In this document: positions 1-64,000 of the stretch, in pieces
How the letters are laid out: each line of letters opens with the position of its first letter
Numbering within the stretch: position 1 is the stretch's first letter
Assembly: GCA_002716945.1 (NCBI GenBank)
Contig: PBCF01000002.1
Span: 482,374 to 546,373 of the forward strand
Direction: 5' to 3'
Length of the DNA: 64,000 bases
From: Gammaproteobacteria bacterium
Lineage (GTDB): Bacteria; Pseudomonadota; Gammaproteobacteria; GCA-002705445; GCA-002716945
Notes under the pieces: model-generated
Database searches by the model: none
The model's input: only the letters and a program-made list of their open reading frames with translations
What the model was told of the DNA's origin: nothing
Position numbers and translations under genes: made by a program

Positions 1-14
1 TGGCTGCGCTATAT

Positions 15-572
15 TTATAATTTAAATAAAATAAATATGATAATTACTATTAATGTAATAGGTATTAGATATTTGTTGAGATAAATAGTTATATCTTTTT
101 TATATCGGTCAGTTAGATACCCTATCAAAAAGAATCTCATCCCTCTTCCAACAAACGAAATCAGTACAAAAAGTATGAAATTGATTGACATCATTCCAGC
201 GGTAATTGTAAAAATTTTATATGGTATAGGAGTAAAACTAGCGAGAAAAAGTATTAAAACTCCATATTCTAAAAATATTACCTTTGAATCATTGAATTCA
301 GATAAATAACCAAAATTTACGATATAGGGCAGCACATAATCTATTAACGCAATACCAAGATAATATCCCACTACTCCCCCTAAAACTGAGAATACAGTAG
401 TTAATAAGGCAAGATTTATCCATTTAAATCTTTCAGTTATTATCATAGGAATAAGAAGTATGTCTGGAGGTATAGGAAAAAATATTGATTCAATAAAACT
501 AACAAACCCTAAGAAAAACTTAGAATTTGAATTATTAAATATCTGAACATATTTAGAAAATACTTCAGACAT
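15..572 (-). CDS. yqaA: YqaA family (DedA/SNARE-associated) membrane protein
   Basis: FIESIFFPIPPD and FTPIPYK motifs; hydrophobic; canonical surE-pcm-yqaA order. Confidence 0.88.
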   Translation of the reverse strand: MSEVFSKYVQIFNNSNSKFFLGFVSFIESIFFPIPPDILLIPMIITERFKWINLALLTTVFSVLGGVVGYYLGIALIDYVLPYIVNFGYLSEFNDSKVIFLEYGVLILFLASFTPIPYKIFTITAGMMSINFILFVLISFVGRGMRFFLIGYLTDRYKKDITIYLNKYLIPITLIVIIIFILFKL

Positions 573-576
573 AATT

Positions 577-1206
577 TTAGCTTTGTGTCCCTTCTAACAT
601 TGGAACGAAAAATACGTCATCAATTATTTTTTTTAATAAACCACTTTTATTTTTTTTAATCCTAAGTAATTTTTGTTTACCTTTGTCATTAAGCGGCATT
701 ATGATTCTACCTGAAGGTTTTAGTTGTTTAATTAAGATTTCTGGAATACTAGATGGTGATGCAGTAATCATTATTGCATCAAAAGGTGCATATAAATTTA
801 GTCCTTCAAATCCATCACCAAAAAAACATTCTATATTTTTATAATTCATATTCTTTAATAACTGAGAAGTTTTGTTATACAATGGCTTTATTCTTTCAAT
901 TGTATAAACTTTTTTAAAAAAATTTGAAAGAACTGCAGCTTGATAACCTGATCCAGTTCCAATTTCTAAGACTCTGTCCATGTTTTCCTCTTCAAGTATG
1001 ACTTGAGACATTTTTGCAACAATATATGGTTGAGATATAGTTTGATTATATCCAATAGGAAGAGGCTTATTTTCATACGCTCTATTTTTTAATACTGACT
1101 CTACAAATAAATGTCTTGGTGTGTTAACTATTGCAGCTATTATTTTCTTGTTAGCAATTCCTTGTTTCTTAAGCGTTTCAATTAGTTTTATTTGTGCTTC
1201 CGACAT
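577..1206 (-). CDS. pcm: Protein-L-isoaspartate O-methyltransferase
   Basis: PRHLFV, QTISQPYIVA, VLEIGTGSGYQAAVL, APFDAI motifs. Confidence 0.96.
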   Translation of the reverse strand: MSEAQIKLIETLKKQGIANKKIIAAIVNTPRHLFVESVLKNRAYENKPLPIGYNQTISQPYIVAKMSQVILEEENMDRVLEIGTGSGYQAAVLSNFFKKVYTIERIKPLYNKTSQLLKNMNYKNIECFFGDGFEGLNLYAPFDAIMITASPSSIPEILIKQLKPSGRIIMPLNDKGKQKLLRIKKNKSGLLKKIIDDVFFVPMLEGTQS

Positions 1207-1236
1207 AATTTGAGGTGCCTTATTCCCAGCTTCTCA

Positions 1237-1989
1237 TTATTTATAGAATTTGTCATATTTTTTTTTCAATTTATTGAGAATTTCTTTATCTGACATATCT
1301 ATGCTTAATGGGGTTATTGATATATATCCAGATCTTACTACATTAAAATCTGTAGCGCCTTTAATTATTTTTTCATTACCTACATCTCCAATATCGTAAT
1401 ATACACAATCATTTATTTTATGATATTTTTTTGATCTTTTTGGTATATTACGTCTGCCTAATTTAGTAAATTTAATTCCTTTTATTTTATTGAATGGGAG
1501 ATCAGGTATATTTATGTTGAAAATATTATTGTATTTATATAGTTTTTGAAAAAATAAATTCAATATTGGTGTTATCTTTAATGTGATATCAGATAAATAT
1601 TTTGGATTTTTTGAAGCAATAGATACAGCAACTGATGCATAATTACAAAATCGACCTTCTAAAGCAGCTGCTACTGTTCCAGAATATATAACATCATCTC
1701 CCATATTCTCACCAAAATTAATTCCTGAAAAAACAATATCAGGTAATTTTTTTAAAATTCCTCTAGTTACAATATGAACACTATCAGCAGGTGTTCCAAA
1801 AATCACATAATAATTTTTTTGTAATTTTTTTACTCGAATATTTTTATTAACAGAAAGATAACTACTACATGCACTTACATCTTTATGAGGAGCTGAAACT
1901 ATAACATTTCCATATGATTTTAATAGATTGTATAAAATCTTGATCCCTTTAGATTTATACCCATCATCATTAGATAATAAAATTTTCAA
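1237..1989 (-). CDS. surE: 5'/3'-nucleotidase SurE
   Basis: ILLSNDDG, GTPAD, SGINFGENMG, YSGTVAAA, ISITPL motifs; TTG start with AAGGA upstream. Confidence 0.95.
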   Translation of the reverse strand: MKILLSNDDGYKSKGIKILYNLLKSYGNVIVSAPHKDVSACSSYLSVNKNIRVKKLQKNYYVIFGTPADSVHIVTRGILKKLPDIVFSGINFGENMGDDVIYSGTVAAALEGRFCNYASVAVSIASKNPKYLSDITLKITPILNLFFQKLYKYNNIFNINIPDLPFNKIKGIKFTKLGRRNIPKRSKKYHKINDCVYYDIGDVGNEKIIKGATDFNVVRSGYISITPLSIDMSDKEILNKLKKKYDKFYK

Positions 1990-2049
1990 TAATTTTTCCT
2001 TGAAATCCCTTATAATAATATACTAATTATAAATATATTATATTGTTAA

Positions 2050-2547
2050 ATGCTAGAAAAAGATTATAAAATTCCAGAATTAGATAAGTGGTTGAAAGAG
2101 AATCCTGACCAAATTAAATCAGCAAAAAAAGAAAAAAAAGATTTAATTGAACTTGAAGAAAATTTTGAACCAGCAAGTTTTGATATAGAAAATCTAGAAT
2201 ATACAGAAATAGACGATCAATTTTCATACAAATCTAATGGTATTCAAACAAAAATACTAGAAAAATTAAAAAAAAATAAGAAGAATGAATTTGACTGCGT
2301 GGAAGATCTCCATGGTTTGACCAAAAGACAAGCAAAAACAAAATTAGATAATGTAATTAAAGAAGCAATAAGAAGAAAATATAAGAAAATTAAGATTATA
2401 TTTGGAAAAGGACATCATAGTCCTGGTATGTCAGAATTAATCAAAGTCGTAACATCTTATTGTATAAAGTCAAAACATATCAAAGTAGCATGTTCAGCTA
2501 AAAAAAATGATGGAGGGATTGGTGTTATCTATATTCAACTAGTATAA
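2050..2547 (+). CDS. Smr/MutS2 C-terminal domain protein
   Basis: DLHG, IIFGKG and GGIGVIYI motifs; divergent from surE. Confidence 0.85.
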   Translation: MLEKDYKIPELDKWLKENPDQIKSAKKEKKDLIELEENFEPASFDIENLEYTEIDDQFSYKSNGIQTKILEKLKKNKKNEFDCVEDLHGLTKRQAKTKLDNVIKEAIRRKYKKIKIIFGKGHHSPGMSELIKVVTSYCIKSKHIKVACSAKKNDGGIGVIYIQLV

Positions 2548-2556
2548 TTAATAAAT

Positions 2557-3057
2557 ATGAAAGAATTAAAAATAAAATTAATTACAATTTCTGACAGTAG
2601 AAATGAAAGTACTGATAAATCTGGAAAATTGTTAAAAAAGTTAATTGAAAAATCTGGTCATGATGTGATAGAAAAAATTATAGTGCCAGATGATATATAT
2701 GAAATCAGATATCAAATATCAAAATCTATTACTGATAAAAATATAGATGTTATTATTACAACCGGAGGTACTGGAATAACTGGAAGAGACGGAACGCCCG
2801 AAGCAGTAAAAGTCCTCCTTGACAAAGAAATTGATGGCTTTGGAGAAATCTTTAGATCATTATCTTACGAGAAAATAAAAACATCATCTCTACAAAGTAG
2901 AGCTTTAGCTGGTGTAGCGAATTCAACTTTTATATTTGTGCTGCCTGGTTCTAGTGATGCATGCTCTACAGCATGGGATAAAATTATTAGCCATCAACTT
3001 GATAGTGATACTAAACCATGTAATCTTGTTATGTTAATGCCCCGTCTTAAAGAATAA
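2557..3057 (+). CDS. moaB: Molybdenum cofactor biosynthesis protein B (MoaB/Mog family)
   Basis: TISDSR, TTGGTGITGRDGTPEA, IDGFGEIFR, LPGS motifs. Confidence 0.93.
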   Translation: MKELKIKLITISDSRNESTDKSGKLLKKLIEKSGHDVIEKIIVPDDIYEIRYQISKSITDKNIDVIITTGGTGITGRDGTPEAVKVLLDKEIDGFGEIFRSLSYEKIKTSSLQSRALAGVANSTFIFVLPGSSDACSTAWDKIISHQLDSDTKPCNLVMLMPRLKE

Positions 3058-3058
3058 A

Positions 3059-3580
3059 TTATAAACTTTCCACTTCTTTAGCTTCTGGTAGCTCACTTAA
3101 AGATTTTAAATTAAAATAATCTAAAAATTTCTTTGTGGTAGCAAGTAACTCTGGTTTGCCCGGTGATTCTTTATGGCCAATAACTTTAATCCATTCATGT
3201 TCAATTAAATTTCGTATTATATTTGGATTTACAGTTATTCCTCTTATTTCTTCTATATCTCCTCTAGTAACAGGTTGTCTATATGCAATTATTACAAGGG
3301 TTTCAAGAAATGCTTTTGAATACCTATTAGAAGTTTGACTAGAAAGTTTACTAATCCATTCTTCATAACCTGCTTTTACTTGCACTCTATATCCACTAGC
3401 AACATTTATTATCTCGAACGACCTATCAGTGTAATCCTTATTTAATTCATCGATGATAGATTTTATTTGATTTTTTGTAGGCTTATCAGAATCGAATAGA
3501 CCTATTAATTGCTGAAATGTAAGTGGCTCATTTGATGAAAAAAGAGCGCTCTCTATTATTTTCTTGAGAGGTTTATTCAT
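3059..3580 (-). CDS. scpB: SMC-Scp complex subunit ScpB
   Basis: IESALF, ETLVIIAYRQPVTRGDIEEIRG, FLDYFNLKSLSELP. Confidence 0.95.
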   Translation of the reverse strand: MNKPLKKIIESALFSSNEPLTFQQLIGLFDSDKPTKNQIKSIIDELNKDYTDRSFEIINVASGYRVQVKAGYEEWISKLSSQTSNRYSKAFLETLVIIAYRQPVTRGDIEEIRGITVNPNIIRNLIEHEWIKVIGHKESPGKPELLATTKKFLDYFNLKSLSELPEAKEVESL

Positions 3581-4368
3581 TCTTTTATTATTTTAGACTG
3601 AAGATAAATCATAGAAAAGTTTTCATTTTGAATAATATCTATTAAATTTTCTTTAACTAATTCGAGAATAGCCAAAAATGTTACAATTACCCCCATCCTT
3701 CCTTCTTTAAAATTAAAACAATCAATAAAACTCATCATATTTTTAGAATTTAGAGCATCTATTATTGAAGTCATTCTCTCTCTAACTGATAATTTTTCAG
3801 CTTCAATATTATGCGAGGCGAATATTTCTGCTCTTCTTAAAACTTCTTGAAATGCTTTTTCTAACTCATCAATTTCAATTGTGGGCATCTTTTGAACATG
3901 TTTGAAATGTGTCATAATGCCAGACACAACGTAAGTATCTCTATTTACCCGAGGTATTTCATTAATTTCTTCTGACAAGTTTTTATATTTCTGATACTCA
4001 AGTAACCGTTTAATTAAGTTAGCTCGCGGATCATCTTCTTCGTCATCTTCTTCATCTACTGGGATTAACATTCTTGATTTAATTTCAGTTAATGTAGAAG
4101 CCATAACAAGATAATCAGCTGCTAATTCAAACTGCATCTTTTCCATCATGTTTATATACTCAATATATTGTTCAGTAATTGGTAATATTGGAATATCAAC
4201 AATATCAATATTTTGTTTTTTTATTAAATATAATAATAGATCTAATGGACCTTCAAATTCTTCTAAAATAATCGTTAATGCATCTGGTGGAATGAACAAA
4301 TCCTCAGGAATATCTGTTATAGATTTTCCTTGTATTTTTGCAGTGAATTCATGATTTATAGCATTCAT
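3577..4368 (-). CDS. scpA: Segregation/condensation protein ScpA
   Basis: FEGPLDLLLYLIKKQ, AADYLVMA..L..IKSR, VTFLAILEL. Confidence 0.95.
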   Translation of the reverse strand: MNAINHEFTAKIQGKSITDIPEDLFIPPDALTIILEEFEGPLDLLLYLIKKQNIDIVDIPILPITEQYIEYINMMEKMQFELAADYLVMASTLTEIKSRMLIPVDEEDDEEDDPRANLIKRLLEYQKYKNLSEEINEIPRVNRDTYVVSGIMTHFKHVQKMPTIEIDELEKAFQEVLRRAEIFASHNIEAEKLSVRERMTSIIDALNSKNMMSFIDCFNFKEGRMGVIVTFLAILELVKENLIDIIQNENFSMIYLQSKIIKE

Positions 4369-4373
4369 AATAC

Positions 4374-5372
4374 TTACATCATACCTATAATTTTTTTAGT
4401 TTCTTTGATCGTATAAGACGCAATATTTTTTGCTCTTTCTGCTCCTACTTTTAATATATCATCTAAATATGATTTATCCTTAAACAATTTTTTTGAATTT
4501 TTGGAAATTGGTTCAATTGTATTGATTATTACATCTGCTAAATCTTTTTTAAAATCCGCTATATTTTTCAAAGCAAACTTTTCAATAGTAGCTTCTTTAC
4601 TTAAATTATTACACACAGAATATATATTGATTAGATTATTAATTTCTGGCCTAGACATGGATGAGTCTATGTTTTCAGGCATTTTCATACTATCAGTTTT
4701 TGCTTTCATTACTTTTTTAATAATTTCATCGTTACTATCTTTAATCATTATTCTAGAAAATTCTGATACGTCTGATTTGCTCATTTTATTCCTGGCATCT
4801 CTTAAACTCATTATCCTGGTTGCGTTTTTATTCATGATTGGAACTGGTAATTTAAAAAAATCTACCTTATAGTCATTATTAAATTTTTGAGCTATATCTC
4901 TTGCTAGCTCAAGATGTTGTTTTTGGTCATCACCAACAGGTACTTGATTGGCTTTATATAATAATATGTCAGCGGCCATTAATATTGGATATGTATAAAG
5001 ACCTACTGACGCTGTATCTTTGTTTTTTCCAACTTTATCTTTAAATTGTGTCATTCTGTTTAGCCATCCGACACGAGCTGTACACCCTAATAGCCATGCC
5101 AATTCACTATGTTCCGAGACTTTTGATTGGTTGAAAATTATATTTTTGTCAGGATCTAAACCTGCAGCTAAAAATATTGATAAAACTTCATGGATGTTAT
5201 TTCTTAATAGATTGGGATCCTGCCATACTGTGATTGCATGAAGATCAACGATAGAATATATACATTCATGGGAATCTTGAAAATCTACGAACTGTTTAAC
5301 GGCACCAAAATAATTACCAATATGAATATCACCGCTAGGTTGTACCCCTGAAAAGACTATCTTTTTACTCAT
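4374..5372 (-). CDS. trpS: Tryptophan--tRNA ligase
   Basis: SGVQPSG, HIGN and KMSKS class I motifs; VPVGDDQKQH. Confidence 0.97.
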   Translation of the reverse strand: MSKKIVFSGVQPSGDIHIGNYFGAVKQFVDFQDSHECIYSIVDLHAITVWQDPNLLRNNIHEVLSIFLAAGLDPDKNIIFNQSKVSEHSELAWLLGCTARVGWLNRMTQFKDKVGKNKDTASVGLYTYPILMAADILLYKANQVPVGDDQKQHLELARDIAQKFNNDYKVDFFKLPVPIMNKNATRIMSLRDARNKMSKSDVSEFSRIMIKDSNDEIIKKVMKAKTDSMKMPENIDSSMSRPEINNLINIYSVCNNLSKEATIEKFALKNIADFKKDLADVIINTIEPISKNSKKLFKDKSYLDDILKVGAERAKNIASYTIKETKKIIGMM

Positions 5373-5464
5373 TTAGTATTTCCAAATCTATTTAAATTCT
5401 ATCATAAACAACAAAAACAAACATGATTAATGTATATTTGGTGTATATAAATTATAATATTAAA

Positions 5465-5734
5465 ATGTCAGAAAAAAGAATAAATCTTATCAAAGAAAGT
5501 CTGAATCAACTAAATCCAACTGAAATTGAAATTATTGATCAAGGCCATCTACATGTAGGCCATGTAGGAGCTAAACAAGGTGGGCATTTTGATTTATATA
5601 TTTCATCAAAAAACTTTGATGGATTGAATACACTTCAACGTCACCAATTAATATATGAGTGTCTCGCTGAATTAATGAAAACTGAAATACACGCTTTATC
5701 TATCAAACGTGCTGCTAGTCCAAATGACAATTAG
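5465..5734 (+). CDS. bolA: BolA family protein
   Basis: GHLHVGH, HF..ISSKNFDG..RHQLIY, IHALSI; start moved to ATG 5465 (ORF track starts at 5423). Confidence 0.88.
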   Translation: MSEKRINLIKESLNQLNPTEIEIIDQGHLHVGHVGAKQGGHFDLYISSKNFDGLNTLQRHQLIYECLAELMKTEIHALSIKRAASPNDN

Positions 5735-6194
5735 ATAGAATTTTTTGATAAACAAGAGCATCTTCTCTTTTTTCACCAGCTTGATAATAATTTTTTCTGA
5801 TTCCTATTTTATTAAAATTATATTTTTTATATAAATTAATTGCTGGATTATTATTTTTTCTAGTTTCTAGTATGATAGTATTTGAATTCCTATTCTTTGA
5901 TTCATTAATTACTAATTCCATAAATTCAGAAGCTAGACCATTTCTACGATACTTTTCTTTGACAGTTAAATTTAAAATATGTGTTTCTGAAGGCATAATT
6001 TGAAATATAATATATCCAATTAAATAAAATTCCTTAACAGCAACATAACAATTATATTGATATAATATGCAGTCTTTGATAATTTTTTTTGACCATGGAT
6101 ATTCATATACTTCATTTTCTAGAGAATCAACAGTATTTAAATCTAAGAGATTCATTGGCCTGATATTAATTAAATTTGATGGGTTAGCCGACAT
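5715..6194 (-). CDS. rimI: Ribosomal protein S18 alanine N-acetyltransferase
   Basis: YPWS, ETHILNLTV..RRNGLA, LETRKNN..AINLY, RKNYY. Confidence 0.9.
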   Translation of the reverse strand: MSANPSNLINIRPMNLLDLNTVDSLENEVYEYPWSKKIIKDCILYQYNCYVAVKEFYLIGYIIFQIMPSETHILNLTVKEKYRRNGLASEFMELVINESKNRNSNTIILETRKNNNPAINLYKKYNFNKIGIRKNYYQAGEKREDALVYQKILSNCHLD

Positions 6195-6834
6195 TTTTAG
6201 TAAAAACGTTCTTCATATAATTTAAATCGTCCCATACTTTAGATTTTTCGCTAGGGCTTCTTAGCAAATATGCTGGATGATAAAATACTACCACAGGTAT
6301 TTTGTTTGCTTTGTAGTAATATGTCTTCTGCCTTAATTCCGACATTGGTAAATCTAAATTAAGTAATCTATCAGCAGCAACCTTACCTAATAAGATTATT
6401 AAATGGGGCTTAATGATCTCAATTTGACTTTCTAAATAATTTGAACATGCATCAACCTCTTCTTTTGAAGGATTTCTATTATCAGGGGGTCTGCATTTTA
6501 CAGTATTAGTAATATATACATCAGATCTTTGAATGTTTATAGATTTAAGTATTTCTGTTAATAGTTTACCCGCCCTACCAACAAATGGTTTTCCTTGTTT
6601 GTCCTCATCTCTTCCAGGTGCTTCACCTATGATTAAAATATTTGATTGTAATAGACCATCACCAAAAACTGTTTGTGTTCTACCATTATGAAGAGAGCAT
6701 TTAGTGCAATTTTCAACTTGTAAAGACAACTCATCAATAGTGTCTGAGTGAAGAAAATTTATAGTTTTTTTATTTTTTTTATACCAAAATACCTCAATGC
6801 CCATTTCATCGAAATACTTTGAGGTTTTATGCAC
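6184..6834 (-). CDS. Uracil-DNA glycosylase family 4 (4Fe-4S)
   Basis: [34 protein letters not shown]. Confidence 0.93.
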
Positions 6835-6835
6835 T

Positions 6836-8377
6836 TTATATACCTCTTTTTTTTGTGGCTGATAAATCAGGATTTTGTTGGAGTTTATTTAAGGCGTTAA
6901 TGAATGCAAGTACTGATGCTTTTACTATATCTGTATCAGCTCCATGCCCATTAACTATTGTATTATTTTTAGTTATCCTTACTGTAACTTCACCTTGAGC
7001 ATCAGTTCCAGTTGTTATGTTGTTGACTGAATAAAGAACAAGTTTACATCCGCTATTAACAATTTTTTCTATTGCATTGTAAGCTGCATCTACCGCACCA
7101 TCTCCTTCGCATTTTGATTCCTTAACTTCACCATCTACTTCTAGCTTAATTTCGGCCGCAGGCTTATGTCCACTTTCAGTGGAAACTTTCATATACTTGA
7201 ATTGAATTATGTCGCCAGTTAATTCTTGTTTGTTTGAGAGTCTTATAATGTCTTCATCAAAAATATCATGTTTTTTATCTGCTAATTCTTTAAACGCAAA
7301 AAATAATTGATCTAATTCATTGTCATCTAAATATTCTATATTTAATTCTTTAAGTTTTTGTTTGAACGCATTTCTTCCAGAATGTTTACCTAATACAAGT
7401 GAATTGCTTACTAAACCAACATCTTCTGCTCTCATAATTTCATATGTTTCTCTTGATTTAATTACACCATCCTGATGTATTCCTGATTCATGTGCAAATG
7501 CATTTTTACCCACGATAGCTTTATTTGGTTGAACTGGAAATCCAGTAATGCTAGAAACTAAACGTGAACACTTCATAATTTTCTTGCTTTTTATGTTCGT
7601 ATCGCATTTAAAAATATCTTGTCTTGTTCTAACTGTCATAACAATTTCTTCTAAAGCCGCATTGCCTGCTCTCTCGCCTAACCCATTGATAGTACATTCG
7701 ATCTGTCTAGCTCCATTCAATACTGATGATAGAGAATTTGCTACAGCTAATCCAAGATCATTATGACAGTGAACTGAAAAAATTGCATTATTTGAGTTTT
7801 TTACATTGGAAAGAATATTTTTAATAAGATTACCAAATTGATGCGGTAAGTTATAACCAACTGTATCAGGGATATTGATGGTTGTAGCTCCCGCATTAAT
7901 TGCGTGTTCTATTACTTTGCATAAAAAATCAAGATCCGATCTACCTGCATCTTCTGGTGAAAATTCTACATCATCAGTGAAAGTTTTTGCAATTTTAATG
8001 GCAGAAGTTGCTCTTTCTATTACTTCGCTTGGTGTCATTTTAAGTTTTTTCTCCATGTGAATAGGCGAAGTTGCAATAAAGGTATGTATTCTTTTTTTAC
8101 TAGCATGTTTTAACGCTTCGGAAGCTGCTATTATATCTTTATCTAAAGCTCTAGCTAGCGCACAAACAGTTGACTTCTTAATAGCTTTAGAAACTTCAGA
8201 AACTGCCTTAAAATCTCCTTTGCTTGCAATTGGAAAACCAGCTTCTATTACATCAACATTAAGCTCTTCAAGAGCCTTTGCAATTTGAACTTTTTCATCA
8301 ATATCCATAGAGGCGCCAGGACTTTGTTCGCCATCTCGCAATGTAGTATCAAAAATTATAAGATTTTCTCTATTCAT
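6836..8377 (-). CDS. leuA: 2-isopropylmalate synthase
   Basis: DTTLRDGEQ, HCHNDLG, GLGERAGNA, HESGIHQDG, C-terminal regulatory domain. Confidence 0.97.
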   Translation of the reverse strand: MNRENLIIFDTTLRDGEQSPGASMDIDEKVQIAKALEELNVDVIEAGFPIASKGDFKAVSEVSKAIKKSTVCALARALDKDIIAASEALKHASKKRIHTFIATSPIHMEKKLKMTPSEVIERATSAIKIAKTFTDDVEFSPEDAGRSDLDFLCKVIEHAINAGATTINIPDTVGYNLPHQFGNLIKNILSNVKNSNNAIFSVHCHNDLGLAVANSLSSVLNGARQIECTINGLGERAGNAALEEIVMTVRTRQDIFKCDTNIKSKKIMKCSRLVSSITGFPVQPNKAIVGKNAFAHESGIHQDGVIKSRETYEIMRAEDVGLVSNSLVLGKHSGRNAFKQKLKELNIEYLDDNELDQLFFAFKELADKKHDIFDEDIIRLSNKQELTGDIIQFKYMKVSTESGHKPAAEIKLEVDGEVKESKCEGDGAVDAAYNAIEKIVNSGCKLVLYSVNNITTGTDAQGEVTVRITKNNTIVNGHGADTDIVKASVLAFINALNKLQQNPDLSATKKRGI

Positions 8378-8400
8378 AACAGTAATAAGGATATAGTAAT

Positions 8401-8428
8401 TACTGAAATTAGTTAAATAATTTCAGCA
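8401..8428 (-). promoter_or_regulatory. Stem-loop in the leuA 5' leader
   Basis: Minus strand CTGAAATTA-TTTAAC-TAATTTCAG is a perfect 9-bp stem, extendable by G-U and U-A pairs; no U-tract follows. Confidence 0.5.
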
Positions 8429-8477
8429 GAAGAACGTCTAAGAAGTGTTCATTATTTGATGTGATATAAATCAACAT
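8409..8477 (-). CDS. Putative leu leader peptide MLIYITSNNEHFLDVLLLKLFN
   Basis: 22-aa ORF read by hand upstream of leuA; six Leu codons including tandem CTT CTG CTG overlapping the 5' arm of the stem-loop; no Shine-Dalgarno. Confidence 0.35.
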   Translation of the reverse strand: MLIYITSNNEHFLDVLLLKLFN

Positions 8478-8484
8478 AATACAA

Positions 8485-8512
8485 ACTGTATCTTAAATTG
8501 CTAAATTTGCAA
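8485..8512 (-). promoter_or_regulatory. Candidate sigma70 promoter for the leuA leader
   Basis: TTGCAA-N16-TACAGT, 7 nt upstream of the leader ATG. Confidence 0.35.
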
Positions 8513-8515
8513 GTA

Positions 8516-10826
<2,311 letters not shown>

Positions 10827-10827
10827 T

Positions 10828-12555
10828 TTATGCTAACTCTGTGTCTTCATTGGTTGGTGACAAGTGCATTTCATGATGTCCTTTCCCACTCTGTATCATA
10901 GGATAAACATTTTCAGTTTGATCGGTTATTACATCTATAAATACAAGTTTATTTTTTATATTTAAAGCATCCTTTAACATAGTGTCTAATTGCTCTGGTT
11001 TATCAATTCTTACTCCAACATGTCCAAAGCTTTCAGCTAATTTTGAAAAATCAGGAATAGCATCTACATAAGACATTGCATATCTTCCTTCATAAAAAAA
11101 TTCTTGCCATTGTCTCACCATTCCCATGTATCTATTATTTAAATTGACAATTTTTATAGGCAATCTATATTGCAAACAAGTGGATAATTCTTGAATACAC
11201 ATTAATATGCTCGCTTCACCCGTAACACACACAACATTAGATTTAGGGAATGCTAATTGAGCTCCCATTGCTGCAGGCAATCCAAATCCCATAGTACCTA
11301 AACCACCAGAATTGATCCATCTGTTTGGTTTATCAAATTTATAATACTGCGCTACCCACATTTGATGCTGTCCTACATCAGAAGTAACATATGCATCTCC
11401 TTGTGTAAATTCGTATAATTTTTCAATAACTAACTGGGGTTTTATTATTTTATTTGATTTAGTGTATGCTAAACATTTCTTTTTTTTCCATTTATTAATT
11501 TTATTCCACCATTTATCTATTGAAGAATAATCAATTTTTTTTATGTGTCTTGTTATGTAGCTATTTAATTTTTTCAGTATCGACGCTGTCTCACCTATAA
11601 GAGAAAGATCGACTTGTATGATTTTTGATATAGATGATGGATCAATATCAATATGAATAATTTTTGCTTTTGGACAAAATTTAGATGTATCTCCAGTTAC
11701 TCTGTCGTCAAATCTAGCTCCTATAGCTAACAATACATCACATTCATGCATAGCCATGTTTGCTTCATATGTACCATGCATTCCTAACATTCCAAGAAAT
11801 TCTTGATTTGAGGATGGGAAGCCACCTAATCCCATAAGTGTGCTGGTTATAGGATACTTCAACTTTTTTACAAGTTGATGTAATTGCTTGTCCGCTTTAC
11901 CTAATATTATTCCGCCGCCAGTATAAATCATTGGTTTTTTTGCATTACAAATTAATTCAGCTGCTTGTTGAATTTTTATATCATTTTCTTTTTTTTGTGG
12001 TTTATATGATCTAATATTTATTTTCTTTGGATAATTAAAAGGAATTTTAACGTTTGGATCTGTTAAATCTTTAGGAATATCAATTAAAACTGGTCCCGGT
12101 CTGCCAGATGTAGCTATTATAAAAGCCTTTTTAAAAGTCTCTGCAATTGAATTTATATCATCAATCAAAAAATTATGTTTCGTGATAGGTCTTGTTATTC
12201 CGGTAGCGTCTGCTTCTTGAAATGCATCACTGCCAACATATTGTCTGGAAACTTGTCCAGAAATAACAATCATAGGTATTGAGTCCATATGTGCAGTGGC
12301 TAGTCCTGTAACACAATTTGTGATACCTGGGCCCGATGTTACAAGAACAATTCCAGGTTTATTGCATGCTCTTGCATATCCATCTGCTGCATGTGTAGCT
12401 CCTTGTTCGTGTCTAACTAAAACATGTTTAATCTCTTTATCTTTAAATAGTGCATCATAAATATGCAAAACAGCGCCACCAGGATAGCCAAAAATATATT
12501 TAACTTTCTCCTTTTTCAAGCATTCAATAATTATTTCTGATCCACTTAATTTCAT
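10828..12555 (-). CDS. ilvI: Acetolactate synthase large subunit
   Basis: FGYPGGA, RHEQGA, TSGPG, GMLGMHG, DVGQHQMW, GGLGTMG. Confidence 0.97.
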   Translation of the reverse strand: MKLSGSEIIIECLKKEKVKYIFGYPGGAVLHIYDALFKDKEIKHVLVRHEQGATHAADGYARACNKPGIVLVTSGPGITNCVTGLATAHMDSIPMIVISGQVSRQYVGSDAFQEADATGITRPITKHNFLIDDINSIAETFKKAFIIATSGRPGPVLIDIPKDLTDPNVKIPFNYPKKINIRSYKPQKKENDIKIQQAAELICNAKKPMIYTGGGIILGKADKQLHQLVKKLKYPITSTLMGLGGFPSSNQEFLGMLGMHGTYEANMAMHECDVLLAIGARFDDRVTGDTSKFCPKAKIIHIDIDPSSISKIIQVDLSLIGETASILKKLNSYITRHIKKIDYSSIDKWWNKINKWKKKKCLAYTKSNKIIKPQLVIEKLYEFTQGDAYVTSDVGQHQMWVAQYYKFDKPNRWINSGGLGTMGFGLPAAMGAQLAFPKSNVVCVTGEASILMCIQELSTCLQYRLPIKIVNLNNRYMGMVRQWQEFFYEGRYAMSYVDAIPDFSKLAESFGHVGVRIDKPEQLDTMLKDALNIKNKLVFIDVITDQTENVYPMIQSGKGHHEMHLSPTNEDTELA

Positions 12556-12632
12556 ATAACCTCAATAATTTGTACATAATACATGTTTTTATGTGATTGG
12601 GCACGTTTTATATATATTTCAATAGCTTATAT

Positions 12633-13256
12633 TTAAGAATATGATAGATAATTATCAAAATCAGTAAATAAATAGAATAATATTGTTTTCATTAATTCAT
12701 TCAATATATTTTGTATTTGATATTTATTCCTCCACCATTTCGTTTTAAGTTTATCTGGATAAATAAAATGTATATTTTTGTCAGTTAGATAACTTTCAAG
12801 AATCTTTTTTGATCTATAAATATGGTATTTGTTTGTTACAACTAAAATATTTTTAAAATCTTCATTCAGTTCTGCGGCAAGTGATATTGCTTCATCCACA
12901 GTGCTTTTATTATTTACACCAAAAACGATAATTTTTTCTTTAGGTACAGAATTTTTTAATAAAATTTCAAGGTAATACTGATATATAAACCTATTATTTT
13001 TTTGTGATAGATGATTTTTAATAACCCTTCTTTCTTTGCTTAAAAATATTAAGTTTGACATTCCATCTTTATAAAGATTAGATGCCATAACAGCTCTTTC
13101 TGGATTACCAGACATTATAATTATTGCATCATATTTGGATAATAGTTTATTGTCTTGATCTTTCGAGATTTGATTTATTAAATATATAAGTTGAAGAATA
13201 ATTAAAAAACTTATAAAACCAAAAATAGAAAAAAAATTAAAAAGATAGGATTTCAC
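12633..13256 (-). CDS. YdcF/DUF218 family membrane-anchored protein
   Basis: N-terminal TM, DAIIIMSG, STVDEA, LVVTNKYHIYRS, NELMK. Confidence 0.8.
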   Translation of the reverse strand: MKSYLFNFFSIFGFISFLIILQLIYLINQISKDQDNKLLSKYDAIIIMSGNPERAVMASNLYKDGMSNLIFLSKERRVIKNHLSQKNNRFIYQYYLEILLKNSVPKEKIIVFGVNNKSTVDEAISLAAELNEDFKNILVVTNKYHIYRSKKILESYLTDKNIHFIYPDKLKTKWWRNKYQIQNILNELMKTILFYLFTDFDNYLSYS

Positions 13257-13259
13257 GCA

Positions 13260-13493
13260 TTATTTGGTTTTTTTTAAAAGAAAGTAAAATTTATTATCTT
13301 TTTCACTACTATCTAGTAGTTCATGTCCAGTTTGATTTGCAAATGATTCGAAATCCTTCACGGCGCCAGGATCAGTTGATATCACATGTAATATTTGTCC
13401 TGTTTCCATTTCATTAATTTCCTTTTTTGCCTTTATTATTGGTAAAGGACAATTTAATCCGCTAGTGTCAAGTTCCTTGTTGTACTCAGTCAT
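13260..13493 (-). CDS. tusA: TusA/SirA family sulfur carrier protein
   Basis: LDTSGLNCPLPIIK (CPxP), TDPG..DF; start at ATG 13493 with GGAG 6 nt upstream. Confidence 0.88.
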   Translation of the reverse strand: MTEYNKELDTSGLNCPLPIIKAKKEINEMETGQILHVISTDPGAVKDFESFANQTGHELLDSSEKDNKFYFLLKKTK

Positions 13494-13582
13494 TTGTAAC
13501 TCCATAAAAGTTATTCTTCATGTGGTACTATATATTAGTACATTTATATTAATTAATATATATTTAAATAAGTATATTTGAA

Positions 13583-15010
13583 ATGAAAAATTTACCATTA
13601 ATTTTATTTATTTTGTTTTTCAGTCTGGGAAGTATTGCTGATGAAAATGACCTTCCAAATATCGGCGACCCATTAGGCAAAGTGTTAAGTTTAGAAGATG
13701 AAAAAATTATTGGTTTTTCGTCATATCGTAGATTACAAAAATATAATTTAATTAATAATGATCCTTTGGTTAATTCATATATTAAATATTTAGGTAATGT
13801 TTTAACGAGGCACACTCTTGATGCTAGAAGACAATATACATTTTTTGTAACAAAATCAAATCAGATTAATGCTTTTGCTGTTCCAGGCGGGTATATAGGA
13901 ATTAACTCAGGCTTGATACAATTAACACAGAATGAATCTCAATTGGCTGGTGTTCTTGCGCATGAAACTGCACATGTTAATTTAAGGCATTCAGCTGAAA
14001 TGTTGGCGAATACTTCCAGATTATCCTTTCCAATAATTATCGGGGTAATTGCAGGAATATTTTCTGGAAGTCCGCAGGCAAGCATAGCAGCAATGCAATC
14101 TGGTTTAGGTCTTTCTACCCAATTAAATATCAATTTAATACGTTCAAATGAAATAGAAGCTGATGAGTTTGCTATATCATTAATGAAAAAATCTAATTTT
14201 AGTGTTTTGGAAATGGCAAATTTTTTTGAACTAATGCAATCTGCTACTCCAAAACTAGATACCTCTTTAGCTTATTTCATGACACACCCATTATATGAAA
14301 ATAGAATAGCTAGAATAAGATCTAAATCAACATATCAACATCAACCAATTATAAATACTTCTAATGATTATAATTTTATTAAAGTAATTTTAGATGTTAA
14401 TGATACTACTGATGTTCAATTGAATTTATCATCCATCAAAGGTGAAGATATTTATAATTTATATAAAAAAGCACTTTTGTATAATAAAAAATCTGATTAT
14501 AAAAATTCAATACAAATATTTAAAAAATTACATGATAAAAATCCATATAATATCTATATTGCAATATCTTACGCTAAAGCATTGATACAAAACAAAAGAA
14601 TAGATGATGGTCTTGATATTTTAGATAAATTAAAACAAATATATCCATTAAATAATTCTATACCTTTTTATCTTGCAGAAGCATTAATTGAAAACGATAG
14701 AGATTTAAATCGAGCATTGGATTTAATGAAATCAATTGAAACATATCAAAAACTAAATCCTGATTATTTACGGTTAGTGTCGAAAGTATACGTGAAAAAA
14801 AATGATATTTATAATTCAAAACTTTTTCTATCAGATTACTATTTAATTCTGGATAACATAAAATTATCTGTTCAAGTTCTTGATGAGGGTATAAACTCAT
14901 ACAATCTCAATAAAATTGAAAAGAAAAATCTAGCGGACAAAAAACTACTTATTATTTGTACATATCAAAAGCCTCTAGAACCGATATTTGGCGAAAAAAC
15001 CTGTTATTAA
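13583..15010 (+). CDS. bepA: M48 family periplasmic metalloprotease with TPR-like C-terminus (BepA/YfgC-like)
   Basis: Signal peptide, INAFAVPGG, HETAH (HExxH), E.EAD, THP motifs. Confidence 0.85.
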   Translation: MKNLPLILFILFFSLGSIADENDLPNIGDPLGKVLSLEDEKIIGFSSYRRLQKYNLINNDPLVNSYIKYLGNVLTRHTLDARRQYTFFVTKSNQINAFAVPGGYIGINSGLIQLTQNESQLAGVLAHETAHVNLRHSAEMLANTSRLSFPIIIGVIAGIFSGSPQASIAAMQSGLGLSTQLNINLIRSNEIEADEFAISLMKKSNFSVLEMANFFELMQSATPKLDTSLAYFMTHPLYENRIARIRSKSTYQHQPIINTSNDYNFIKVILDVNDTTDVQLNLSSIKGEDIYNLYKKALLYNKKSDYKNSIQIFKKLHDKNPYNIYIAISYAKALIQNKRIDDGLDILDKLKQIYPLNNSIPFYLAEALIENDRDLNRALDLMKSIETYQKLNPDYLRLVSKVYVKKNDIYNSKLFLSDYYLILDNIKLSVQVLDEGINSYNLNKIEKKNLADKKLLIICTYQKPLEPIFGEKTCY

Positions 15011-15049
15011 AATAGTTTTTTTCTTTATTAATCAGTACTATAATATGAC

Positions 15050-15394
15050 GTGGATATGTTGAAAAAAGTCAGAAATTTACTTATCATCTTTCTTATGTTC
15101 TATGTTCCATCTTCATATTCAGATGTGATTGATGAAGGAAAAAAGCTAACATTTGAAAGGAAAAAAGGAAATTGTTTAGCGTGTCACATGATTGAAGATG
15201 GTGAATTAGCTGGAAACAATGGTCCTCCATTAATAGCTATGAAAGCTAGATTTCCAAATAAACAAGATCTCTTTAATCAAATTTGGGATGCGACTGAGAA
15301 AAATCCCAATTCCTTCATGCCTCCTTTTGGGAAACATGGTATATTAACTAAAAAAGAAATTAATAAGATAGTAGAATATCTTTATACTTTATGA
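15050..15394 (+). CDS. soxX: Sulfur oxidation c-type cytochrome SoxX
   Basis: GNCLACH heme motif, GNNGPPL, MPPFG; first gene of XYZA; start may be ATG 15056. Confidence 0.92.
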   Translation: MDMLKKVRNLLIIFLMFYVPSSYSDVIDEGKKLTFERKKGNCLACHMIEDGELAGNNGPPLIAMKARFPNKQDLFNQIWDATEKNPNSFMPPFGKHGILTKKEINKIVEYLYTL

Positions 15395-15401
15395 GGAATT
15401 T

Positions 15402-15866
15402 ATGAATAGAAGAAAATTTTTAAAAAATTCGTTACTAACTGTGGGCAGTATAATGTCTGTAGCTACTCTCTCTATTATACCTAAACGTGTATTTGCTTCT
15501 TGGCCAAAATCATCGTTTGACGAAAAAGATTTAGAGAAATCCATAAAAAGCGTTTATGGACACAGCGACTTGACAGAATCATCTAAAGTGATCTTAAAAG
15601 CACCAGAAATTGCTGAGAATGGAGCTATTGTTCCAATAAATGTAAAAACAAAATTAAAAAGAGTTGAGTCAATAATGGTTTTTGTTGAAAATAATCCACA
15701 ACCATTATCGAGTGGATATTACCTTAGTTCTTTAGCTGAACCGACCATTGGAACAAGAATTAAAATGGGAAAATCTTCTAAAGTAATTGCAGCAGTTAAA
15801 AGCGGAAATAAAGTATACAGTTCTTCAAAAGAAATTAAAATTACTATTGGTGGCTGTGGAGGATAA
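15402..15866 (+). CDS. soxY: Thiosulfate carrier protein SoxY
   Basis: Tat signal RRKFLK, APEIAENG, C-terminal TIGGCGG swinging arm. Confidence 0.97.
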   Translation: MNRRKFLKNSLLTVGSIMSVATLSIIPKRVFASWPKSSFDEKDLEKSIKSVYGHSDLTESSKVILKAPEIAENGAIVPINVKTKLKRVESIMVFVENNPQPLSSGYYLSSLAEPTIGTRIKMGKSSKVIAAVKSGNKVYSSSKEIKITIGGCGG

Positions 15867-15868
15867 TC

Positions 15869-16177
15869 ATGAGTACAATAAAAATTAGAGCAAAAGAAAG
15901 CAAAGGAATCGTAACTGTTAAAGCACTTATTAAACATCCTATGGAAACTGGAAAAAGAAAGAATAAAAAAACGGGTGAATTAATACCACCACACTACATT
16001 CAAGAAGTAATAGGACAAGCAAATGGAAAAGAAGTTATAAAAGTTTATTGGGGGCCAGCTGTATCTAAAAATCCTTACTTAACTTTTAAATATAAAGGTG
16101 AAAAGGGAGATAAAGTTGAACTAACGTGGGTTGATAATAAGGGTAATAGAGATTCAAAAAATCAAGCTGCTAAATAA
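15869..16177 (+). CDS. soxZ: Thiosulfate carrier complex subunit SoxZ
   Basis: HPMETG..K, HYIQ, SKNPY, WVDNKG; no signal peptide, as expected. Confidence 0.95.
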   Translation: MSTIKIRAKESKGIVTVKALIKHPMETGKRKNKKTGELIPPHYIQEVIGQANGKEVIKVYWGPAVSKNPYLTFKYKGEKGDKVELTWVDNKGNRDSKNQAAK

Positions 16178-16180
16178 ACT

Positions 16181-17020
16181 ATGAAAATGAAAAAATTTTT
16201 GATTATACCTTTTATAGTTTTATTAATTTTTGGTATTGAAGCAAAAACATCCCCTGAAGAAGACTTAACCGATTTTAGAAATCATTTCAAAGAACTTTTT
16301 CCTAATACACCATTCAGTGATTTTGCAAATGGTGTATATTCAATAGATAAATCATCACGAGAACAATGGGAGTCCATCGAAGATTTTCCTCCTTATGAAA
16401 TAAATATAGAGAATGGCGAAGAGTTATTCAATGAACCATTTAAAAATGGAAACAAATATGCATCATGTTTTGAAAATGGGGGAATTGGTATTCGTCAAAA
16501 TTATCCCTATTTTGATGAAAATAAAAATAAAATTATTACTCTTGAGTTAGCAATTAATAATTGTAGAAAAAAAAATAATGAAAAACCTTTAAATTATTAT
16601 AAGGGTGGAGATATGGCTGATATCTCAGCCTATATGGCTTACACATCTAGAGGTAATATAATTAATATAGAAATTCCAAATAATATGGAAGCTCTTGATG
16701 CTTATGAAGCAGGAAAGAGATTATACTTTACAAAAAAAGGACAATTAAATTTCTCATGTGCAGATTGTCATGTATGGAAATCAGGAACTAAGCTGCGTGC
16801 AGATATTACGAGTCCTGGAATAGGACATCCTACACACTTCCCTGTTTATAGATCTGTAGCAGGACGATTAGTAACATTACATGAAAGATATGCCGGCTGT
16901 CTTAACAGAATTAGAGCTAAACCTTATAAAGGACAGAGTGCGGAATATAGAAATCTTGAGTATTTTATGACTTTTATGAGCAATGGTTTAGAAATAAATG
17001 GTCCAGGTTCAAGAAAATAG
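16181..17020 (+). CDS. soxA: SoxA cytochrome c (mono-heme type)
   Basis: Single CADCH; GQLNFSC, FPVYR, RYAGC...RA active-site Cys; N-terminal Cys pair in place of a second heme. Confidence 0.93.
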   Translation: MKMKKFLIIPFIVLLIFGIEAKTSPEEDLTDFRNHFKELFPNTPFSDFANGVYSIDKSSREQWESIEDFPPYEINIENGEELFNEPFKNGNKYASCFENGGIGIRQNYPYFDENKNKIITLELAINNCRKKNNEKPLNYYKGGDMADISAYMAYTSRGNIINIEIPNNMEALDAYEAGKRLYFTKKGQLNFSCADCHVWKSGTKLRADITSPGIGHPTHFPVYRSVAGRLVTLHERYAGCLNRIRAKPYKGQSAEYRNLEYFMTFMSNGLEINGPGSRK

Positions 17021-17042
17021 GTTATAATTGAAATAGCTAGTT

Positions 17043-17555
17043 ATGAAAATATTAGAAAATAAATTTGTATTAATATTTATTTTAACTTTATCACTGACGT
17101 CCTGCGCAACTATCGATGGAATGATGGCATCTGAAGATGAAAGTGCCCCGGAAGTCAAAGATGTTAGCTTAGATCAAAGGCTGCAGATTTCAATACCAAT
17201 TCCAGATAATTCTAAATATGCAACTGATAAAACTGTAATTTTTGGTGAGGGTAATAGATTTACTGGTGTTTTATATCTCATACATGACGAAAGCGCAGAA
17301 GATGTGGTTGATTTTTTTAGAAAAGCTATGATAAGTGAGGGCTGGACAGAACTTGCGATCGTTAGAAGTAATTTTATATTATTAAATTTTGATAAAGAAG
17401 ATAGATTTGCTACTATTAAAGTATCAAGAAAAGTCTTTAATAACTCTGAATCTGAAATAACCATAGGACCTAAAACATCTGCTACTATAAACAGAAGTAT
17501 AAATATCGAGCCAGAAACACAAGAAAGTATTGAAGAACCTTTTGAAATTCAATAA
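17043..17555 (+). CDS. Uncharacterised lipoprotein downstream of soxA
   Basis: Signal peptide with lipobox SLTSC; 170 aa; 22 nt after the soxA stop on the same strand. Confidence 0.75.
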   Translation: MKILENKFVLIFILTLSLTSCATIDGMMASEDESAPEVKDVSLDQRLQISIPIPDNSKYATDKTVIFGEGNRFTGVLYLIHDESAEDVVDFFRKAMISEGWTELAIVRSNFILLNFDKEDRFATIKVSRKVFNNSESEITIGPKTSATINRSINIEPETQESIEEPFEIQ

Positions 17556-17557
17556 AA

Positions 17558-18415
17558 CTATTTGATTTTATCTAACAAAACATCTATAAGATCATCAAAA
17601 TAAAAGTCTCTAAAAAAGTGATCTGCATCTTCAATCATAATCAACTTAATATTTTGTTTTTTCTTCATGTTTTGAATTCTTTTGTATGTATTTGGCACAA
17701 ATGTATCTTCAGATGCAGTAATTATATATATATTTTGATTAGTTAGTTGTAAAAGCCCAATTAAAGAATTCTCACTATCAATGTCATAATAGTCTAAAAA
17801 TGTTTTGTTACTAACTTCGGTATCGGCGCAACCTAAAAATTCAATTTTTAAAATCTTATAATTTTCTTTTTTAATTTTAGTAATATCTATGTTGTATTTT
17901 TTTTCGTATGTTTTTCTTGTGTTATGAAAAAAATCAGAGATTGGAGCTATTAAAAATATTGAGTTAACTAACAACTTATCTGATGTATTTAAATTGTGAT
18001 AAAATTGCATTATATTTAATCCACCTCTTGAATGACCAATTAGATAAATTTTTTCATATCCTAATTTTTGTATATAATTAAACCATAATTTTATTTCATT
18101 GATAGAATCTGATTGCAAATGTTTATGTTTTATATCACAAGGTAAGAAATCATTTGCACGATTATCGATGCCATAACTCAAATTTACTGACAATGAATCA
18201 ATATTATTTTCTAATAACGCTGAACCTAAAGATGTGATAAGTTCTAGATTTTGGTGCCCTCTAGTACCATGTAATATAAGAGCTATAGACTTTGATTTTG
18301 CATTCGTATAATGAAAACCATTTAATCTTTTACCGATATTATTTTCTATTTGCACTTTCTTACAAAATGCTTCTGTGGAAAAAAATAATAAACAGATAAT
18401 TAAAATATTTTTCAT
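17558..18415 (-). CDS. Secreted alpha/beta hydrolase (DUF1749-like)
   Basis: Signal peptide, LHGTRG, GHSRGG nucleophile elbow, ED.FV, DADHFF catalytic His. Confidence 0.82.
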   Translation of the reverse strand: MKNILIICLLFFSTEAFCKKVQIENNIGKRLNGFHYTNAKSKSIALILHGTRGHQNLELITSLGSALLENNIDSLSVNLSYGIDNRANDFLPCDIKHKHLQSDSINEIKLWFNYIQKLGYEKIYLIGHSRGGLNIMQFYHNLNTSDKLLVNSIFLIAPISDFFHNTRKTYEKKYNIDITKIKKENYKILKIEFLGCADTEVSNKTFLDYYDIDSENSLIGLLQLTNQNIYIITASEDTFVPNTYKRIQNMKKKQNIKLIMIEDADHFFRDFYFDDLIDVLLDKIK

Positions 18416-18422
18416 TTTCTTT

Positions 18423-18495
18423 TAGGGCGTACAGGATTCGAACCTGTGACAAATGGCTTAAAAGGCCACTGCTCTACCAACTGAGCTAACGCCCC
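18423..18495 (-). tRNA. tRNA-Lys(UUU), CCA not encoded
   Basis: Cloverleaf: GGGGCGT/ACGCCCT acceptor stem, GCTC/GAGC D-stem, GTGGC-CTTTTAA-GCCAT anticodon arm, ACAGG-TTCGAAT-CCTGT T-arm. Confidence 0.96.
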
Positions 18496-18496
18496 A

Positions 18497-19687
18497 TTAT
18501 ATTTTCTCTAATGTACGAAATCTACTAGGTATTAATTTTAAATCAGCTAATGCAGACTTTAAAGTATCAAGAAAACTACTATCTTCATAAACTGTTTTAT
18601 AATACTCTATTTTCATTGTAAGAGCAGCCCCTAAAATTATAGATGCTAAAGCAATAAATGAACCTATCGCTAAGGTTGAAACGCCTGCAACACCTTGACC
18701 AATTGTGCAGCCTAGAGATAAAACACCTCCAATACCAATAAGCACAGCACCTACTATATGTCTGAAAAAATCTTTTGTTGAAGAGAACCATTCAATCCTA
18801 AAACTACCAGAGAAAATTGAATAAATAAACGATCCTATAATAGTTGAAATTAAAATAGTAACTCCAAAAGTTAAATAATACATATCTGCGCTTTTAGTTG
18901 CGAATATTAATGTTTCGCCCATAGGATTAATAAAGCTTACTGATTGTACTCCTACTCCGGGTAACGGCGTATCTAAAAAATCATTAGCTTCAATCCACTC
19001 TTTGCCTAAAGAACCTCCTGTAATGTACCATGCTATTACTACAACCAGTCCGACCGTTAAGCCTGACAATATATTATCAGTATTCTGTATAAATTTTCCT
19101 TTCTTAAAAATAAAGATAAATAAAAGAACGGATATTATTACTGCAATAACAAAACTTAATGATTTGCTAGCACTGTCAGCAAATAAAATAGAAGGTATTG
19201 ATTGTTCATAAATTCCAAAATTGGCAAGATCTGGGCTTATTGGGCTCATCCAACTATGAAATACTATTCCATAAAAATCTGTTCTGGTCATTAGGTAAGC
19301 CATTATTCCAGCAACAATTATTACAATTAAGGATTTTAAATTACCCGCTCCAAATCTTATTAAAACTTTATTACCACATCCACTAGTTAATGTCATTCCA
19401 ATGCCAAACATTAATCCACCAAATATATATCTGGGCCAAAAGAAAACAGAATTCCTATATGGTATTCTAGAATCGCTTGCATTGATTATATTATTTAACT
19501 CTAAAAGAGAGACACCTAAAGTAGCTATGGCAATAGCCAACATCCAAGATTTAAATCTATTTAAATCGCCTATATTAACCCAGTCAGAAACGGCACCCAT
19601 TGTACAAAAATTGGTTTTATTGACTACAATACCAAGCATTAAACCTAATAATGCAACATATTGTAACAGTGTGTATGAAACTTCCAT
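18497..19687 (-). CDS. YeeE/YedE (SoxT/TsuA-type) sulfur-compound transporter
   Basis: Multi-TM; FCTMGA, SGCG, LGCTIGQG conserved Cys motifs. Confidence 0.9.
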   Translation of the reverse strand: MEVSYTLLQYVALLGLMLGIVVNKTNFCTMGAVSDWVNIGDLNRFKSWMLAIAIATLGVSLLELNNIINASDSRIPYRNSVFFWPRYIFGGLMFGIGMTLTSGCGNKVLIRFGAGNLKSLIVIIVAGIMAYLMTRTDFYGIVFHSWMSPISPDLANFGIYEQSIPSILFADSASKSLSFVIAVIISVLLFIFIFKKGKFIQNTDNILSGLTVGLVVVIAWYITGGSLGKEWIEANDFLDTPLPGVGVQSVSFINPMGETLIFATKSADMYYLTFGVTILISTIIGSFIYSIFSGSFRIEWFSSTKDFFRHIVGAVLIGIGGVLSLGCTIGQGVAGVSTLAIGSFIALASIILGAALTMKIEYYKTVYEDSSFLDTLKSALADLKLIPSRFRTLEKI

Positions 19688-19736
19688 ATAATGATTATAT
19701 TAGTATACGTTAATATATATATGATAAATTTTCAAT

Positions 19737-20414
19737 TTATTTATATATAGTTGGATCTTCTATTCCCGCATCCTGAAAACCCTGCTTTCTAAATCTACAA
19801 GAATCACAAACACCACAAGCAGAACCATCAGAATCAAGAGAGTAACAAGACACAGTTTTAGAATAATCTATTCCTAAATTTGTTCCTTTTTTGATTATTT
19901 CTGCTTTAGTTAGTTCTATTAGAGGTGTATGTATAGTGATATCTCCATGTTCTAACCCATATTTAGTGGCTTTATTTATCATTTCCTCAAAAGATTTAAT
20001 AAACTCCGGTCTGCAATCAGGATAACCAGAGTAATCAATTGCATTGACACCTATAAATATATCTTTAATTTTTTTTGATTCTGCAAATGAAGATGCTATT
20101 GACAAAAACAATGTATTTCTTGCAGGGACATAAGTGACTGGAATTCCTGAGCTTTCAATTTTAGGTACATCTATTTTATTATCAGTTAAGGCAGAACCTT
20201 CAATCATTGATAAATCTAAATCATAAACAATATGCTCTACAGCTTTATAATTTTTTAGAAAAATTTTTGACGAAACTATCTCATAAGAATGTCTTTGTTT
20301 ATAATTAATTGTTAGGGCAATGCATTGATAACCTTGAGACAGTGCAATAATCAATGCTGTTGAAGAATCTAGACCACCAGAAAATAAAACTATCGCTTTT
20401 TTATTATTTTCCAC
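19737..20414 (-). CDS. queC: 7-cyano-7-deazaguanine synthase
   Basis: SGGLDS, YVPARN, YPDCRPEF, CGVCDSC; GTG start at 20414 overlapping the queE end. Confidence 0.95.
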   Translation of the reverse strand: MENNKKAIVLFSGGLDSSTALIIALSQGYQCIALTINYKQRHSYEIVSSKIFLKNYKAVEHIVYDLDLSMIEGSALTDNKIDVPKIESSGIPVTYVPARNTLFLSIASSFAESKKIKDIFIGVNAIDYSGYPDCRPEFIKSFEEMINKATKYGLEHGDITIHTPLIELTKAEIIKKGTNLGIDYSKTVSCYSLDSDGSACGVCDSCRFRKQGFQDAGIEDPTIYK

Positions 20415-21045
20415 GGATATTACCCCAAATATATTTATGTATCTGTAATTGCAACCTAGCATTAATACGATCGCTTAGCATTTTTTCTGCTAGCATTTGA
20501 GGGTTCATTTCATTTGAACTTGGCGAGAAAAGTATAGTGCATATAGTAGTTAATTTGTATTCTTCTATATACGCTTTTGACCATTCATAATCTTCAATAT
20601 TACATATAACAAATTTAATCTGATCTTTTTTCTTAAGAAATTTATAATTATCTGATAAATTCTTATTGTGTTCTTTGGATCCCGGGGTTTTTATATCTAG
20701 TATAATTGTAACTCTATTATCAATGAGTTTAATATCTAAAGCATTGCTTGTTTCTATTGAAACAATATATTTACTATCACATAGTTTTTGCATGAATTGA
20801 TGAATATTTTTTTGAGCTAGTGGTTCACCACCTGTAATTGTAATATTTTTACATTTGTAATCATCTATTATTTTAAATATATCATCAAAAATAATTTTTC
20901 TACCTTCATTAAAAGCATATTCAGTATCACAGTAATTACATCTTAATGGACAGCCAGTTAATCTAACAAAAACTGTTGGTTGACCTGTATTAAGACTCTC
21001 GCCTTGGATTGAATAAAAAATTTCATTAATTATTAAACTCTTCAT
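20404..21045 (-). CDS. queE: 7-carboxy-7-deazaguanine synthase (radical SAM)
   Basis: EIFYSIQGE, CPLRCNYCD, TGGEPL, QLQIHKYIW; start at ATG 21045. Confidence 0.95.
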   Translation of the reverse strand: MKSLIINEIFYSIQGESLNTGQPTVFVRLTGCPLRCNYCDTEYAFNEGRKIIFDDIFKIIDDYKCKNITITGGEPLAQKNIHQFMQKLCDSKYIVSIETSNALDIKLIDNRVTIILDIKTPGSKEHNKNLSDNYKFLKKKDQIKFVICNIEDYEWSKAYIEEYKLTTICTILFSPSSNEMNPQMLAEKMLSDRINARLQLQIHKYIWGNIRGK

Positions 21046-21046
21046 G

Positions 21047-21550
21047 TCAGATACTATTGGTATTATTTTTATCTTCATTGAAGATTATTGCATGACAAAT
21101 TGCTACGGCAAGTGCATCAGATGCATCTATTTCTAATTCTCTTCTTATGTTGAGTGTTTTTTTTACGTTACGCTGTAATTCGATTTTATCTGAAGCTCCA
21201 TTATCAGTAAGTATTAATTTGACTTTTCTTGGACTATATTCATATATATTTAATTCATGATTACCACAAGCACATATTGCCGCTCCTCTTGCTTGTCCTA
21301 ATTTGATAGCAGTTCCAGCATTTACACTAAAAAAGACTGATTCAATAGCTACATGATTTGGGTTAAATTTTTCAATAATTTTTTGTGTAGTTTGAAATAT
21401 TACAGATAACTTTTTAGTATATTTATTCTTTAATCCTGTTTTGATGATCTCATGATGAATATATTTTAAACTACCTTCATTTGATAATTCAACTATACCA
21501 TAGCCAGTAATATTTGTTCCAGGGTCGATACCTAAAATTATTGTTGTCAT
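21047..21550 (-). CDS. ruvC: Holliday junction resolvase RuvC
   Basis: GIDPG, AIESVF, LGQARG, DASDALAVAICH. Confidence 0.95.
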   Translation of the reverse strand: MTTIILGIDPGTNITGYGIVELSNEGSLKYIHHEIIKTGLKNKYTKKLSVIFQTTQKIIEKFNPNHVAIESVFFSVNAGTAIKLGQARGAAICACGNHELNIYEYSPRKVKLILTDNGASDKIELQRNVKKTLNIRRELEIDASDALAVAICHAIIFNEDKNNTNSI

Positions 21551-21559
21551 ATCATTCTA

Positions 21560-22273
21560 CTAATTTATATTTAAATTCATATAAACATTCTGAATATCAT
21601 CGAGTTCTTCAATTTTATTAGAAAGTTCTAAAATTTTTTCTTTATCTATTTTATCTAATTCTATAAAATTCAAAGGGATCATTACTATTTCCTCATCTTC
21701 TACCTTCAAAGAATGTTCCTCAAAAATTTTCTTTATATCAAATAGTTCATTTGGTTCTGTAAATATAATGCATCCTGTATTAATAAGTTCAAAATCAATA
21801 ATATTTATTTGATCTATATATTCTAATAGTTTTTCTTCAGTAATATCTACTAATTTAAAAATACCAACTTTTTTAAATAGATGGGCCACAGAACCTTTAG
21901 TTCCTAAACTACCACCATGCTTACTTAATATATGTCTGATTTCTGAAACAGTTCGATTTTTGTTGTCTGTAAGGCACTCCATTATTATCGCTATTCCCTT
22001 TGGCCCATAACCCTCATAAATAATTTCATCAAATGTTTCGTTTGTTTGGCCTGAGGCTTTTTTAATAGCTCTTGTTATAGTATCTTTAGGTACATTTGAT
22101 GAATTTGCTTTTGATATTGCAAGTCTGAGTCTAGAATTACTTGAAGTTTCAGAACCTCCTAATTTTACAGCGACTGTTATCTCTCTTATAACTTTAGTAA
22201 ATACTTTTCCGCGTTTGTTATCTTGGGCTTTTTTTCGATGTTGTATATTAGCCCATTTGCTATGTCCAGCCAT
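21560..22273 (-). CDS. yebC: YebC/PmpR family protein
   Basis: MAGHSKWANIQHRK, YEGYGP.G, TDNKNRT. Confidence 0.96.
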   Translation of the reverse strand: MAGHSKWANIQHRKKAQDNKRGKVFTKVIREITVAVKLGGSETSSNSRLRLAISKANSSNVPKDTITRAIKKASGQTNETFDEIIYEGYGPKGIAIIMECLTDNKNRTVSEIRHILSKHGGSLGTKGSVAHLFKKVGIFKLVDITEEKLLEYIDQINIIDFELINTGCIIFTEPNELFDIKKIFEEHSLKVEDEEIVMIPLNFIELDKIDKEKILELSNKIEELDDIQNVYMNLNIN

Positions 22274-22280
22274 AATTCTT

Positions 22281-23261
22281 CTAAGAAGCTCTATTAGTTA
22301 ATTGATTTGATTGAAAAGACACCATTTTATTAATTGGAATTTTTGCTTTTGATATAATATTTTTGTCTAATATAATTTCATTCTTTTTATTAAAAACATT
22401 TAAAATTTTTTGGACAGAATTCATTTCCATCCATGGACATTTCCCACAACTTTTACAAGTAGCACCTTCACCTTCAGTAGGTGCTTCCAAAAATATTTTA
22501 TTAGGTGAAAGTTTTTTCATCTGATAAAAAATATTTTTCTCTGTTGCGACTATAATATATTTATGATTGCTTTTTTTAGATGCTTTTATCAAATCTGTTG
22601 TTGATCCAACAGTATCAGCTAATTGTATTATACTTCTAGGAGATTCTGGGTGAACTAATATATCGCAGTCTTGATATTTTTGAATCATTTTTTTTAATGA
22701 TTGAGTTTTATATTCTTCATGAACAATACATGAACCATCCCATAAAATCATATCTGCACCAGTACGATCAATAATATAATTCCCAAGATATTTATCTGGA
22801 GCCCATATTATTTTTTTTCCTTGAGATGTAAGATGTGTAATTAATGGAACAGCCATACTTGATGTAACTACCCAATCAGCAATAGATTTAACATCAGCGC
22901 TGGTATTTGCGTATACAACCACTTCTCTATCCGGATATTGTTTACAAAATTCACTAAATTCATCCGCTGGACAACTTAAATCTAACGAACAAGTCGCCTC
23001 AATATCTAATACATAAACTTTTTTTTCAGGATTGAGTATTTTTGCTGTCTCACCCATAAATTTAACCCCAGCTACAATTAAACATGACTCCTTTTGATTA
23101 ATTCCAAATTTAGCCATTTGCAAGCTATCACTAACACAACCATTTGTATCCTCAGTAATCTTTTGTATAGTTTCATTCACATAATAATGTGCAATAATTT
23201 TTGCATCATTTTTTTTCAATAATTGTTTTATTTGTTTCAAATTTTCTTTATATGAATTCAT
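22281..23261 (-). CDS. nadA: Quinolinate synthase NadA
   Basis: AHYY, DSLQMA, GVKFMGETAKIL, CSL, CIVH, HPES, CPWM. Confidence 0.96.
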   Translation of the reverse strand: MNSYKENLKQIKQLLKKNDAKIIAHYYVNETIQKITEDTNGCVSDSLQMAKFGINQKESCLIVAGVKFMGETAKILNPEKKVYVLDIEATCSLDLSCPADEFSEFCKQYPDREVVVYANTSADVKSIADWVVTSSMAVPLITHLTSQGKKIIWAPDKYLGNYIIDRTGADMILWDGSCIVHEEYKTQSLKKMIQKYQDCDILVHPESPRSIIQLADTVGSTTDLIKASKKSNHKYIIVATEKNIFYQMKKLSPNKIFLEAPTEGEGATCKSCGKCPWMEMNSVQKILNVFNKKNEIILDKNIISKAKIPINKMVSFQSNQLTNRAS

Positions 23262-25024
23262 TTTTTATTCAAAGTTTTGATACTTAATTCAGTTAACTGT
23301 TCTTTATCAACATGTGAAGGAGCTTGCGTCAACAAACATGATGATGATTGAGTTTTTGGAAAAGCCATGGTATCTCTAATTGATGGTAACCCAAGTAAAA
23401 GCATTACTATTCTATCTATGCCAAATGCTATTCCACCATGCGGGGGACACCCATAATCTAAAGCGTTTAATAAAAAATCAAATTTATTTTGAATTTCTTT
23501 GTCATTAAGTCCTAATAATTTAAAAATTTTATTTTGTACATCTTTATTATGTATTCTGATAGATCCCCCGCCTATTTCATTCCCATTCAAAACTAAATCA
23601 TAAGCTTTTGATTTAATCTCAGAAATTTGTTCTGAATCCAAATCTTCTATATTCTGTGGCGATGTGAAAGGATGATGCATAGATGTGTATTTTTTAGTTT
23701 GTGCATCTAATTTAAATAAAGGATAATTTACAATCCATGTAAAACTCCACTCATCTTTAAGTAATCTCAAATCACTGCCTATTCTTTGTATCAAATATGA
23801 CATTGATTCATTCACAATACACGCTTTATCGGCAGAGAAAAATATTAAATCACTAGATTGTGCATCTGTAATTTTAATAATATCTTGTAAAATATCTTTA
23901 GATATATATTTTTTAATCGGAGATATAATTCCCTTTTCTATATCATTAATATTTTCACATTTTATATAAGCGAGACCTTTAGCGCCAAATTTTTTTATTG
24001 AGTCAGTATAGTCATCTATAGATTTTCTAGTTAAAGTGCAACCACCAGGAATCTTAAGCGCGGTGATTCTTGAGTTTTTATTATTTACATGGTCTGAAAA
24101 AACTTTAAATTCAATATTTTTTAAAATTTTTTTTATATCAATTAGTTTTAATGGATTTCTTAAATCAGGTTTATCACAACCATATTCATTCATTGCATCA
24201 TTATATTCTAAAATATCAAATTCTAACTTGGTCTTAATATTTAATAAATCTTTGAAAATTATAGAAAATAATTCTTCACATAATCTCATTATATTTTGTT
24301 GTTCAATAAAAGACATTTCAACATCAAGTTGTGTGAATTCTGGTTGTCTGTCAGCTCTTAAATCCTCATCTCTAAAACATTTTGCAATTTGAAAGTATTT
24401 GTCAAAACCTCCGATCATTAAGATTTGTTTAAATAATTGAGGAGATTGTGGTAATGCAAAGAATTTTTCAGTATGTATTCTACTAGGTACTAAATAATCT
24501 CTAGCACCTTCTGGTGTTGTTTTTGTTAATATCGGAGTCTCTATATCAATAAACCCTCTATCATAAAAGAAATTTCTAATTAATTTAATTAGATTGGATC
24601 GAAATCTTAGATTTTTTTGCATATTAAAATTCCTTAAATCCATATACCTATACTGAAGACGTTGGTCTTCATTAGTTTCATCATCATTGACTTTAAATGG
24701 AGGGTTTTTAGAATGATTGAGTATTTCTAATTTATCTACAACAACTTCAATCGTACCAGTGGATAAATCTTTATTTACTGCCCCTTTTTTTCTTGAGGTA
24801 ACTTTACCTGTAATTTGGATAACATATTCACTTCTAATTCTTTCAGCTATACTAAATATTTTTTTATTATCTGGATTGCAAACTATTTGCAAAATTCCAG
24901 TATGATCTCTTAAATCAATAAATATTACACCACCATGATCGCGTCTGGTTGCAACCCATCCACATGTTGTAATTGTTTTGTTTAGTTGTGATTCGCTAAT
25001 TTCAGCACAAAAATAATCTTTCAT
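23258..25024 (-). CDS. aspS: Aspartate--tRNA ligase
   Basis: RRDHGG, GARDYLVPSR, FRDEDLRADRQPEFTQ, PPHGGIAFGIDR. Confidence 0.98.
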   Translation of the reverse strand: MKDYFCAEISESQLNKTITTCGWVATRRDHGGVIFIDLRDHTGILQIVCNPDNKKIFSIAERIRSEYVIQITGKVTSRKKGAVNKDLSTGTIEVVVDKLEILNHSKNPPFKVNDDETNEDQRLQYRYMDLRNFNMQKNLRFRSNLIKLIRNFFYDRGFIDIETPILTKTTPEGARDYLVPSRIHTEKFFALPQSPQLFKQILMIGGFDKYFQIAKCFRDEDLRADRQPEFTQLDVEMSFIEQQNIMRLCEELFSIIFKDLLNIKTKLEFDILEYNDAMNEYGCDKPDLRNPLKLIDIKKILKNIEFKVFSDHVNNKNSRITALKIPGGCTLTRKSIDDYTDSIKKFGAKGLAYIKCENINDIEKGIISPIKKYISKDILQDIIKITDAQSSDLIFFSADKACIVNESMSYLIQRIGSDLRLLKDEWSFTWIVNYPLFKLDAQTKKYTSMHHPFTSPQNIEDLDSEQISEIKSKAYDLVLNGNEIGGGSIRIHNKDVQNKIFKLLGLNDKEIQNKFDFLLNALDYGCPPHGGIAFGIDRIVMLLLGLPSIRDTMAFPKTQSSSCLLTQAPSHVDKEQLTELSIKTLNKK

Positions 25025-25096
25025 ATCAAAATTCTATTATACAAAAAATTTGTCCTTTTATCTCAATTTAGTGTTATAATGCATGCTAATTTAAAT

Positions 25097-25417
25097 ATGA
25101 AATCAATCGTAATATCAATTTTTTTAATACTTCTCATAGGAATCCTAAATAAACCAGTACTCGCAGATGATATTGCATTAGGTAAGGCTAAATCCGAAAC
25201 TTGCTTGGGGTGTCATGCAATACCAGGATATAATAATGTTTATCCCACATATAAAGTACCTAAATTAGGTGGGCAGCATGCTGAATATATAAAAATAGCA
25301 TTAATATCATATAGGGATCAGCAGAGATCGCATAACACAATGCATGCAAATGCAGCTTCACTAACCGACGAAGATATAGATCATATTGCAAAATATTTCG
25401 AATCAATAACCAAATGA
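25097..25417 (+). CDS. Mono-heme class I cytochrome c (c553/c4-like)
   Basis: Signal peptide, CLGCH, PKLGGQH, Met ligand region HNTMHA; start likely ATG 25097. Confidence 0.88.
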   Translation: MKSIVISIFLILLIGILNKPVLADDIALGKAKSETCLGCHAIPGYNNVYPTYKVPKLGGQHAEYIKIALISYRDQQRSHNTMHANAASLTDEDIDHIAKYFESITK

Positions 25418-25743
25418 AAAAGTATTTTTTTATTTATTTCTTAATTCTGTTTTTTCAATCATCTTATATTGAAGCTAGTGCTAACTATGATGCTGGAAAA
25501 TCTAAAGCACAGACTTGTATAGCATGTCACGGTGTAAATGGTAACTCGACTAACAAAATGTATCCAAAGCTTGCCGGGCAATATAAAGATTATTTGGTAT
25601 ATGTATTACAAGAATATAAAAGTGGTAACAGGAAAAATGCTATTATGAATGGCTTCGCATCTAATTTAACAGAACAAGATATTAATGATTTATCACTTTA
25701 TTTCTCCAAACAGAAAGGTCTTGAAGTGCTCCCTTCGAAATAA
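25414..25743 (+). CDS. Mono-heme class I cytochrome c (c553/c4-like)
   Basis: Signal peptide, CIACH, YPKLAGQY, NAIM. Confidence 0.9.
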   Translation: MKKYFFIYFLILFFQSSYIEASANYDAGKSKAQTCIACHGVNGNSTNKMYPKLAGQYKDYLVYVLQEYKSGNRKNAIMNGFASNLTEQDINDLSLYFSKQKGLEVLPSK

Positions 25744-28700
25744 TTATCTCTCGGATTCAATATATTTATAAAGAGCAGGTATTAAATATAGAGTGATTAA
25801 TGATGATAGCATTATACCTCCTAGTACAACTGCCGCCATTGAGTATCTACTTTCTGCTCCTGCGCCATCACTTAAAACCAATGGCACTGCACCTAACATT
25901 GTAGAAATTGTAGTCATAAGCACAGGTCTTAATCTAATCATAGAAGATTCAAAAATAGCCTCCTCTACATTTCTTCCCTCGTTTCTTAATTGATTTGCAA
26001 ATTCAACAACAAGGATTCCATTTTTAGTTATTAATCCTATTAACATCAATAAACCTATTTGACTATAGACATTCAAAGATGATTGAGTTACAAATAATGT
26101 ATATAACCCGGCTGTTATAGCTATTGGAACAGTTAATATAATAGATAGAGGGTTTCTAAAACTTTCAAATTGCGCTGACAATACTAAATAAACTACTAAA
26201 ATAGCAAACAAAATTGTTAATTCTAATCTATTTCCAGATTCAAAAAATTCTTTTGATGTGCCCCGAAATGATAATTTAGCATTTGCTGGTAGTATTTCTC
26301 TTGATATATTGACAAGATCATCTAAAGCATCTCCTAAAGGATAACCAGGAACCAATGAAGAAGATAAGGTCGTAGAAGGCATTCTATTTATTCTTTTTAA
26401 ACTTTGACTTGTAGAAGTTTCTTTATAGCTGACAAAATTAGACAAAGGGATTAAAGAATCTGATTGGAATGATTTAATAAAGATATTATCTAAACTGTTC
26501 GCATTTATTCTAAAATTATCATCGGCCTGCAATATAACATTATAAGTTAATCCTTTGCTTGAAAAAGTTGTAATTCTATTTGACGCAAATAATGTCTCAA
26601 GTGTATTAGCAATTCTCTCTGCTGAAACTCCCAATTCAGAAGCCTTGTCACGATTAATTTTCATATTAAATCTTGGTTTTGTTACTTTATAATCTATATT
26701 TGCATTTCTTAAATTTAGATTATTTGATTCTGTCAAGATTTGATTACCCCAATTACCAACATCTAGATAATTATCTCCACTAATAACAAATCTTACTGGA
26801 GATTTAAATGGGCTTTGTCCTAGACTTGGTGGATTAATTGTAAATATTCTAGCACCAGGCATTGAAATTAATTTTGGAAATATTTCTCTAACAATTTCTT
26901 TCTGGTGTCGAGATCTTGTGTTCCATGGCTTAAGACTTGCAAATATAAATGCAGAATTTACAGATCCCGGTTCGCCTGAAAATCCTGGCGCTACAATTGA
27001 AAAAATTGTTTTTATTTCATCTTTTTCAACATATTCCGTTAATACATCCTCAACATTCTTTACGATCTTATCTGTATATTCCAAAGTTGAGCCGTCAGGA
27101 GCTTGCACAGAGACAATAAAAATACCTCTGTCTTCTGTAGGTGCTAGTTCTTTTGGAATAAAAGAAAATATTAAAAAAGCTATTAATATTACAACAGTAG
27201 AAAACGTATAAACAGTTTTTGTATTGGCTTGTGAATTTTTAAGACTATGTGAATAAAAATTTCTAAAATAATTTATAAATGCAGGTTCAGAGTATTGACT
27301 GTCAGTCTTCATAAATTTTGAGCATAACATTGGTGACAAAGTTAATGCTACAATACTAGAAATAATTACTGAAAAAGATAAGACAACACCAAATTCAATG
27401 AAAAGCCGACCTGTCTTACCTTCCATAAATGATAGTGGCAAAAAAACACTTATCAAGACAATAGTGGTAGCTACAACAACAAATGTAATTTGTTTTGCTC
27501 CATTTATTGATGCTTCATAAGGTTCTTCGCCATTCTCAATTTTTCTTTTAATATTTTCTAAAACAACAATTGAATCATCAACAATCAATCCAATAGCTAA
27601 AACCAAAGCTAAAAATGTTAAAACATTTAACGAATAATCAAAAACATAAATGATAAAAAATGTAGAGATTATAGAGATGGGTATTGTTATTGCCGGAATC
27701 AATGTTGCTGAAGGAGAATATAAAAAGAAATAAATTACTCCAATAACCATTATCATAGAAATAATTAATGCAAATCTCACTTCTGAAATAGATTCATTCA
27801 CAAACACAGATTGGTCATAACCTATACTCATTTCAATATTCTGTGGGAGCATGTTTTCTATTTCATTAAGTTCATTTCTTACAGCTTCTGCAACATCAAG
27901 AACATTTGATTTTGTTTGTCTAACAACGCCCAAACCAATGGCGCTTTCATTATTTGCTCTTAAGAAACCCCTTCTACTTTCAGCGCCAATATTTATGTCA
28001 GCAATATCTTCGAGTCTCACTTTTCCTTGAGGATAATCTTTGATAACTATTTTTTCAAACATATCTAAGCTAGTTAATTTTGAATCAACTTGTACGCTCA
28101 TCTCTCTTTCTGTTGATTCTAATCTACCTGCAGGTTTTTCAACATTCGCATTCTTTATTGATGATAAAATATCTTCTACAGTTATACCTCTTGCCATCAT
28201 TTTATCTGGATGTAGCCATACTCTTAATGCATATTTTCTTTCACCACCAACTGTTATAGAAGCCACACCGGGTAAAATTGAAAGCCTGTCAATAATATTT
28301 CTTTCTAAATAGTCATTGAGTTCTATACTGTTAAGTTGATTACTGGTAAACCCAATCCACATAACTGCCCGTGCATCAGAATCAGATTTTGTAATTCTAG
28401 GTTGATTGACATCGGGAGGTAATATGGATGATGCTCGAGACACCTTATCTCGTACATCATTTGCGGCAGCATCCATATCTCTATTAATATTAAATTCAAT
28501 TCTTATTTTAGATAATTCATCTCTACTCTCAGATGAAATTTCTCTTATATCTGAAATCCCAGCTAGTGCATCTTCTAAAATCTGCGTAACATCTCTCTCT
28601 ATGATTTCTGAAGATGCGCCCCTATATACGGTTTTGACAGTTATTACCGGTCTATCTATATCAGGATATTCACGAATAGTGAGTTTATCATATGAGGCAA

Positions 28701-28776
28701 GTCCAATAAGAATTAAAAATAGACTAATTACAATAGCAAGAACAGGTCTTTTTACAGTTAGTTCTGATATATGCAT
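25744..28776 (-). CDS. RND efflux transporter permease (AcrB/AcrD/AcrF family)
   Basis: 1010 aa; KRPV, IVDD..VVLEN and TKNGIL proton-relay residues, RLRPVLMT. Confidence 0.93.
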   Translation of the reverse strand: MHISELTVKRPVLAIVISLFLILIGLASYDKLTIREYPDIDRPVITVKTVYRGASSEIIERDVTQILEDALAGISDIREISSESRDELSKIRIEFNINRDMDAAANDVRDKVSRASSILPPDVNQPRITKSDSDARAVMWIGFTSNQLNSIELNDYLERNIIDRLSILPGVASITVGGERKYALRVWLHPDKMMARGITVEDILSSIKNANVEKPAGRLESTEREMSVQVDSKLTSLDMFEKIVIKDYPQGKVRLEDIADINIGAESRRGFLRANNESAIGLGVVRQTKSNVLDVAEAVRNELNEIENMLPQNIEMSIGYDQSVFVNESISEVRFALIISMIMVIGVIYFFLYSPSATLIPAITIPISIISTFFIIYVFDYSLNVLTFLALVLAIGLIVDDSIVVLENIKRKIENGEEPYEASINGAKQITFVVVATTIVLISVFLPLSFMEGKTGRLFIEFGVVLSFSVIISSIVALTLSPMLCSKFMKTDSQYSEPAFINYFRNFYSHSLKNSQANTKTVYTFSTVVILIAFLIFSFIPKELAPTEDRGIFIVSVQAPDGSTLEYTDKIVKNVEDVLTEYVEKDEIKTIFSIVAPGFSGEPGSVNSAFIFASLKPWNTRSRHQKEIVREIFPKLISMPGARIFTINPPSLGQSPFKSPVRFVISGDNYLDVGNWGNQILTESNNLNLRNANIDYKVTKPRFNMKINRDKASELGVSAERIANTLETLFASNRITTFSSKGLTYNVILQADDNFRINANSLDNIFIKSFQSDSLIPLSNFVSYKETSTSQSLKRINRMPSTTLSSSLVPGYPLGDALDDLVNISREILPANAKLSFRGTSKEFFESGNRLELTILFAILVVYLVLSAQFESFRNPLSIILTVPIAITAGLYTLFVTQSSLNVYSQIGLLMLIGLITKNGILVVEFANQLRNEGRNVEEAIFESSMIRLRPVLMTTISTMLGAVPLVLSDGAGAESRYSMAAVVLGGIMLSSLITLYLIPALYKYIESER

Positions 28777-28782
28777 AATAAC

Positions 28783-29697
28783 TCAGTTAATAATATTGAT
28801 TGTAGAACCATCTTTTAGTTTTTCCTGGCCAAGAAAGATAACAATATCTTTAGCGTTCAATCCTTTTTCTATTTCTATCATATCATTCGATCGTATTCCT
28901 ATAGATACCTCTCTAAGTTTTGCAATATCATTCTCAACAATATAAACAAAATGTTTAGAATTAATATTAACTATTGACTCTTCAGGAATTAAATAACTAT
29001 CTTTTTTTTCAAGCAAGACTAGATTGACTTTCATAAAAATTCCAGGCTTTAAAATATTTTTTTCATTATCTATTAATGCATAAACTTTGATGGTTCTCGA
29101 CTGCGTGTCAATGCGAGTATCAATAAAATTTATTCTACCCTCATATTTTCTATTAGGAATTAAATCAGATGTTGCAGTAAATTTTATATTTCTATTAAGA
29201 TAACCAAGAATATTTTCCGGTAAATTAAATACTAATTTCATTACATCATTATTATCTACGGTAGTTAGAAGTCTTCCTTTAGTTACTCGTTCACCTACAT
29301 TTACTCTACTTAGTCCAACATAACCATCAAAAGGAGAAAATATAATTGTTCTTCCAACTTTATCAGATGAAATGATTGAAAATAATTGTTGTCCTTTAAC
29401 TACTTTTTCTGTTTCTTTAAAATGGATTTTTTCAATAATACCATTAACTCTAGATTTGAGTTCAGACGATTTACTTGCCTCAATAGTGGATAAAGCTTGA
29501 TAGCTTTTAATTGCCGGGCCTATTGTTATAGGAGTGACTTTAACTGAAATAATTTTGGCTGTATTAGCAAATTTAGAATAATACATATATTTGCCATACA
29601 TGCTAAATCCACCATAAAGTAATCCAATAATTAACAAAAGAATAATTAAGCGAAGTGGATTATCAAAACTGAAATAATTTCTGATTTTATTCAGCAT
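28783..29697 (-). CDS. RND periplasmic adaptor (membrane fusion protein)
   Basis: N-terminal TM, SPFDG.VG, RIDTQSRTIKV, LKPGIF; upstream of the permease. Confidence 0.9.
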   Translation of the reverse strand: MLNKIRNYFSFDNPLRLIILLLIIGLLYGGFSMYGKYMYYSKFANTAKIISVKVTPITIGPAIKSYQALSTIEASKSSELKSRVNGIIEKIHFKETEKVVKGQQLFSIISSDKVGRTIIFSPFDGYVGLSRVNVGERVTKGRLLTTVDNNDVMKLVFNLPENILGYLNRNIKFTATSDLIPNRKYEGRINFIDTRIDTQSRTIKVYALIDNEKNILKPGIFMKVNLVLLEKKDSYLIPEESIVNINSKHFVYIVENDIAKLREVSIGIRSNDMIEIEKGLNAKDIVIFLGQEKLKDGSTINIIN

Positions 29698-30427
29698 TAT
29701 TATCTAACCATATTATAGATGCAATTCTACCAGTTACATTGGATCTTCTATAAGAATAAAAAAGATTTGAATTATCAAAAGTACACATTTTGTCGAAAAA
29801 TATTTTTGATACACCTTCTTGTCTTAAAATTTTTTCAGAAGTTAAGCTTAAATTTAGGGTCCAATATGTATCATCTATTTTTTTAAAAATATCTGATGAG
29901 ATATCTTGTAGCTTTGTATAAACATCACTACGTATTTTATAGTTTTTTGCAGATATTGTTGGACCTAAATGAACAATAATATTTTTTGGAGATACTTTAA
30001 TTGTTTTAATAAATTTTTGAATTAGTCCTTTTTGTAATCCTCGCCAACCTGCATGAATTACACCTACAAAACTTCCCTCAGTATCGGTAAAAAGCAAAGG
30101 TACACAATCAGCTGATAAAACTGCACAAACTACACCGGGAGTTTTTGTGTATGAAGAATCTGCAACAAGATCAATTTTTGGATTCTTTAGATATTCTATT
30201 TTAGTTCCATGAATTTGTTTCATCCAATTAGGTTCAGATGGAAGATCTAAAGATTGCACAATATCTTTTCTATTTTTTTTGACTGATAGATATGAATCTC
30301 CTACATCAAAACTCATATTAGCATGTTTATACTTACCTTTGCTAAAGCCATCTATTCTTGTAGTAACATATGCACGAACATTTTTTGGGGCTTGCCATTC
30401 AATTTTTTTTACTTCAACTTTTTTCAT
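29687..30427 (-). CDS. pgeF: Peptidoglycan editing factor PgeF (YfiH)
   Basis: QIHG, SADCVP, IHAGWRG, CT...FYSYRR; downstream of rluD. Confidence 0.93.
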   Translation of the reverse strand: MKKVEVKKIEWQAPKNVRAYVTTRIDGFSKGKYKHANMSFDVGDSYLSVKKNRKDIVQSLDLPSEPNWMKQIHGTKIEYLKNPKIDLVADSSYTKTPGVVCAVLSADCVPLLFTDTEGSFVGVIHAGWRGLQKGLIQKFIKTIKVSPKNIIVHLGPTISAKNYKIRSDVYTKLQDISSDIFKKIDDTYWTLNLSLTSEKILRQEGVSKIFFDKMCTFDNSNLFYSYRRSNVTGRIASIIWLDNNAE

Positions 30428-31364
30428 TTTCTTTTCTCAAAATCATTTTAACTTTTTTAAACTCATCGGGCTCGTCACATGTAAAAGATACTTCTTTGTT
30501 AGTTGAAGGATGTTTGAATGCAAGATACTTTGCGTGAAGTAAATGACCCTCAAAATTAATAAAAAAATCCTTCAGATTTTTATTATAGTTAAAATTATTT
30601 ACTTTGAAACCATATAATTTGTCACCAAGTATAGGATGCCCTATATATGAAAGGTGAACACGTATTTGGTGGGTTCTGCCGGTGATTAAATTTACTTCTA
30701 TTAATGAACTTTTCTTGTATTTTTCTTTTACATAAACTTTGGAGATAGCTTCTTTGCCGTAGCTAGCTACCGTCATCTTTTTTCGATTTATTTTGTGTCT
30801 ACCTATTTTTTTATTAACTATAGTATTTTTCGAAATAATATCTTTACACAATGCCAGGTATTGTTTGAAAATTTTTCTTTCAGACATTTGTTTGGTTAAT
30901 TTATAGTAAGATTTTATATTTCTTCCAATTATAAGTAATCCTGTTGTGTTTTTATCTAGTCTATGGATGATTCCTGCACGTGGTACAGTTTTTAATTCTG
31001 GAAAAGAATATAAAATAGCATTTTGTAATGTTCCAGTATAATTTGCTGGTGCTATATGAGTAACCATACCCTTGTTTTTTTTAATAATTATTAAATCATC
31101 ATCTTCAAATAAAATATCAATTGGTATATTTTCAGGCACTACATCTAATTCATCTTGGTTAGATATTCTAATTTCAATGATTGATCTTTTTTTTATTTTG
31201 TCCTTAGGTGAACATATTTTTCCATTGACAGTAATATTTTCCCCATTTATCCAATGTTTTATGCGTGTGCGAGAATATTCAGGTAATTGGGAAGCAATAA
31301 TCTGATCTAGTCTGCCAGGGGTGTAACCGTCAATTTCAAATTTATAAAAAGTCTGATTTTTCAT
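30414..31364 (-). CDS. rluD: 23S rRNA pseudouridine synthase RluD
   Basis: S4 domain, IHRLDKNTTG, TGRTHQIRVH, GHPILGD. Confidence 0.94.
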   Translation of the reverse strand: MKNQTFYKFEIDGYTPGRLDQIIASQLPEYSRTRIKHWINGENITVNGKICSPKDKIKKRSIIEIRISNQDELDVVPENIPIDILFEDDDLIIIKKNKGMVTHIAPANYTGTLQNAILYSFPELKTVPRAGIIHRLDKNTTGLLIIGRNIKSYYKLTKQMSERKIFKQYLALCKDIISKNTIVNKKIGRHKINRKKMTVASYGKEAISKVYVKEKYKKSSLIEVNLITGRTHQIRVHLSYIGHPILGDKLYGFKVNNFNYNKNLKDFFINFEGHLLHAKYLAFKHPSTNKEVSFTCDEPDEFKKVKMILRKENEKS

Positions 31365-31398
31365 GATATATTTGTTATATTTTGACTATAATATAAAA

Positions 31399-32283
31399 AT
31401 GAATTTAAAAATACTTCTTATTATTCTATTACTTTCTTTTGGCTTCTCCAGCTGTTCCTATTTTGATTTATTTGCAGATAAAATAGACACTACAAAAACA
31501 ATGAATGCTAAAGAATTATATGATGAAGGTAGTGCTTTTCTAGAAGCGAGAGATTTTCCCAATGCTATAAAATTTTTTGAAATACTTGAATCAAGATATC
31601 CTTTTGGTATATATGCCACTCAATCAATGTTGGATTTAGCTTATGCAAATTATGCCTTTGATCAATTTGATGAAGCTATAGCTGAATGTAATAGATTTAT
31701 AAGATTGTATCCAAACCACCCGAATGTTGACTATGCATTTTATTTAAGAGCTTTAGCAAATTTTGAGAGAGAAAAACCCTTTTTTGCAGTTTTTTTAGAT
31801 CAAGATATTGCGAAATATGATGTAACTAAACTGAAAAAATCATATGAAGATTTTTTAATTGTTTTGAATAGATTTCCTGAAGGTAAATATGCAAAAGATT
31901 CACTAAACAGATTGGTATTTTTAAAAAACAAGATGGCAGCTCACGAATTATATATTGCAAAATACTATAATAAAAGAGCCGCTTATGTAGCTTCTGTTGC
32001 AAGAATCAAACATATGTTAGAAAACTATAGCGGCACACCTAGTACAGAAGAAGGTTTAATCACTTTAATAGATAATTATAATAATCTACAAATATATGAT
32101 CTTGCTTATGATTCAGCTAGAGTTTTAAAAAAGAATTATCCAGTTTATATAGTTGAACAAAAAAACAATGAAAGTGAAGTGATTATTTCAAAACCAGAAA
32201 TAAGGTTGACTGAAAATAAGTTAGAAACAGAAAATAAAGAAAGTAGTTATTGGTCTGATTTTTTATCGATATTCTCTTGGTAA
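31399..32283 (+). CDS. bamD: Outer membrane protein assembly factor BamD
   Basis: Lipobox FSSC, YP..YA, FIRLYPNHPNVDYA, HELYIAKYY; start moved to ATG 31399. Confidence 0.93.
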   Translation: MNLKILLIILLLSFGFSSCSYFDLFADKIDTTKTMNAKELYDEGSAFLEARDFPNAIKFFEILESRYPFGIYATQSMLDLAYANYAFDQFDEAIAECNRFIRLYPNHPNVDYAFYLRALANFEREKPFFAVFLDQDIAKYDVTKLKKSYEDFLIVLNRFPEGKYAKDSLNRLVFLKNKMAAHELYIAKYYNKRAAYVASVARIKHMLENYSGTPSTEEGLITLIDNYNNLQIYDLAYDSARVLKKNYPVYIVEQKNNESEVIISKPEIRLTENKLETENKESSYWSDFLSIFSW

Positions 32284-33021
32284 TTAATCTTCATCAAATT
32301 TGCAAACAGGAATTGGAGTCATTTTATGTAAATTCTTATCTCTTATTTTTTTATAATCTTTTTTATGAGGACTATTATCATTCACCATTGCATCTTCAAT
32401 TTGATCATATGTCAGTCCAAGTTGATCTTCATCAGTTCTACCATCATCCCAAAGTCCATCAGTAGGATCTGCATTAATTATATCAGCCTTTATGCTTAAT
32501 TCAGTAGCAAGTTCTTTTACTTCTGATTTTCTTAGATCCGCGATGGGCGAAATATCAACCCCACCATCTCCATATTTTGTAAAAAAACCAACACCGAAAT
32601 CCTCGACTTTATTGCCAGTCCCAACAACTATTCCATTTTTAGATGACGCTATTTGATATAAAGTAACCATTCTTAATCTTGCTTTAGAATTTGCAAACCC
32701 TAAATCACTATTACAATAAAATTCGTTACATATTTTTTGAAACTGTTTAAATACATCAGACAAATTTAATTCTATACATTCAATGTTGTTAAAATTTTCA
32801 TCGAGCCATTTTGCATGTATATCGCAGTTTTTAGTATTCTTAAAAATTGGAAGTTTAACTACAATAGTATTGATTCCAGTCTTGGCGCATAAAGTACTCG
32901 TTAAAGATGAATCAATACCACCAGAAATTCCCACAACCAATGATTGAGCCGGCGATGACATCGCGTTAACGTATTTTTTAATCCAACTACATATATAATC
33001 AATTTTTTTTACATTTTCCAC
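32284..33021 (-). CDS. nadE: NH3-dependent NAD+ synthetase
   Basis: GISGGIDS, NSKARLRM, GTGN..E, FTKYGDG, PTDGLW; GTG start with AGGAG 9 nt upstream. Confidence 0.95.
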   Translation of the reverse strand: MENVKKIDYICSWIKKYVNAMSSPAQSLVVGISGGIDSSLTSTLCAKTGINTIVVKLPIFKNTKNCDIHAKWLDENFNNIECIELNLSDVFKQFQKICNEFYCNSDLGFANSKARLRMVTLYQIASSKNGIVVGTGNKVEDFGVGFFTKYGDGGVDISPIADLRKSEVKELATELSIKADIINADPTDGLWDDGRTDEDQLGLTYDQIEDAMVNDNSPHKKDYKKIRDKNLHKMTPIPVCKFDED

Positions 33022-33141
33022 TAATCATGTCTCCTAGTTTATTATTTACCTATAAAAAACATTTATTATTTATAAATTATATGCTTCGTTACTGGATTAT
33101 GGTTTATAATAAACATAAATTCATTTAATGAGTTTAATAAT

Positions 33142-33315
33142 ATGCGCATTATAATAATTTTGATAATAATACTTCTAGTATATTTTATAATAAAATCGTT
33201 GACTAGAAGAAATGTTACTTTAGATAATAAAACTGGTAAAGATATGTCGTATTGCAAATATTGTAATACATATATGCCAGAATCTGAATTTATCAATCAT
33301 AATTGTAGGGATTAA
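33142..33315 (+). CDS. Small membrane protein with CxxC motif (PP0621-like), 57 aa
   Basis: Hand translation MRIIIILIIILLVYFIIKSLTRRNVTLDNKTGKDMSYCKYCNTYMPESEFINHNCRD: TM helix then M..CxxC..Y.P..E; below the ORF-track cutoff. Confidence 0.7.
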   Translation: MRIIIILIIILLVYFIIKSLTRRNVTLDNKTGKDMSYCKYCNTYMPESEFINHNCRD

Positions 33316-33325
33316 AGAATAAAAA

Positions 33326-33406
33326 ATGACTAGACGACCACCACTATTAATGATTTTGTCAATTATTATGTTAATTGGCATATTATTAACAATACTTTTA
33401 AAGTAA
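33326..33406 (+). CDS. Putative 26-aa single-TM peptide MTRRPPLLMILSIIMLIGILLTILLK
   Basis: Fills the gap between the PP0621-like ORF and coaE (10-nt and 4-nt spacers); basic N-terminus plus hydrophobic helix. Confidence 0.4.
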   Translation: MTRRPPLLMILSIIMLIGILLTILLK

Positions 33407-33410
33407 GCAT

Positions 33411-34001
33411 ATGAGGTTATATGTTATATCAGGGTTAATAGGTTCTGGAAAAACAACAGTTTCTAAACTATTACAGAAAAAAGGTTTTAAATATATAAGT
33501 GCTGATTTTGAAGTTAAAAAGATTTTACGAACAGATAATTTAGTTAAAGAAAAACTAATAAATAAATTTAATGATATTATATTAAATAATAAAAAAGATA
33601 TTTCATTTAAAAAATTAAAAGAAAAATTACTTGAATCAAATAAAAATAAAAATAATATTGAAAAAATAATACATAATCAATTCTATAAAAAAATTAATAT
33701 TTATTTAAAAAAGACAAAATACAAAAAAATATTGATTGAAATACCATTAATTGAAACATGTAAAGCAATTAATAGAAACTATGAAGTTATAATGGTAGAC
33801 TCTAAACTTAAACATAGGTTGTTAAGAAAGACTAATAAAACTAATAAATCTATAACAATTTTCAAAAAATTGAATAAACTACAAAAAACCAGAAAGTTTT
33901 ATAAAAATAATTCTAATTATATTATTACTAATAATGGTAATATGAAACAATTAAAAAAAGAATTTGAAGAATTTTATAAATCTAATATTTTAGAGATTTA
34001 A
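33411..34001 (+). CDS. coaE: Dephospho-CoA kinase (divergent)
   Basis: GLIGSGKTT P-loop, IEKIIH, EIPLIE, IITNNG; coaE-zapD synteny. Confidence 0.85.
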   Translation: MRLYVISGLIGSGKTTVSKLLQKKGFKYISADFEVKKILRTDNLVKEKLINKFNDIILNNKKDISFKKLKEKLLESNKNKNNIEKIIHNQFYKKINIYLKKTKYKKILIEIPLIETCKAINRNYEVIMVDSKLKHRLLRKTNKTNKSITIFKKLNKLQKTRKFYKNNSNYIITNNGNMKQLKKEFEEFYKSNILEI

Positions 34002-34003
34002 TA

Positions 34004-34768
34004 ATGATAATATCTGATGCTCATACAGTTGTTTATGAAGAACCTGTTCAAGAAAGAATTAGAAAATTTTTAAGAATAGAAGCTCTATTTAAGAATATTT
34101 CATATTTTCAAGGAAGCGAATCTATTATCGAGATATATACCGCTATGACTTATATCTCTGAGCTTCATCAAATATTATCAAGAAGTGATATAAAATCTGA
34201 ATTAATAAGAGAAATTGAAACTCAATATACTATTTTTAAAAAAGCAAAAGATCATCCAGATGCAAATTCATCAAAGGTAATTTCAATTTTAGAAAAACAA
34301 GAGATACTTCTTAAAGATTTATATGCAGTAAAAACAAATTATTTAGATATTTACGAGAAAGATGAATTGTTTAAAACAATCATCAAGAATAGCGGAGAGA
34401 CTGTGCAACCAACTACAATTGGGTTTTGGTTATCAAGAGATAGTCACTTTAGATCTAATCAAATTAATCTTTGGATGGAGTCTCTTGAATTCATTAAAAA
34501 GAGTGTTGTTTTTGTTCTTGAAATAATAAGACAATCTGCATCATATACTGATGCCTTCGCTGAAAAAGGGTTCTATCTAGAAAAAATAGATTTACAGAAA
34601 AAAATTTATTTAATCAGAATAACATTAACAACTGATCATTATTATTTTCCACAAATTAGTGTAGGCAAACAAAGACTTACCATTATGTTTATGACAAAAA
34701 ATGACAAAAATAAATTTATACCTTATCAAGAAGATATAACTTTTGGATTGAGTAAGTGTATTCTTTAA
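34004..34768 (+). CDS. zapD: Cell division protein ZapD
   Basis: YEEP..ERIRKFLRIE, SRSDIKSELIRE, LIRI..YFPQISVGKQR. Confidence 0.9.
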   Translation: MIISDAHTVVYEEPVQERIRKFLRIEALFKNISYFQGSESIIEIYTAMTYISELHQILSRSDIKSELIREIETQYTIFKKAKDHPDANSSKVISILEKQEILLKDLYAVKTNYLDIYEKDELFKTIIKNSGETVQPTTIGFWLSRDSHFRSNQINLWMESLEFIKKSVVFVLEIIRQSASYTDAFAEKGFYLEKIDLQKKIYLIRITLTTDHYYFPQISVGKQRLTIMFMTKNDKNKFIPYQEDITFGLSKCIL

Positions 34769-35319
34769 AAATATTTCATTCCTGCTATACCAAGCCCGCC
34801 ATTCAATAATGAAATTTCATAATCATTTTTAAATGGGTTCATTCCACCTAATGCATATGTAGGCATATTAGCCACTTTAGATAATCTATTGAATTCATCC
34901 CATCCCATAGCTTTTTTATTTTGATATTTAGATATTTTTACTGGAGAAATTATTATATAATCCAGACTTAGTGAATTAGCTAATTTTATTTCTTCAATGT
35001 TATGACATGACGCTGAATATAGTATTTGTTTCTTATCAATAGATTTTAATTCATATAAAAATTTACTTTTTAAATGAATACCTCTGAACTTCCCTGTAAA
35101 AAAATTATCAAACGGATAGTCAATTACACAAAAAAAAGATGTATCTATAGTAAAAGATATAATTCTTTTTAATTGATTAGAATTCGCTTTATATAAATTC
35201 CTAAATCTAATTATACTGTCATTGATTGTAGATTCTTGGCATTTGATATATGGATCTGTGTCATAATTAAAAATTCTAATGTATTTGTGCATTTCATTAG
35301 TTCGATTTTGAAGAATCAC
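34765..35319 (-). CDS. Thiamine-phosphate-synthase-like (TenI/ThiE fold) protein without a Nudix domain
   Basis: GIHL, ASCHN..E, DY..ISPV, GW..F, PTYALGG; follows argJ. Confidence 0.7.
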   Translation of the reverse strand: MILQNRTNEMHKYIRIFNYDTDPYIKCQESTINDSIIRFRNLYKANSNQLKRIISFTIDTSFFCVIDYPFDNFFTGKFRGIHLKSKFLYELKSIDKKQILYSASCHNIEEIKLANSLSLDYIIISPVKISKYQNKKAMGWDEFNRLSKVANMPTYALGGMNPFKNDYEISLLNGGLGIAGMKYF

Positions 35320-36488
35320 GTTGTATATAGGGAGTTTGTATCTACATATTCATGAGATAAGTCAGAGCACATTACTTTATAGCGAGATCTTCCTGAATTT
35401 AAATTTATATTTAAAAAAATTTCTCTATTTTTCATAGATTGTTCTAAGACTTCGATATTGCACCGGCGGTCTATTTCACCTCTACAAAAAATCATGTGAT
35501 CATTTATTAATAAAGTAATTTTATTGATATCAACATCAATGTTGGTAGAGCCAATTTTAGCCATAACTCTACCCCAATTTGGATCACAACCAAACATAGC
35601 GGTTTTAACTAAGTTAGAATTAGCAATAGCAAAAGCAATTTTTTTTGCTTGAGATTCAGACTGGGCATTATTAACGTCAATTTCAATAATTTTAGTTGAT
35701 CCTTCCCCATCACTGACAATCATTTTACATAAATCTTGACAAATTTTTGTTATATTCTTTTTTAATAAAGCAAATGATGTTACGTCAACATCATAGTCAA
35801 TAGTTTCTGTTTCTCCAGTTGCTATGATTACAAATGAATCGTTAGTAGACATATCGCCATCTACAGAAATTCTATTAAAACTATTATCAACAACATGTTT
35901 GATCAATTTACTAATAGCTGACTTACTGAGTTTGATATTTAATTCCATAAATGCCAACATTGTTGCCATATTTGGTTCTATCATCCCTGCTCCTTTGCAG
36001 ATAGCATTCATTCTAATTTGTTGACCCTGAATTGTGAATGTTTTATTAATAAATTTATTATATTTGTCTGTAGTCATTATAGATTTTGACGCCTGCTCCC
36101 AAGTAGATTTAAAACTAAAATTAGAATTATGAATACTAGAAAGTATTTTATTCATTGGAAGTTGCTTGCCAATCACACCAGTAGAAAAAATAAGCAGTTC
36201 TTCGCTCTTACAATTTAATTTCGCGGATAATTTTCTAGAGTATTGCTGAGCATTGTTATACCCCACAATACCTGTACATGCATTAGCATTACCAGAGTTT
36301 ACGAATAAATATTTTATTCTATTATTTTGAATATTGGTCTTAGATATAACAACAGGCGCTGCTGCAAATTTATTCTTTGTGCACACCATAGCTAGAGCTG
36401 AATCATTTGGGATTTTCATGCACACAGCATCAGATAAATTTTGTTTTATACCTATATTAAGTACCTCTAGTTCAACTTTTTTAATCAT
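35316..36488 (-). CDS. argJ: Ornithine acetyltransferase / N-acetylglutamate synthase ArgJ
   Basis: NSGNANACTG, STGVIG, IMTTD, KGAGMIEPNMATML, DGEG, DPNWGR. Confidence 0.97.
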   Translation of the reverse strand: MIKKVELEVLNIGIKQNLSDAVCMKIPNDSALAMVCTKNKFAAAPVVISKTNIQNNRIKYLFVNSGNANACTGIVGYNNAQQYSRKLSAKLNCKSEELLIFSTGVIGKQLPMNKILSSIHNSNFSFKSTWEQASKSIMTTDKYNKFINKTFTIQGQQIRMNAICKGAGMIEPNMATMLAFMELNIKLSKSAISKLIKHVVDNSFNRISVDGDMSTNDSFVIIATGETETIDYDVDVTSFALLKKNITKICQDLCKMIVSDGEGSTKIIEIDVNNAQSESQAKKIAFAIANSNLVKTAMFGCDPNWGRVMAKIGSTNIDVDINKITLLINDHMIFCRGEIDRRCNIEVLEQSMKNREIFLNINLNSGRSRYKVMCSDLSHEYVDTNSLYTT

Positions 36489-39130
36489 TATAATTTACCA
36501 CAACATCTTTTATATTTTTTGCCTGAACCACATGGACATAAAGCATTCCTTGGTATATTTTCCATTACCCGATCATTGCGAGCATTAGGGTTATTTCCAT
36601 CAGTTATATTATTTATTGTATTCGAACTACTATTTTTTTCAATTTTATCAACAGGTTTATTTTTAATATTTATTCTACATAATACTTTAATAATCTCATG
36701 ATCATTTGCCATTAACATTTCTTCAAACATTTCGAATGATTCTTTTTTATATTCATTTTTAGGATTTTTTTGTGCATAGCCTCTCAACCCTATACCTTGC
36801 CTCAAATAATCCATTGCACTTAAATGTGATCTCCATTCTTCATCTAAAATACTTAAAATTATATTTCTTATTAATTCATGTTTTTCAGAGTCTTGTAATT
36901 TATCCAGATTTGAAGAAATTTTTTCTAGTAACACTTCTTTCAAGTGTATTTCAATGAAGTTTCTAGCATCTTCATTCGAAGATTCTTCGTGTGTTTTTTG
37001 CAGGTTTACAGATACTAGAAATTCATCATTTAAACTTTTGTCAAACTCTGAAAAATTCCATTGACTGACGGGTAGATCAGCTGGCAAATATCTGAAAGAA
37101 GAATTTTCAACTACACTAGATACAACTCTTTCGAGTATACTTTCTAAATTTGTAGATGATAAAATCTGATCTCTTTGATTATAAATAACTTTTCTTTGTT
37201 CGTTAGCTATATCATCATATTCTAAAAGCGTCTTACGTATATCAAAATTATGTGCTTCAACTCTTTTTTGTGCATTTTCAATAGATTTTGCTACCCATTT
37301 ATGTTCAATTGCTTCGCCTTCTTGCATCCCAAGTTTTTTCATAATTTCACTAACCTTTTCTGATGCAAAAATTCTCATAAGATTGTCTTCTAAAGATAGA
37401 TAAAATCTCGTGGCACCAGGATCTCCTTGTCTTCCAGATCTACCACGGAGCTGGTTATCAACTCGTCTAGACTCATGCCTTTCGGTTCCAATGATATATA
37501 AACCTCCCAGTTTTTTAACTTGATCGTGATTACTTTCCCATTCATTTTTTTTAGCATCTAAGCTAGCGTCTGATAATTTATCTGACTCATATAAATAATT
37601 ACCACCCAGGACAATGTCTGTCCCTCGACCTGCCATATTTGTAGCAATTGTGACAGAACCTAACTTACCTGCTTGCGCTATGATTTCCGCTTCTTTTTGA
37701 TGATATTTTGCATTCAAAACAGAATGATTGATTTTTTTTGATTTTAGTAGTTTTGAAATATTTTCAGATGTCTCAATAGATGTTGTTCCAACTAATATAG
37801 GTTGCTGTGTTTTATGAATGTGTATAATTCTTTGAACGATAGAATTGAATTTTTCCTTAATAGTTAGATAAACAAGATCTACTTCATCATTTCTTATCAT
37901 TTTTTTATGAGGAGGAATAACAACAACTTCCAAACCATAGATTTGTTGAAATTCTATAGCTTCTGTATCAGCTGTCCCTGTCATGCCAGAAAGTTTATTA
38001 AATAATCTAAAATAGTTTTGAAAAGTAATAGAGGCATATGTTTGGTTTTCATTCTGGATTTTAACTTTTTCTTTTGCTTCAATTGCTTGATGCAGGCCTT
38101 CAGCCCAACGTCTACCAGGCATCTTTCTTCCAGAGAATTCATCTATAATAACAACTTGATTATTTTCAACAACATAGTCAATATCATTTTTATATATTAA
38201 ATTAGCTCTCAATGATGCATCAATATGGTGAAGGAGTTGAATGTTTTTAGGTAAATATAAATCATCAGTTGAACTAATCATTTTATTTCTAACAAGTAAG
38301 GATTCAACTTCTTTGTGACCTTCTTCTGTCAATGAAATAGTTTTCTGTTTTTCATCGATTGTATAAAATAAATTATTTTGTTTGTTTGAAATGATTTGAT
38401 TAGTAATTTTATTTATATGCTGATATAAAATATTATTCTCAGATTTAGATCCCGATATAACTAAAGGTGTACGAGCTTCATCAATAAGTACGGAATCAAC
38501 TTCATCGACTATACCATAAGTTAATTCCCCTTGAACTTTATCATCCATGCTATAAATCATATTGTCTCTAAGATAGTCAAAACCAAATTCATTATTTGTT
38601 CCATAAACTATATCTTTTTCATACATGATTTTTCTTTCTTTTGGTTCAAGTGTGTTAGTGATAGTTCCAACAGATAGTCCTAAAAAATTATAAATTTTAC
38701 CCATCCATTCAGCATCCCTTTGTGCTAAATAGTCATTGACTGTTATAATAAATACAGATTTTTCACTGAGAGCATTCAAATAAGCCGGAAGTGTAGCAAC
38801 TAGTGTTTTACCTTCACCGGTTTTCATCTCAGCAATTTTACCCTGATGAAGAGCTATTCCTCCTAGCATTTGCTCATCAAAATGTCTAAGCCCTATTGTT
38901 CTTTTAGATGCTTCTCTAACAATTGCAAAAGCATCAGGTAAAATTTTGTCAAAGTCATTATGCAGATTATATTCTTGTTTCAAGCGTATAGTTTGATTTT
39001 TCAAATCTAAATCATTGAAAGATTTATATTTACTTTCCAAACGATTAATATTACTTAAAATAATTTTATAGTCTTTAAGTAGACGATTATTCCTTGTTCC
39101 AAAAAAATTTTTAATAATTTGAGGTAACAT
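36488..39130 (-). CDS. secA: Preprotein translocase SecA
   Basis: MKTGEGKT, DEVD, TNMAGRGTDI, QLRGRSGRQGD, C-terminal CPCGSGKKYKRCC. Confidence 0.98.
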   Translation of the reverse strand: MLPQIIKNFFGTRNNRLLKDYKIILSNINRLESKYKSFNDLDLKNQTIRLKQEYNLHNDFDKILPDAFAIVREASKRTIGLRHFDEQMLGGIALHQGKIAEMKTGEGKTLVATLPAYLNALSEKSVFIITVNDYLAQRDAEWMGKIYNFLGLSVGTITNTLEPKERKIMYEKDIVYGTNNEFGFDYLRDNMIYSMDDKVQGELTYGIVDEVDSVLIDEARTPLVISGSKSENNILYQHINKITNQIISNKQNNLFYTIDEKQKTISLTEEGHKEVESLLVRNKMISSTDDLYLPKNIQLLHHIDASLRANLIYKNDIDYVVENNQVVIIDEFSGRKMPGRRWAEGLHQAIEAKEKVKIQNENQTYASITFQNYFRLFNKLSGMTGTADTEAIEFQQIYGLEVVVIPPHKKMIRNDEVDLVYLTIKEKFNSIVQRIIHIHKTQQPILVGTTSIETSENISKLLKSKKINHSVLNAKYHQKEAEIIAQAGKLGSVTIATNMAGRGTDIVLGGNYLYESDKLSDASLDAKKNEWESNHDQVKKLGGLYIIGTERHESRRVDNQLRGRSGRQGDPGATRFYLSLEDNLMRIFASEKVSEIMKKLGMQEGEAIEHKWVAKSIENAQKRVEAHNFDIRKTLLEYDDIANEQRKVIYNQRDQILSSTNLESILERVVSSVVENSSFRYLPADLPVSQWNFSEFDKSLNDEFLVSVNLQKTHEESSNEDARNFIEIHLKEVLLEKISSNLDKLQDSEKHELIRNIILSILDEEWRSHLSAMDYLRQGIGLRGYAQKNPKNEYKKESFEMFEEMLMANDHEIIKVLCRINIKNKPVDKIEKNSSSNTINNITDGNNPNARNDRVMENIPRNALCPCGSGKKYKRCCGKL

Positions 39131-39190
39131 TTTATCTATAATTTAGAATAAACCCATTGTTGTAAGTATGTTTTTTATAATACAATAAAT

Positions 39191-39469
39191 TTGATGATTA
39201 TGAAAAAAATTTCAAGCTTTATACCTAAACATCTTGCTAAAAAAAGCCTATTAATTGGTAAGTTTGAGTCATATATTAATCAAAATTTTCCTAAAGAAAT
39301 TATATCTGAAATTAATGTTATTAATATATCAGGCTCAACACTCATCTTAGGTTGCAAAAAATCTTCATTTGCTACATTAATGCGATTTGAGAAAGACAAA
39401 TATATTCACATTTTGAAAAAAAATGATTTTTTGGATATTGATGATATAAAAATTATAGTTAATACTTAG
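39191..39469 (+). CDS. dciA: DciA (DUF721) family protein
   Basis: Small protein divergent from secA and converging on lpxC (canonical slot); LILGC..SSFAT.MRF; exact start uncertain. Confidence 0.65.
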
Positions 39470-40377
39470 GTTGGTTCTGGGAGTGGCTTGGTATAAAATA
39501 TAGGTGCTTTCGAATCATCCTCAATTATTACTTCTTCCCATGCTTCACTATTATTAATAAGTTCTCTTAAAAGTAAATTATTGAGATGATGTCCTGACTT
39601 GTATGCTGAAAATGAACCTATTATGCCATGTCCAAGTAAATATAAATCTCCAATTGCATCGAGTATTTTATGTTTAACAAATTCATCCTCAAATCTTAAT
39701 CCTTCTTCATTAATCACCCTATAATCATCTATCACAATTGCATTTTTTACACTTCCACCAAGAGCTAAATTGTTCTTTCTTAATTTTTCTATGTCTTTTG
39801 CAAATCCAAAAGTTCTAGCACGACTGACTTGACTGAGATACGATACTGTCGAAAAATCAATTTCAGCAGATTGTGTTTGTTCTGAAAAAGTTGGATGTTT
39901 AAAGTCAATTGTAAAAGCAACTTTGAATCCATCAAAAGGTTCAATTTTTGCCCACTTACTATCTTCTTTTACTTCAATTGATTTTTTTATTTTAATAAAT
40001 TTTTTTGGTTTACTTTGTTCTGTTATTCCTGCGGATTGAATTAAAAAAACAAACGGTCTAGAACTGCCATCTAGTATTGGTACTTCCGGCCCATCCAATT
40101 CTACAACTGCATTGTCGATACCTAATCCCGCCATTGCTGACAACAAGTGTTCAACCGTAGATATTTTTGATTCTCCTTTAGAAATAGAAGTTGACAATCT
40201 TGTATCATGAACATTATTTAATGTAGCAGAAATAGGATCATTATTAATATCTATTCTTTTAAAAACTATTCCAGAATTGATAGTGCCTGGTTTCAAAACT
40301 AAATTAATTTCTTGACCAGTGTGAAGGCCTATTCCGGTTGCTCTAATTGTATTGGATAGTGTTCTCTGTTTTATCAT
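39466..40377 (-). CDS. lpxC: UDP-3-O-acyl-N-acetylglucosamine deacetylase
   Basis: [35 protein letters not shown]. Confidence 0.97.
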
Positions 40378-40389
40378 AATTGAACTGTA

Positions 40390-40418
40390 ATTATACTTTA
40401 TTTGTCATATTTTGTTAA
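40390..40418 (-). promoter_or_regulatory. Sigma70 promoter for lpxC
   Basis: TTAACA-N17-TATAAT in the 104-bp ftsA-lpxC gap. Confidence 0.6.
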
Positions 40419-40481
40419 TTAAAACGTCATATTTAAAAAAATGTATCGATTCCCCTGAAGATATTAGACAAGATTATGCTA

Positions 40482-41729
40482 TCAAAGTTCTTTTTGAAAA
40501 TAATTTGATATTTTTTCCCATAATTTATTAACAAACTCTAATATAGAATTTGATGAATTCTGACGATGTGGCATCTTCTTAAGTTGATTTTCCCTGAACA
40601 ATAATAAGCCAACTGCTGTAGCATATCTTGTTTTGCCAGTTAAATTTGTCAAACCTTCTATGTGCGTTGGGCTTCCAATTTTTGCTGGGCATCCAAATTT
40701 ACTTTCAGCATAAGTATCTAAGCCTTCTATCTTTGAACCTCCTCCTGTGAAAACTATTCCGCATCTAATTTTATTTGAATAGCCACTATTGAGAATTACC
40801 TCTTGAATTTTTTTAAATATTTCATCTAGTCTGCAGGATATAATATGTTTTAAAATGGGTTTGCTTGTTTCTGATTCTGGTTTATCAGATACTGATGGTA
40901 CAGGAATTTTAATTTGATCATCATCTGGAGATTCTATTAATGAACCATATTTTTTTTTAATTTCTTCGGCGGCATCTAAAGTTGTAACTAGCCCGACTCT
41001 AATATCATTTGTAATAGATTGACCGGCTAATGGTATTACAGATGTATATTTTATGGTTCCATCTGTAAAAATAGCTATATCAGTTGTTCCTCCCCCAATA
41101 TCAACCAAACAAACACCTAAAGATTTTTCTTCTTCTGTTAAAACTGAATAACTTGAAGCTACAGGCTGCAAAACATATTCATCTACATCAAGAAAACTGT
41201 TTTCTATGCATTTAGTTAGGTTCTTTTTTGCTGTCGATGATGCTGTAATAATATGAACATTCGCGTGTAATTTAGATCCAGCCATATTAAGTGGTTCTTT
41301 AATTCCTTTTTGGTCATCAATTGCATACTCTTGCTCTATAACATGAAGTGTTTCTTGATCAGTAGGAATTTGAACATCTGCTGCTTTATCAATCACATTT
41401 TCTTTATCTTCTTCTGTAACTGTTTCATTAATAATTGTTATTATTGCATTACCATTATAACTTTGTATATGTTTTCCTGAGATACCTGTTGTAACAGATT
41501 TAATTGCAAATTGAGCCATACCAGCAGCAGTATCAGTTGCTCTTTTAATACTCGTTACTGTTGTATCAATTTCGGAAATAACACCTTTATTTAATCCAGA
41601 ACAAGGTTCATCTCCAATTCCAATTATTCTCAACTTACCTTCTGGATTATATTCTGCAACTAGACATAAAACTTTGGTTGTACCAATATCTAGTGCGACA
41701 AATTTTTCATTATTATAGGAATTATTCAC
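40482..41729 (-). CDS. ftsA: Cell division protein FtsA
   Basis: LDIGTTKV, VDIGGGTTD, AEEIKKKYG, VFTGGG, ATAVGLL. Confidence 0.96.
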   Translation of the reverse strand: MNNSYNNEKFVALDIGTTKVLCLVAEYNPEGKLRIIGIGDEPCSGLNKGVISEIDTTVTSIKRATDTAAGMAQFAIKSVTTGISGKHIQSYNGNAIITIINETVTEEDKENVIDKAADVQIPTDQETLHVIEQEYAIDDQKGIKEPLNMAGSKLHANVHIITASSTAKKNLTKCIENSFLDVDEYVLQPVASSYSVLTEEEKSLGVCLVDIGGGTTDIAIFTDGTIKYTSVIPLAGQSITNDIRVGLVTTLDAAEEIKKKYGSLIESPDDDQIKIPVPSVSDKPESETSKPILKHIISCRLDEIFKKIQEVILNSGYSNKIRCGIVFTGGGSKIEGLDTYAESKFGCPAKIGSPTHIEGLTNLTGKTRYATAVGLLLFRENQLKKMPHRQNSSNSILEFVNKLWEKISNYFQKEL

Positions 41730-41735
41730 TTAAAT

Positions 41736-42392
41736 CTATTTAACAGCAAAACCAGTTGAATACCTCAAATCAATTGTAGATATTTTTCTATTATACTTTG
41801 TAATCATCTCTTCGTATACATCAATTAAATCATTTAATTTTGGTTTATATGAGGAATATCTAGTAATAATCAGGTGCTTATTCGTATGTATATATAAAAT
41901 ATCTGATTTAATACTAACGGATGTGATTGTTAATCCTAATTTATCTAACTCGTCTGTCAAGGTCACATATAATGTATATATTGTGTTTGTGATGTTAATG
42001 TCTGTTGTTACTATTGGGAGTTTCAGTCTTTTAGTATTATTAATTTGAAAAACTTCACCATTAATTCCTATAACATATTTAGCATTCCAGAAGAAAAGTG
42101 GTTCATACTCTAAAAAATCAATTACTAAAGTATCTGGAAAATCTCGACTCACTAATACACTCTTTATCCAACTATTACTCTCTATTTCTTCTCTGATATT
42201 GCGTATATTAATTTTCAATAAATCATTATCTATATATTTCTTTAGCTGATTCTTTATAATATGTTCGTTAGATCTCAAAAAAGTACCTTTATATTTTATA
42301 TTTTTTATTGGGTAAGACCCTATAAGTTCATCAAAATAGAAAAAACCGACAGAAATAATTATTATGATGGATATAAAAGATATTTTTTTCAT
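41736..42392 (-). CDS. ftsQ: Cell division protein FtsQ (short)
   Basis: N-terminal TM, POTRA-like WIKSV.VSRDFPD, C-terminal IDLRYSTGFAV. Confidence 0.88.
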   Translation of the reverse strand: MKKISFISIIIIISVGFFYFDELIGSYPIKNIKYKGTFLRSNEHIIKNQLKKYIDNDLLKINIRNIREEIESNSWIKSVLVSRDFPDTLVIDFLEYEPLFFWNAKYVIGINGEVFQINNTKRLKLPIVTTDINITNTIYTLYVTLTDELDKLGLTITSVSIKSDILYIHTNKHLIITRYSSYKPKLNDLIDVYEEMITKYNRKISTIDLRYSTGFAVK

Positions 42393-43279
42393 GTTTTTAA
42401 AATTTCAATAATCAACTCTGTAAAATTTAATCCTTTTTTTTTGGCAGACATAGGCACAAGACTATGACTCGTCATTCCTGGTATAGTATTAACTTCAATC
42501 AAACTAATATCTTTGTTTTTATCAATAAAGAAATCTACTCTACCCCAACCTTTACAACCTAAAACCTGAAAAGCTTTCAAACATGTTAATTCTATTTCTT
42601 TCAACATATCCGGATCAAATGTAGGAAAAGTAAAACTTGTATCTTCGTCTACGTATTTAGCTTGATAATCATAAAATTCTCGTTTGGTTTCAATTTTTAT
42701 TATTGGATAGACGATGTCTCCAATTATGGGGGCAGTATATTCAGATCCTTCTATATATTCTTCTACAAAATAATCTCCAACATTCTTAGATGATTGAAAA
42801 TTGAGTAAATTTTGTTTGTTCGTGATAATTTCTATTCCTACACTTGAGCCAGATTTATCAGGTTTTAATATACATTTATTATTTTTTTCAAAGAATTCAA
42901 TTAGCTCAGTAACTGAATAATCTGGTGTTTTTAAGCCATTATTTAACCATTTTTGCTTAGTCATAACTTTAGAGAAGGAAAGTTTTGATGATTGAGAGTT
43001 TGAGCCAATATAATTGATATTTAAGCTATCTAACCAAGATTGTATAGTTCCATCTTCACCTCCTGTTCCATGAATAAGGTTAAATATTATATCAATTGAA
43101 AATTTCTGTACAAAATCTACCAATTCGGATTGATCTTTTTTTAAGTTACATAAAAAAACCGTGTAACCTTCTTGATGCAAATTATCATATACAGCTTTAC
43201 CACTTTCTAAAGAAATTAATCTTTCTTCGGACCATCCCCCGGATAGAATTCCAATATTTTTATTATTTAAATCAGTCAT
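42389..43279 (-). CDS. ddl: D-alanine--D-alanine ligase
   Basis: GGWSEER.ISL.SG, HGTGGEDG, GSSVG, GRVDF, EVNTIPGMT. Confidence 0.95.
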   Translation of the reverse strand: MTDLNNKNIGILSGGWSEERLISLESGKAVYDNLHQEGYTVFLCNLKKDQSELVDFVQKFSIDIIFNLIHGTGGEDGTIQSWLDSLNINYIGSNSQSSKLSFSKVMTKQKWLNNGLKTPDYSVTELIEFFEKNNKCILKPDKSGSSVGIEIITNKQNLLNFQSSKNVGDYFVEEYIEGSEYTAPIIGDIVYPIIKIETKREFYDYQAKYVDEDTSFTFPTFDPDMLKEIELTCLKAFQVLGCKGWGRVDFFIDKNKDISLIEVNTIPGMTSHSLVPMSAKKKGLNFTELIIEILKT

Positions 43280-43284
43280 TGTTA

Positions 43285-44133
43285 TCAGATAATTCTAATT
43301 TCTTTCTCTAATGTTATACCACACTCTTTTTTTATTTTCTTTTTAACTAAATCTATTAACGCTTCAAGTTCACTACATTTACCTGTCCCATCGTTAATAA
43401 AATAGTTAGAATGTTTTTTTGAAATATAAATACCACCAATTTTAAATGACTTTAATCCAGCTCTTTCTATTAAATTACTTGCTGAGACATGGCTGGAGGG
43501 GTTTTTGAAAATACACCCCGATGACCATTGATTTACAGGTTGACTAGACTTTCTTTGTTGCGCATATTCTAGTAATATTTTTTTATTAAAGACGCTAGAT
43601 TGTCTATATTTGAATGTTGCTTCTATAAAATAAGAATTAGAAGGTGAAAAAGTTTTCCTATATGAGGTTTTAATATCATTGCGTTCATAAGTTTTTATTT
43701 TTCCATACTTGTTTATCATTTTAAATTCTTTAATTTTATCCCATATCTCATTTTTGAATGCACCAGCATTCATAAACATAGAGCCTCCTATAGTTCCAGG
43801 AATACCATGGAGGAATTCAAATCCATTTATCTTATTTTTAAAGAGGAATTTTGCAATTTTTGAACAAGTTACTCCGGCTCCAACTTTTATAAAATTATTT
43901 TCAATAGTTATTCTATTTTTTTCAAACTCATTTAAAATAATTACATGACCATTAAAATTAGTGTCTTTGAAAGCAATATTGGATCCATTACCTATAACAA
44001 TAAAATTTGTTTTGATATTTTTAAGAATATTTTGCAGATCACTAGTATCTTTAGGAAAATAGATTTTTTTTGCAATACCTCCTAAATGAATGGTATTAAA
44101 TTTGGATAGTGGTGAGTTATTTAAAATTTTCAT
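43285..44133 (-). CDS. murB: UDP-N-acetylmuramate dehydrogenase
   Basis: IGNGSN, GIPGTIGG..MNAGA, YR, GCIFKNP, KHSNY, LEKE. Confidence 0.95.
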   Translation of the reverse strand: MKILNNSPLSKFNTIHLGGIAKKIYFPKDTSDLQNILKNIKTNFIVIGNGSNIAFKDTNFNGHVIILNEFEKNRITIENNFIKVGAGVTCSKIAKFLFKNKINGFEFLHGIPGTIGGSMFMNAGAFKNEIWDKIKEFKMINKYGKIKTYERNDIKTSYRKTFSPSNSYFIEATFKYRQSSVFNKKILLEYAQQRKSSQPVNQWSSGCIFKNPSSHVSASNLIERAGLKSFKIGGIYISKKHSNYFINDGTGKCSELEALIDLVKKKIKKECGITLEKEIRII

Positions 44134-44143
44134 TTTTTATAAA

Positions 44144-45226
44144 TTAAATATATTTTAATATTTCTAATTCTTTAGTAATAATATTTATTGGATGTTTTGG
44201 AAAAATATCTTGAATATTTTTAGACAGCATATATAAACGTTTTCTATCATTCAGTAATAAATTTAAAATATTTACAAATTCTTCTATAAACGAGTCACTT
44301 TGTTCTATTAGAATTGCTGCTGCACTATCAGCTAAATATTGAGCATTTTTTAATTGATGTTTATCTGTAGCAAATGGAAATGGAATAAGAATTGCAGCTT
44401 TGCCAATAGCCGATAATTCAGAAATTGAGGTTGATCCGGATCTGCAAATTACAATATCTGCCCAATCATAAAATTTTTCAATATTTTCTACATACCCTTC
44501 CACCGAAACATTCAGATCATATTGCTTGTATCTATTTATAGTATCTTCTTTATTTTTTTCTCCAGATATATGACGAATTGACAAATTTGTAACATCAAAA
44601 TGTGAAAATCCAAAGGGTAAAACTTTATTAAAAAATTGTGCCCCTTGACTGCCACCTAAAACCAAAATATTAATCATTGTAGATTCTGATAGATATTTTT
44701 TTTCAGGCTTTTCTAAAGAATAGAATATTTTTCTAACAAAATTTCCAGAGTGAATGATTTTAGAGTTAATTTTGTTAAAACTAAGAGGAAATGTTTCAAA
44801 TACTTTTTTACAAAAATAATAATTTATTTTATTGGCAGTGCCTGCTATTGAATTTTGTTCAAGTAAAAAAGATGGAATATTTAATAAAAATGCTGAAATA
44901 GTGACGGGTGTACTAACAAATCCACCAAATCCAAAAACAAATTTAGGTTGATATTTTCTTAGCAATTTAAATGACTGATAAATAGATTGAAATAAAAAAA
45001 TAATTCCTAGAATTTTTTGTAGTATACTTTGACCTCTAAATGCCTTAGCATTGATTTTTTCAAGAGTTATAGATTTTTCTTTAATTATTTTATTTTCTAA
45101 TCCTTCAGAAGTTCCAAACCAAATAATTTTATATCCTTTTCTAATAAATTCTTGAGATAAAGTATATGCAGGGTAGACATGTCCTCCTGTTCCACTTGCT
45201 AATATACCAATATAACGTTCTGACAT
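44144..45226 (-). CDS. murG: Undecaprenyl-PP-MurNAc-pentapeptide GlcNAc transferase
   Basis: GTGGHVYP, GFGGFVS, EQN..AG, GGSQGA, RSG, HQ..NA. Confidence 0.95.
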   Translation of the reverse strand: MSERYIGILASGTGGHVYPAYTLSQEFIRKGYKIIWFGTSEGLENKIIKEKSITLEKINAKAFRGQSILQKILGIIFLFQSIYQSFKLLRKYQPKFVFGFGGFVSTPVTISAFLLNIPSFLLEQNSIAGTANKINYYFCKKVFETFPLSFNKINSKIIHSGNFVRKIFYSLEKPEKKYLSESTMINILVLGGSQGAQFFNKVLPFGFSHFDVTNLSIRHISGEKNKEDTINRYKQYDLNVSVEGYVENIEKFYDWADIVICRSGSTSISELSAIGKAAILIPFPFATDKHQLKNAQYLADSAAAILIEQSDSFIEEFVNILNLLLNDRKRLYMLSKNIQDIFPKHPINIITKELEILKYI

Positions 45227-46386
45227 TAATAACCTCTTTGCACTGCCTGACTAATTTTTTGTTTATTTTCAATTTGTATTCTTATCAATATTCCAATACA
45301 CATAAAAATACATAAAAGATTGGTTCCACCATAACTAATTAATGGAAGTCCCATACCTTTTGTTGGAGCTAGACCTATATTTACCATCATATGTATTATG
45401 ACTTGAAATGTAATTAAAAGCCCTATCATATTAGCTAAAAATGAGCCGAATAATAATCCATTATCAGCAGATTTATGAGCCAATATAAATATCCTCATTA
45501 TCATAATTATATAGGTGAGTATTACCAATATAACAAAAAGCAGTCCTAATTCTTCAGCAATTACCGCAAAAATAAAATCATTATATGCTTCTGGCAAATA
45601 ATTTAATTTTTGTATGCTTGATCCTAAACCAAGTCCAAACAACCCTCCAGAACTAAATGCCAATTCTGATGCAATCAATTGATATCCTGCTCCGGAAGAA
45701 TCTTGCCAAGGATCAATAAAACTCATAATTCTTCTAAATCGGTATGGTGTTAATATTACAAGTAATGCTATTGGTATAATTAAGATTATTGCTGTTGAAA
45801 ACCATTTTTTAAAATTCACACCACCTAATAACATAAGAGAGAAAAATGTCAGTATTAGTAAAAACATGCTACCAAAATCTCTTTGTAAAATTATGATAGA
45901 TGATAAAAGTAAAATTATGATTACAGATTTATAAAAAATTTCATCAATATTATTTCGGAGTATATAACTAGATACCCAAATCAAAATGAATAACCTTGAA
46001 ACCTCAGATACTTGAACAGTTATTATTCCAAGATTTATCCATCTACGAGCTCCTTTGGCTTCAAATCCAAGTCCAGGAATAAAAACTAAAATACAAAAAA
46101 TGAAAGCTAATACTAAAAATAACTTGCTATAGTCCTGATAAAATTTCAATTTAATTTGGGATGTTATATACACAGTAAAAATACCCAGAACAAGGTATAT
46201 TGAGTGTTTGATTGTAAAATGAAATGGATTGTTTAGTTTTTGATATGCTTGATCCAATGTAGCGGATGTTATCATTACCAAGCCAATAGATAAAAGTATA
46301 ATTACACAAGTTACAAAAGTTTTATCTACTCCAAGGCCATCAGTAATGATTAATAACTTTTTTATACGTTCACTGATCAAGATCAT
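45226..46386 (-). CDS. ftsW: Peptidoglycan polymerase FtsW (SEDS)
   Basis: GARRWI, QVSE, YRFRRI, GYQL, PEAYNDFIF, LPLISYGG. Confidence 0.94.
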   Translation of the reverse strand: MILISERIKKLLIITDGLGVDKTFVTCVIILLSIGLVMITSATLDQAYQKLNNPFHFTIKHSIYLVLGIFTVYITSQIKLKFYQDYSKLFLVLAFIFCILVFIPGLGFEAKGARRWINLGIITVQVSEVSRLFILIWVSSYILRNNIDEIFYKSVIIILLLSSIIILQRDFGSMFLLILTFFSLMLLGGVNFKKWFSTAIILIIPIALLVILTPYRFRRIMSFIDPWQDSSGAGYQLIASELAFSSGGLFGLGLGSSIQKLNYLPEAYNDFIFAVIAEELGLLFVILVILTYIIMIMRIFILAHKSADNGLLFGSFLANMIGLLITFQVIIHMMVNIGLAPTKGMGLPLISYGGTNLLCIFMCIGILIRIQIENKQKISQAVQRGY

Positions 46387-47704
46387 TTACTGCATCCATA
46401 AATGCAATTCCTCTTTCTTTGAAACTTTCAAACATATCAAAACTGGGGCTACCAGGAGATAATAATACAATATCATTGGCTATTGCATTGTTATATGATA
46501 TTTGAACAGATTCATTTATTGTATTACATATTATTCTTGGAGCCTTTGAGACAATTTGTTTGTTAATTGATTTTTTATTTTCCCCAAATAAGATTAGCAA
46601 TTTTACATGGTTATCAATATAAATATTCAATTTAGTATAATCTAGATTTTTTTTTGAACCCCCCATTATCAATATTATATTTTTCTTTAAATATTTTAAT
46701 GCTGTTATTGTTGAAAAAACATTTGTAGACTTTGAATCATTAAAATAACTTACATCATTAATCTTTTTTACTAATTGAATTCGATGAGGGAGATGATTAA
46801 ATTTTTTCAATATGTTTATACTTTTTTTAAAAAAATCATTTTTATCGTAAATATTTTTAGTAATTGAAAGCACAGCTAAAATATTATCTAAATTATGTAT
46901 ACCTCTATAATCGAATGAAGTATCCTCATAATATAATTTAGTTTTATCCATTCTCAAATCACGTACATGAGAATTATTTATATATATTTTATAAGAATTA
47001 CTCGTATTTGTATTTTCAAACCCATATTTTCTGATATTTGGAATATCTTTCATGTATTCTATAAGATTATTGTGACAAATATTAATCTTAGTACTATTAA
47101 AAATCTTTTTTTTTGTATTTAGGTAATTATCAAAATTATTATGTCTTTCGAGATGATCGTCTTGAATATTAGATATTAAACTTATATTACTATTTAAATT
47201 AGTCATATATTCTAACTGATAACTTGATAATTCTAAAATAATATAATTAAATTCTTCATCTAAAGTTAGAAATGGAGATATACCATTATTACCACAAGCT
47301 TTAGCCTTAATACCCAATCTATTTAATAAATATTCCAACATTGTGACAATGGTTGTTTTACCATTAGTGCCAGTTACTGAAATAATTTTACGTCGAGATA
47401 ATCTTTTAAATAAATCTATGTCAGTTATTATTGGAATTGATCTTTGATTTAGATCTTTTATTATTTCTTGATTAGAATCTAAACCAGGACTAATTATAGC
47501 TTCCTCTACATTATTCAAAAATTCTTTTTCATATTTTACAAATCTCATATCATGTTTATTTGATATGGCTATGATAGATTTATCAATGCAAGTAACATCT
47601 CTTGTATCAAAAATTTTAAATCGTATGTTATTTTTATGAAAGTAATCAATACATGATTGGCAGGTTTTACCCGTTCCAATAATCAATGTACATTTCTCAT
47701 CCAT
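46370..47704 (-). CDS. murD: UDP-MurNAc-L-Ala--D-glutamate ligase
   Basis: SPG, VTGTNGKTT, ELSSYQL, DHLERH, HR, NDSKSTN, SPG..SFD.F. Confidence 0.94.
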   Translation of the reverse strand: MDEKCTLIIGTGKTCQSCIDYFHKNNIRFKIFDTRDVTCIDKSIIAISNKHDMRFVKYEKEFLNNVEEAIISPGLDSNQEIIKDLNQRSIPIITDIDLFKRLSRRKIISVTGTNGKTTIVTMLEYLLNRLGIKAKACGNNGISPFLTLDEEFNYIILELSSYQLEYMTNLNSNISLISNIQDDHLERHNNFDNYLNTKKKIFNSTKINICHNNLIEYMKDIPNIRKYGFENTNTSNSYKIYINNSHVRDLRMDKTKLYYEDTSFDYRGIHNLDNILAVLSITKNIYDKNDFFKKSINILKKFNHLPHRIQLVKKINDVSYFNDSKSTNVFSTITALKYLKKNIILIMGGSKKNLDYTKLNIYIDNHVKLLILFGENKKSINKQIVSKAPRIICNTINESVQISYNNAIANDIVLLSPGSPSFDMFESFKERGIAFMDAVNDLDQ

Positions 47705-47705
47705 A

Positions 47706-48791
47706 TTATCTAATCTTTAAGGATGCCAAAGCAATTAAGACCAATATAAAGGTTATTATCCAAAATCGAACTATAATTTTTGGTTCTGCCCATCCACTCA
47801 ATTCAAAATGATGGTGTAATGGTGACATTTTAAAAATACGTTTTTTAGTTCGCTTAAAATATAAAACTTGTATAATTACAGATAGGACTTCAGCTATAAA
47901 TACTCCACTCATAATAGCGAATGCTATTTCTTGTCTCAGTAAGATTGCCATTGTTCCCAAAACAGCTCCTAATGATAGTGATCCAACATCGCCCATAAAG
48001 ATCTCAGCAGGATATGAGTTGTACCATAGAAATCCTAGTCCCGAACCTACAATTGCACCTGCAAAGATTGAGATCTCAGATGCATCTTTTAGATAAGGGA
48101 TTAAAAGATAGTTAGCAATATTAATATTTCCTTGTACGTATGCAAATACAACAAATGCTGCTGCTATTAATATACATGGAAGAATTGCTAAGCCATCTAA
48201 TCCATCCGTCAAGTTAACAGCATTACTTGATCCAACTATAATAAATATACACCAAGGTATAAAAAGAATTCCCATGAAAAAAGAGAAGTCTTTGAAGAAA
48301 GGTAATATTAATGTTAGTTCTGTTACATCTAAATAATTTATATATAAATAAATAATTGCTAATGCAGAAAAGAAGATTTGTAAGAAAAATTTATTTTTAC
48401 CTTTAATCCCATCGCTAGATGATTGAATATATTTTTTATAATCATCATAAAAACCAATAATACCAAATGTAGTTAAAATAAATAATAGTATCCAAATATA
48501 TCTATTATTGAGTTCAGACCAAAGTAAAGTTGTTAAAATAATTGAAATAATAATTACCAAACCTCCCATTGATGGTGTTTTTGATTTTTCTGTAATATGT
48601 GATTGAGGTCCATCTTGTCTAATTGATTGATAAAGTTTTTTATTATTAAGCCAACGCATTAATAATGAAGTCATGATGAGAGACATAAATAGACCAGTTA
48701 ATGCTGCTAAAACAATTCTAAGACTCAAATACTGGAAAACATTAAAGCCAGAATAATATTGAGCAAGATAATCAAAAATATAAAGTAACAT
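47706..48791 (-). CDS. mraY: Phospho-MurNAc-pentapeptide transferase
   Basis: TPSMGG, DDY.K, NAVNLTDGLDGLA, FMGDVGS, PLHHHFE. Confidence 0.97.
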   Translation of the reverse strand: MLLYIFDYLAQYYSGFNVFQYLSLRIVLAALTGLFMSLIMTSLLMRWLNNKKLYQSIRQDGPQSHITEKSKTPSMGGLVIIISIILTTLLWSELNNRYIWILLFILTTFGIIGFYDDYKKYIQSSSDGIKGKNKFFLQIFFSALAIIYLYINYLDVTELTLILPFFKDFSFFMGILFIPWCIFIIVGSSNAVNLTDGLDGLAILPCILIAAAFVVFAYVQGNINIANYLLIPYLKDASEISIFAGAIVGSGLGFLWYNSYPAEIFMGDVGSLSLGAVLGTMAILLRQEIAFAIMSGVFIAEVLSVIIQVLYFKRTKKRIFKMSPLHHHFELSGWAEPKIIVRFWIITFILVLIALASLKIR

Positions 48792-48797
48792 AATTTA

Positions 48798-50135
48798 TTA
48801 TTTATTCTCTGTGTTTATCAATTGCATGACTATATCTTCAAATTTCATAAAACGCGAAGCTTTCACTAAGATATTAACATCTTTATGTAATTTTGTTCTA
48901 ATAAACTCAACAAGTGAATGTTTATCATCAAAACAGTGAACATTATTTCCGAAGGTTTCCTTAACAATTTTTTCAAATTGACCAATATAAAATAACTTTT
49001 CAATCCTAAGTTGTTTCGCATATTTAACAACATCTTGATGAAATTTTTCTGATTCAGATCCAAGTTCACCCATATCACCCATAACAAACCAGTGATTACC
49101 CGCCATTGACGATAAAGAATCTAGAGATCTTTTCATTGAAGAAGGATTTGCATTATAACTATCATCAATAATTATTGAGTTCTTGATTCCATCATACAGA
49201 TAAAATCTTCCTTTTATGCCTTTATAGTTAGTATAACCATCAACTATATTTTGTATAGATGCTCCAGCTTGATGAGAACACGCTACAGCGATAAGAATAT
49301 TTTCTATAAATTTTATATGGTTATCTTTAAGTAATAACTGTAACAATTGATTATTTGGTAATTTTATATTTAGTTCATTTCCAATAATACTTTTTATGGA
49401 GTAATCAGCATTATTTTTTATAGAAATTGTTACTAGATTATGATTATTTACAATTTTTTTCCATCTAAGAAAATTTTTATCATCTTTGTTTAAAATAACT
49501 GTTTTAGAAAAACCTTGATCAATTAATATTTCTTCTTTGGTTAGTAAAATATTTTCAAAACTACCAAAACTTTCTATATGAGCTGCCGAGACATTGAGAA
49601 GAGTTACAATTTTAGGATTAACAATTTCACACAAATACTTTATATCATCTTTAACACTTGCTCCCATTTCTAATACGCAATATTTATGATTTGTATTTAA
49701 TTTAAAAATAGATAATGGAACGCCAATATGATTATTAAAATTACCATAATTAGTTAATGCATTCTTATTTTCATTTAATATAGAATGAATTAATTTTGTT
49801 ACTGAAGTTTTACCATTAGTCCCAGTAACTGCAATTGATAATGGGTTCAACTGATTTATGTGTTGCTGTGCAATTTTTCCTAATGCTATCATTGTATTTT
49901 TGACAACAAGCTGAGGTATGTTATCAATTTTTCTTTCTGAGATGATTGCAGATGCACCTTTTGAAATTGCATTATTGATATAATTATGTCCATCGAAATT
50001 ATATCCTTTGATAGCAATAAAAAGATTTCCTGATTCTATTGTTCTTGAATCAATAGATATACCATCAAACTGAGAATCTGAATTAATTAATTCAGCATCT
50101 AATAACTTTTTAAGTTTAGATAAAGAAGATTTCAT
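48798..50135 (-). CDS. murF: UDP-MurNAc-tripeptide--D-Ala-D-Ala ligase
   Basis: TGTNGKTS, NFNNHIGVP, EMGAS, DDSYNANP, GDMGELG, KASR. Confidence 0.95.
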   Translation of the reverse strand: MKSSLSKLKKLLDAELINSDSQFDGISIDSRTIESGNLFIAIKGYNFDGHNYINNAISKGASAIISERKIDNIPQLVVKNTMIALGKIAQQHINQLNPLSIAVTGTNGKTSVTKLIHSILNENKNALTNYGNFNNHIGVPLSIFKLNTNHKYCVLEMGASVKDDIKYLCEIVNPKIVTLLNVSAAHIESFGSFENILLTKEEILIDQGFSKTVILNKDDKNFLRWKKIVNNHNLVTISIKNNADYSIKSIIGNELNIKLPNNQLLQLLLKDNHIKFIENILIAVACSHQAGASIQNIVDGYTNYKGIKGRFYLYDGIKNSIIIDDSYNANPSSMKRSLDSLSSMAGNHWFVMGDMGELGSESEKFHQDVVKYAKQLRIEKLFYIGQFEKIVKETFGNNVHCFDDKHSLVEFIRTKLHKDVNILVKASRFMKFEDIVMQLINTENK

Positions 50136-51529
50136 TTCAAACCTGAATTTAGTATTTTAAAATCATTATGGAGAATATTGCGATTCTTGTACACAATATT
50201 CTTTTCATTACCTTTGCCAGCAATAACAATAAAATCATCCTTGCGGGCTAATGATATAGCTTTATAAATAGCTTTTTTTCTAGATGGAATAACAAAAACT
50301 TTTTTTTCATTTTCTATCCCTTTTTTAATATCATTTAATATTTTCTTAGGATTTTCAGTACGTGGATTATCATCAGTTAAAATAATATAATCAGAAAAGT
50401 TAGATGAGATTTTCCCCATCTCTTTTCTTTTCCAAACATCTCTATCACCACCACACCCAAAAATAGTAATAATTTTACCAGGTTTTAGTGATGAATATTT
50501 ACTAATCTCTTTTAACAGCATTAATAATGAACTAGGAGTATGAGCGTAATCAATTATATAAGTGCCTTTGTTATTAGTTTGTATAAAATGATTTCTGCCA
50601 TTAATGGTTTTCAATTTATTAAATATCTTGAAGATTAATTTAAATGATAATTTATAAATTTTAAGAATTTCGAATGCCACTCTTAAATTATATAAATTTG
50701 AAATTGTAGTAGGTATTTTAATTTTATTTAAATCTATTTCAATATCTGAATTATAGAAATGTCTTTTAGCCTTAGAAGTAATTAATTTCAAATTTTTCAT
50801 ACTTCTAGAACAATCCGCATTAATAAAAATATGTCTTGTTGACATATTCATTAGTCTCATTTTTGCTTTTACATAATTTTGTATCGATTTATGATAATCT
50901 ATATGATCTTGATTAATATTAGTAAGAATTCCTATATCAAATTTTATATTAACTAATCTATCTTGTTCTAATCCTTGTGATGAACATTCAATTAATATTT
51001 TATCAACATGATTTTTTCTAAAATAATTAAAATATTTATATAAGATATCTATTCTTGGGGTTGTATAGTTAGTTGAGTCTAACTTTGGATATATGCCATT
51101 TCCTTCACTAGATATAATTCCTAATTTTTCACCTGTTAACGAGAAACATTGTGCAAGAATATGTAACTGAGAAGTTTTTCCATCTGTACCAGTCACCCCT
51201 ATTATAGGAATTTTCTTCAGAGGTTCATCATAGATACAATTCAAAAAGTTATTATAATTTAACCCAATTTCTTTGATATATAAAATAGGTATATTTCTTA
51301 ATGTATCTAATAATTCTATTTTTGTATCTGTAATTATTGCTTTTGCACCATTTTTGATTGCTTCACATACATATTTAACTTTAACTTTTTTGTCTGTTTT
51401 TATAGATACAAAGACTTTTCCTCTACAATTATTCTTGCTGTGAAAAACAAACATATTATCTAATTTTTTTTTATATAATTTGTTCTCTTGGAGAAATTCA
51501 ATTACTTTTAGAAATATTCTGTCTTTCAT
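50132..51529 (-). CDS. murE: UDP-MurNAc-dipeptide--meso-DAP ligase
   Basis: VTGTDGKTS, TTP, E.SS, DHIDYH, DYAHTP, GCGGDRD, DNPR (meso-DAP specificity). Confidence 0.92.
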   Translation of the reverse strand: MKDRIFLKVIEFLQENKLYKKKLDNMFVFHSKNNCRGKVFVSIKTDKKVKVKYVCEAIKNGAKAIITDTKIELLDTLRNIPILYIKEIGLNYNNFLNCIYDEPLKKIPIIGVTGTDGKTSQLHILAQCFSLTGEKLGIISSEGNGIYPKLDSTNYTTPRIDILYKYFNYFRKNHVDKILIECSSQGLEQDRLVNIKFDIGILTNINQDHIDYHKSIQNYVKAKMRLMNMSTRHIFINADCSRSMKNLKLITSKAKRHFYNSDIEIDLNKIKIPTTISNLYNLRVAFEILKIYKLSFKLIFKIFNKLKTINGRNHFIQTNNKGTYIIDYAHTPSSLLMLLKEISKYSSLKPGKIITIFGCGGDRDVWKRKEMGKISSNFSDYIILTDDNPRTENPKKILNDIKKGIENEKKVFVIPSRKKAIYKAISLARKDDFIVIAGKGNEKNIVYKNRNILHNDFKILNSGLK

Positions 51530-53249
51530 GCTTATCCGGATAAACTTGTAATAAATTTAATGTATGTCCCATAAACTCTTTAAATATTGGAGCGGCGTTC
51601 TTTCCTCCACTAGGTTCAGATACTTTTGGGTTTCTTAGAATAATAACCGAAACAAATTCAGGTTTAGATGCAGGTACAATTCCTACAAACAATACTACAT
51701 ATTTATTATCACTGTATTTGCCGTTCTCAATCATCTTGGCTGTTCCTGTTTTTCCTGCTACTGAATATTTTTCTAATCGTGCTTTTTTAGCCGTCCCATC
51801 ATTAGATACAACATTTGTCATCATTTTTATGATGTTTTTTGAAAGTTCTTTATCTAAAATTTTTTTCTTATGTATTTTATCATTATCTAAATGTTTGAGA
51901 TATGTAAGTTCAATATAATTTCCATAGTTAGCTAAAATTGCATACGCATTTGCAAGATGTAATAAGGTCATATCTAGTCCATAACCATAACTAATGGATG
52001 CATGTTCACTTTTTTCCCAACTTTTATAATGATGTAAATTTCCTTTCTGCTCTCCTGGCAAACCTATGTATAATGACTTGCCAAACTGCAGTTTTTCAAG
52101 ATTATCTGAAATATGTTTTTTATCTAATCCTAAGGCAACTAAAGCTGCACCTACATTGCTTGATTTAGTAATTATTCCTTTTAAGTCTAATTTACCTAAA
52201 TATTTATAATCTTTGATGGTATGTCCGTTAATTTCTAAGAATCCAGGTGCAGTATCAATAACTGAATAATTATCAAAATTTCCAGATTCTAGTGCGGTGT
52301 ATATTATAAATGGCTTCATTGTAGAACCAGGTTCAATAATATCAGTTACAACTTTATTTTTTATTTTTTCACCTTTCATCTCACTTCTATTAGATGGATT
52401 AAAGGATGGATAATTGACCATTGTTATAATTTCGCCAGTAGTATTTTTAATTAATACAAGTGACGCGCTATCTGCATTTGTTTTTTTGACATGTTTCTTT
52501 AAAGTATTATATGCATGTAATTGGATGTATTTATCTAAACTCAAATGTATATCTTGACCAAGTTTTGGAGGTTTAACAATTTCAATAGTTTCAATTTGTC
52601 TGCCAAAATTATCTTTTTTAATTTTTTTTAATCCTTTTATTGGGGTTAAAAGATTATTGTTGGCATATTCTATTCCTTCTTGACCGATATCATCTATATT
52701 AGTAAATCCTATTATATTTGAGAAATAACGACCACCAGGGTATGTTCTATGATACTCGTCTATGAAATAAATTGATGGTAGATTTAATTTTCTAATTTTT
52801 GTAACAATAGAATCTGGTAGTTTTCTTTTTAAATAATATTCTTTTTTGTTTTTATTTATAGTAAATATTTTTTTAAATTTATCTTTTTTTATATTTAATA
52901 AAACTAAAAGAGGTTCATATACTTTTAGATCAATATTTTTTTGTTGATTTATTTCTGAAAAATTAATACATAAAGTTTGTCTAGGTAGACTCATTGCTAA
53001 TATTTCACCATTTCTATCATATATAAAGCCTCTAAAAGTATTTATAGAGCGAAGTTGTGTTTGTCTTTTATTGGCTAGTTTGCTTAGATTAGATTTACAA
53101 AACTTTTGATTCAAAATAAAACAATCTGTATCAAATCCTTGCAAAAGAATTGTTCTGGATAAAATTAAAACAAAGAATATGGAGACAATAGCGTATACAG
53201 TGTATTGCCTCCAAAGGTTATGTTTTTCGTTATTTTTTTGTTTAGTCAG
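51498..53249 (-). CDS. ftsI: Penicillin-binding protein 3 (FtsI), probable CTG start
   Basis: RGFIYDRNG, STMK (SxxK), SSN (SxN), KTG. The frame stays open 35 codons upstream of the track's TTG and encodes the TM anchor. The first plausible start after the in-frame stop (53259-61) is CTG 53249. Identity is near certain, the start less so. Confidence 0.88.
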   Translation of the reverse strand: MTKQKNNEKHNLWRQYTVYAIVSIFFVLILSRTILLQGFDTDCFILNQKFCKSNLSKLANKRQTQLRSINTFRGFIYDRNGEILAMSLPRQTLCINFSEINQQKNIDLKVYEPLLVLLNIKKDKFKKIFTINKNKKEYYLKRKLPDSIVTKIRKLNLPSIYFIDEYHRTYPGGRYFSNIIGFTNIDDIGQEGIEYANNNLLTPIKGLKKIKKDNFGRQIETIEIVKPPKLGQDIHLSLDKYIQLHAYNTLKKHVKKTNADSASLVLIKNTTGEIITMVNYPSFNPSNRSEMKGEKIKNKVVTDIIEPGSTMKPFIIYTALESGNFDNYSVIDTAPGFLEINGHTIKDYKYLGKLDLKGIITKSSNVGAALVALGLDKKHISDNLEKLQFGKSLYIGLPGEQKGNLHHYKSWEKSEHASISYGYGLDMTLLHLANAYAILANYGNYIELTYLKHLDNDKIHKKKILDKELSKNIIKMMTNVVSNDGTAKKARLEKYSVAGKTGTAKMIENGKYSDNKYVVLFVGIVPASKPEFVSVIILRNPKVSEPSGGKNAAPIFKEFMGHTLNLLQVYPDKHERQNISKSN

Positions 53250-54429
53250 CTTGTTGCCTTAAAAAAGCTGGGATGTCGATATTTTCATCTTCATCATCTT
53301 CATCACTATTAACACTTTTTTCAGTATTTAATAAACTAGATTGAGTATTAAAGCTCATCTGAGTTATATTTGGCTTAACTACAGCTTGCTCAACAGAGTT
53401 TATTGGTGTTTGTGCATCAATATTCGTGTTATCTGCTGAACCAAGACTACTATTGACTGTATTGATATTAGTACCCTCATCAAATCCAGTAGCAATAATT
53501 GTGACTCTCAACTCGCCAAGATTATCCTCTTCTTTAATACATCCTGTGATGATTGTTGCTTCTTCATCAGCAATATCTTTAATCTTACGTCCAATTAGAT
53601 TTAGCTCTTTCGGAGTTAAATCATCTCCAGAAGTTATATTTACAAGAACTCCTGTAGCACCTTGAAGATTAAAACTATCAAGTAATGGACAACTTAGTGC
53701 AGCGTTGATGGCATCTTCAGCTCTATTTTCTCCTTCTGCTTTTGCTGAACCCATCATGGCTTTACCTTTTCCTGACATTACTGTTTTTACATCCGCAAAA
53801 TCTACATTCATAAATCCACGAATTGTTATAATTTCAGCAATTCCTTTTACAGCTCCAGTAATGACACCATCAGCATTATCAAACTGAGAGTAAATTGAAC
53901 CATTTTCACCAAAGACTTCCATTAATTTAGTATTAGGAATTACAATTAAAGAATCTACCCATTCTTCAAGATTAACAATACCAACCTCAGCATGCTCCAT
54001 TCTTTCCTTGCCTTCCCATTCAAATGGTTTAGTTACAACCGCAACAGTTAGAATTCCTAGATCTCGTGCAATTTGTGCAATAATAGGTGCTGCACCAGTT
54101 CCAGTTCCGCCGCCCATTCCTGCTGCTATAAATAGCATGTCTGCTCCTTCTATGGTTTTTTGGAGTTGTTCCTTTGATTCAAGCGCTGCTTGTCTTCCTT
54201 TTTCTGGATCTGCACCTGCACCAAGACCATTTGTTATTTCGCTACCAATTTGAACAGTGGTTGCTCCATCAATATCTCTAAGTGCTTGTGCATCAGTATT
54301 TGCAACTATAAAGTCCGCTCCATGTATTGTATCTCTGAGCATTGTATCAACAGCATTGCCGCCAGCTCCTCCAACACCAATAACTTTGATAATTGCGTTT
54401 TGACTGTAATTATCTACTATTTCAAACAT
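53242..54429 (-). CDS. ftsZ: Cell division protein FtsZ
   Basis: GVGGAGGNA, NTD.QAL, GGGTGTG, NVDFADV, C-terminal DIPAFLRQQAD; GGAGGT SD 8 nt upstream. Confidence 0.98.
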   Translation of the reverse strand: MFEIVDNYSQNAIIKVIGVGGAGGNAVDTMLRDTIHGADFIVANTDAQALRDIDGATTVQIGSEITNGLGAGADPEKGRQAALESKEQLQKTIEGADMLFIAAGMGGGTGTGAAPIIAQIARDLGILTVAVVTKPFEWEGKERMEHAEVGIVNLEEWVDSLIVIPNTKLMEVFGENGSIYSQFDNADGVITGAVKGIAEIITIRGFMNVDFADVKTVMSGKGKAMMGSAKAEGENRAEDAINAALSCPLLDSFNLQGATGVLVNITSGDDLTPKELNLIGRKIKDIADEEATIITGCIKEEDNLGELRVTIIATGFDEGTNINTVNSSLGSADNTNIDAQTPINSVEQAVVKPNITQMSFNTQSSLLNTEKSVNSDEDDEDENIDIPAFLRQQAD

Positions 54430-54431
54430 GA

Positions 54432-54716
54432 TTAAATACCTCCGTTAGAAGTCGTTAAATTTAAATAAATAATTTTATTTTTACTAGGAATATCCATCCC
54501 TAAAGTTTCTTTATAACTTTTGTAGCTCAATTTTTTCTCATAATTTGATTTGATATCAAGTAATTTTTTATGTTGATTTAATTTTACTGATAGTGATTTT
54601 TCTTTTTTTTCTAATCCAATATTCATAAGTCTATTTTGATACTTAAGATATATTACTGAAAATGCAGAAAGTGATAATACTAGCATAATGAACAAATTAA
54701 TTGATATTTTCATCAT
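54432..54716 (-). CDS. ftsL: Cell division protein FtsL (divergent)
   Basis: Short N-terminus, TM helix, coiled coil, LGM..P motif; follows rsmH. Confidence 0.75.
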   Translation of the reverse strand: MMKISINLFIMLVLSLSAFSVIYLKYQNRLMNIGLEKKEKSLSVKLNQHKKLLDIKSNYEKKLSYKSYKETLGMDIPSKNKIIYLNLTTSNGGI

Positions 54717-55635
54717 TTTTCTCCAGTATATTCAATTTTGCTGATCTAGATCTTGGATTGGCAGAAATTTCTTCGTTTGATGGTTTTATTGATTTTGAGA
54801 TAATATTAAACATTTTAGATAAAAAAGATTTATCTAGAGGTAAATCTTTTGGTGCAGAAAGATTTGTATCAGTATAAGTTATAAAATCTTTAATTACTCT
54901 ATCTTCAAGCGAATGGTAAGTAATTAAAACTAATCTGCCTTTAGGGGCTAATACCTGATATGATTTTTCTAAAGCATTTTTCAATACTTCTAATTCTTGG
55001 TTGATATAAATTCGTATAGCTTGGAAAGTTCGAGTTGCATTGTGTTTATTTTTATCATTTTTTGGAACAGATTGATTTATGATGTTAACTAAATCATGTG
55101 TGTTTTCAATTTTATTAGATTTTCTAAATGATATTATTTTTTTAGCTATCTTATTTGCATATCTTTCTTGTCCAAATTTCTTTATAACATTTCTTAATTG
55201 CTCTTCACTAACTTCTGATATCCACTCTCTAGCTGGGGATCCACTATTCTGATCAAATCTCATATCAAGAGGGCCGTCATTTTTAAAACTAAAGCCTCTT
55301 TTTGGGTTATCTAGATGTTCAGATGAAACACCTAAATCAAATAAGATTCCATTCACAGAACCATGAATTCCCCAGTCTTTAGTTATTACGTCTAGGGAAG
55401 AGAAACATCCGTGTTTAAGAGTAAATCTTTTATCACTTAAAGTATTCTTGTTTGCATTTTTTATAGCATCAAAGTCTTTTTCAATGGAATATAACTTACC
55501 ATCATTATTTAAATAATTTAGTATCTCTTGTGAATGTCCACCAGATCCAAATGTTGTATCTATATAGATACCAGACTTTTTAACGCAAAGCGCTTGTATT
55601 GATTCTTCTTTCATAACTGGAATATGATTTATCAT
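54697..55635 (-). CDS. rsmH: 16S rRNA m4C1402 methyltransferase
   Basis: HIPVM, D.TFGSGGHS, DLGVSS, PLDMR, FQAIRIYIN.E, YHSLEDR, NPRSRSAKL. Confidence 0.97.
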   Translation of the reverse strand: MINHIPVMKEESIQALCVKKSGIYIDTTFGSGGHSQEILNYLNNDGKLYSIEKDFDAIKNANKNTLSDKRFTLKHGCFSSLDVITKDWGIHGSVNGILFDLGVSSEHLDNPKRGFSFKNDGPLDMRFDQNSGSPAREWISEVSEEQLRNVIKKFGQERYANKIAKKIISFRKSNKIENTHDLVNIINQSVPKNDKNKHNATRTFQAIRIYINQELEVLKNALEKSYQVLAPKGRLVLITYHSLEDRVIKDFITYTDTNLSAPKDLPLDKSFLSKMFNIISKSIKPSNEEISANPRSRSAKLNILEKNDENIN

Positions 55636-55832
55636 CCTGTTAGCTTTTTAAATTTCATTATGTTGTCGTAAGCTTCTCTAGCTTCAATAAATCTTTGATT
55701 AGAATCCAAGTCATTACTTGTCTTGTCAGGATGATGCTTTAAGGCAACTTTAATAAATGCTCTTTTAATTTTACTTAAATCTTCGTTTCCTTTAATATCA
55801 AGTATTTTATAACATTGGGTTAAATTCATCAT
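55632..55832 (-). CDS. Stand-alone J-domain (DnaJ-domain) protein, 66 aa
   Basis: YKILDI..IKRAF...LKHHPDK...F...REAY J-domain with intact HPD; ATGA overlaps with both neighbours. Confidence 0.85.
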   Translation of the reverse strand: MMNLTQCYKILDIKGNEDLSKIKRAFIKVALKHHPDKTSNDLDSNQRFIEAREAYDNIMKFKKLTG

Positions 55833-56281
55833 ATACGTACATCTCCCAAAACTGATTCTTCGTTTTCATCAGTTTCTTCAGTTTTCCATTTAGAGACTTG
55901 GCTTTGCCACAGATCATCATTCCAAATTTCAAATTTTTCACCTTGGCCAATTAAAGTCACTTTCTTAACTAAATCTGCAGAGTTTCTTAGAGGTTTAGAA
56001 ATCAAAATTCTACCATTATTGTCCATTACTACATCTTCAGCATGGCCAACTAATAACCTTTGAATTCTTCTAGCATTTTTATTAAATGAAGGTAAGTTGT
56101 TGATTCTTTTCTGTATTTCATTCCATATTTGTAATGTGTAAAGCAATAAACACTTTTCTTCAGTATCTATGGTGATAACCATATTACCATTGACTTGGTT
56201 GGTTATAACTTCCCTAAATTTTGTAGGAATCGCTAAACGACCTTTTGTATCTAAATTAATGTTATGGATACCCTTAAACAT
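55829..56281 (-). CDS. mraZ: Division/cell wall cluster transcriptional repressor MraZ
   Basis: MFKG...LDTKGRLAIP and DNNGRILI twin motifs, G.GEKFEIW; start at ATG 56281. Confidence 0.96.
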   Translation of the reverse strand: MFKGIHNINLDTKGRLAIPTKFREVITNQVNGNMVITIDTEEKCLLLYTLQIWNEIQKRINNLPSFNKNARRIQRLLVGHAEDVVMDNNGRILISKPLRNSADLVKKVTLIGQGEKFEIWNDDLWQSQVSKWKTEETDENEESVLGDVRI

Positions 56282-56330
56282 ATTAACCACTATTTCCCAT
56301 AATTTAACAAAAATTACCATATTTCAACAC
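56281..56330 (-). promoter_or_regulatory. MraZ operator: five degenerate direct repeats with 10-bp period
   Basis: Minus strand GTGTTGAAAT/ATGGTAATTT/TTGTTAAATT/ATGGGAAATA/GTGGTTAATA directly before the ATG; resembles the TGGGN/GTGG boxes bound by MraZ. Confidence 0.7.
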
Positions 56331-56357
56331 TATATGCTTTTTATTTAGAATATGCAA
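56329..56357 (-). promoter_or_regulatory. Sigma70 promoter of the dcw operon
   Basis: TTGCAT-N17-TATAGT; the -10 overlaps the first MraZ repeat. Confidence 0.65.
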
Positions 56358-56467
56358 GGTTTATAAGCTTTTTATGCGGTCTAATATGTTGTTTTTTATA
56401 GAAAAATAATGGAATAGTTATATAAAACATATATTTATAAGAGGTTTGAAGAATTCTTATATGGATG

Positions 56468-56805
56468 AGAGAGTCGATCTATAAGCCGGGTTCTGTCAAA
56501 GTACAGTTATTTATCTAGGATATATGTCACCATATACCTCAAGCAGCAACCACATAGCAAGTCATGGGTAAACATATGCTATAAATTTGCCTTGCTCCGA
56601 GTGGGGTTTACTTAACCGTATGAGTTACCTCGATACGTGGTAAGCTCTTACCTTACCTTTTCACCCTTACCTTAATATTAAGGCGGTTCTTTTCTGTAGC
56701 ACTTTCCGTGGATTCGCATCCCCCAGGTATTACCTGGCACTCTTGCCCATAGGAGCCCGGACTTTCCTCTATATTTATATATAGCAACCGTACGATCGGC
56801 TCTCT
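56468..56805 (-). ncRNA. rnpB: RNase P RNA, bacterial type A (about 338 nt)
   Basis: GAGGAAAGTCCGGGCTC and ACAGAACCCGGCTTAT conserved regions; P1 AGAGAGCCGATC/GATCGACTCTCT; canonical position upstream of mraZ. Confidence 0.96.
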
Positions 56806-56812
56806 AAAAAGA

Positions 56813-56840
56813 ATTATACTAAATTGTTATCACCTGTAAA
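56813..56840 (-). promoter_or_regulatory. rnpB promoter
   Basis: TTTACA-N16-TATAAT ending 7 nt before the P1 5' end. Confidence 0.65.
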
Positions 56841-56849
56841 TGATTCTTT

Positions 56850-57656
56850 TTATTTTAATGCTACTATATACCCTATCCAACCAGCATCAGCATCGCATTT
56901 TTTTACGCTATAAAATTTATCACTCTCTTCATTTTTTTTCTTATCCCAACCCTGCATATATATATCAACTTGTTTAAATCCAACCTCCTTTAAACATTCT
57001 GTAATCTCTGGTAAAGACCATAACCTCCAGTCATACCTAAATGCTTTCTTAATCTTAGATCCATTATTAAATTCAAAATGAATATAGCAGGTCATATGGT
57101 TGTTAATTGGATTAAACTTATTTTGATCCCAAACATAGGTAAAATGTTTATGTTTGGTTTTTTCCTCAAGTTCTTGATGCGCTTCATATCCTCCAAATGC
57201 ATCTAAAATAAAAATTCCATTTTTTTTTAAATTTTTAAGGGAATTTAAAAAGTATTTCTTCAAAGTATGTCTTTCTTTAAAAACCCAATAACTGAAATTG
57301 GTAGCTAAAACACAATTTACCTTTTTATTTTTTTTGTTCAAAGAATCCCCTTGTATTAAAAATAATCTATTTAATTGTTCTGTTGATATTCTTTTCTTAG
57401 CTTTAGTCAAAGCTATTTTTAGTACATTCTTATCAATATCAATAGCATATGCTTTTTTATTTTTAGTTTTGACCCATTCTGTAGATATAAATGCAGAAGA
57501 ACAAAAATCTTCCCTAATATCTAAACAATTTCCTCTATTGTTCTTCTTAAACATTTTATTAATAAATTCAACTTCAAATTCAACTGATTGAACAGATTTT
57601 TCATAAAGATCATATATATCAGCGTTCTTAGCTGTTAGTGTGTATTTTCTCTTCAT
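56850..57656 (-). CDS. Class I SAM-dependent methyltransferase, unknown substrate
   Basis: YEKSVQ, REDFC, AIDID, GD, NFSYW, YDWRLWSLPE. Confidence 0.75.
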   Translation of the reverse strand: MKRKYTLTAKNADIYDLYEKSVQSVEFEVEFINKMFKKNNRGNCLDIREDFCSSAFISTEWVKTKNKKAYAIDIDKNVLKIALTKAKKRISTEQLNRLFLIQGDSLNKKNKKVNCVLATNFSYWVFKERHTLKKYFLNSLKNLKKNGIFILDAFGGYEAHQELEEKTKHKHFTYVWDQNKFNPINNHMTCYIHFEFNNGSKIKKAFRYDWRLWSLPEITECLKEVGFKQVDIYMQGWDKKKNEESDKFYSVKKCDADAGWIGYIVALK

Positions 57657-58605
57657 CGCAAACTACCGTAAAATTTAATAAATTTTCTATATTTGATTTG
57701 CCTTGTATTATAGAAGACAATAAATGTTTCCATTTTTTAGAATATTCTGTTTTATAATAAATATTATATAAGTGTCTTAACATATAATATTTGTTTTCCC
57801 CATTCTTAATTTCTTCATCTATATAACTCTTATATGTATATACCAATTTTTTAATAGATGTAGTTTTATTCATATCGAACAATTCCTTTTCTAATTCTAA
57901 AAGAAACATAGGTTCATCATATATTTTCCTTCCAATCATGATTCCATCATAATCTTTTATATTTTTTTTGATGTCATCTAAAGTGGATATTCCACCATTG
58001 AGTATAATTTTCAAATCTGGATATGTTTTTTTAATATATAAGACATCTTCATATCTTAGTTCCGGTACCGTTCTATTTTTTTTTGGACTTAATTTTCCCA
58101 ATATTGCATTTCTGGCATGAATAATAAAGTTTGTGCATCCAGAATCTTTCGTCATGTCTATTAATTTTTTTAATCTATTTAGGTTTTTATCATATCCTAA
58201 GCCTAATCTTGTTTTAATAGATATAGGCAAAGAACAGCTTTTTTTAATTTCTTTCACACATTTAGAAACTTTCTCTGGATAATCCATCAATATAGCTCCA
58301 AATTCACCTTTTATAACTTTATTGCTTGGACAGCCAATATTGAGATTGATTTCATCATAGCCATTTACTTCAGCAATCTCAGAACATTTAGCAAATTTAT
58401 TAGGATCAGTTCCAGCTAATTGTATAGTTATTGGATGTTCATTTTTTTTTACCTGATATGCTTGTCTATCAGTATTCAAAAACGCATCACATGTAATCAT
58501 TTCAGTATATAAATTGATATTTTTAGATAAAATACGTACCAGCATTCTAAAATGCTTGTCTGTTCTTCCAACCATTGGAGCTAAATATATTCGTTTATTG
58601 GTCAT
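57628..58605 (-). CDS. dusA: tRNA dihydrouridine(20/20a) synthase DusA
   Basis: LAPM, QLAG, NIGCPS, KTRLG, HARNA..LSPKKNR..P.L.Y, NGGI, IGR. Confidence 0.92.
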   Translation of the reverse strand: MTNKRIYLAPMVGRTDKHFRMLVRILSKNINLYTEMITCDAFLNTDRQAYQVKKNEHPITIQLAGTDPNKFAKCSEIAEVNGYDEINLNIGCPSNKVIKGEFGAILMDYPEKVSKCVKEIKKSCSLPISIKTRLGLGYDKNLNRLKKLIDMTKDSGCTNFIIHARNAILGKLSPKKNRTVPELRYEDVLYIKKTYPDLKIILNGGISTLDDIKKNIKDYDGIMIGRKIYDEPMFLLELEKELFDMNKTTSIKKLVYTYKSYIDEEIKNGENKYYMLRHLYNIYYKTEYSKKWKHLLSSIIQGKSNIENLLNFTVVCDEEKIHTNS

Positions 58606-58653
58606 GCTAGGTTATTCTATTATATATGAGAGAAAAAATTTAAATAGTAGATT

Positions 58654-59265
58654 ATGTATAAAATTAATAAAAAACAAGTGACAACTTTAATTTTGGCTGG
58701 TGGCAAATCTACAAGAATGGACGGTCAAGATAAAGGGTTATTAAATGTAGAAGGTAAATATATAATAAATTATATAATTAATATTGCTGAAAAATACTCC
58801 AAAAAAATAATAGTAAATGTTAATAGAAACTTTGAAAAATATGAGGCAATGGGGTTAGTAATTTGCAAAGATGTACTAGATGACTTTCAAGGGCCGCTTG
58901 CAGGTATATATTCAGGCTTGATGATGATAGATACTGAATATATGATAACTTTACCTTGCGATGGTCCATTTATTAGAGATATATTTTTTAAAAAAATGAT
59001 TTCATCAGATAACAATGCTGATATAAATGTTGCTCATGATGGAAAAAGAATACAACCTGTATATTGTATGATAAAAAAAAGTGTAACTAATAATCTAGAA
59101 AGTTTTCTTAAAACAGACCAACGAAAAATAGATAAATGGTTTGAAAATAATATAACAAATTTGATAGATTTTTCACAATATAATGAGATGTTTGTTAATA
59201 TTAATGATAAAAATGAATTAGAAAAGTATAAAAAACAAATTTTAAATAATATAAAAAATGAATGA
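58654..59265 (+). CDS. mobA: Molybdenum cofactor guanylyltransferase
   Basis: LAGGKSTRMDGQDKGL, NVNRN, GPLAGI, PCDGP, FVNIND. Confidence 0.92.
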   Translation: MYKINKKQVTTLILAGGKSTRMDGQDKGLLNVEGKYIINYIINIAEKYSKKIIVNVNRNFEKYEAMGLVICKDVLDDFQGPLAGIYSGLMMIDTEYMITLPCDGPFIRDIFFKKMISSDNNADINVAHDGKRIQPVYCMIKKSVTNNLESFLKTDQRKIDKWFENNITNLIDFSQYNEMFVNINDKNELEKYKKQILNNIKNE

Positions 59266-59791
59266 TTTAGAAAAAAGAATTGCTTGGGGATTAACAGGTT
59301 CTGGTCACTATTTAAAAGAGTCTATGGAAATTATTAAATCTTTAGATAATGTTGATTTATTTTTAAGCAAAGCTGGATATGAGGTTTTAAAATGGTACGA
59401 TTATGATTTAAAAGATCTTAAGAAAGATGGAATTAAAGTTTTTAAAGATGTAACTGCAAGTTCAGCGCCTGTTAGTTTGTTTTATGAAGATATATATAAA
59501 TTACTTGTAATTGCACCAGCTACATCTAATACTGTCGCTCAAATGGCTTATGGTATGTCAGATAATTTAATAACAAATATTTTTGCTCAGGCTGGAAAAT
59601 GTAATATACATTCAATTGTATTTGCATGTGATACTGAGCCTGTTGTAATAACTGAAGCTCCAAAAAAAATGGTAACATTATATCCAAGAGAAATTGATCT
59701 TAAAAATTATAAATTACTAAAAGAATTCAAAAATACTGATGTAGTTAAACATGTAACTGAACTTAAATCGGCATTAAAAAAATGGACGTAA
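59258..59791 (+). CDS. dmrB: Dihydromethanopterin reductase-like flavoprotein (AfpA/DmrB family)
   Basis: IAWGLTGSGH, APATSNTVA, D.L.TN.FAQAGK, VFACDT, PR.ID; context of pterin biosynthesis genes. Confidence 0.82.
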   Translation: MNDLEKRIAWGLTGSGHYLKESMEIIKSLDNVDLFLSKAGYEVLKWYDYDLKDLKKDGIKVFKDVTASSAPVSLFYEDIYKLLVIAPATSNTVAQMAYGMSDNLITNIFAQAGKCNIHSIVFACDTEPVVITEAPKKMVTLYPREIDLKNYKLLKEFKNTDVVKHVTELKSALKKWT

Positions 59792-61167
59792 AAGAAAATA
59801 TATTATTTATAACTGGTAAATTAGCTGAAAAAAACCTCAGAAGAGTTTTAGATCAAATAGAAGACAAGGAATTTAATTTTGAGATAAGAAACTTAAGCAT
59901 AAATGTAGCAGCTTTATTGACTACAGATATGATAAAAAGACGTATTGGTAATACACAAGGTTTTACAAAACTAATTTTACCAGGGAGAGTAAGAGGAAAT
60001 ATAGAAGATTTAAGTAAAAAACTTAATATAGAAGTTCTTAGGGGTCCAGATGAATTAAAAGACCTACCTACTTTATTTGGACGTAAATCTCTAGATTTTG
60101 ATTTGTCCAAATATGAAATATCAATCTTTGCCGAAATAACAGATGCGCCAAATTTAAGTGTGTCAGAGATTTTAGATATAGCAACTTCATATCGTAATGA
60201 TGGCGCAGATGTAATTGATATTGGATGTTTACCCAATGTTAAATTTAATCATTTATCTGAAACAGTACAAGAATTAAAAAAGCATGATTTTTATGTGAGT
60301 GTTGATTCCCATGATAATGATGAACTTATTACTGGGGGTAAGTCTGGAGCAGATTATTTATTAAGTATAAAATCAGATAATATGTTTATATTAGATGAAG
60401 TAGAATCTAATCCAGTATTAATACCTCATAATGGTGATATGAACACACTTTTTAATGCAATAGAAAAATGTATTGAATTAAAAAAAACATTTATCGCAGA
60501 TCCAATATTAGATCCAATACATTTCGGTTTTACAAAATCAATATCTAGATATACTCAAATTAGAGAAAGGTATCCAGATATACATATAATGATGGGAACT
60601 GGAAATATAACAGAGTTGACACATGCTGATACTACAGGGATAACATTAATGTTATTAGGAATCATGTCTGAATTAAAACTTAATCATGTTCTTACGACAC
60701 AGGTAAGTGATCATTGTCGAACTGTGATAAAAGAAACAGACTTGGCAAGACGAATCATTCACGCATCTAACGAGAATAACATGACACCTAAACACATTAG
60801 CAATCAACTACTTGTAACCCATGAGGATACACCTTATAAATATACATACGATGAAGTAATTGAATTATCTAAAAATATACGCGACCCCAGTTACAGAATT
60901 ATTGTAACTAAAGAAGGAATACATTTATTCAATAGAGATGGGATGCATACTTTTAAGGATCCATTTGATTTTTTCCAACATTTAAATGTTGGAAAAGATA
61001 CAGGGCATGCATTTTATTTAGGGGTTGAACTTGCTAGAGCTCAAATTGCATATCAAATTGGTAAATTTTATTCTCAAGATGAAGAGCTTAATTGGGGTTG
61101 TTTGGTTGACAATGAAGAAGATGATAAAATGACATTTAAACCTACAGGACCGACATATAAGAAATGA
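59782..61167 (+). CDS. Dihydropteroate-synthase-related protein (DUF6513 / Orf20 of H4MPT clusters)
   Basis: LFITGKLAE, RGPDELKDLP, IFAEI.DAP, GADVIDIGC, SVDS, DPILDPIHFGF, MGTGNITELT.ADTTG, HAFYLGVELARA. Confidence 0.85.
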   Translation: MDVKENILFITGKLAEKNLRRVLDQIEDKEFNFEIRNLSINVAALLTTDMIKRRIGNTQGFTKLILPGRVRGNIEDLSKKLNIEVLRGPDELKDLPTLFGRKSLDFDLSKYEISIFAEITDAPNLSVSEILDIATSYRNDGADVIDIGCLPNVKFNHLSETVQELKKHDFYVSVDSHDNDELITGGKSGADYLLSIKSDNMFILDEVESNPVLIPHNGDMNTLFNAIEKCIELKKTFIADPILDPIHFGFTKSISRYTQIRERYPDIHIMMGTGNITELTHADTTGITLMLLGIMSELKLNHVLTTQVSDHCRTVIKETDLARRIIHASNENNMTPKHISNQLLVTHEDTPYKYTYDEVIELSKNIRDPSYRIIVTKEGIHLFNRDGMHTFKDPFDFFQHLNVGKDTGHAFYLGVELARAQIAYQIGKFYSQDEELNWGCLVDNEEDDKMTFKPTGPTYKK

Positions 61168-61724
61168 TTCATGAATCAATTGTAATCAGTAAATCTAATG
61201 GGAAAATTCATATAGCTCCTATGGGTATAGAAATGAATTCAGAATTGGTAATAATAAAGCCATTCAAACCATCAACAACATTAGAAAATTTAAAAAATAA
61301 TGGTATAGCAACTGTCAATTTTACTGATGATGTTAGAATATTTGCCGGTATTGTTTCAGGGTTTAAAAAAAATTGGGATATTATTGATAATAATAAATTT
61401 GACATACCTAGATTAAAAATTGCAAATACTCACTTAGACGTTAAAGTCCAAAAAGTGTTTGATAATGATTTGAGACCAAAGATTGAATGTCAAATTCTTA
61501 ACAAAGCAATGCATTTTCCATTCCATGGTTTTAATAGAGCGCAGTTTTCAGTAATAGAAGCATCTGTCCTAATAAGTAGAATGGGTATAATATCAATGGA
61601 AAAAATAGAGGATGAGATAAAATACTTAAAAATTGGAATTGATAAAACAGCTGGATCTAAAGAGAAAGAAGCTTGGGATTGGATTGAAAAAAGTATAAAT
61701 AATTATAGAAAGAAAAATGACTAA
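61164..61724 (+). CDS. DUF447 family protein (H4MPT-cluster associated)
   Basis: IHESIV, HIAPMG, PFKPSTTLEN, TDDVRIFAG, GFNRAQ.SVIE.SVL.SR, KTAG..E.EAW. Confidence 0.85.
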   Translation: MIHESIVISKSNGKIHIAPMGIEMNSELVIIKPFKPSTTLENLKNNGIATVNFTDDVRIFAGIVSGFKKNWDIIDNNKFDIPRLKIANTHLDVKVQKVFDNDLRPKIECQILNKAMHFPFHGFNRAQFSVIEASVLISRMGIISMEKIEDEIKYLKIGIDKTAGSKEKEAWDWIEKSINNYRKKND

Positions 61725-62397
61725 ATTTTTAGCAAGTATAAAAAATGAATATGAAGCACTAGAAGTGAGAAAAGCTAATATAGATATAATAGATTTAAAA
61801 GCTATTAATGATGGTGCATTAGGTTTTGTAGGTAAAAATATTATGACTAATGTAAGACAGTTGTTATCTAGCCATACTATAAGTGTAACTATTGGCAATG
61901 ATAAAAATCCAAATAATTGTACCACTATCAATAATATCAAATATGCTATAAGTTCAAGAATCGACTACATTAAAATAGGGTTATTTGAAAATAAATATGT
62001 TCATGAGCATCATAAATTACTTCAAAAAATTGATTTCCAGAATACTAATCCAATCTGTGTGATGTTCGCAGATAAAGAATTTAATTTAGAAGTTGCAAAA
62101 AAAATTTCATCTATTGGTTATAAAGGTATAATGATAGACACATGTAATAAAAACGGTATTTCTACAACACAATTATTGCCAAACCACTTAATAGAAGAAT
62201 TCGTTAGACAAATGAAAAAAAGAAATATTTTTTGTGGTTTATCTGGTTCATTAAATTTCAGTGATATAAAAAAACTTAAATCTTTAAATCCTGACTTTCT
62301 TGGTTTTCGAGGTTTGGTGTGTATTAACGGTAATGACAGAGATGAAATAAGTTTAGATTTACTTAACCAAGTTTCTTTGGAAATTGCAAAACATTAG
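61717..62397 (+). CDS. mfnB: (5-formylfuran-3-yl)methyl phosphate synthase-like (MfnB/DUF556, Orf22)
   Basis: LAS...EAL, IIDLK..GALG, YIKIG, MIDT..K, GLSGSL, PDFLGFRG. Confidence 0.82.
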   Translation: MTKFLASIKNEYEALEVRKANIDIIDLKAINDGALGFVGKNIMTNVRQLLSSHTISVTIGNDKNPNNCTTINNIKYAISSRIDYIKIGLFENKYVHEHHKLLQKIDFQNTNPICVMFADKEFNLEVAKKISSIGYKGIMIDTCNKNGISTTQLLPNHLIEEFVRQMKKRNIFCGLSGSLNFSDIKKLKSLNPDFLGFRGLVCINGNDRDEISLDLLNQVSLEIAKH

Positions 62398-63748
62398 AAT
62401 CAAAGATATCCAATATAGGTCTTACTTTATCTAATGTTTCTTGGTATTCAGATTCAGCATCAGAATCAAAAACGATTCCCCCTCCACCCCAAAAATAAAC
62501 TGTTGTGTCAGTTGCGATCATTGTTCTTATTGCAATATTTAAATCTGCTTTTTGATTAAAACTTAGATATCCTATTGAACCACAATATATACCTCTTCGA
62601 TCAGGCTCTAATTCATTAATTATTTGCATAGCACGTATTTTTGGAGCTCCTGTAATTGAACCTCCAGGAAAACAACCATTGATTAAATTAAACATATTAC
62701 TTTTATTTGAAATTCTTCCTTCAATGGTACTAACTAAATGATGGACATTAGCAAAAGTCTCTATATCAAATAGATTTTTAACATCTATACTTCCATATTC
62801 GCAATTCTTCCCTAAATCATTTCTTAATAAATCAACAATCATTAAATTTTCAGCTCTATCTTTTTCTGATAATAATAATTCTTTTTTGATAAGTGAATCT
62901 TGATCTATATTATTTATCATTGCTCTTGTTCCTTTAATTGGTTTAGTTTGTACTAAATCTCTATCAACATGTAAAAACCTTTCTGGAGAATAACTTAAAA
63001 TTTTTACAAACGGAAAACTCATATAAGCTGAATATGGTGAATGATATGTAGGTAAAAGTTTATTAAAAATATTCCAAGCATCACCTTTATAATCAAATGA
63101 AAATCTTTGCGAAAAGTTAATCTGATAGCAATCTCCTTTTTCAATATAGGATTTAATTAAATTAAATTTTTCTATATATTCATCGTATGTTAGATTTGAT
63201 TGACAACTATTTATGATTTCAATATTAACGTTTTTTATTTTTTCAAATGATTTGGAAGAAAGTTTTTTTTGTAAAAACTTAATTAAATCAGTCTTATTTT
63301 TATAGATAAGTCTAATTTTTTTTTCATGATGATCGATAATTACAGCCCATTCATATATTCCAAAAGCCATGATAGGAATATCTAAATCATTATTTGTTTT
63401 CTGCTTTATAGATTCATTTTTATTTCCTAAATCATATGAAAAGTATCCTATAGCTCCACCAGAAAACGGCAATTCACTATCATCATCACTAAGATCATCT
63501 TTCATAACGTCCTTTAGAATAGATATTGGATCATCTCTAAAAACTTGTTTTGACTTTAAATCTTCAACAATTGTAGCGTTTTGATAAGTAATAACTTTTT
63601 TGGTTGGATTAGCAGAAATAATATCATATCTTTGTTCTGAAAATATATTATTGTTACTAAATAAAAATACTGGCCACTCTTCGTTTTTAATTAAATCAAA
63701 AATTTCGTTTGTATTTTTATAATAATTAAATTCTTCTTTAAAAATCAT
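62363..63748 (-). CDS. pabB: Aminodeoxychorismate synthase component I
   Basis: PFSGGAIGYFSYDLG, GDCYQIN, SPERF, PIKGTR, KDRAENLMIVDLLRND, FPGGSITGAPK, GGGIV. Confidence 0.93.
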   Translation of the reverse strand: MIFKEEFNYYKNTNEIFDLIKNEEWPVFLFSNNNIFSEQRYDIISANPTKKVITYQNATIVEDLKSKQVFRDDPISILKDVMKDDLSDDDSELPFSGGAIGYFSYDLGNKNESIKQKTNNDLDIPIMAFGIYEWAVIIDHHEKKIRLIYKNKTDLIKFLQKKLSSKSFEKIKNVNIEIINSCQSNLTYDEYIEKFNLIKSYIEKGDCYQINFSQRFSFDYKGDAWNIFNKLLPTYHSPYSAYMSFPFVKILSYSPERFLHVDRDLVQTKPIKGTRAMINNIDQDSLIKKELLLSEKDRAENLMIVDLLRNDLGKNCEYGSIDVKNLFDIETFANVHHLVSTIEGRISNKSNMFNLINGCFPGGSITGAPKIRAMQIINELEPDRRGIYCGSIGYLSFNQKADLNIAIRTMIATDTTVYFWGGGGIVFDSDAESEYQETLDKVRPILDIFDSNVLQFPKKLG

Positions 63749-64000
63749 CGTAATTTTTTTTTACCAAATATATTAATGAATAAGCAGGTGCAATATCTGA
63801 TGGCTTATATGTACCAATAATCTTATGCTCACAAAAATCATCAAAATCTAAATATCTCCAATTATTTCTCTTGCAAATTATTTTAACTAAAAACTTCCCT
63901 ACACCCGCGCCTATTATCTTATAATCTGAAATATTTTTATATTTTTTTAAATGATATTTAATGTTACTACTAATATGATTGATGTGTATAGTAATTATTT
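63738..64000 (-). CDS. C-terminal fragment of a hydantoinase/oxoprolinase-family H4MPT-cluster protein (Orf9/MfnF-like); 5' end outside window
   Basis: Hand translation ...KIIGAGVGKFLVKIICKRNNWRYLDFDDFCEHKIIGTYKPSDIAPAYSLIYLVKKNYDDF*, open to the window edge; overlaps the pabB start by 11 nt. Confidence 0.6.
   Translation of the reverse strand, partial: IITIHINHISSNIKYHLKKYKNISDYKIIGAGVGKFLVKIICKRNNWRYLDFDDFCEHKIIGTYKPSDIAPAYSLIYLVKKNYDDF

Follow-up and report, generated by a model that had tools for sequence, protein, structure and literature searches.

The 64,000-nucleotide stretch of DNA analysed here (the window) ends in a run of genes for C1 cofactor biosynthesis, which raises the question of what pathway these genes serve in a genome of 1.09 Mb and 29% G+C, and which compounds would feed it. 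Family calls were made with the curated NCBIfam cut-offs and with Pfam; most assignments lie above cut-off, while FhcB and several cofactor genes lie below. According to our analysis, the run begins with a plus-strand operon of five genes, adjacent ones overlapping by 4 to 10 nt. Its first gene, mobA (58654..59265), encodes a molybdenum cofactor guanylyltransferase (TIGR02665, 181 bits against a cut-off of 152), keeps its position in relatives and shares 8 nt with the gene that follows. The latter (59258..59791; PF02441, 80 bits) is deemed to encode a DmrB-type (AfpA-family) dihydromethanopterin reductase, since its product scores 96 to 98 bits with the AfpA/MJ0208 models TIGR02699 and TIGR02700 and matches PDB entries 3WIS and 4MWG, annotated as "putative dihydromethanopterin reductase (AfpA)" (phmmer, E=1e-46); it is 69 to 82% identical between genera. 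It is followed by a protein of the Orf20 type combining DUF6513 with a dihydropteroate synthase (DHPS)-like part (59782..61167; PF20123, 97 bits; TIGR00284, 178 bits, below the cut-off of 257), with 62 to 71% identity between genera, and by a DUF447 protein of the Orf19 type (61164..61724), which contains DUF447_N and DUF447_C (PF04289, 79 bits; PF20766, 53 bits) and matches the uncharacterised protein 3B5M in the PDB (E=2e-17). The last gene of the operon (61717..62397) encodes an MfnB-like 4-HFC-P synthase for the furan moiety of methylofuran (4HFCP_synth, PF04476, 154 bits); the NCBIfam PRK02227 models score 80 to 156 bits, every one below its own cut-off. It converges with pabB, on the minus strand (62363..63748), the two 3' ends overlapping by 35 nt. 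pabB encodes aminodeoxychorismate synthase component I (TIGR00553, 369 bits against 328). Also on the minus strand, the 3' part of an Orf9/MfnF-like gene (63738..64000, the C-terminal 86 aa) runs out of the window; the whole gene, of 350 aa, lies at C4:546111-547163 on the contig, and its product scores 244.6 bits with TIGR03123 (cut-off 244.1), the second match being the MfnF model at 150 bits. All six genes from the reductase to this fragment, which an earlier note had named from the letters of the sequence, are thus in place, with intact open reading frames and matches to the expected families. We know of no demonstrated reaction for the DUF447, DHPS-like, CitG-like and ATP-grasp genes, which are linked to the pathway genetically.

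The earlier note proposed looking nearby for the core enzymes of tetrahydromethanopterin (H4MPT)-dependent formaldehyde oxidation. Further along the 820-kb contig, directly beyond the window, we identified fae, mtdB, mch, mptG and fhcBADC together with three ATP-grasp ligases. Fae (TIGR03126, 241 bits against 118), Mch (TIGR03120, 404 against 229), MptG (TIGR00144, 131 against 113), FhcA (695 against 393), FhcD (430 against 293) and FhcC (148 against 131) all exceed their cut-offs, and FhcB is the top match at 184 bits, yet below its cut-off of 328. The MtdB-type gene was recognised by its Mpt_N domain (PF09176, 122 bits), which on its own cannot separate MtdA from MtdB. For H4MPT biosynthesis, MptG, a supply of p-aminobenzoate (PabB) and the DmrB-type reductase are all encoded. 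The window genes are the cofactor-biosynthesis arm of a complete H4MPT/methylofuran formaldehyde-oxidation island of about 18.7 kb, from mobA to fhcC, whose cofactors and activities are predicted from the gene families.

A source for the formaldehyde is suggested by the genes beyond fhcC, namely tlpA, a gene for a SCO1-MauG fusion, mtoX and an NAD-type formate dehydrogenase (fdsGB-fdsA, with fdhD). MtoX (SBP56) scores 703 bits with NF052453 against an equivalog cut-off of 650, and its neighbour is a 682-aa protein with SCO1-SenC and CCP_MauG domains. The methylated-sulfur lifestyle that had been surmised for this organism gains support from this methanethiol oxidase, placed with its SCO1-MauG partner right after fhcC. 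Together the island, the tlpA/SCO1-MauG/mtoX genes and the formate dehydrogenase form a continuous block of about 38 kb, or 3.5% of the genome. We therefore read the locus, with a probability of roughly 0.8, as a methanethiol-fed formaldehyde-oxidation island, in which methylated sulfur would enter, carbon would leave via H4MPT and sulfur via Sox. The gene content is observed, and the fluxes and chemistry are those expected of the named families. Periplasmic MtoX would convert methanethiol to formaldehyde, H2S and H2O2; Fae would join the formaldehyde to H4MPT; MtdB, Mch and, with methylofuran, FhcABCD would carry the C1 unit to formate, from which formate dehydrogenase would yield CO2 and NADH. 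For the cofactors, pabB would supply p-aminobenzoate to MptG, the DmrB-type flavoprotein would reduce dihydromethanopterin, and MfnB-, MfnD- and MfnF-like genes may assemble methylofuran, the DHPS-like, DUF447, CitG-like, HisA-like and ATP-grasp genes having putative roles linked to the pathway. mobA probably works for the island's Mo-bisMGD formate dehydrogenase, this being the simplest role for it.

The sulfur released would be oxidised by SoxXYZAB and Sat-AprMBA. Within the window, soxX-soxY-soxZ-soxA lie on the plus strand at 15050..17020 (SoxX 98 bits against 61, SoxY 162 against 125, SoxZ 132 against 76, SoxA 220 against 110), SoxB is encoded elsewhere on the contig (766 bits against 550) and Sat-AprMBA, for sulfite, is present in the genome. 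SoxCD was not found beside soxB, whose neighbours resemble MsrPQ by eye. The entry of H2S into Sox/Apr is a proposed step only, a crude motif scan having recognised neither a sulfide:quinone reductase nor a flavocytochrome c. Since no match to RuBisCO (large subunit tested) was found in the genome, "lithoheterotroph with Sox" fits better than classical autotrophic sulfur oxidiser. Sox is also less widespread than the H4MPT pathway, SoxB being present in 18 of 25 genomes of the family and mch in 31 of 36. Its coupling to the pathway is not obligatory, because one entire genus lacks SoxB.

Searches for further routes by which formaldehyde or C1 units might enter found none of those sought: in the genome there was no XoxF/MxaF, no member of the GCV_T family, to which DmdA and Tdm belong, and no luciferase-type DmoA, and a motif search found no FMO/Tmm. 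The best match to hexulose-6-phosphate synthase scored 37 bits (cut-off 200). With neither RuBisCO nor a RuMP pathway, C1 carbon would mainly be burnt for energy. "Energy only" may nevertheless be too strict, because a serine-cycle-like gene set is present: Sga, HprA, glycerate kinase, malate thiokinase, malyl-CoA lyase, GlyA and FtfL are all found as family-level candidates, PEP carboxylase excepted. If formate were also assimilated, through FtfL and tetrahydrofolate into an isocitrate-lyase-positive serine cycle, the organism would be a true, perhaps facultative, methylotroph. An operon at C4:782521-785975 encodes a Sga/BhcA-family aminotransferase (530 bits), a glyoxylate/hydroxypyruvate reductase and a glycerate 2-kinase; at C4:70940-73946 an Mcl-like lyase adjoins MtkA (NF010647, 633 bits against 604) and MtkB; and isocitrate lyase (792 bits), FtfL (907 bits), FolD and GlyA are present. 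We nonetheless consider this assimilatory route unlikely. PEP carboxylase was not found with two PROSITE-type motifs, MtkAB may be a plain succinyl-CoA synthetase since the genome has no other SucCD homologue, and these genes might instead act in glycolate/glyoxylate use or stand in for malate synthase. Moreover, no unambiguous serine pathway was found in the published analysis of GTDB order GCA-002705445, to which the lineage probably belongs (PMC8371827).

A second alternative is that the island mainly detoxifies incidental formaldehyde from MtoX, demethylations or photochemistry, and is not central to a way of life that draws energy from C1 and organosulfur compounds. Some non-methylotrophs use H4MPT pathways for detoxification, and a genome in which no classical methanol dehydrogenase (XoxF/MxaF) was found would fit this role. 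However, the island is continuous with mtoX and with a formate dehydrogenase that yields NADH, the whole making up a conserved 38 kb in so small a genome, which exceeds what detoxification needs, and in the probable order MtoX is abundant enough to be detected in metaproteomes (PMC8371827). We regard detoxification as improbable.

The conservation of the locus bears on whether its parts belong together. The five family genomes without mch are 57 to 75% complete. mtoX occurs in all six genera and lies about 11 kb from mch whenever both share a contig. The order mobA...fhcC-tlpA-SCO1/MauG recurs in eight or more related genomes assembled independently, with identities of 89 to 91% for Fae, 75 to 79% for Mch and 72 to 77% for FhcA, so its retention is far beyond chance. 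A chimeric assembly of the sox and H4MPT regions, which the earlier note had named as grounds for refutation, is not the case: the two are separated by 42 kb within the window, itself part of the 820-kb contig, and the stretch soxXYZA ... dcw ... dusA-mobA-dmrB is collinear over 46 kb in a relative from a different genus, whose genome comprises 3 contigs with 0% contamination. On this evidence from sequence comparison, the island is old and retained across the family. A further alternative is that sox, H4MPT and mtoX stand together through faulty assembly or binning, or as an island recently acquired from elsewhere. An estimated bin contamination of 4.7%, the near-duplicate contigs C2 and C6 with a second dnaE, ileS and ftsI, and the higher G+C (34 to 40%) and clustered single-N positions of the mtoX-alkB-fds part might suggest this, but it is scarcely credible and was rejected, since the whole block lies on one contig with core division and ribosomal-context genes and recurs with the same order and content in other genera and the eight or more assemblies, the H4MPT part has intact genes and the genome's own low G+C (23 to 33%), and the G+C-richer part encodes the region's most conserved proteins (AlkB-like, 91 to 94% identical), a conservation which itself limits AT drift.

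mtoX also belongs to a co-directional set of seven genes (C4:569373-559737) encoding an AlkB/XylM-like di-iron hydroxylase, a GST-like protein, a XylA-type ferredoxin reductase, a FadL/TodX-type porin, MtoX, SCO1-MauG and TlpA, and the AlkB/XylM-like module co-occurs with mtoX across Gammaproteobacteria. The AlkB-like protein contains the His boxes of membrane di-iron enzymes, including NYxEHYGL, and aligns with the AlkB structure 8SBB (E=1.5e-27) at HELSH, NHH, NYLEHYGL and DHH; it matched no NCBIfam model. Close kinship with the characterised alkane hydroxylases, a rubredoxin partner and a downstream route of fatty-acid oxidation were looked for and not found: the protein shares only 28 to 36% identity with ordinary AlkB-type matches in our sample of the class, whereas members of its own group share 54% or more, the partner enzyme is a ferredoxin-FNR reductase, of the XylA/BenC type, and PROSITE-type motifs, a weak negative, found no beta-oxidation signatures, a FadD-like ligase being present. 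The module, which lies outside the window, is a candidate dimethylsulfide (DMS) monooxygenase, and as such more novel than the cofactor cluster. Tentatively, and at somewhat less than even odds, the island could form the later half of a conserved supercluster, about 38 kb in length, that takes DMS as well as methanethiol to CO2 and sulfate, the hydroxylase being the long-sought enzyme that converts DMS to methanethiol and formaldehyde in marine bacteria without DmoA. If so, the photic ocean's highest reported "alkB" transcript signal, assigned to the probable order, would reflect DMS oxidation and not alkane degradation, a known gap in DMS degradation would be filled and marine "alkB" surveys would have to be reread. 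The module merits experimental attention.

The formaldehyde-oxidation island itself is essentially known. The cofactor cluster offers little novelty, since its biochemistry is textbook methylotrophy and the H4MPT pathway with an expressed MtoX was published for the probable order in 2021 (PMC8371827). Its interest lies in an abundant, low-G+C ocean lineage with genomes of about 1 Mb giving some 3.5% of the genome to energy from methylated sulfur. The trait is found in every genus sampled and is held more faithfully than Sox; on these grounds the lineage is a plausible sink for the methanethiol that DMSP demethylation releases.

Among known systems, the "archaeal-like" H4MPT/methylofuran C1-transfer islands of methylotrophic Proteobacteria, as in Methylorubrum extorquens AM1 (fae, mtdB, mch, fhcABCD, mptG, orf5/7/9/17/19/20/22/Y), share the enzyme set, the linked DHPS-like, DUF447, MfnB-like, Orf9/MfnF-like, CitG-like, HisA-like and ATP-grasp genes and the formaldehyde-to-formate chemistry predicted here. 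The present island differs in being compacted to about 19 kb in a 1.09-Mb, 29% G+C genome, in having mobA at the head of the operon, in showing no Orf21/MfnE-type kinase, and in its reductase, which is of the DmrB (AfpA) type where M. extorquens has a DmrA-type enzyme; the adjacent formaldehyde source is methanethiol oxidase, no XoxF/MxaF methanol dehydrogenase having been found. In Methylophaga thiooxydans DMS010 grown on dimethylsulfide, MtoX with SCO1/MauG, the H4MPT pathway and formate dehydrogenase cooperate in DMS and methanethiol degradation (Kroeber and Schaefer 2019, PMC6548844). The proteins induced there by DMS include a fatty-acid-desaturase-domain protein, an NAD-binding oxidoreductase, a hydrocarbon-type outer-membrane protein, Sco1 and an MBL hydrolase (PMC6548844), and the genes beside mtoX here carry the same annotations, a likeness at the level of annotation; Methylophaga is, unlike the present organism, a RuMP methylotroph of about 3 Mb with methanol dehydrogenases. 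Order GCA-002705445 itself has been described with 1.1-Mb genomes, a complete H4MPT pathway, SBP56/MtoX in metaproteomes and no recognised RuMP pathway (Francis et al. 2021, PMC8371827). That description is silent on Sox and Apr and on how mtoX is physically linked to the island; the present genome fits the order in size, low G+C, gene content and habitat, and high oceanic abundance also fits.

The genome harbouring the window comprises 1.09 Mb in six contigs, with a G+C content of 29%. According to our analysis, all the ORFs at 59258-64000 of the window are intact, and their families agree with the names assigned in an earlier note made from the sequence alone, which described the region as a cluster for tetrahydromethanopterin (H4MPT) and methylofuran cofactors. 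On the plus strand, mobA (58654-59265) overlaps by 8 nt the gene encoding an AfpA-family flavoprotein (59258-59791), which matches the solved 3WIS/4MWG, "putative dihydromethanopterin reductase" (E=1e-46). It is followed by the genes encoding a DUF6513 plus DHPS-like protein (TIGR00284; 59782-61167), a DUF447 protein (61164-61724), and an MfnB-like 4-HFC-P synthase (61717-62397), the latter two assigned by family match. Since neighbors among these five genes overlap by 4 to 10 nt, they are deemed one translationally coupled operon. The operon is convergent with the minus-strand gene pabB (62363-63748), whose product exceeds its equivalog cut-off, and the 3' ends of pabB and the MfnB-like gene overlap by 35 nt (62363-62397). 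Also on the minus strand, the C-terminal 86 residues of an Orf9/MfnF-like protein are encoded at 63738-64000, truncated by the window end.

The complete Orf9 gene (TIGR03123, 244.6 bits versus a cut-off of 244.1) lies next along C4, the 820-kb contig on which the window occupies positions 482374-546373. Beyond it the H4MPT island continues with an MfnD-like ATP-grasp gene, a HisA/F-related gene, fae (241 bits versus 118), a CitG-like gene, an MptN-like RimK ligase gene, mch (404 versus 229), a third ATP-grasp gene, the gene of an MtdB-type dehydrogenase with an Mpt_N domain, mptG (131 versus 113), fhcB, which scores under its cut-off, fhcA (695 versus 393), fhcD (430 versus 293), and fhcC (148 versus 131). 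The core H4MPT enzymes (fae, mch, fhc, and the Mpt_N dehydrogenase) are hence present downstream on the same contig. Immediately after fhcC come the genes encoding a TlpA-like thioredoxin, a 682-aa SCO1-MauG fusion, the methanethiol oxidase MtoX (703 bits versus an equivalog cut-off of 650), and a 509-aa outer-membrane protein, and then a ferredoxin-FNR reductase, a GST-like protein, and a membrane protein resembling AlkB. Next are genes for SCO1 and a pterin-4a-carbinolamine dehydratase, then those of an NAD-type formate dehydrogenase, whose NuoE/F-like subunit is a fusion and whose alpha subunit scores 757 bits versus 666, and finally folP, an MBL hydrolase gene, and fdhD. The region from mobA through fdhD covers 38.4 kb and makes up 3.5% of the genome.

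As for sulfur oxidation, SoxX, SoxY, SoxZ, and SoxA, all encoded in the window, score over their cut-offs, as does SoxB, encoded at C4:285091-286776, and Sat-AprM-AprB-AprA are encoded at C4:683384-687874 (AprA, 990 bits versus 642). The genes flanking soxB, judged by eye, resemble MsrP/MsrQ and GlyA rather than SoxCD. Divergent beside sat-aprM-aprB-aprA, a 652-aa minus-strand ORF (C4:681277-683235) has no NCBIfam match. We did not find RuBisCO, hexulose-phosphate synthase, or XoxF/MxaF in the genome; nor did we find any GCV_T-family protein except a weak YgfZ-like match, and therefore no DmdA, GcvT, or Tdm, or any luciferase-type monooxygenase, and therefore no DmoA. PROSITE-type motif scans of the genome detected neither FMO/Tmm nor SQR/FccB, which, like the beta-oxidation result discussed below, is a weak negative because such patterns overlook divergent proteins (one of two FTHFS patterns missed the genuine FtfL). 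Since other C1 entry routes were not found, MtoX is the only recognised formaldehyde source. The methylated-sulfur lifestyle combining H4MPT with Sox, as proposed earlier, is supported by the position of MtoX beside the island and by the Sox and Apr/Sat genes. The gene content established here is that of the simplest model, in which MtoX would convert methanethiol to formaldehyde, H2S, and H2O2, formaldehyde would be oxidized to formate via H4MPT and methylofuran, cofactors whose structures are predicted, formate would yield CO2 and NADH, and sulfur would be oxidized to sulfate via Sox and Apr/Sat; the fluxes, as well as the entry of H2S into Sox, are likewise predicted.

In addition to dissimilation, a serine cycle of the isocitrate-lyase-positive type is a minority possibility. 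The gene set resembles such a cycle, with an operon at C4:782521-785975 for an aminotransferase of the Sga/BhcA family, a glyoxylate/hydroxypyruvate reductase, and a glycerate 2-kinase; an Mcl-like lyase gene followed at C4:70940-73946 by those of MtkA (633 bits, the equivalog cut-off being 604) and MtkB; and isocitrate lyase, FtfL, FolD, and GlyA. We rate it low, however, since the PEP carboxylase motif was not found in the genome, MtkAB is the sole SucCD homologue, for which reason we dismissed malyl-CoA lyase/thiokinase as proof of the cycle, and the genes could also support glyoxylate metabolism. The aminotransferase operon and Mcl-like/MtkAB may represent a serine-cycle-like route or a way around malate synthase. 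A single "GYSDS" match (C2:21809-23488), considered as PEP carboxylase, proved to be a penicillin-binding protein, and the contig that encodes it is probably a contaminant or a variant. The contigs C2 (23.5 kb) and C6 (24.1 kb) of the same genome are near-duplicates in opposite orientation and carry a second dnaE, ileS, ftsI-like PBP gene, and rsmH-like gene, distinct from the C4 copies; they are contaminants or else a variant population binned together with this genome, consistent with the 4.7% contamination estimate.

The formaldehyde oxidation pathway is well conserved among related genomes. In the same family, mch was found in 31 of 36 genomes, the five without it being 57 to 75% complete, and the order from mobA to fhcC-tlpA-SCO1/MauG is identical in eight independent assemblies, across which identity is 71 to 91% for catalytic enzymes and 35 to 70% for cofactor genes. 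mtoX was detected in all six genera, ~11 kb from mch wherever one contig holds both; several partial matches are at contig ends, and some absences are therefore probably assembly breaks. SoxB is patchier (18 of 25 family genomes) and is missing in all four genomes of one genus (G003, G008, G013, and G017; two are 96 to 98% complete), which retains mch and mtoX. This looks like a lineage-specific Sox loss, and the C1 pathway is therefore the more constant trait. A genome from a second genus (three contigs, 0% contamination) is collinear over the 46-kb stretch that runs from soxXYZA across the division cluster to dusA-mobA-dmrB. In the division cluster (window 40482-56320), ftsZ does not follow ftsA but is placed between ftsL and ftsI, a position that the second genus shares; mraZ and rsmH are separated by a 66-aa ORF with a J-domain. 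The G+C content of the H4MPT part (23 to 33%) matches the genome's own. Given this native G+C, the family-wide mch, the conserved gene order, and the sox-H4MPT collinearity, the two doubts that the earlier note had attached to its reading, absent core enzymes and chimeric assembly of the sox and H4MPT regions, are both dispelled. Recent horizontal transfer of the island is ruled out by native G+C and family-wide synteny. All 61 single-N positions of the contig are confined to C4:380776-405615 and C4:552194-577604, the latter including fhc, mtoX, the AlkB-like module, and fds; they probably mark polymorphic consensus positions, i.e., strain variation.

The genome's traits fit the published picture of its probable order, GCA-002705445, for which 1.1-Mb genomes with complete H4MPT pathways were reported, along with SBP56/MtoX detected in metaproteomes, whereas neither a RuMP nor a serine pathway could be identified (Francis et al. 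2021, PMC8371827). Other papers describe the order as having a low G+C content and as abundant in subtropical gyres. Francis et al. mention neither Sox nor physical linkage to mtoX. The cofactor finding is thus correct, yet largely anticipated by the literature; the cluster itself offers little new, and the adjoining monooxygenase module is the part meriting experiment.

This module (C4:563812-569373, equivalent to window positions 81439-87000, minus strand) is directly upstream of mtoX and encodes an AlkB/XylM-like hydroxylase, a GST-like protein, a XylA-type reductase, and a FadL/TodX-type porin, the last being the 509-aa protein, 41% identical to the Toluene_X (FadL/TodX) porin of a homologous cluster. 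The hydroxylase (425 aa), publicly annotated as alkB, is the region's most conserved gene product (91 to 94% identity between genera) and has the full set of AlkB/XylM His boxes. In a 401-genome class sample, its identity is at least 54% within its own group and 28 to 36% to ordinary AlkB-type matches. MtoX occurs in 31 of the 401 genomes as a whole and in 14 of the 16 that carry this group, an association with p=1e-15 when genomes are counted and p=1e-8 when families are (Fisher's exact test). In the genome's own family and in two unrelated lineages the AlkB-like gene and mtoX lie side by side, in a fourth they are at most 18 kb apart, and the GST-like protein and XylA-type reductase accompany the AlkB-like gene. 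A 2026 study of the photic Gulf of Mexico attributed the strongest in-situ "alkB" expression to GCA-002705445 and interpreted it as alkane use. Our motif scans of the genome detected no beta-oxidation enzymes, although a FadD-like ligase is present; this argues weakly against the catabolism of long-chain alkanes. From its sequence relationships and gene neighborhood, it is a reasonable hypothesis that the AlkB-like protein is a candidate monooxygenase for DMS or another small methyl compound, which would feed MtoX. According to a study of Methylophaga thiooxydans, the enzyme that starts DMS degradation has yet to be found (PMC6548844). In that organism, an NAD-binding oxidoreductase (618 versus 12), a hydrocarbon-type membrane protein (1469 versus 18), and Sco1 (454 versus 12) are much higher with DMS than with methanol (PMC6548844), and these strongly DMS-induced genes match, as compared by annotation only, those beside mtoX here.
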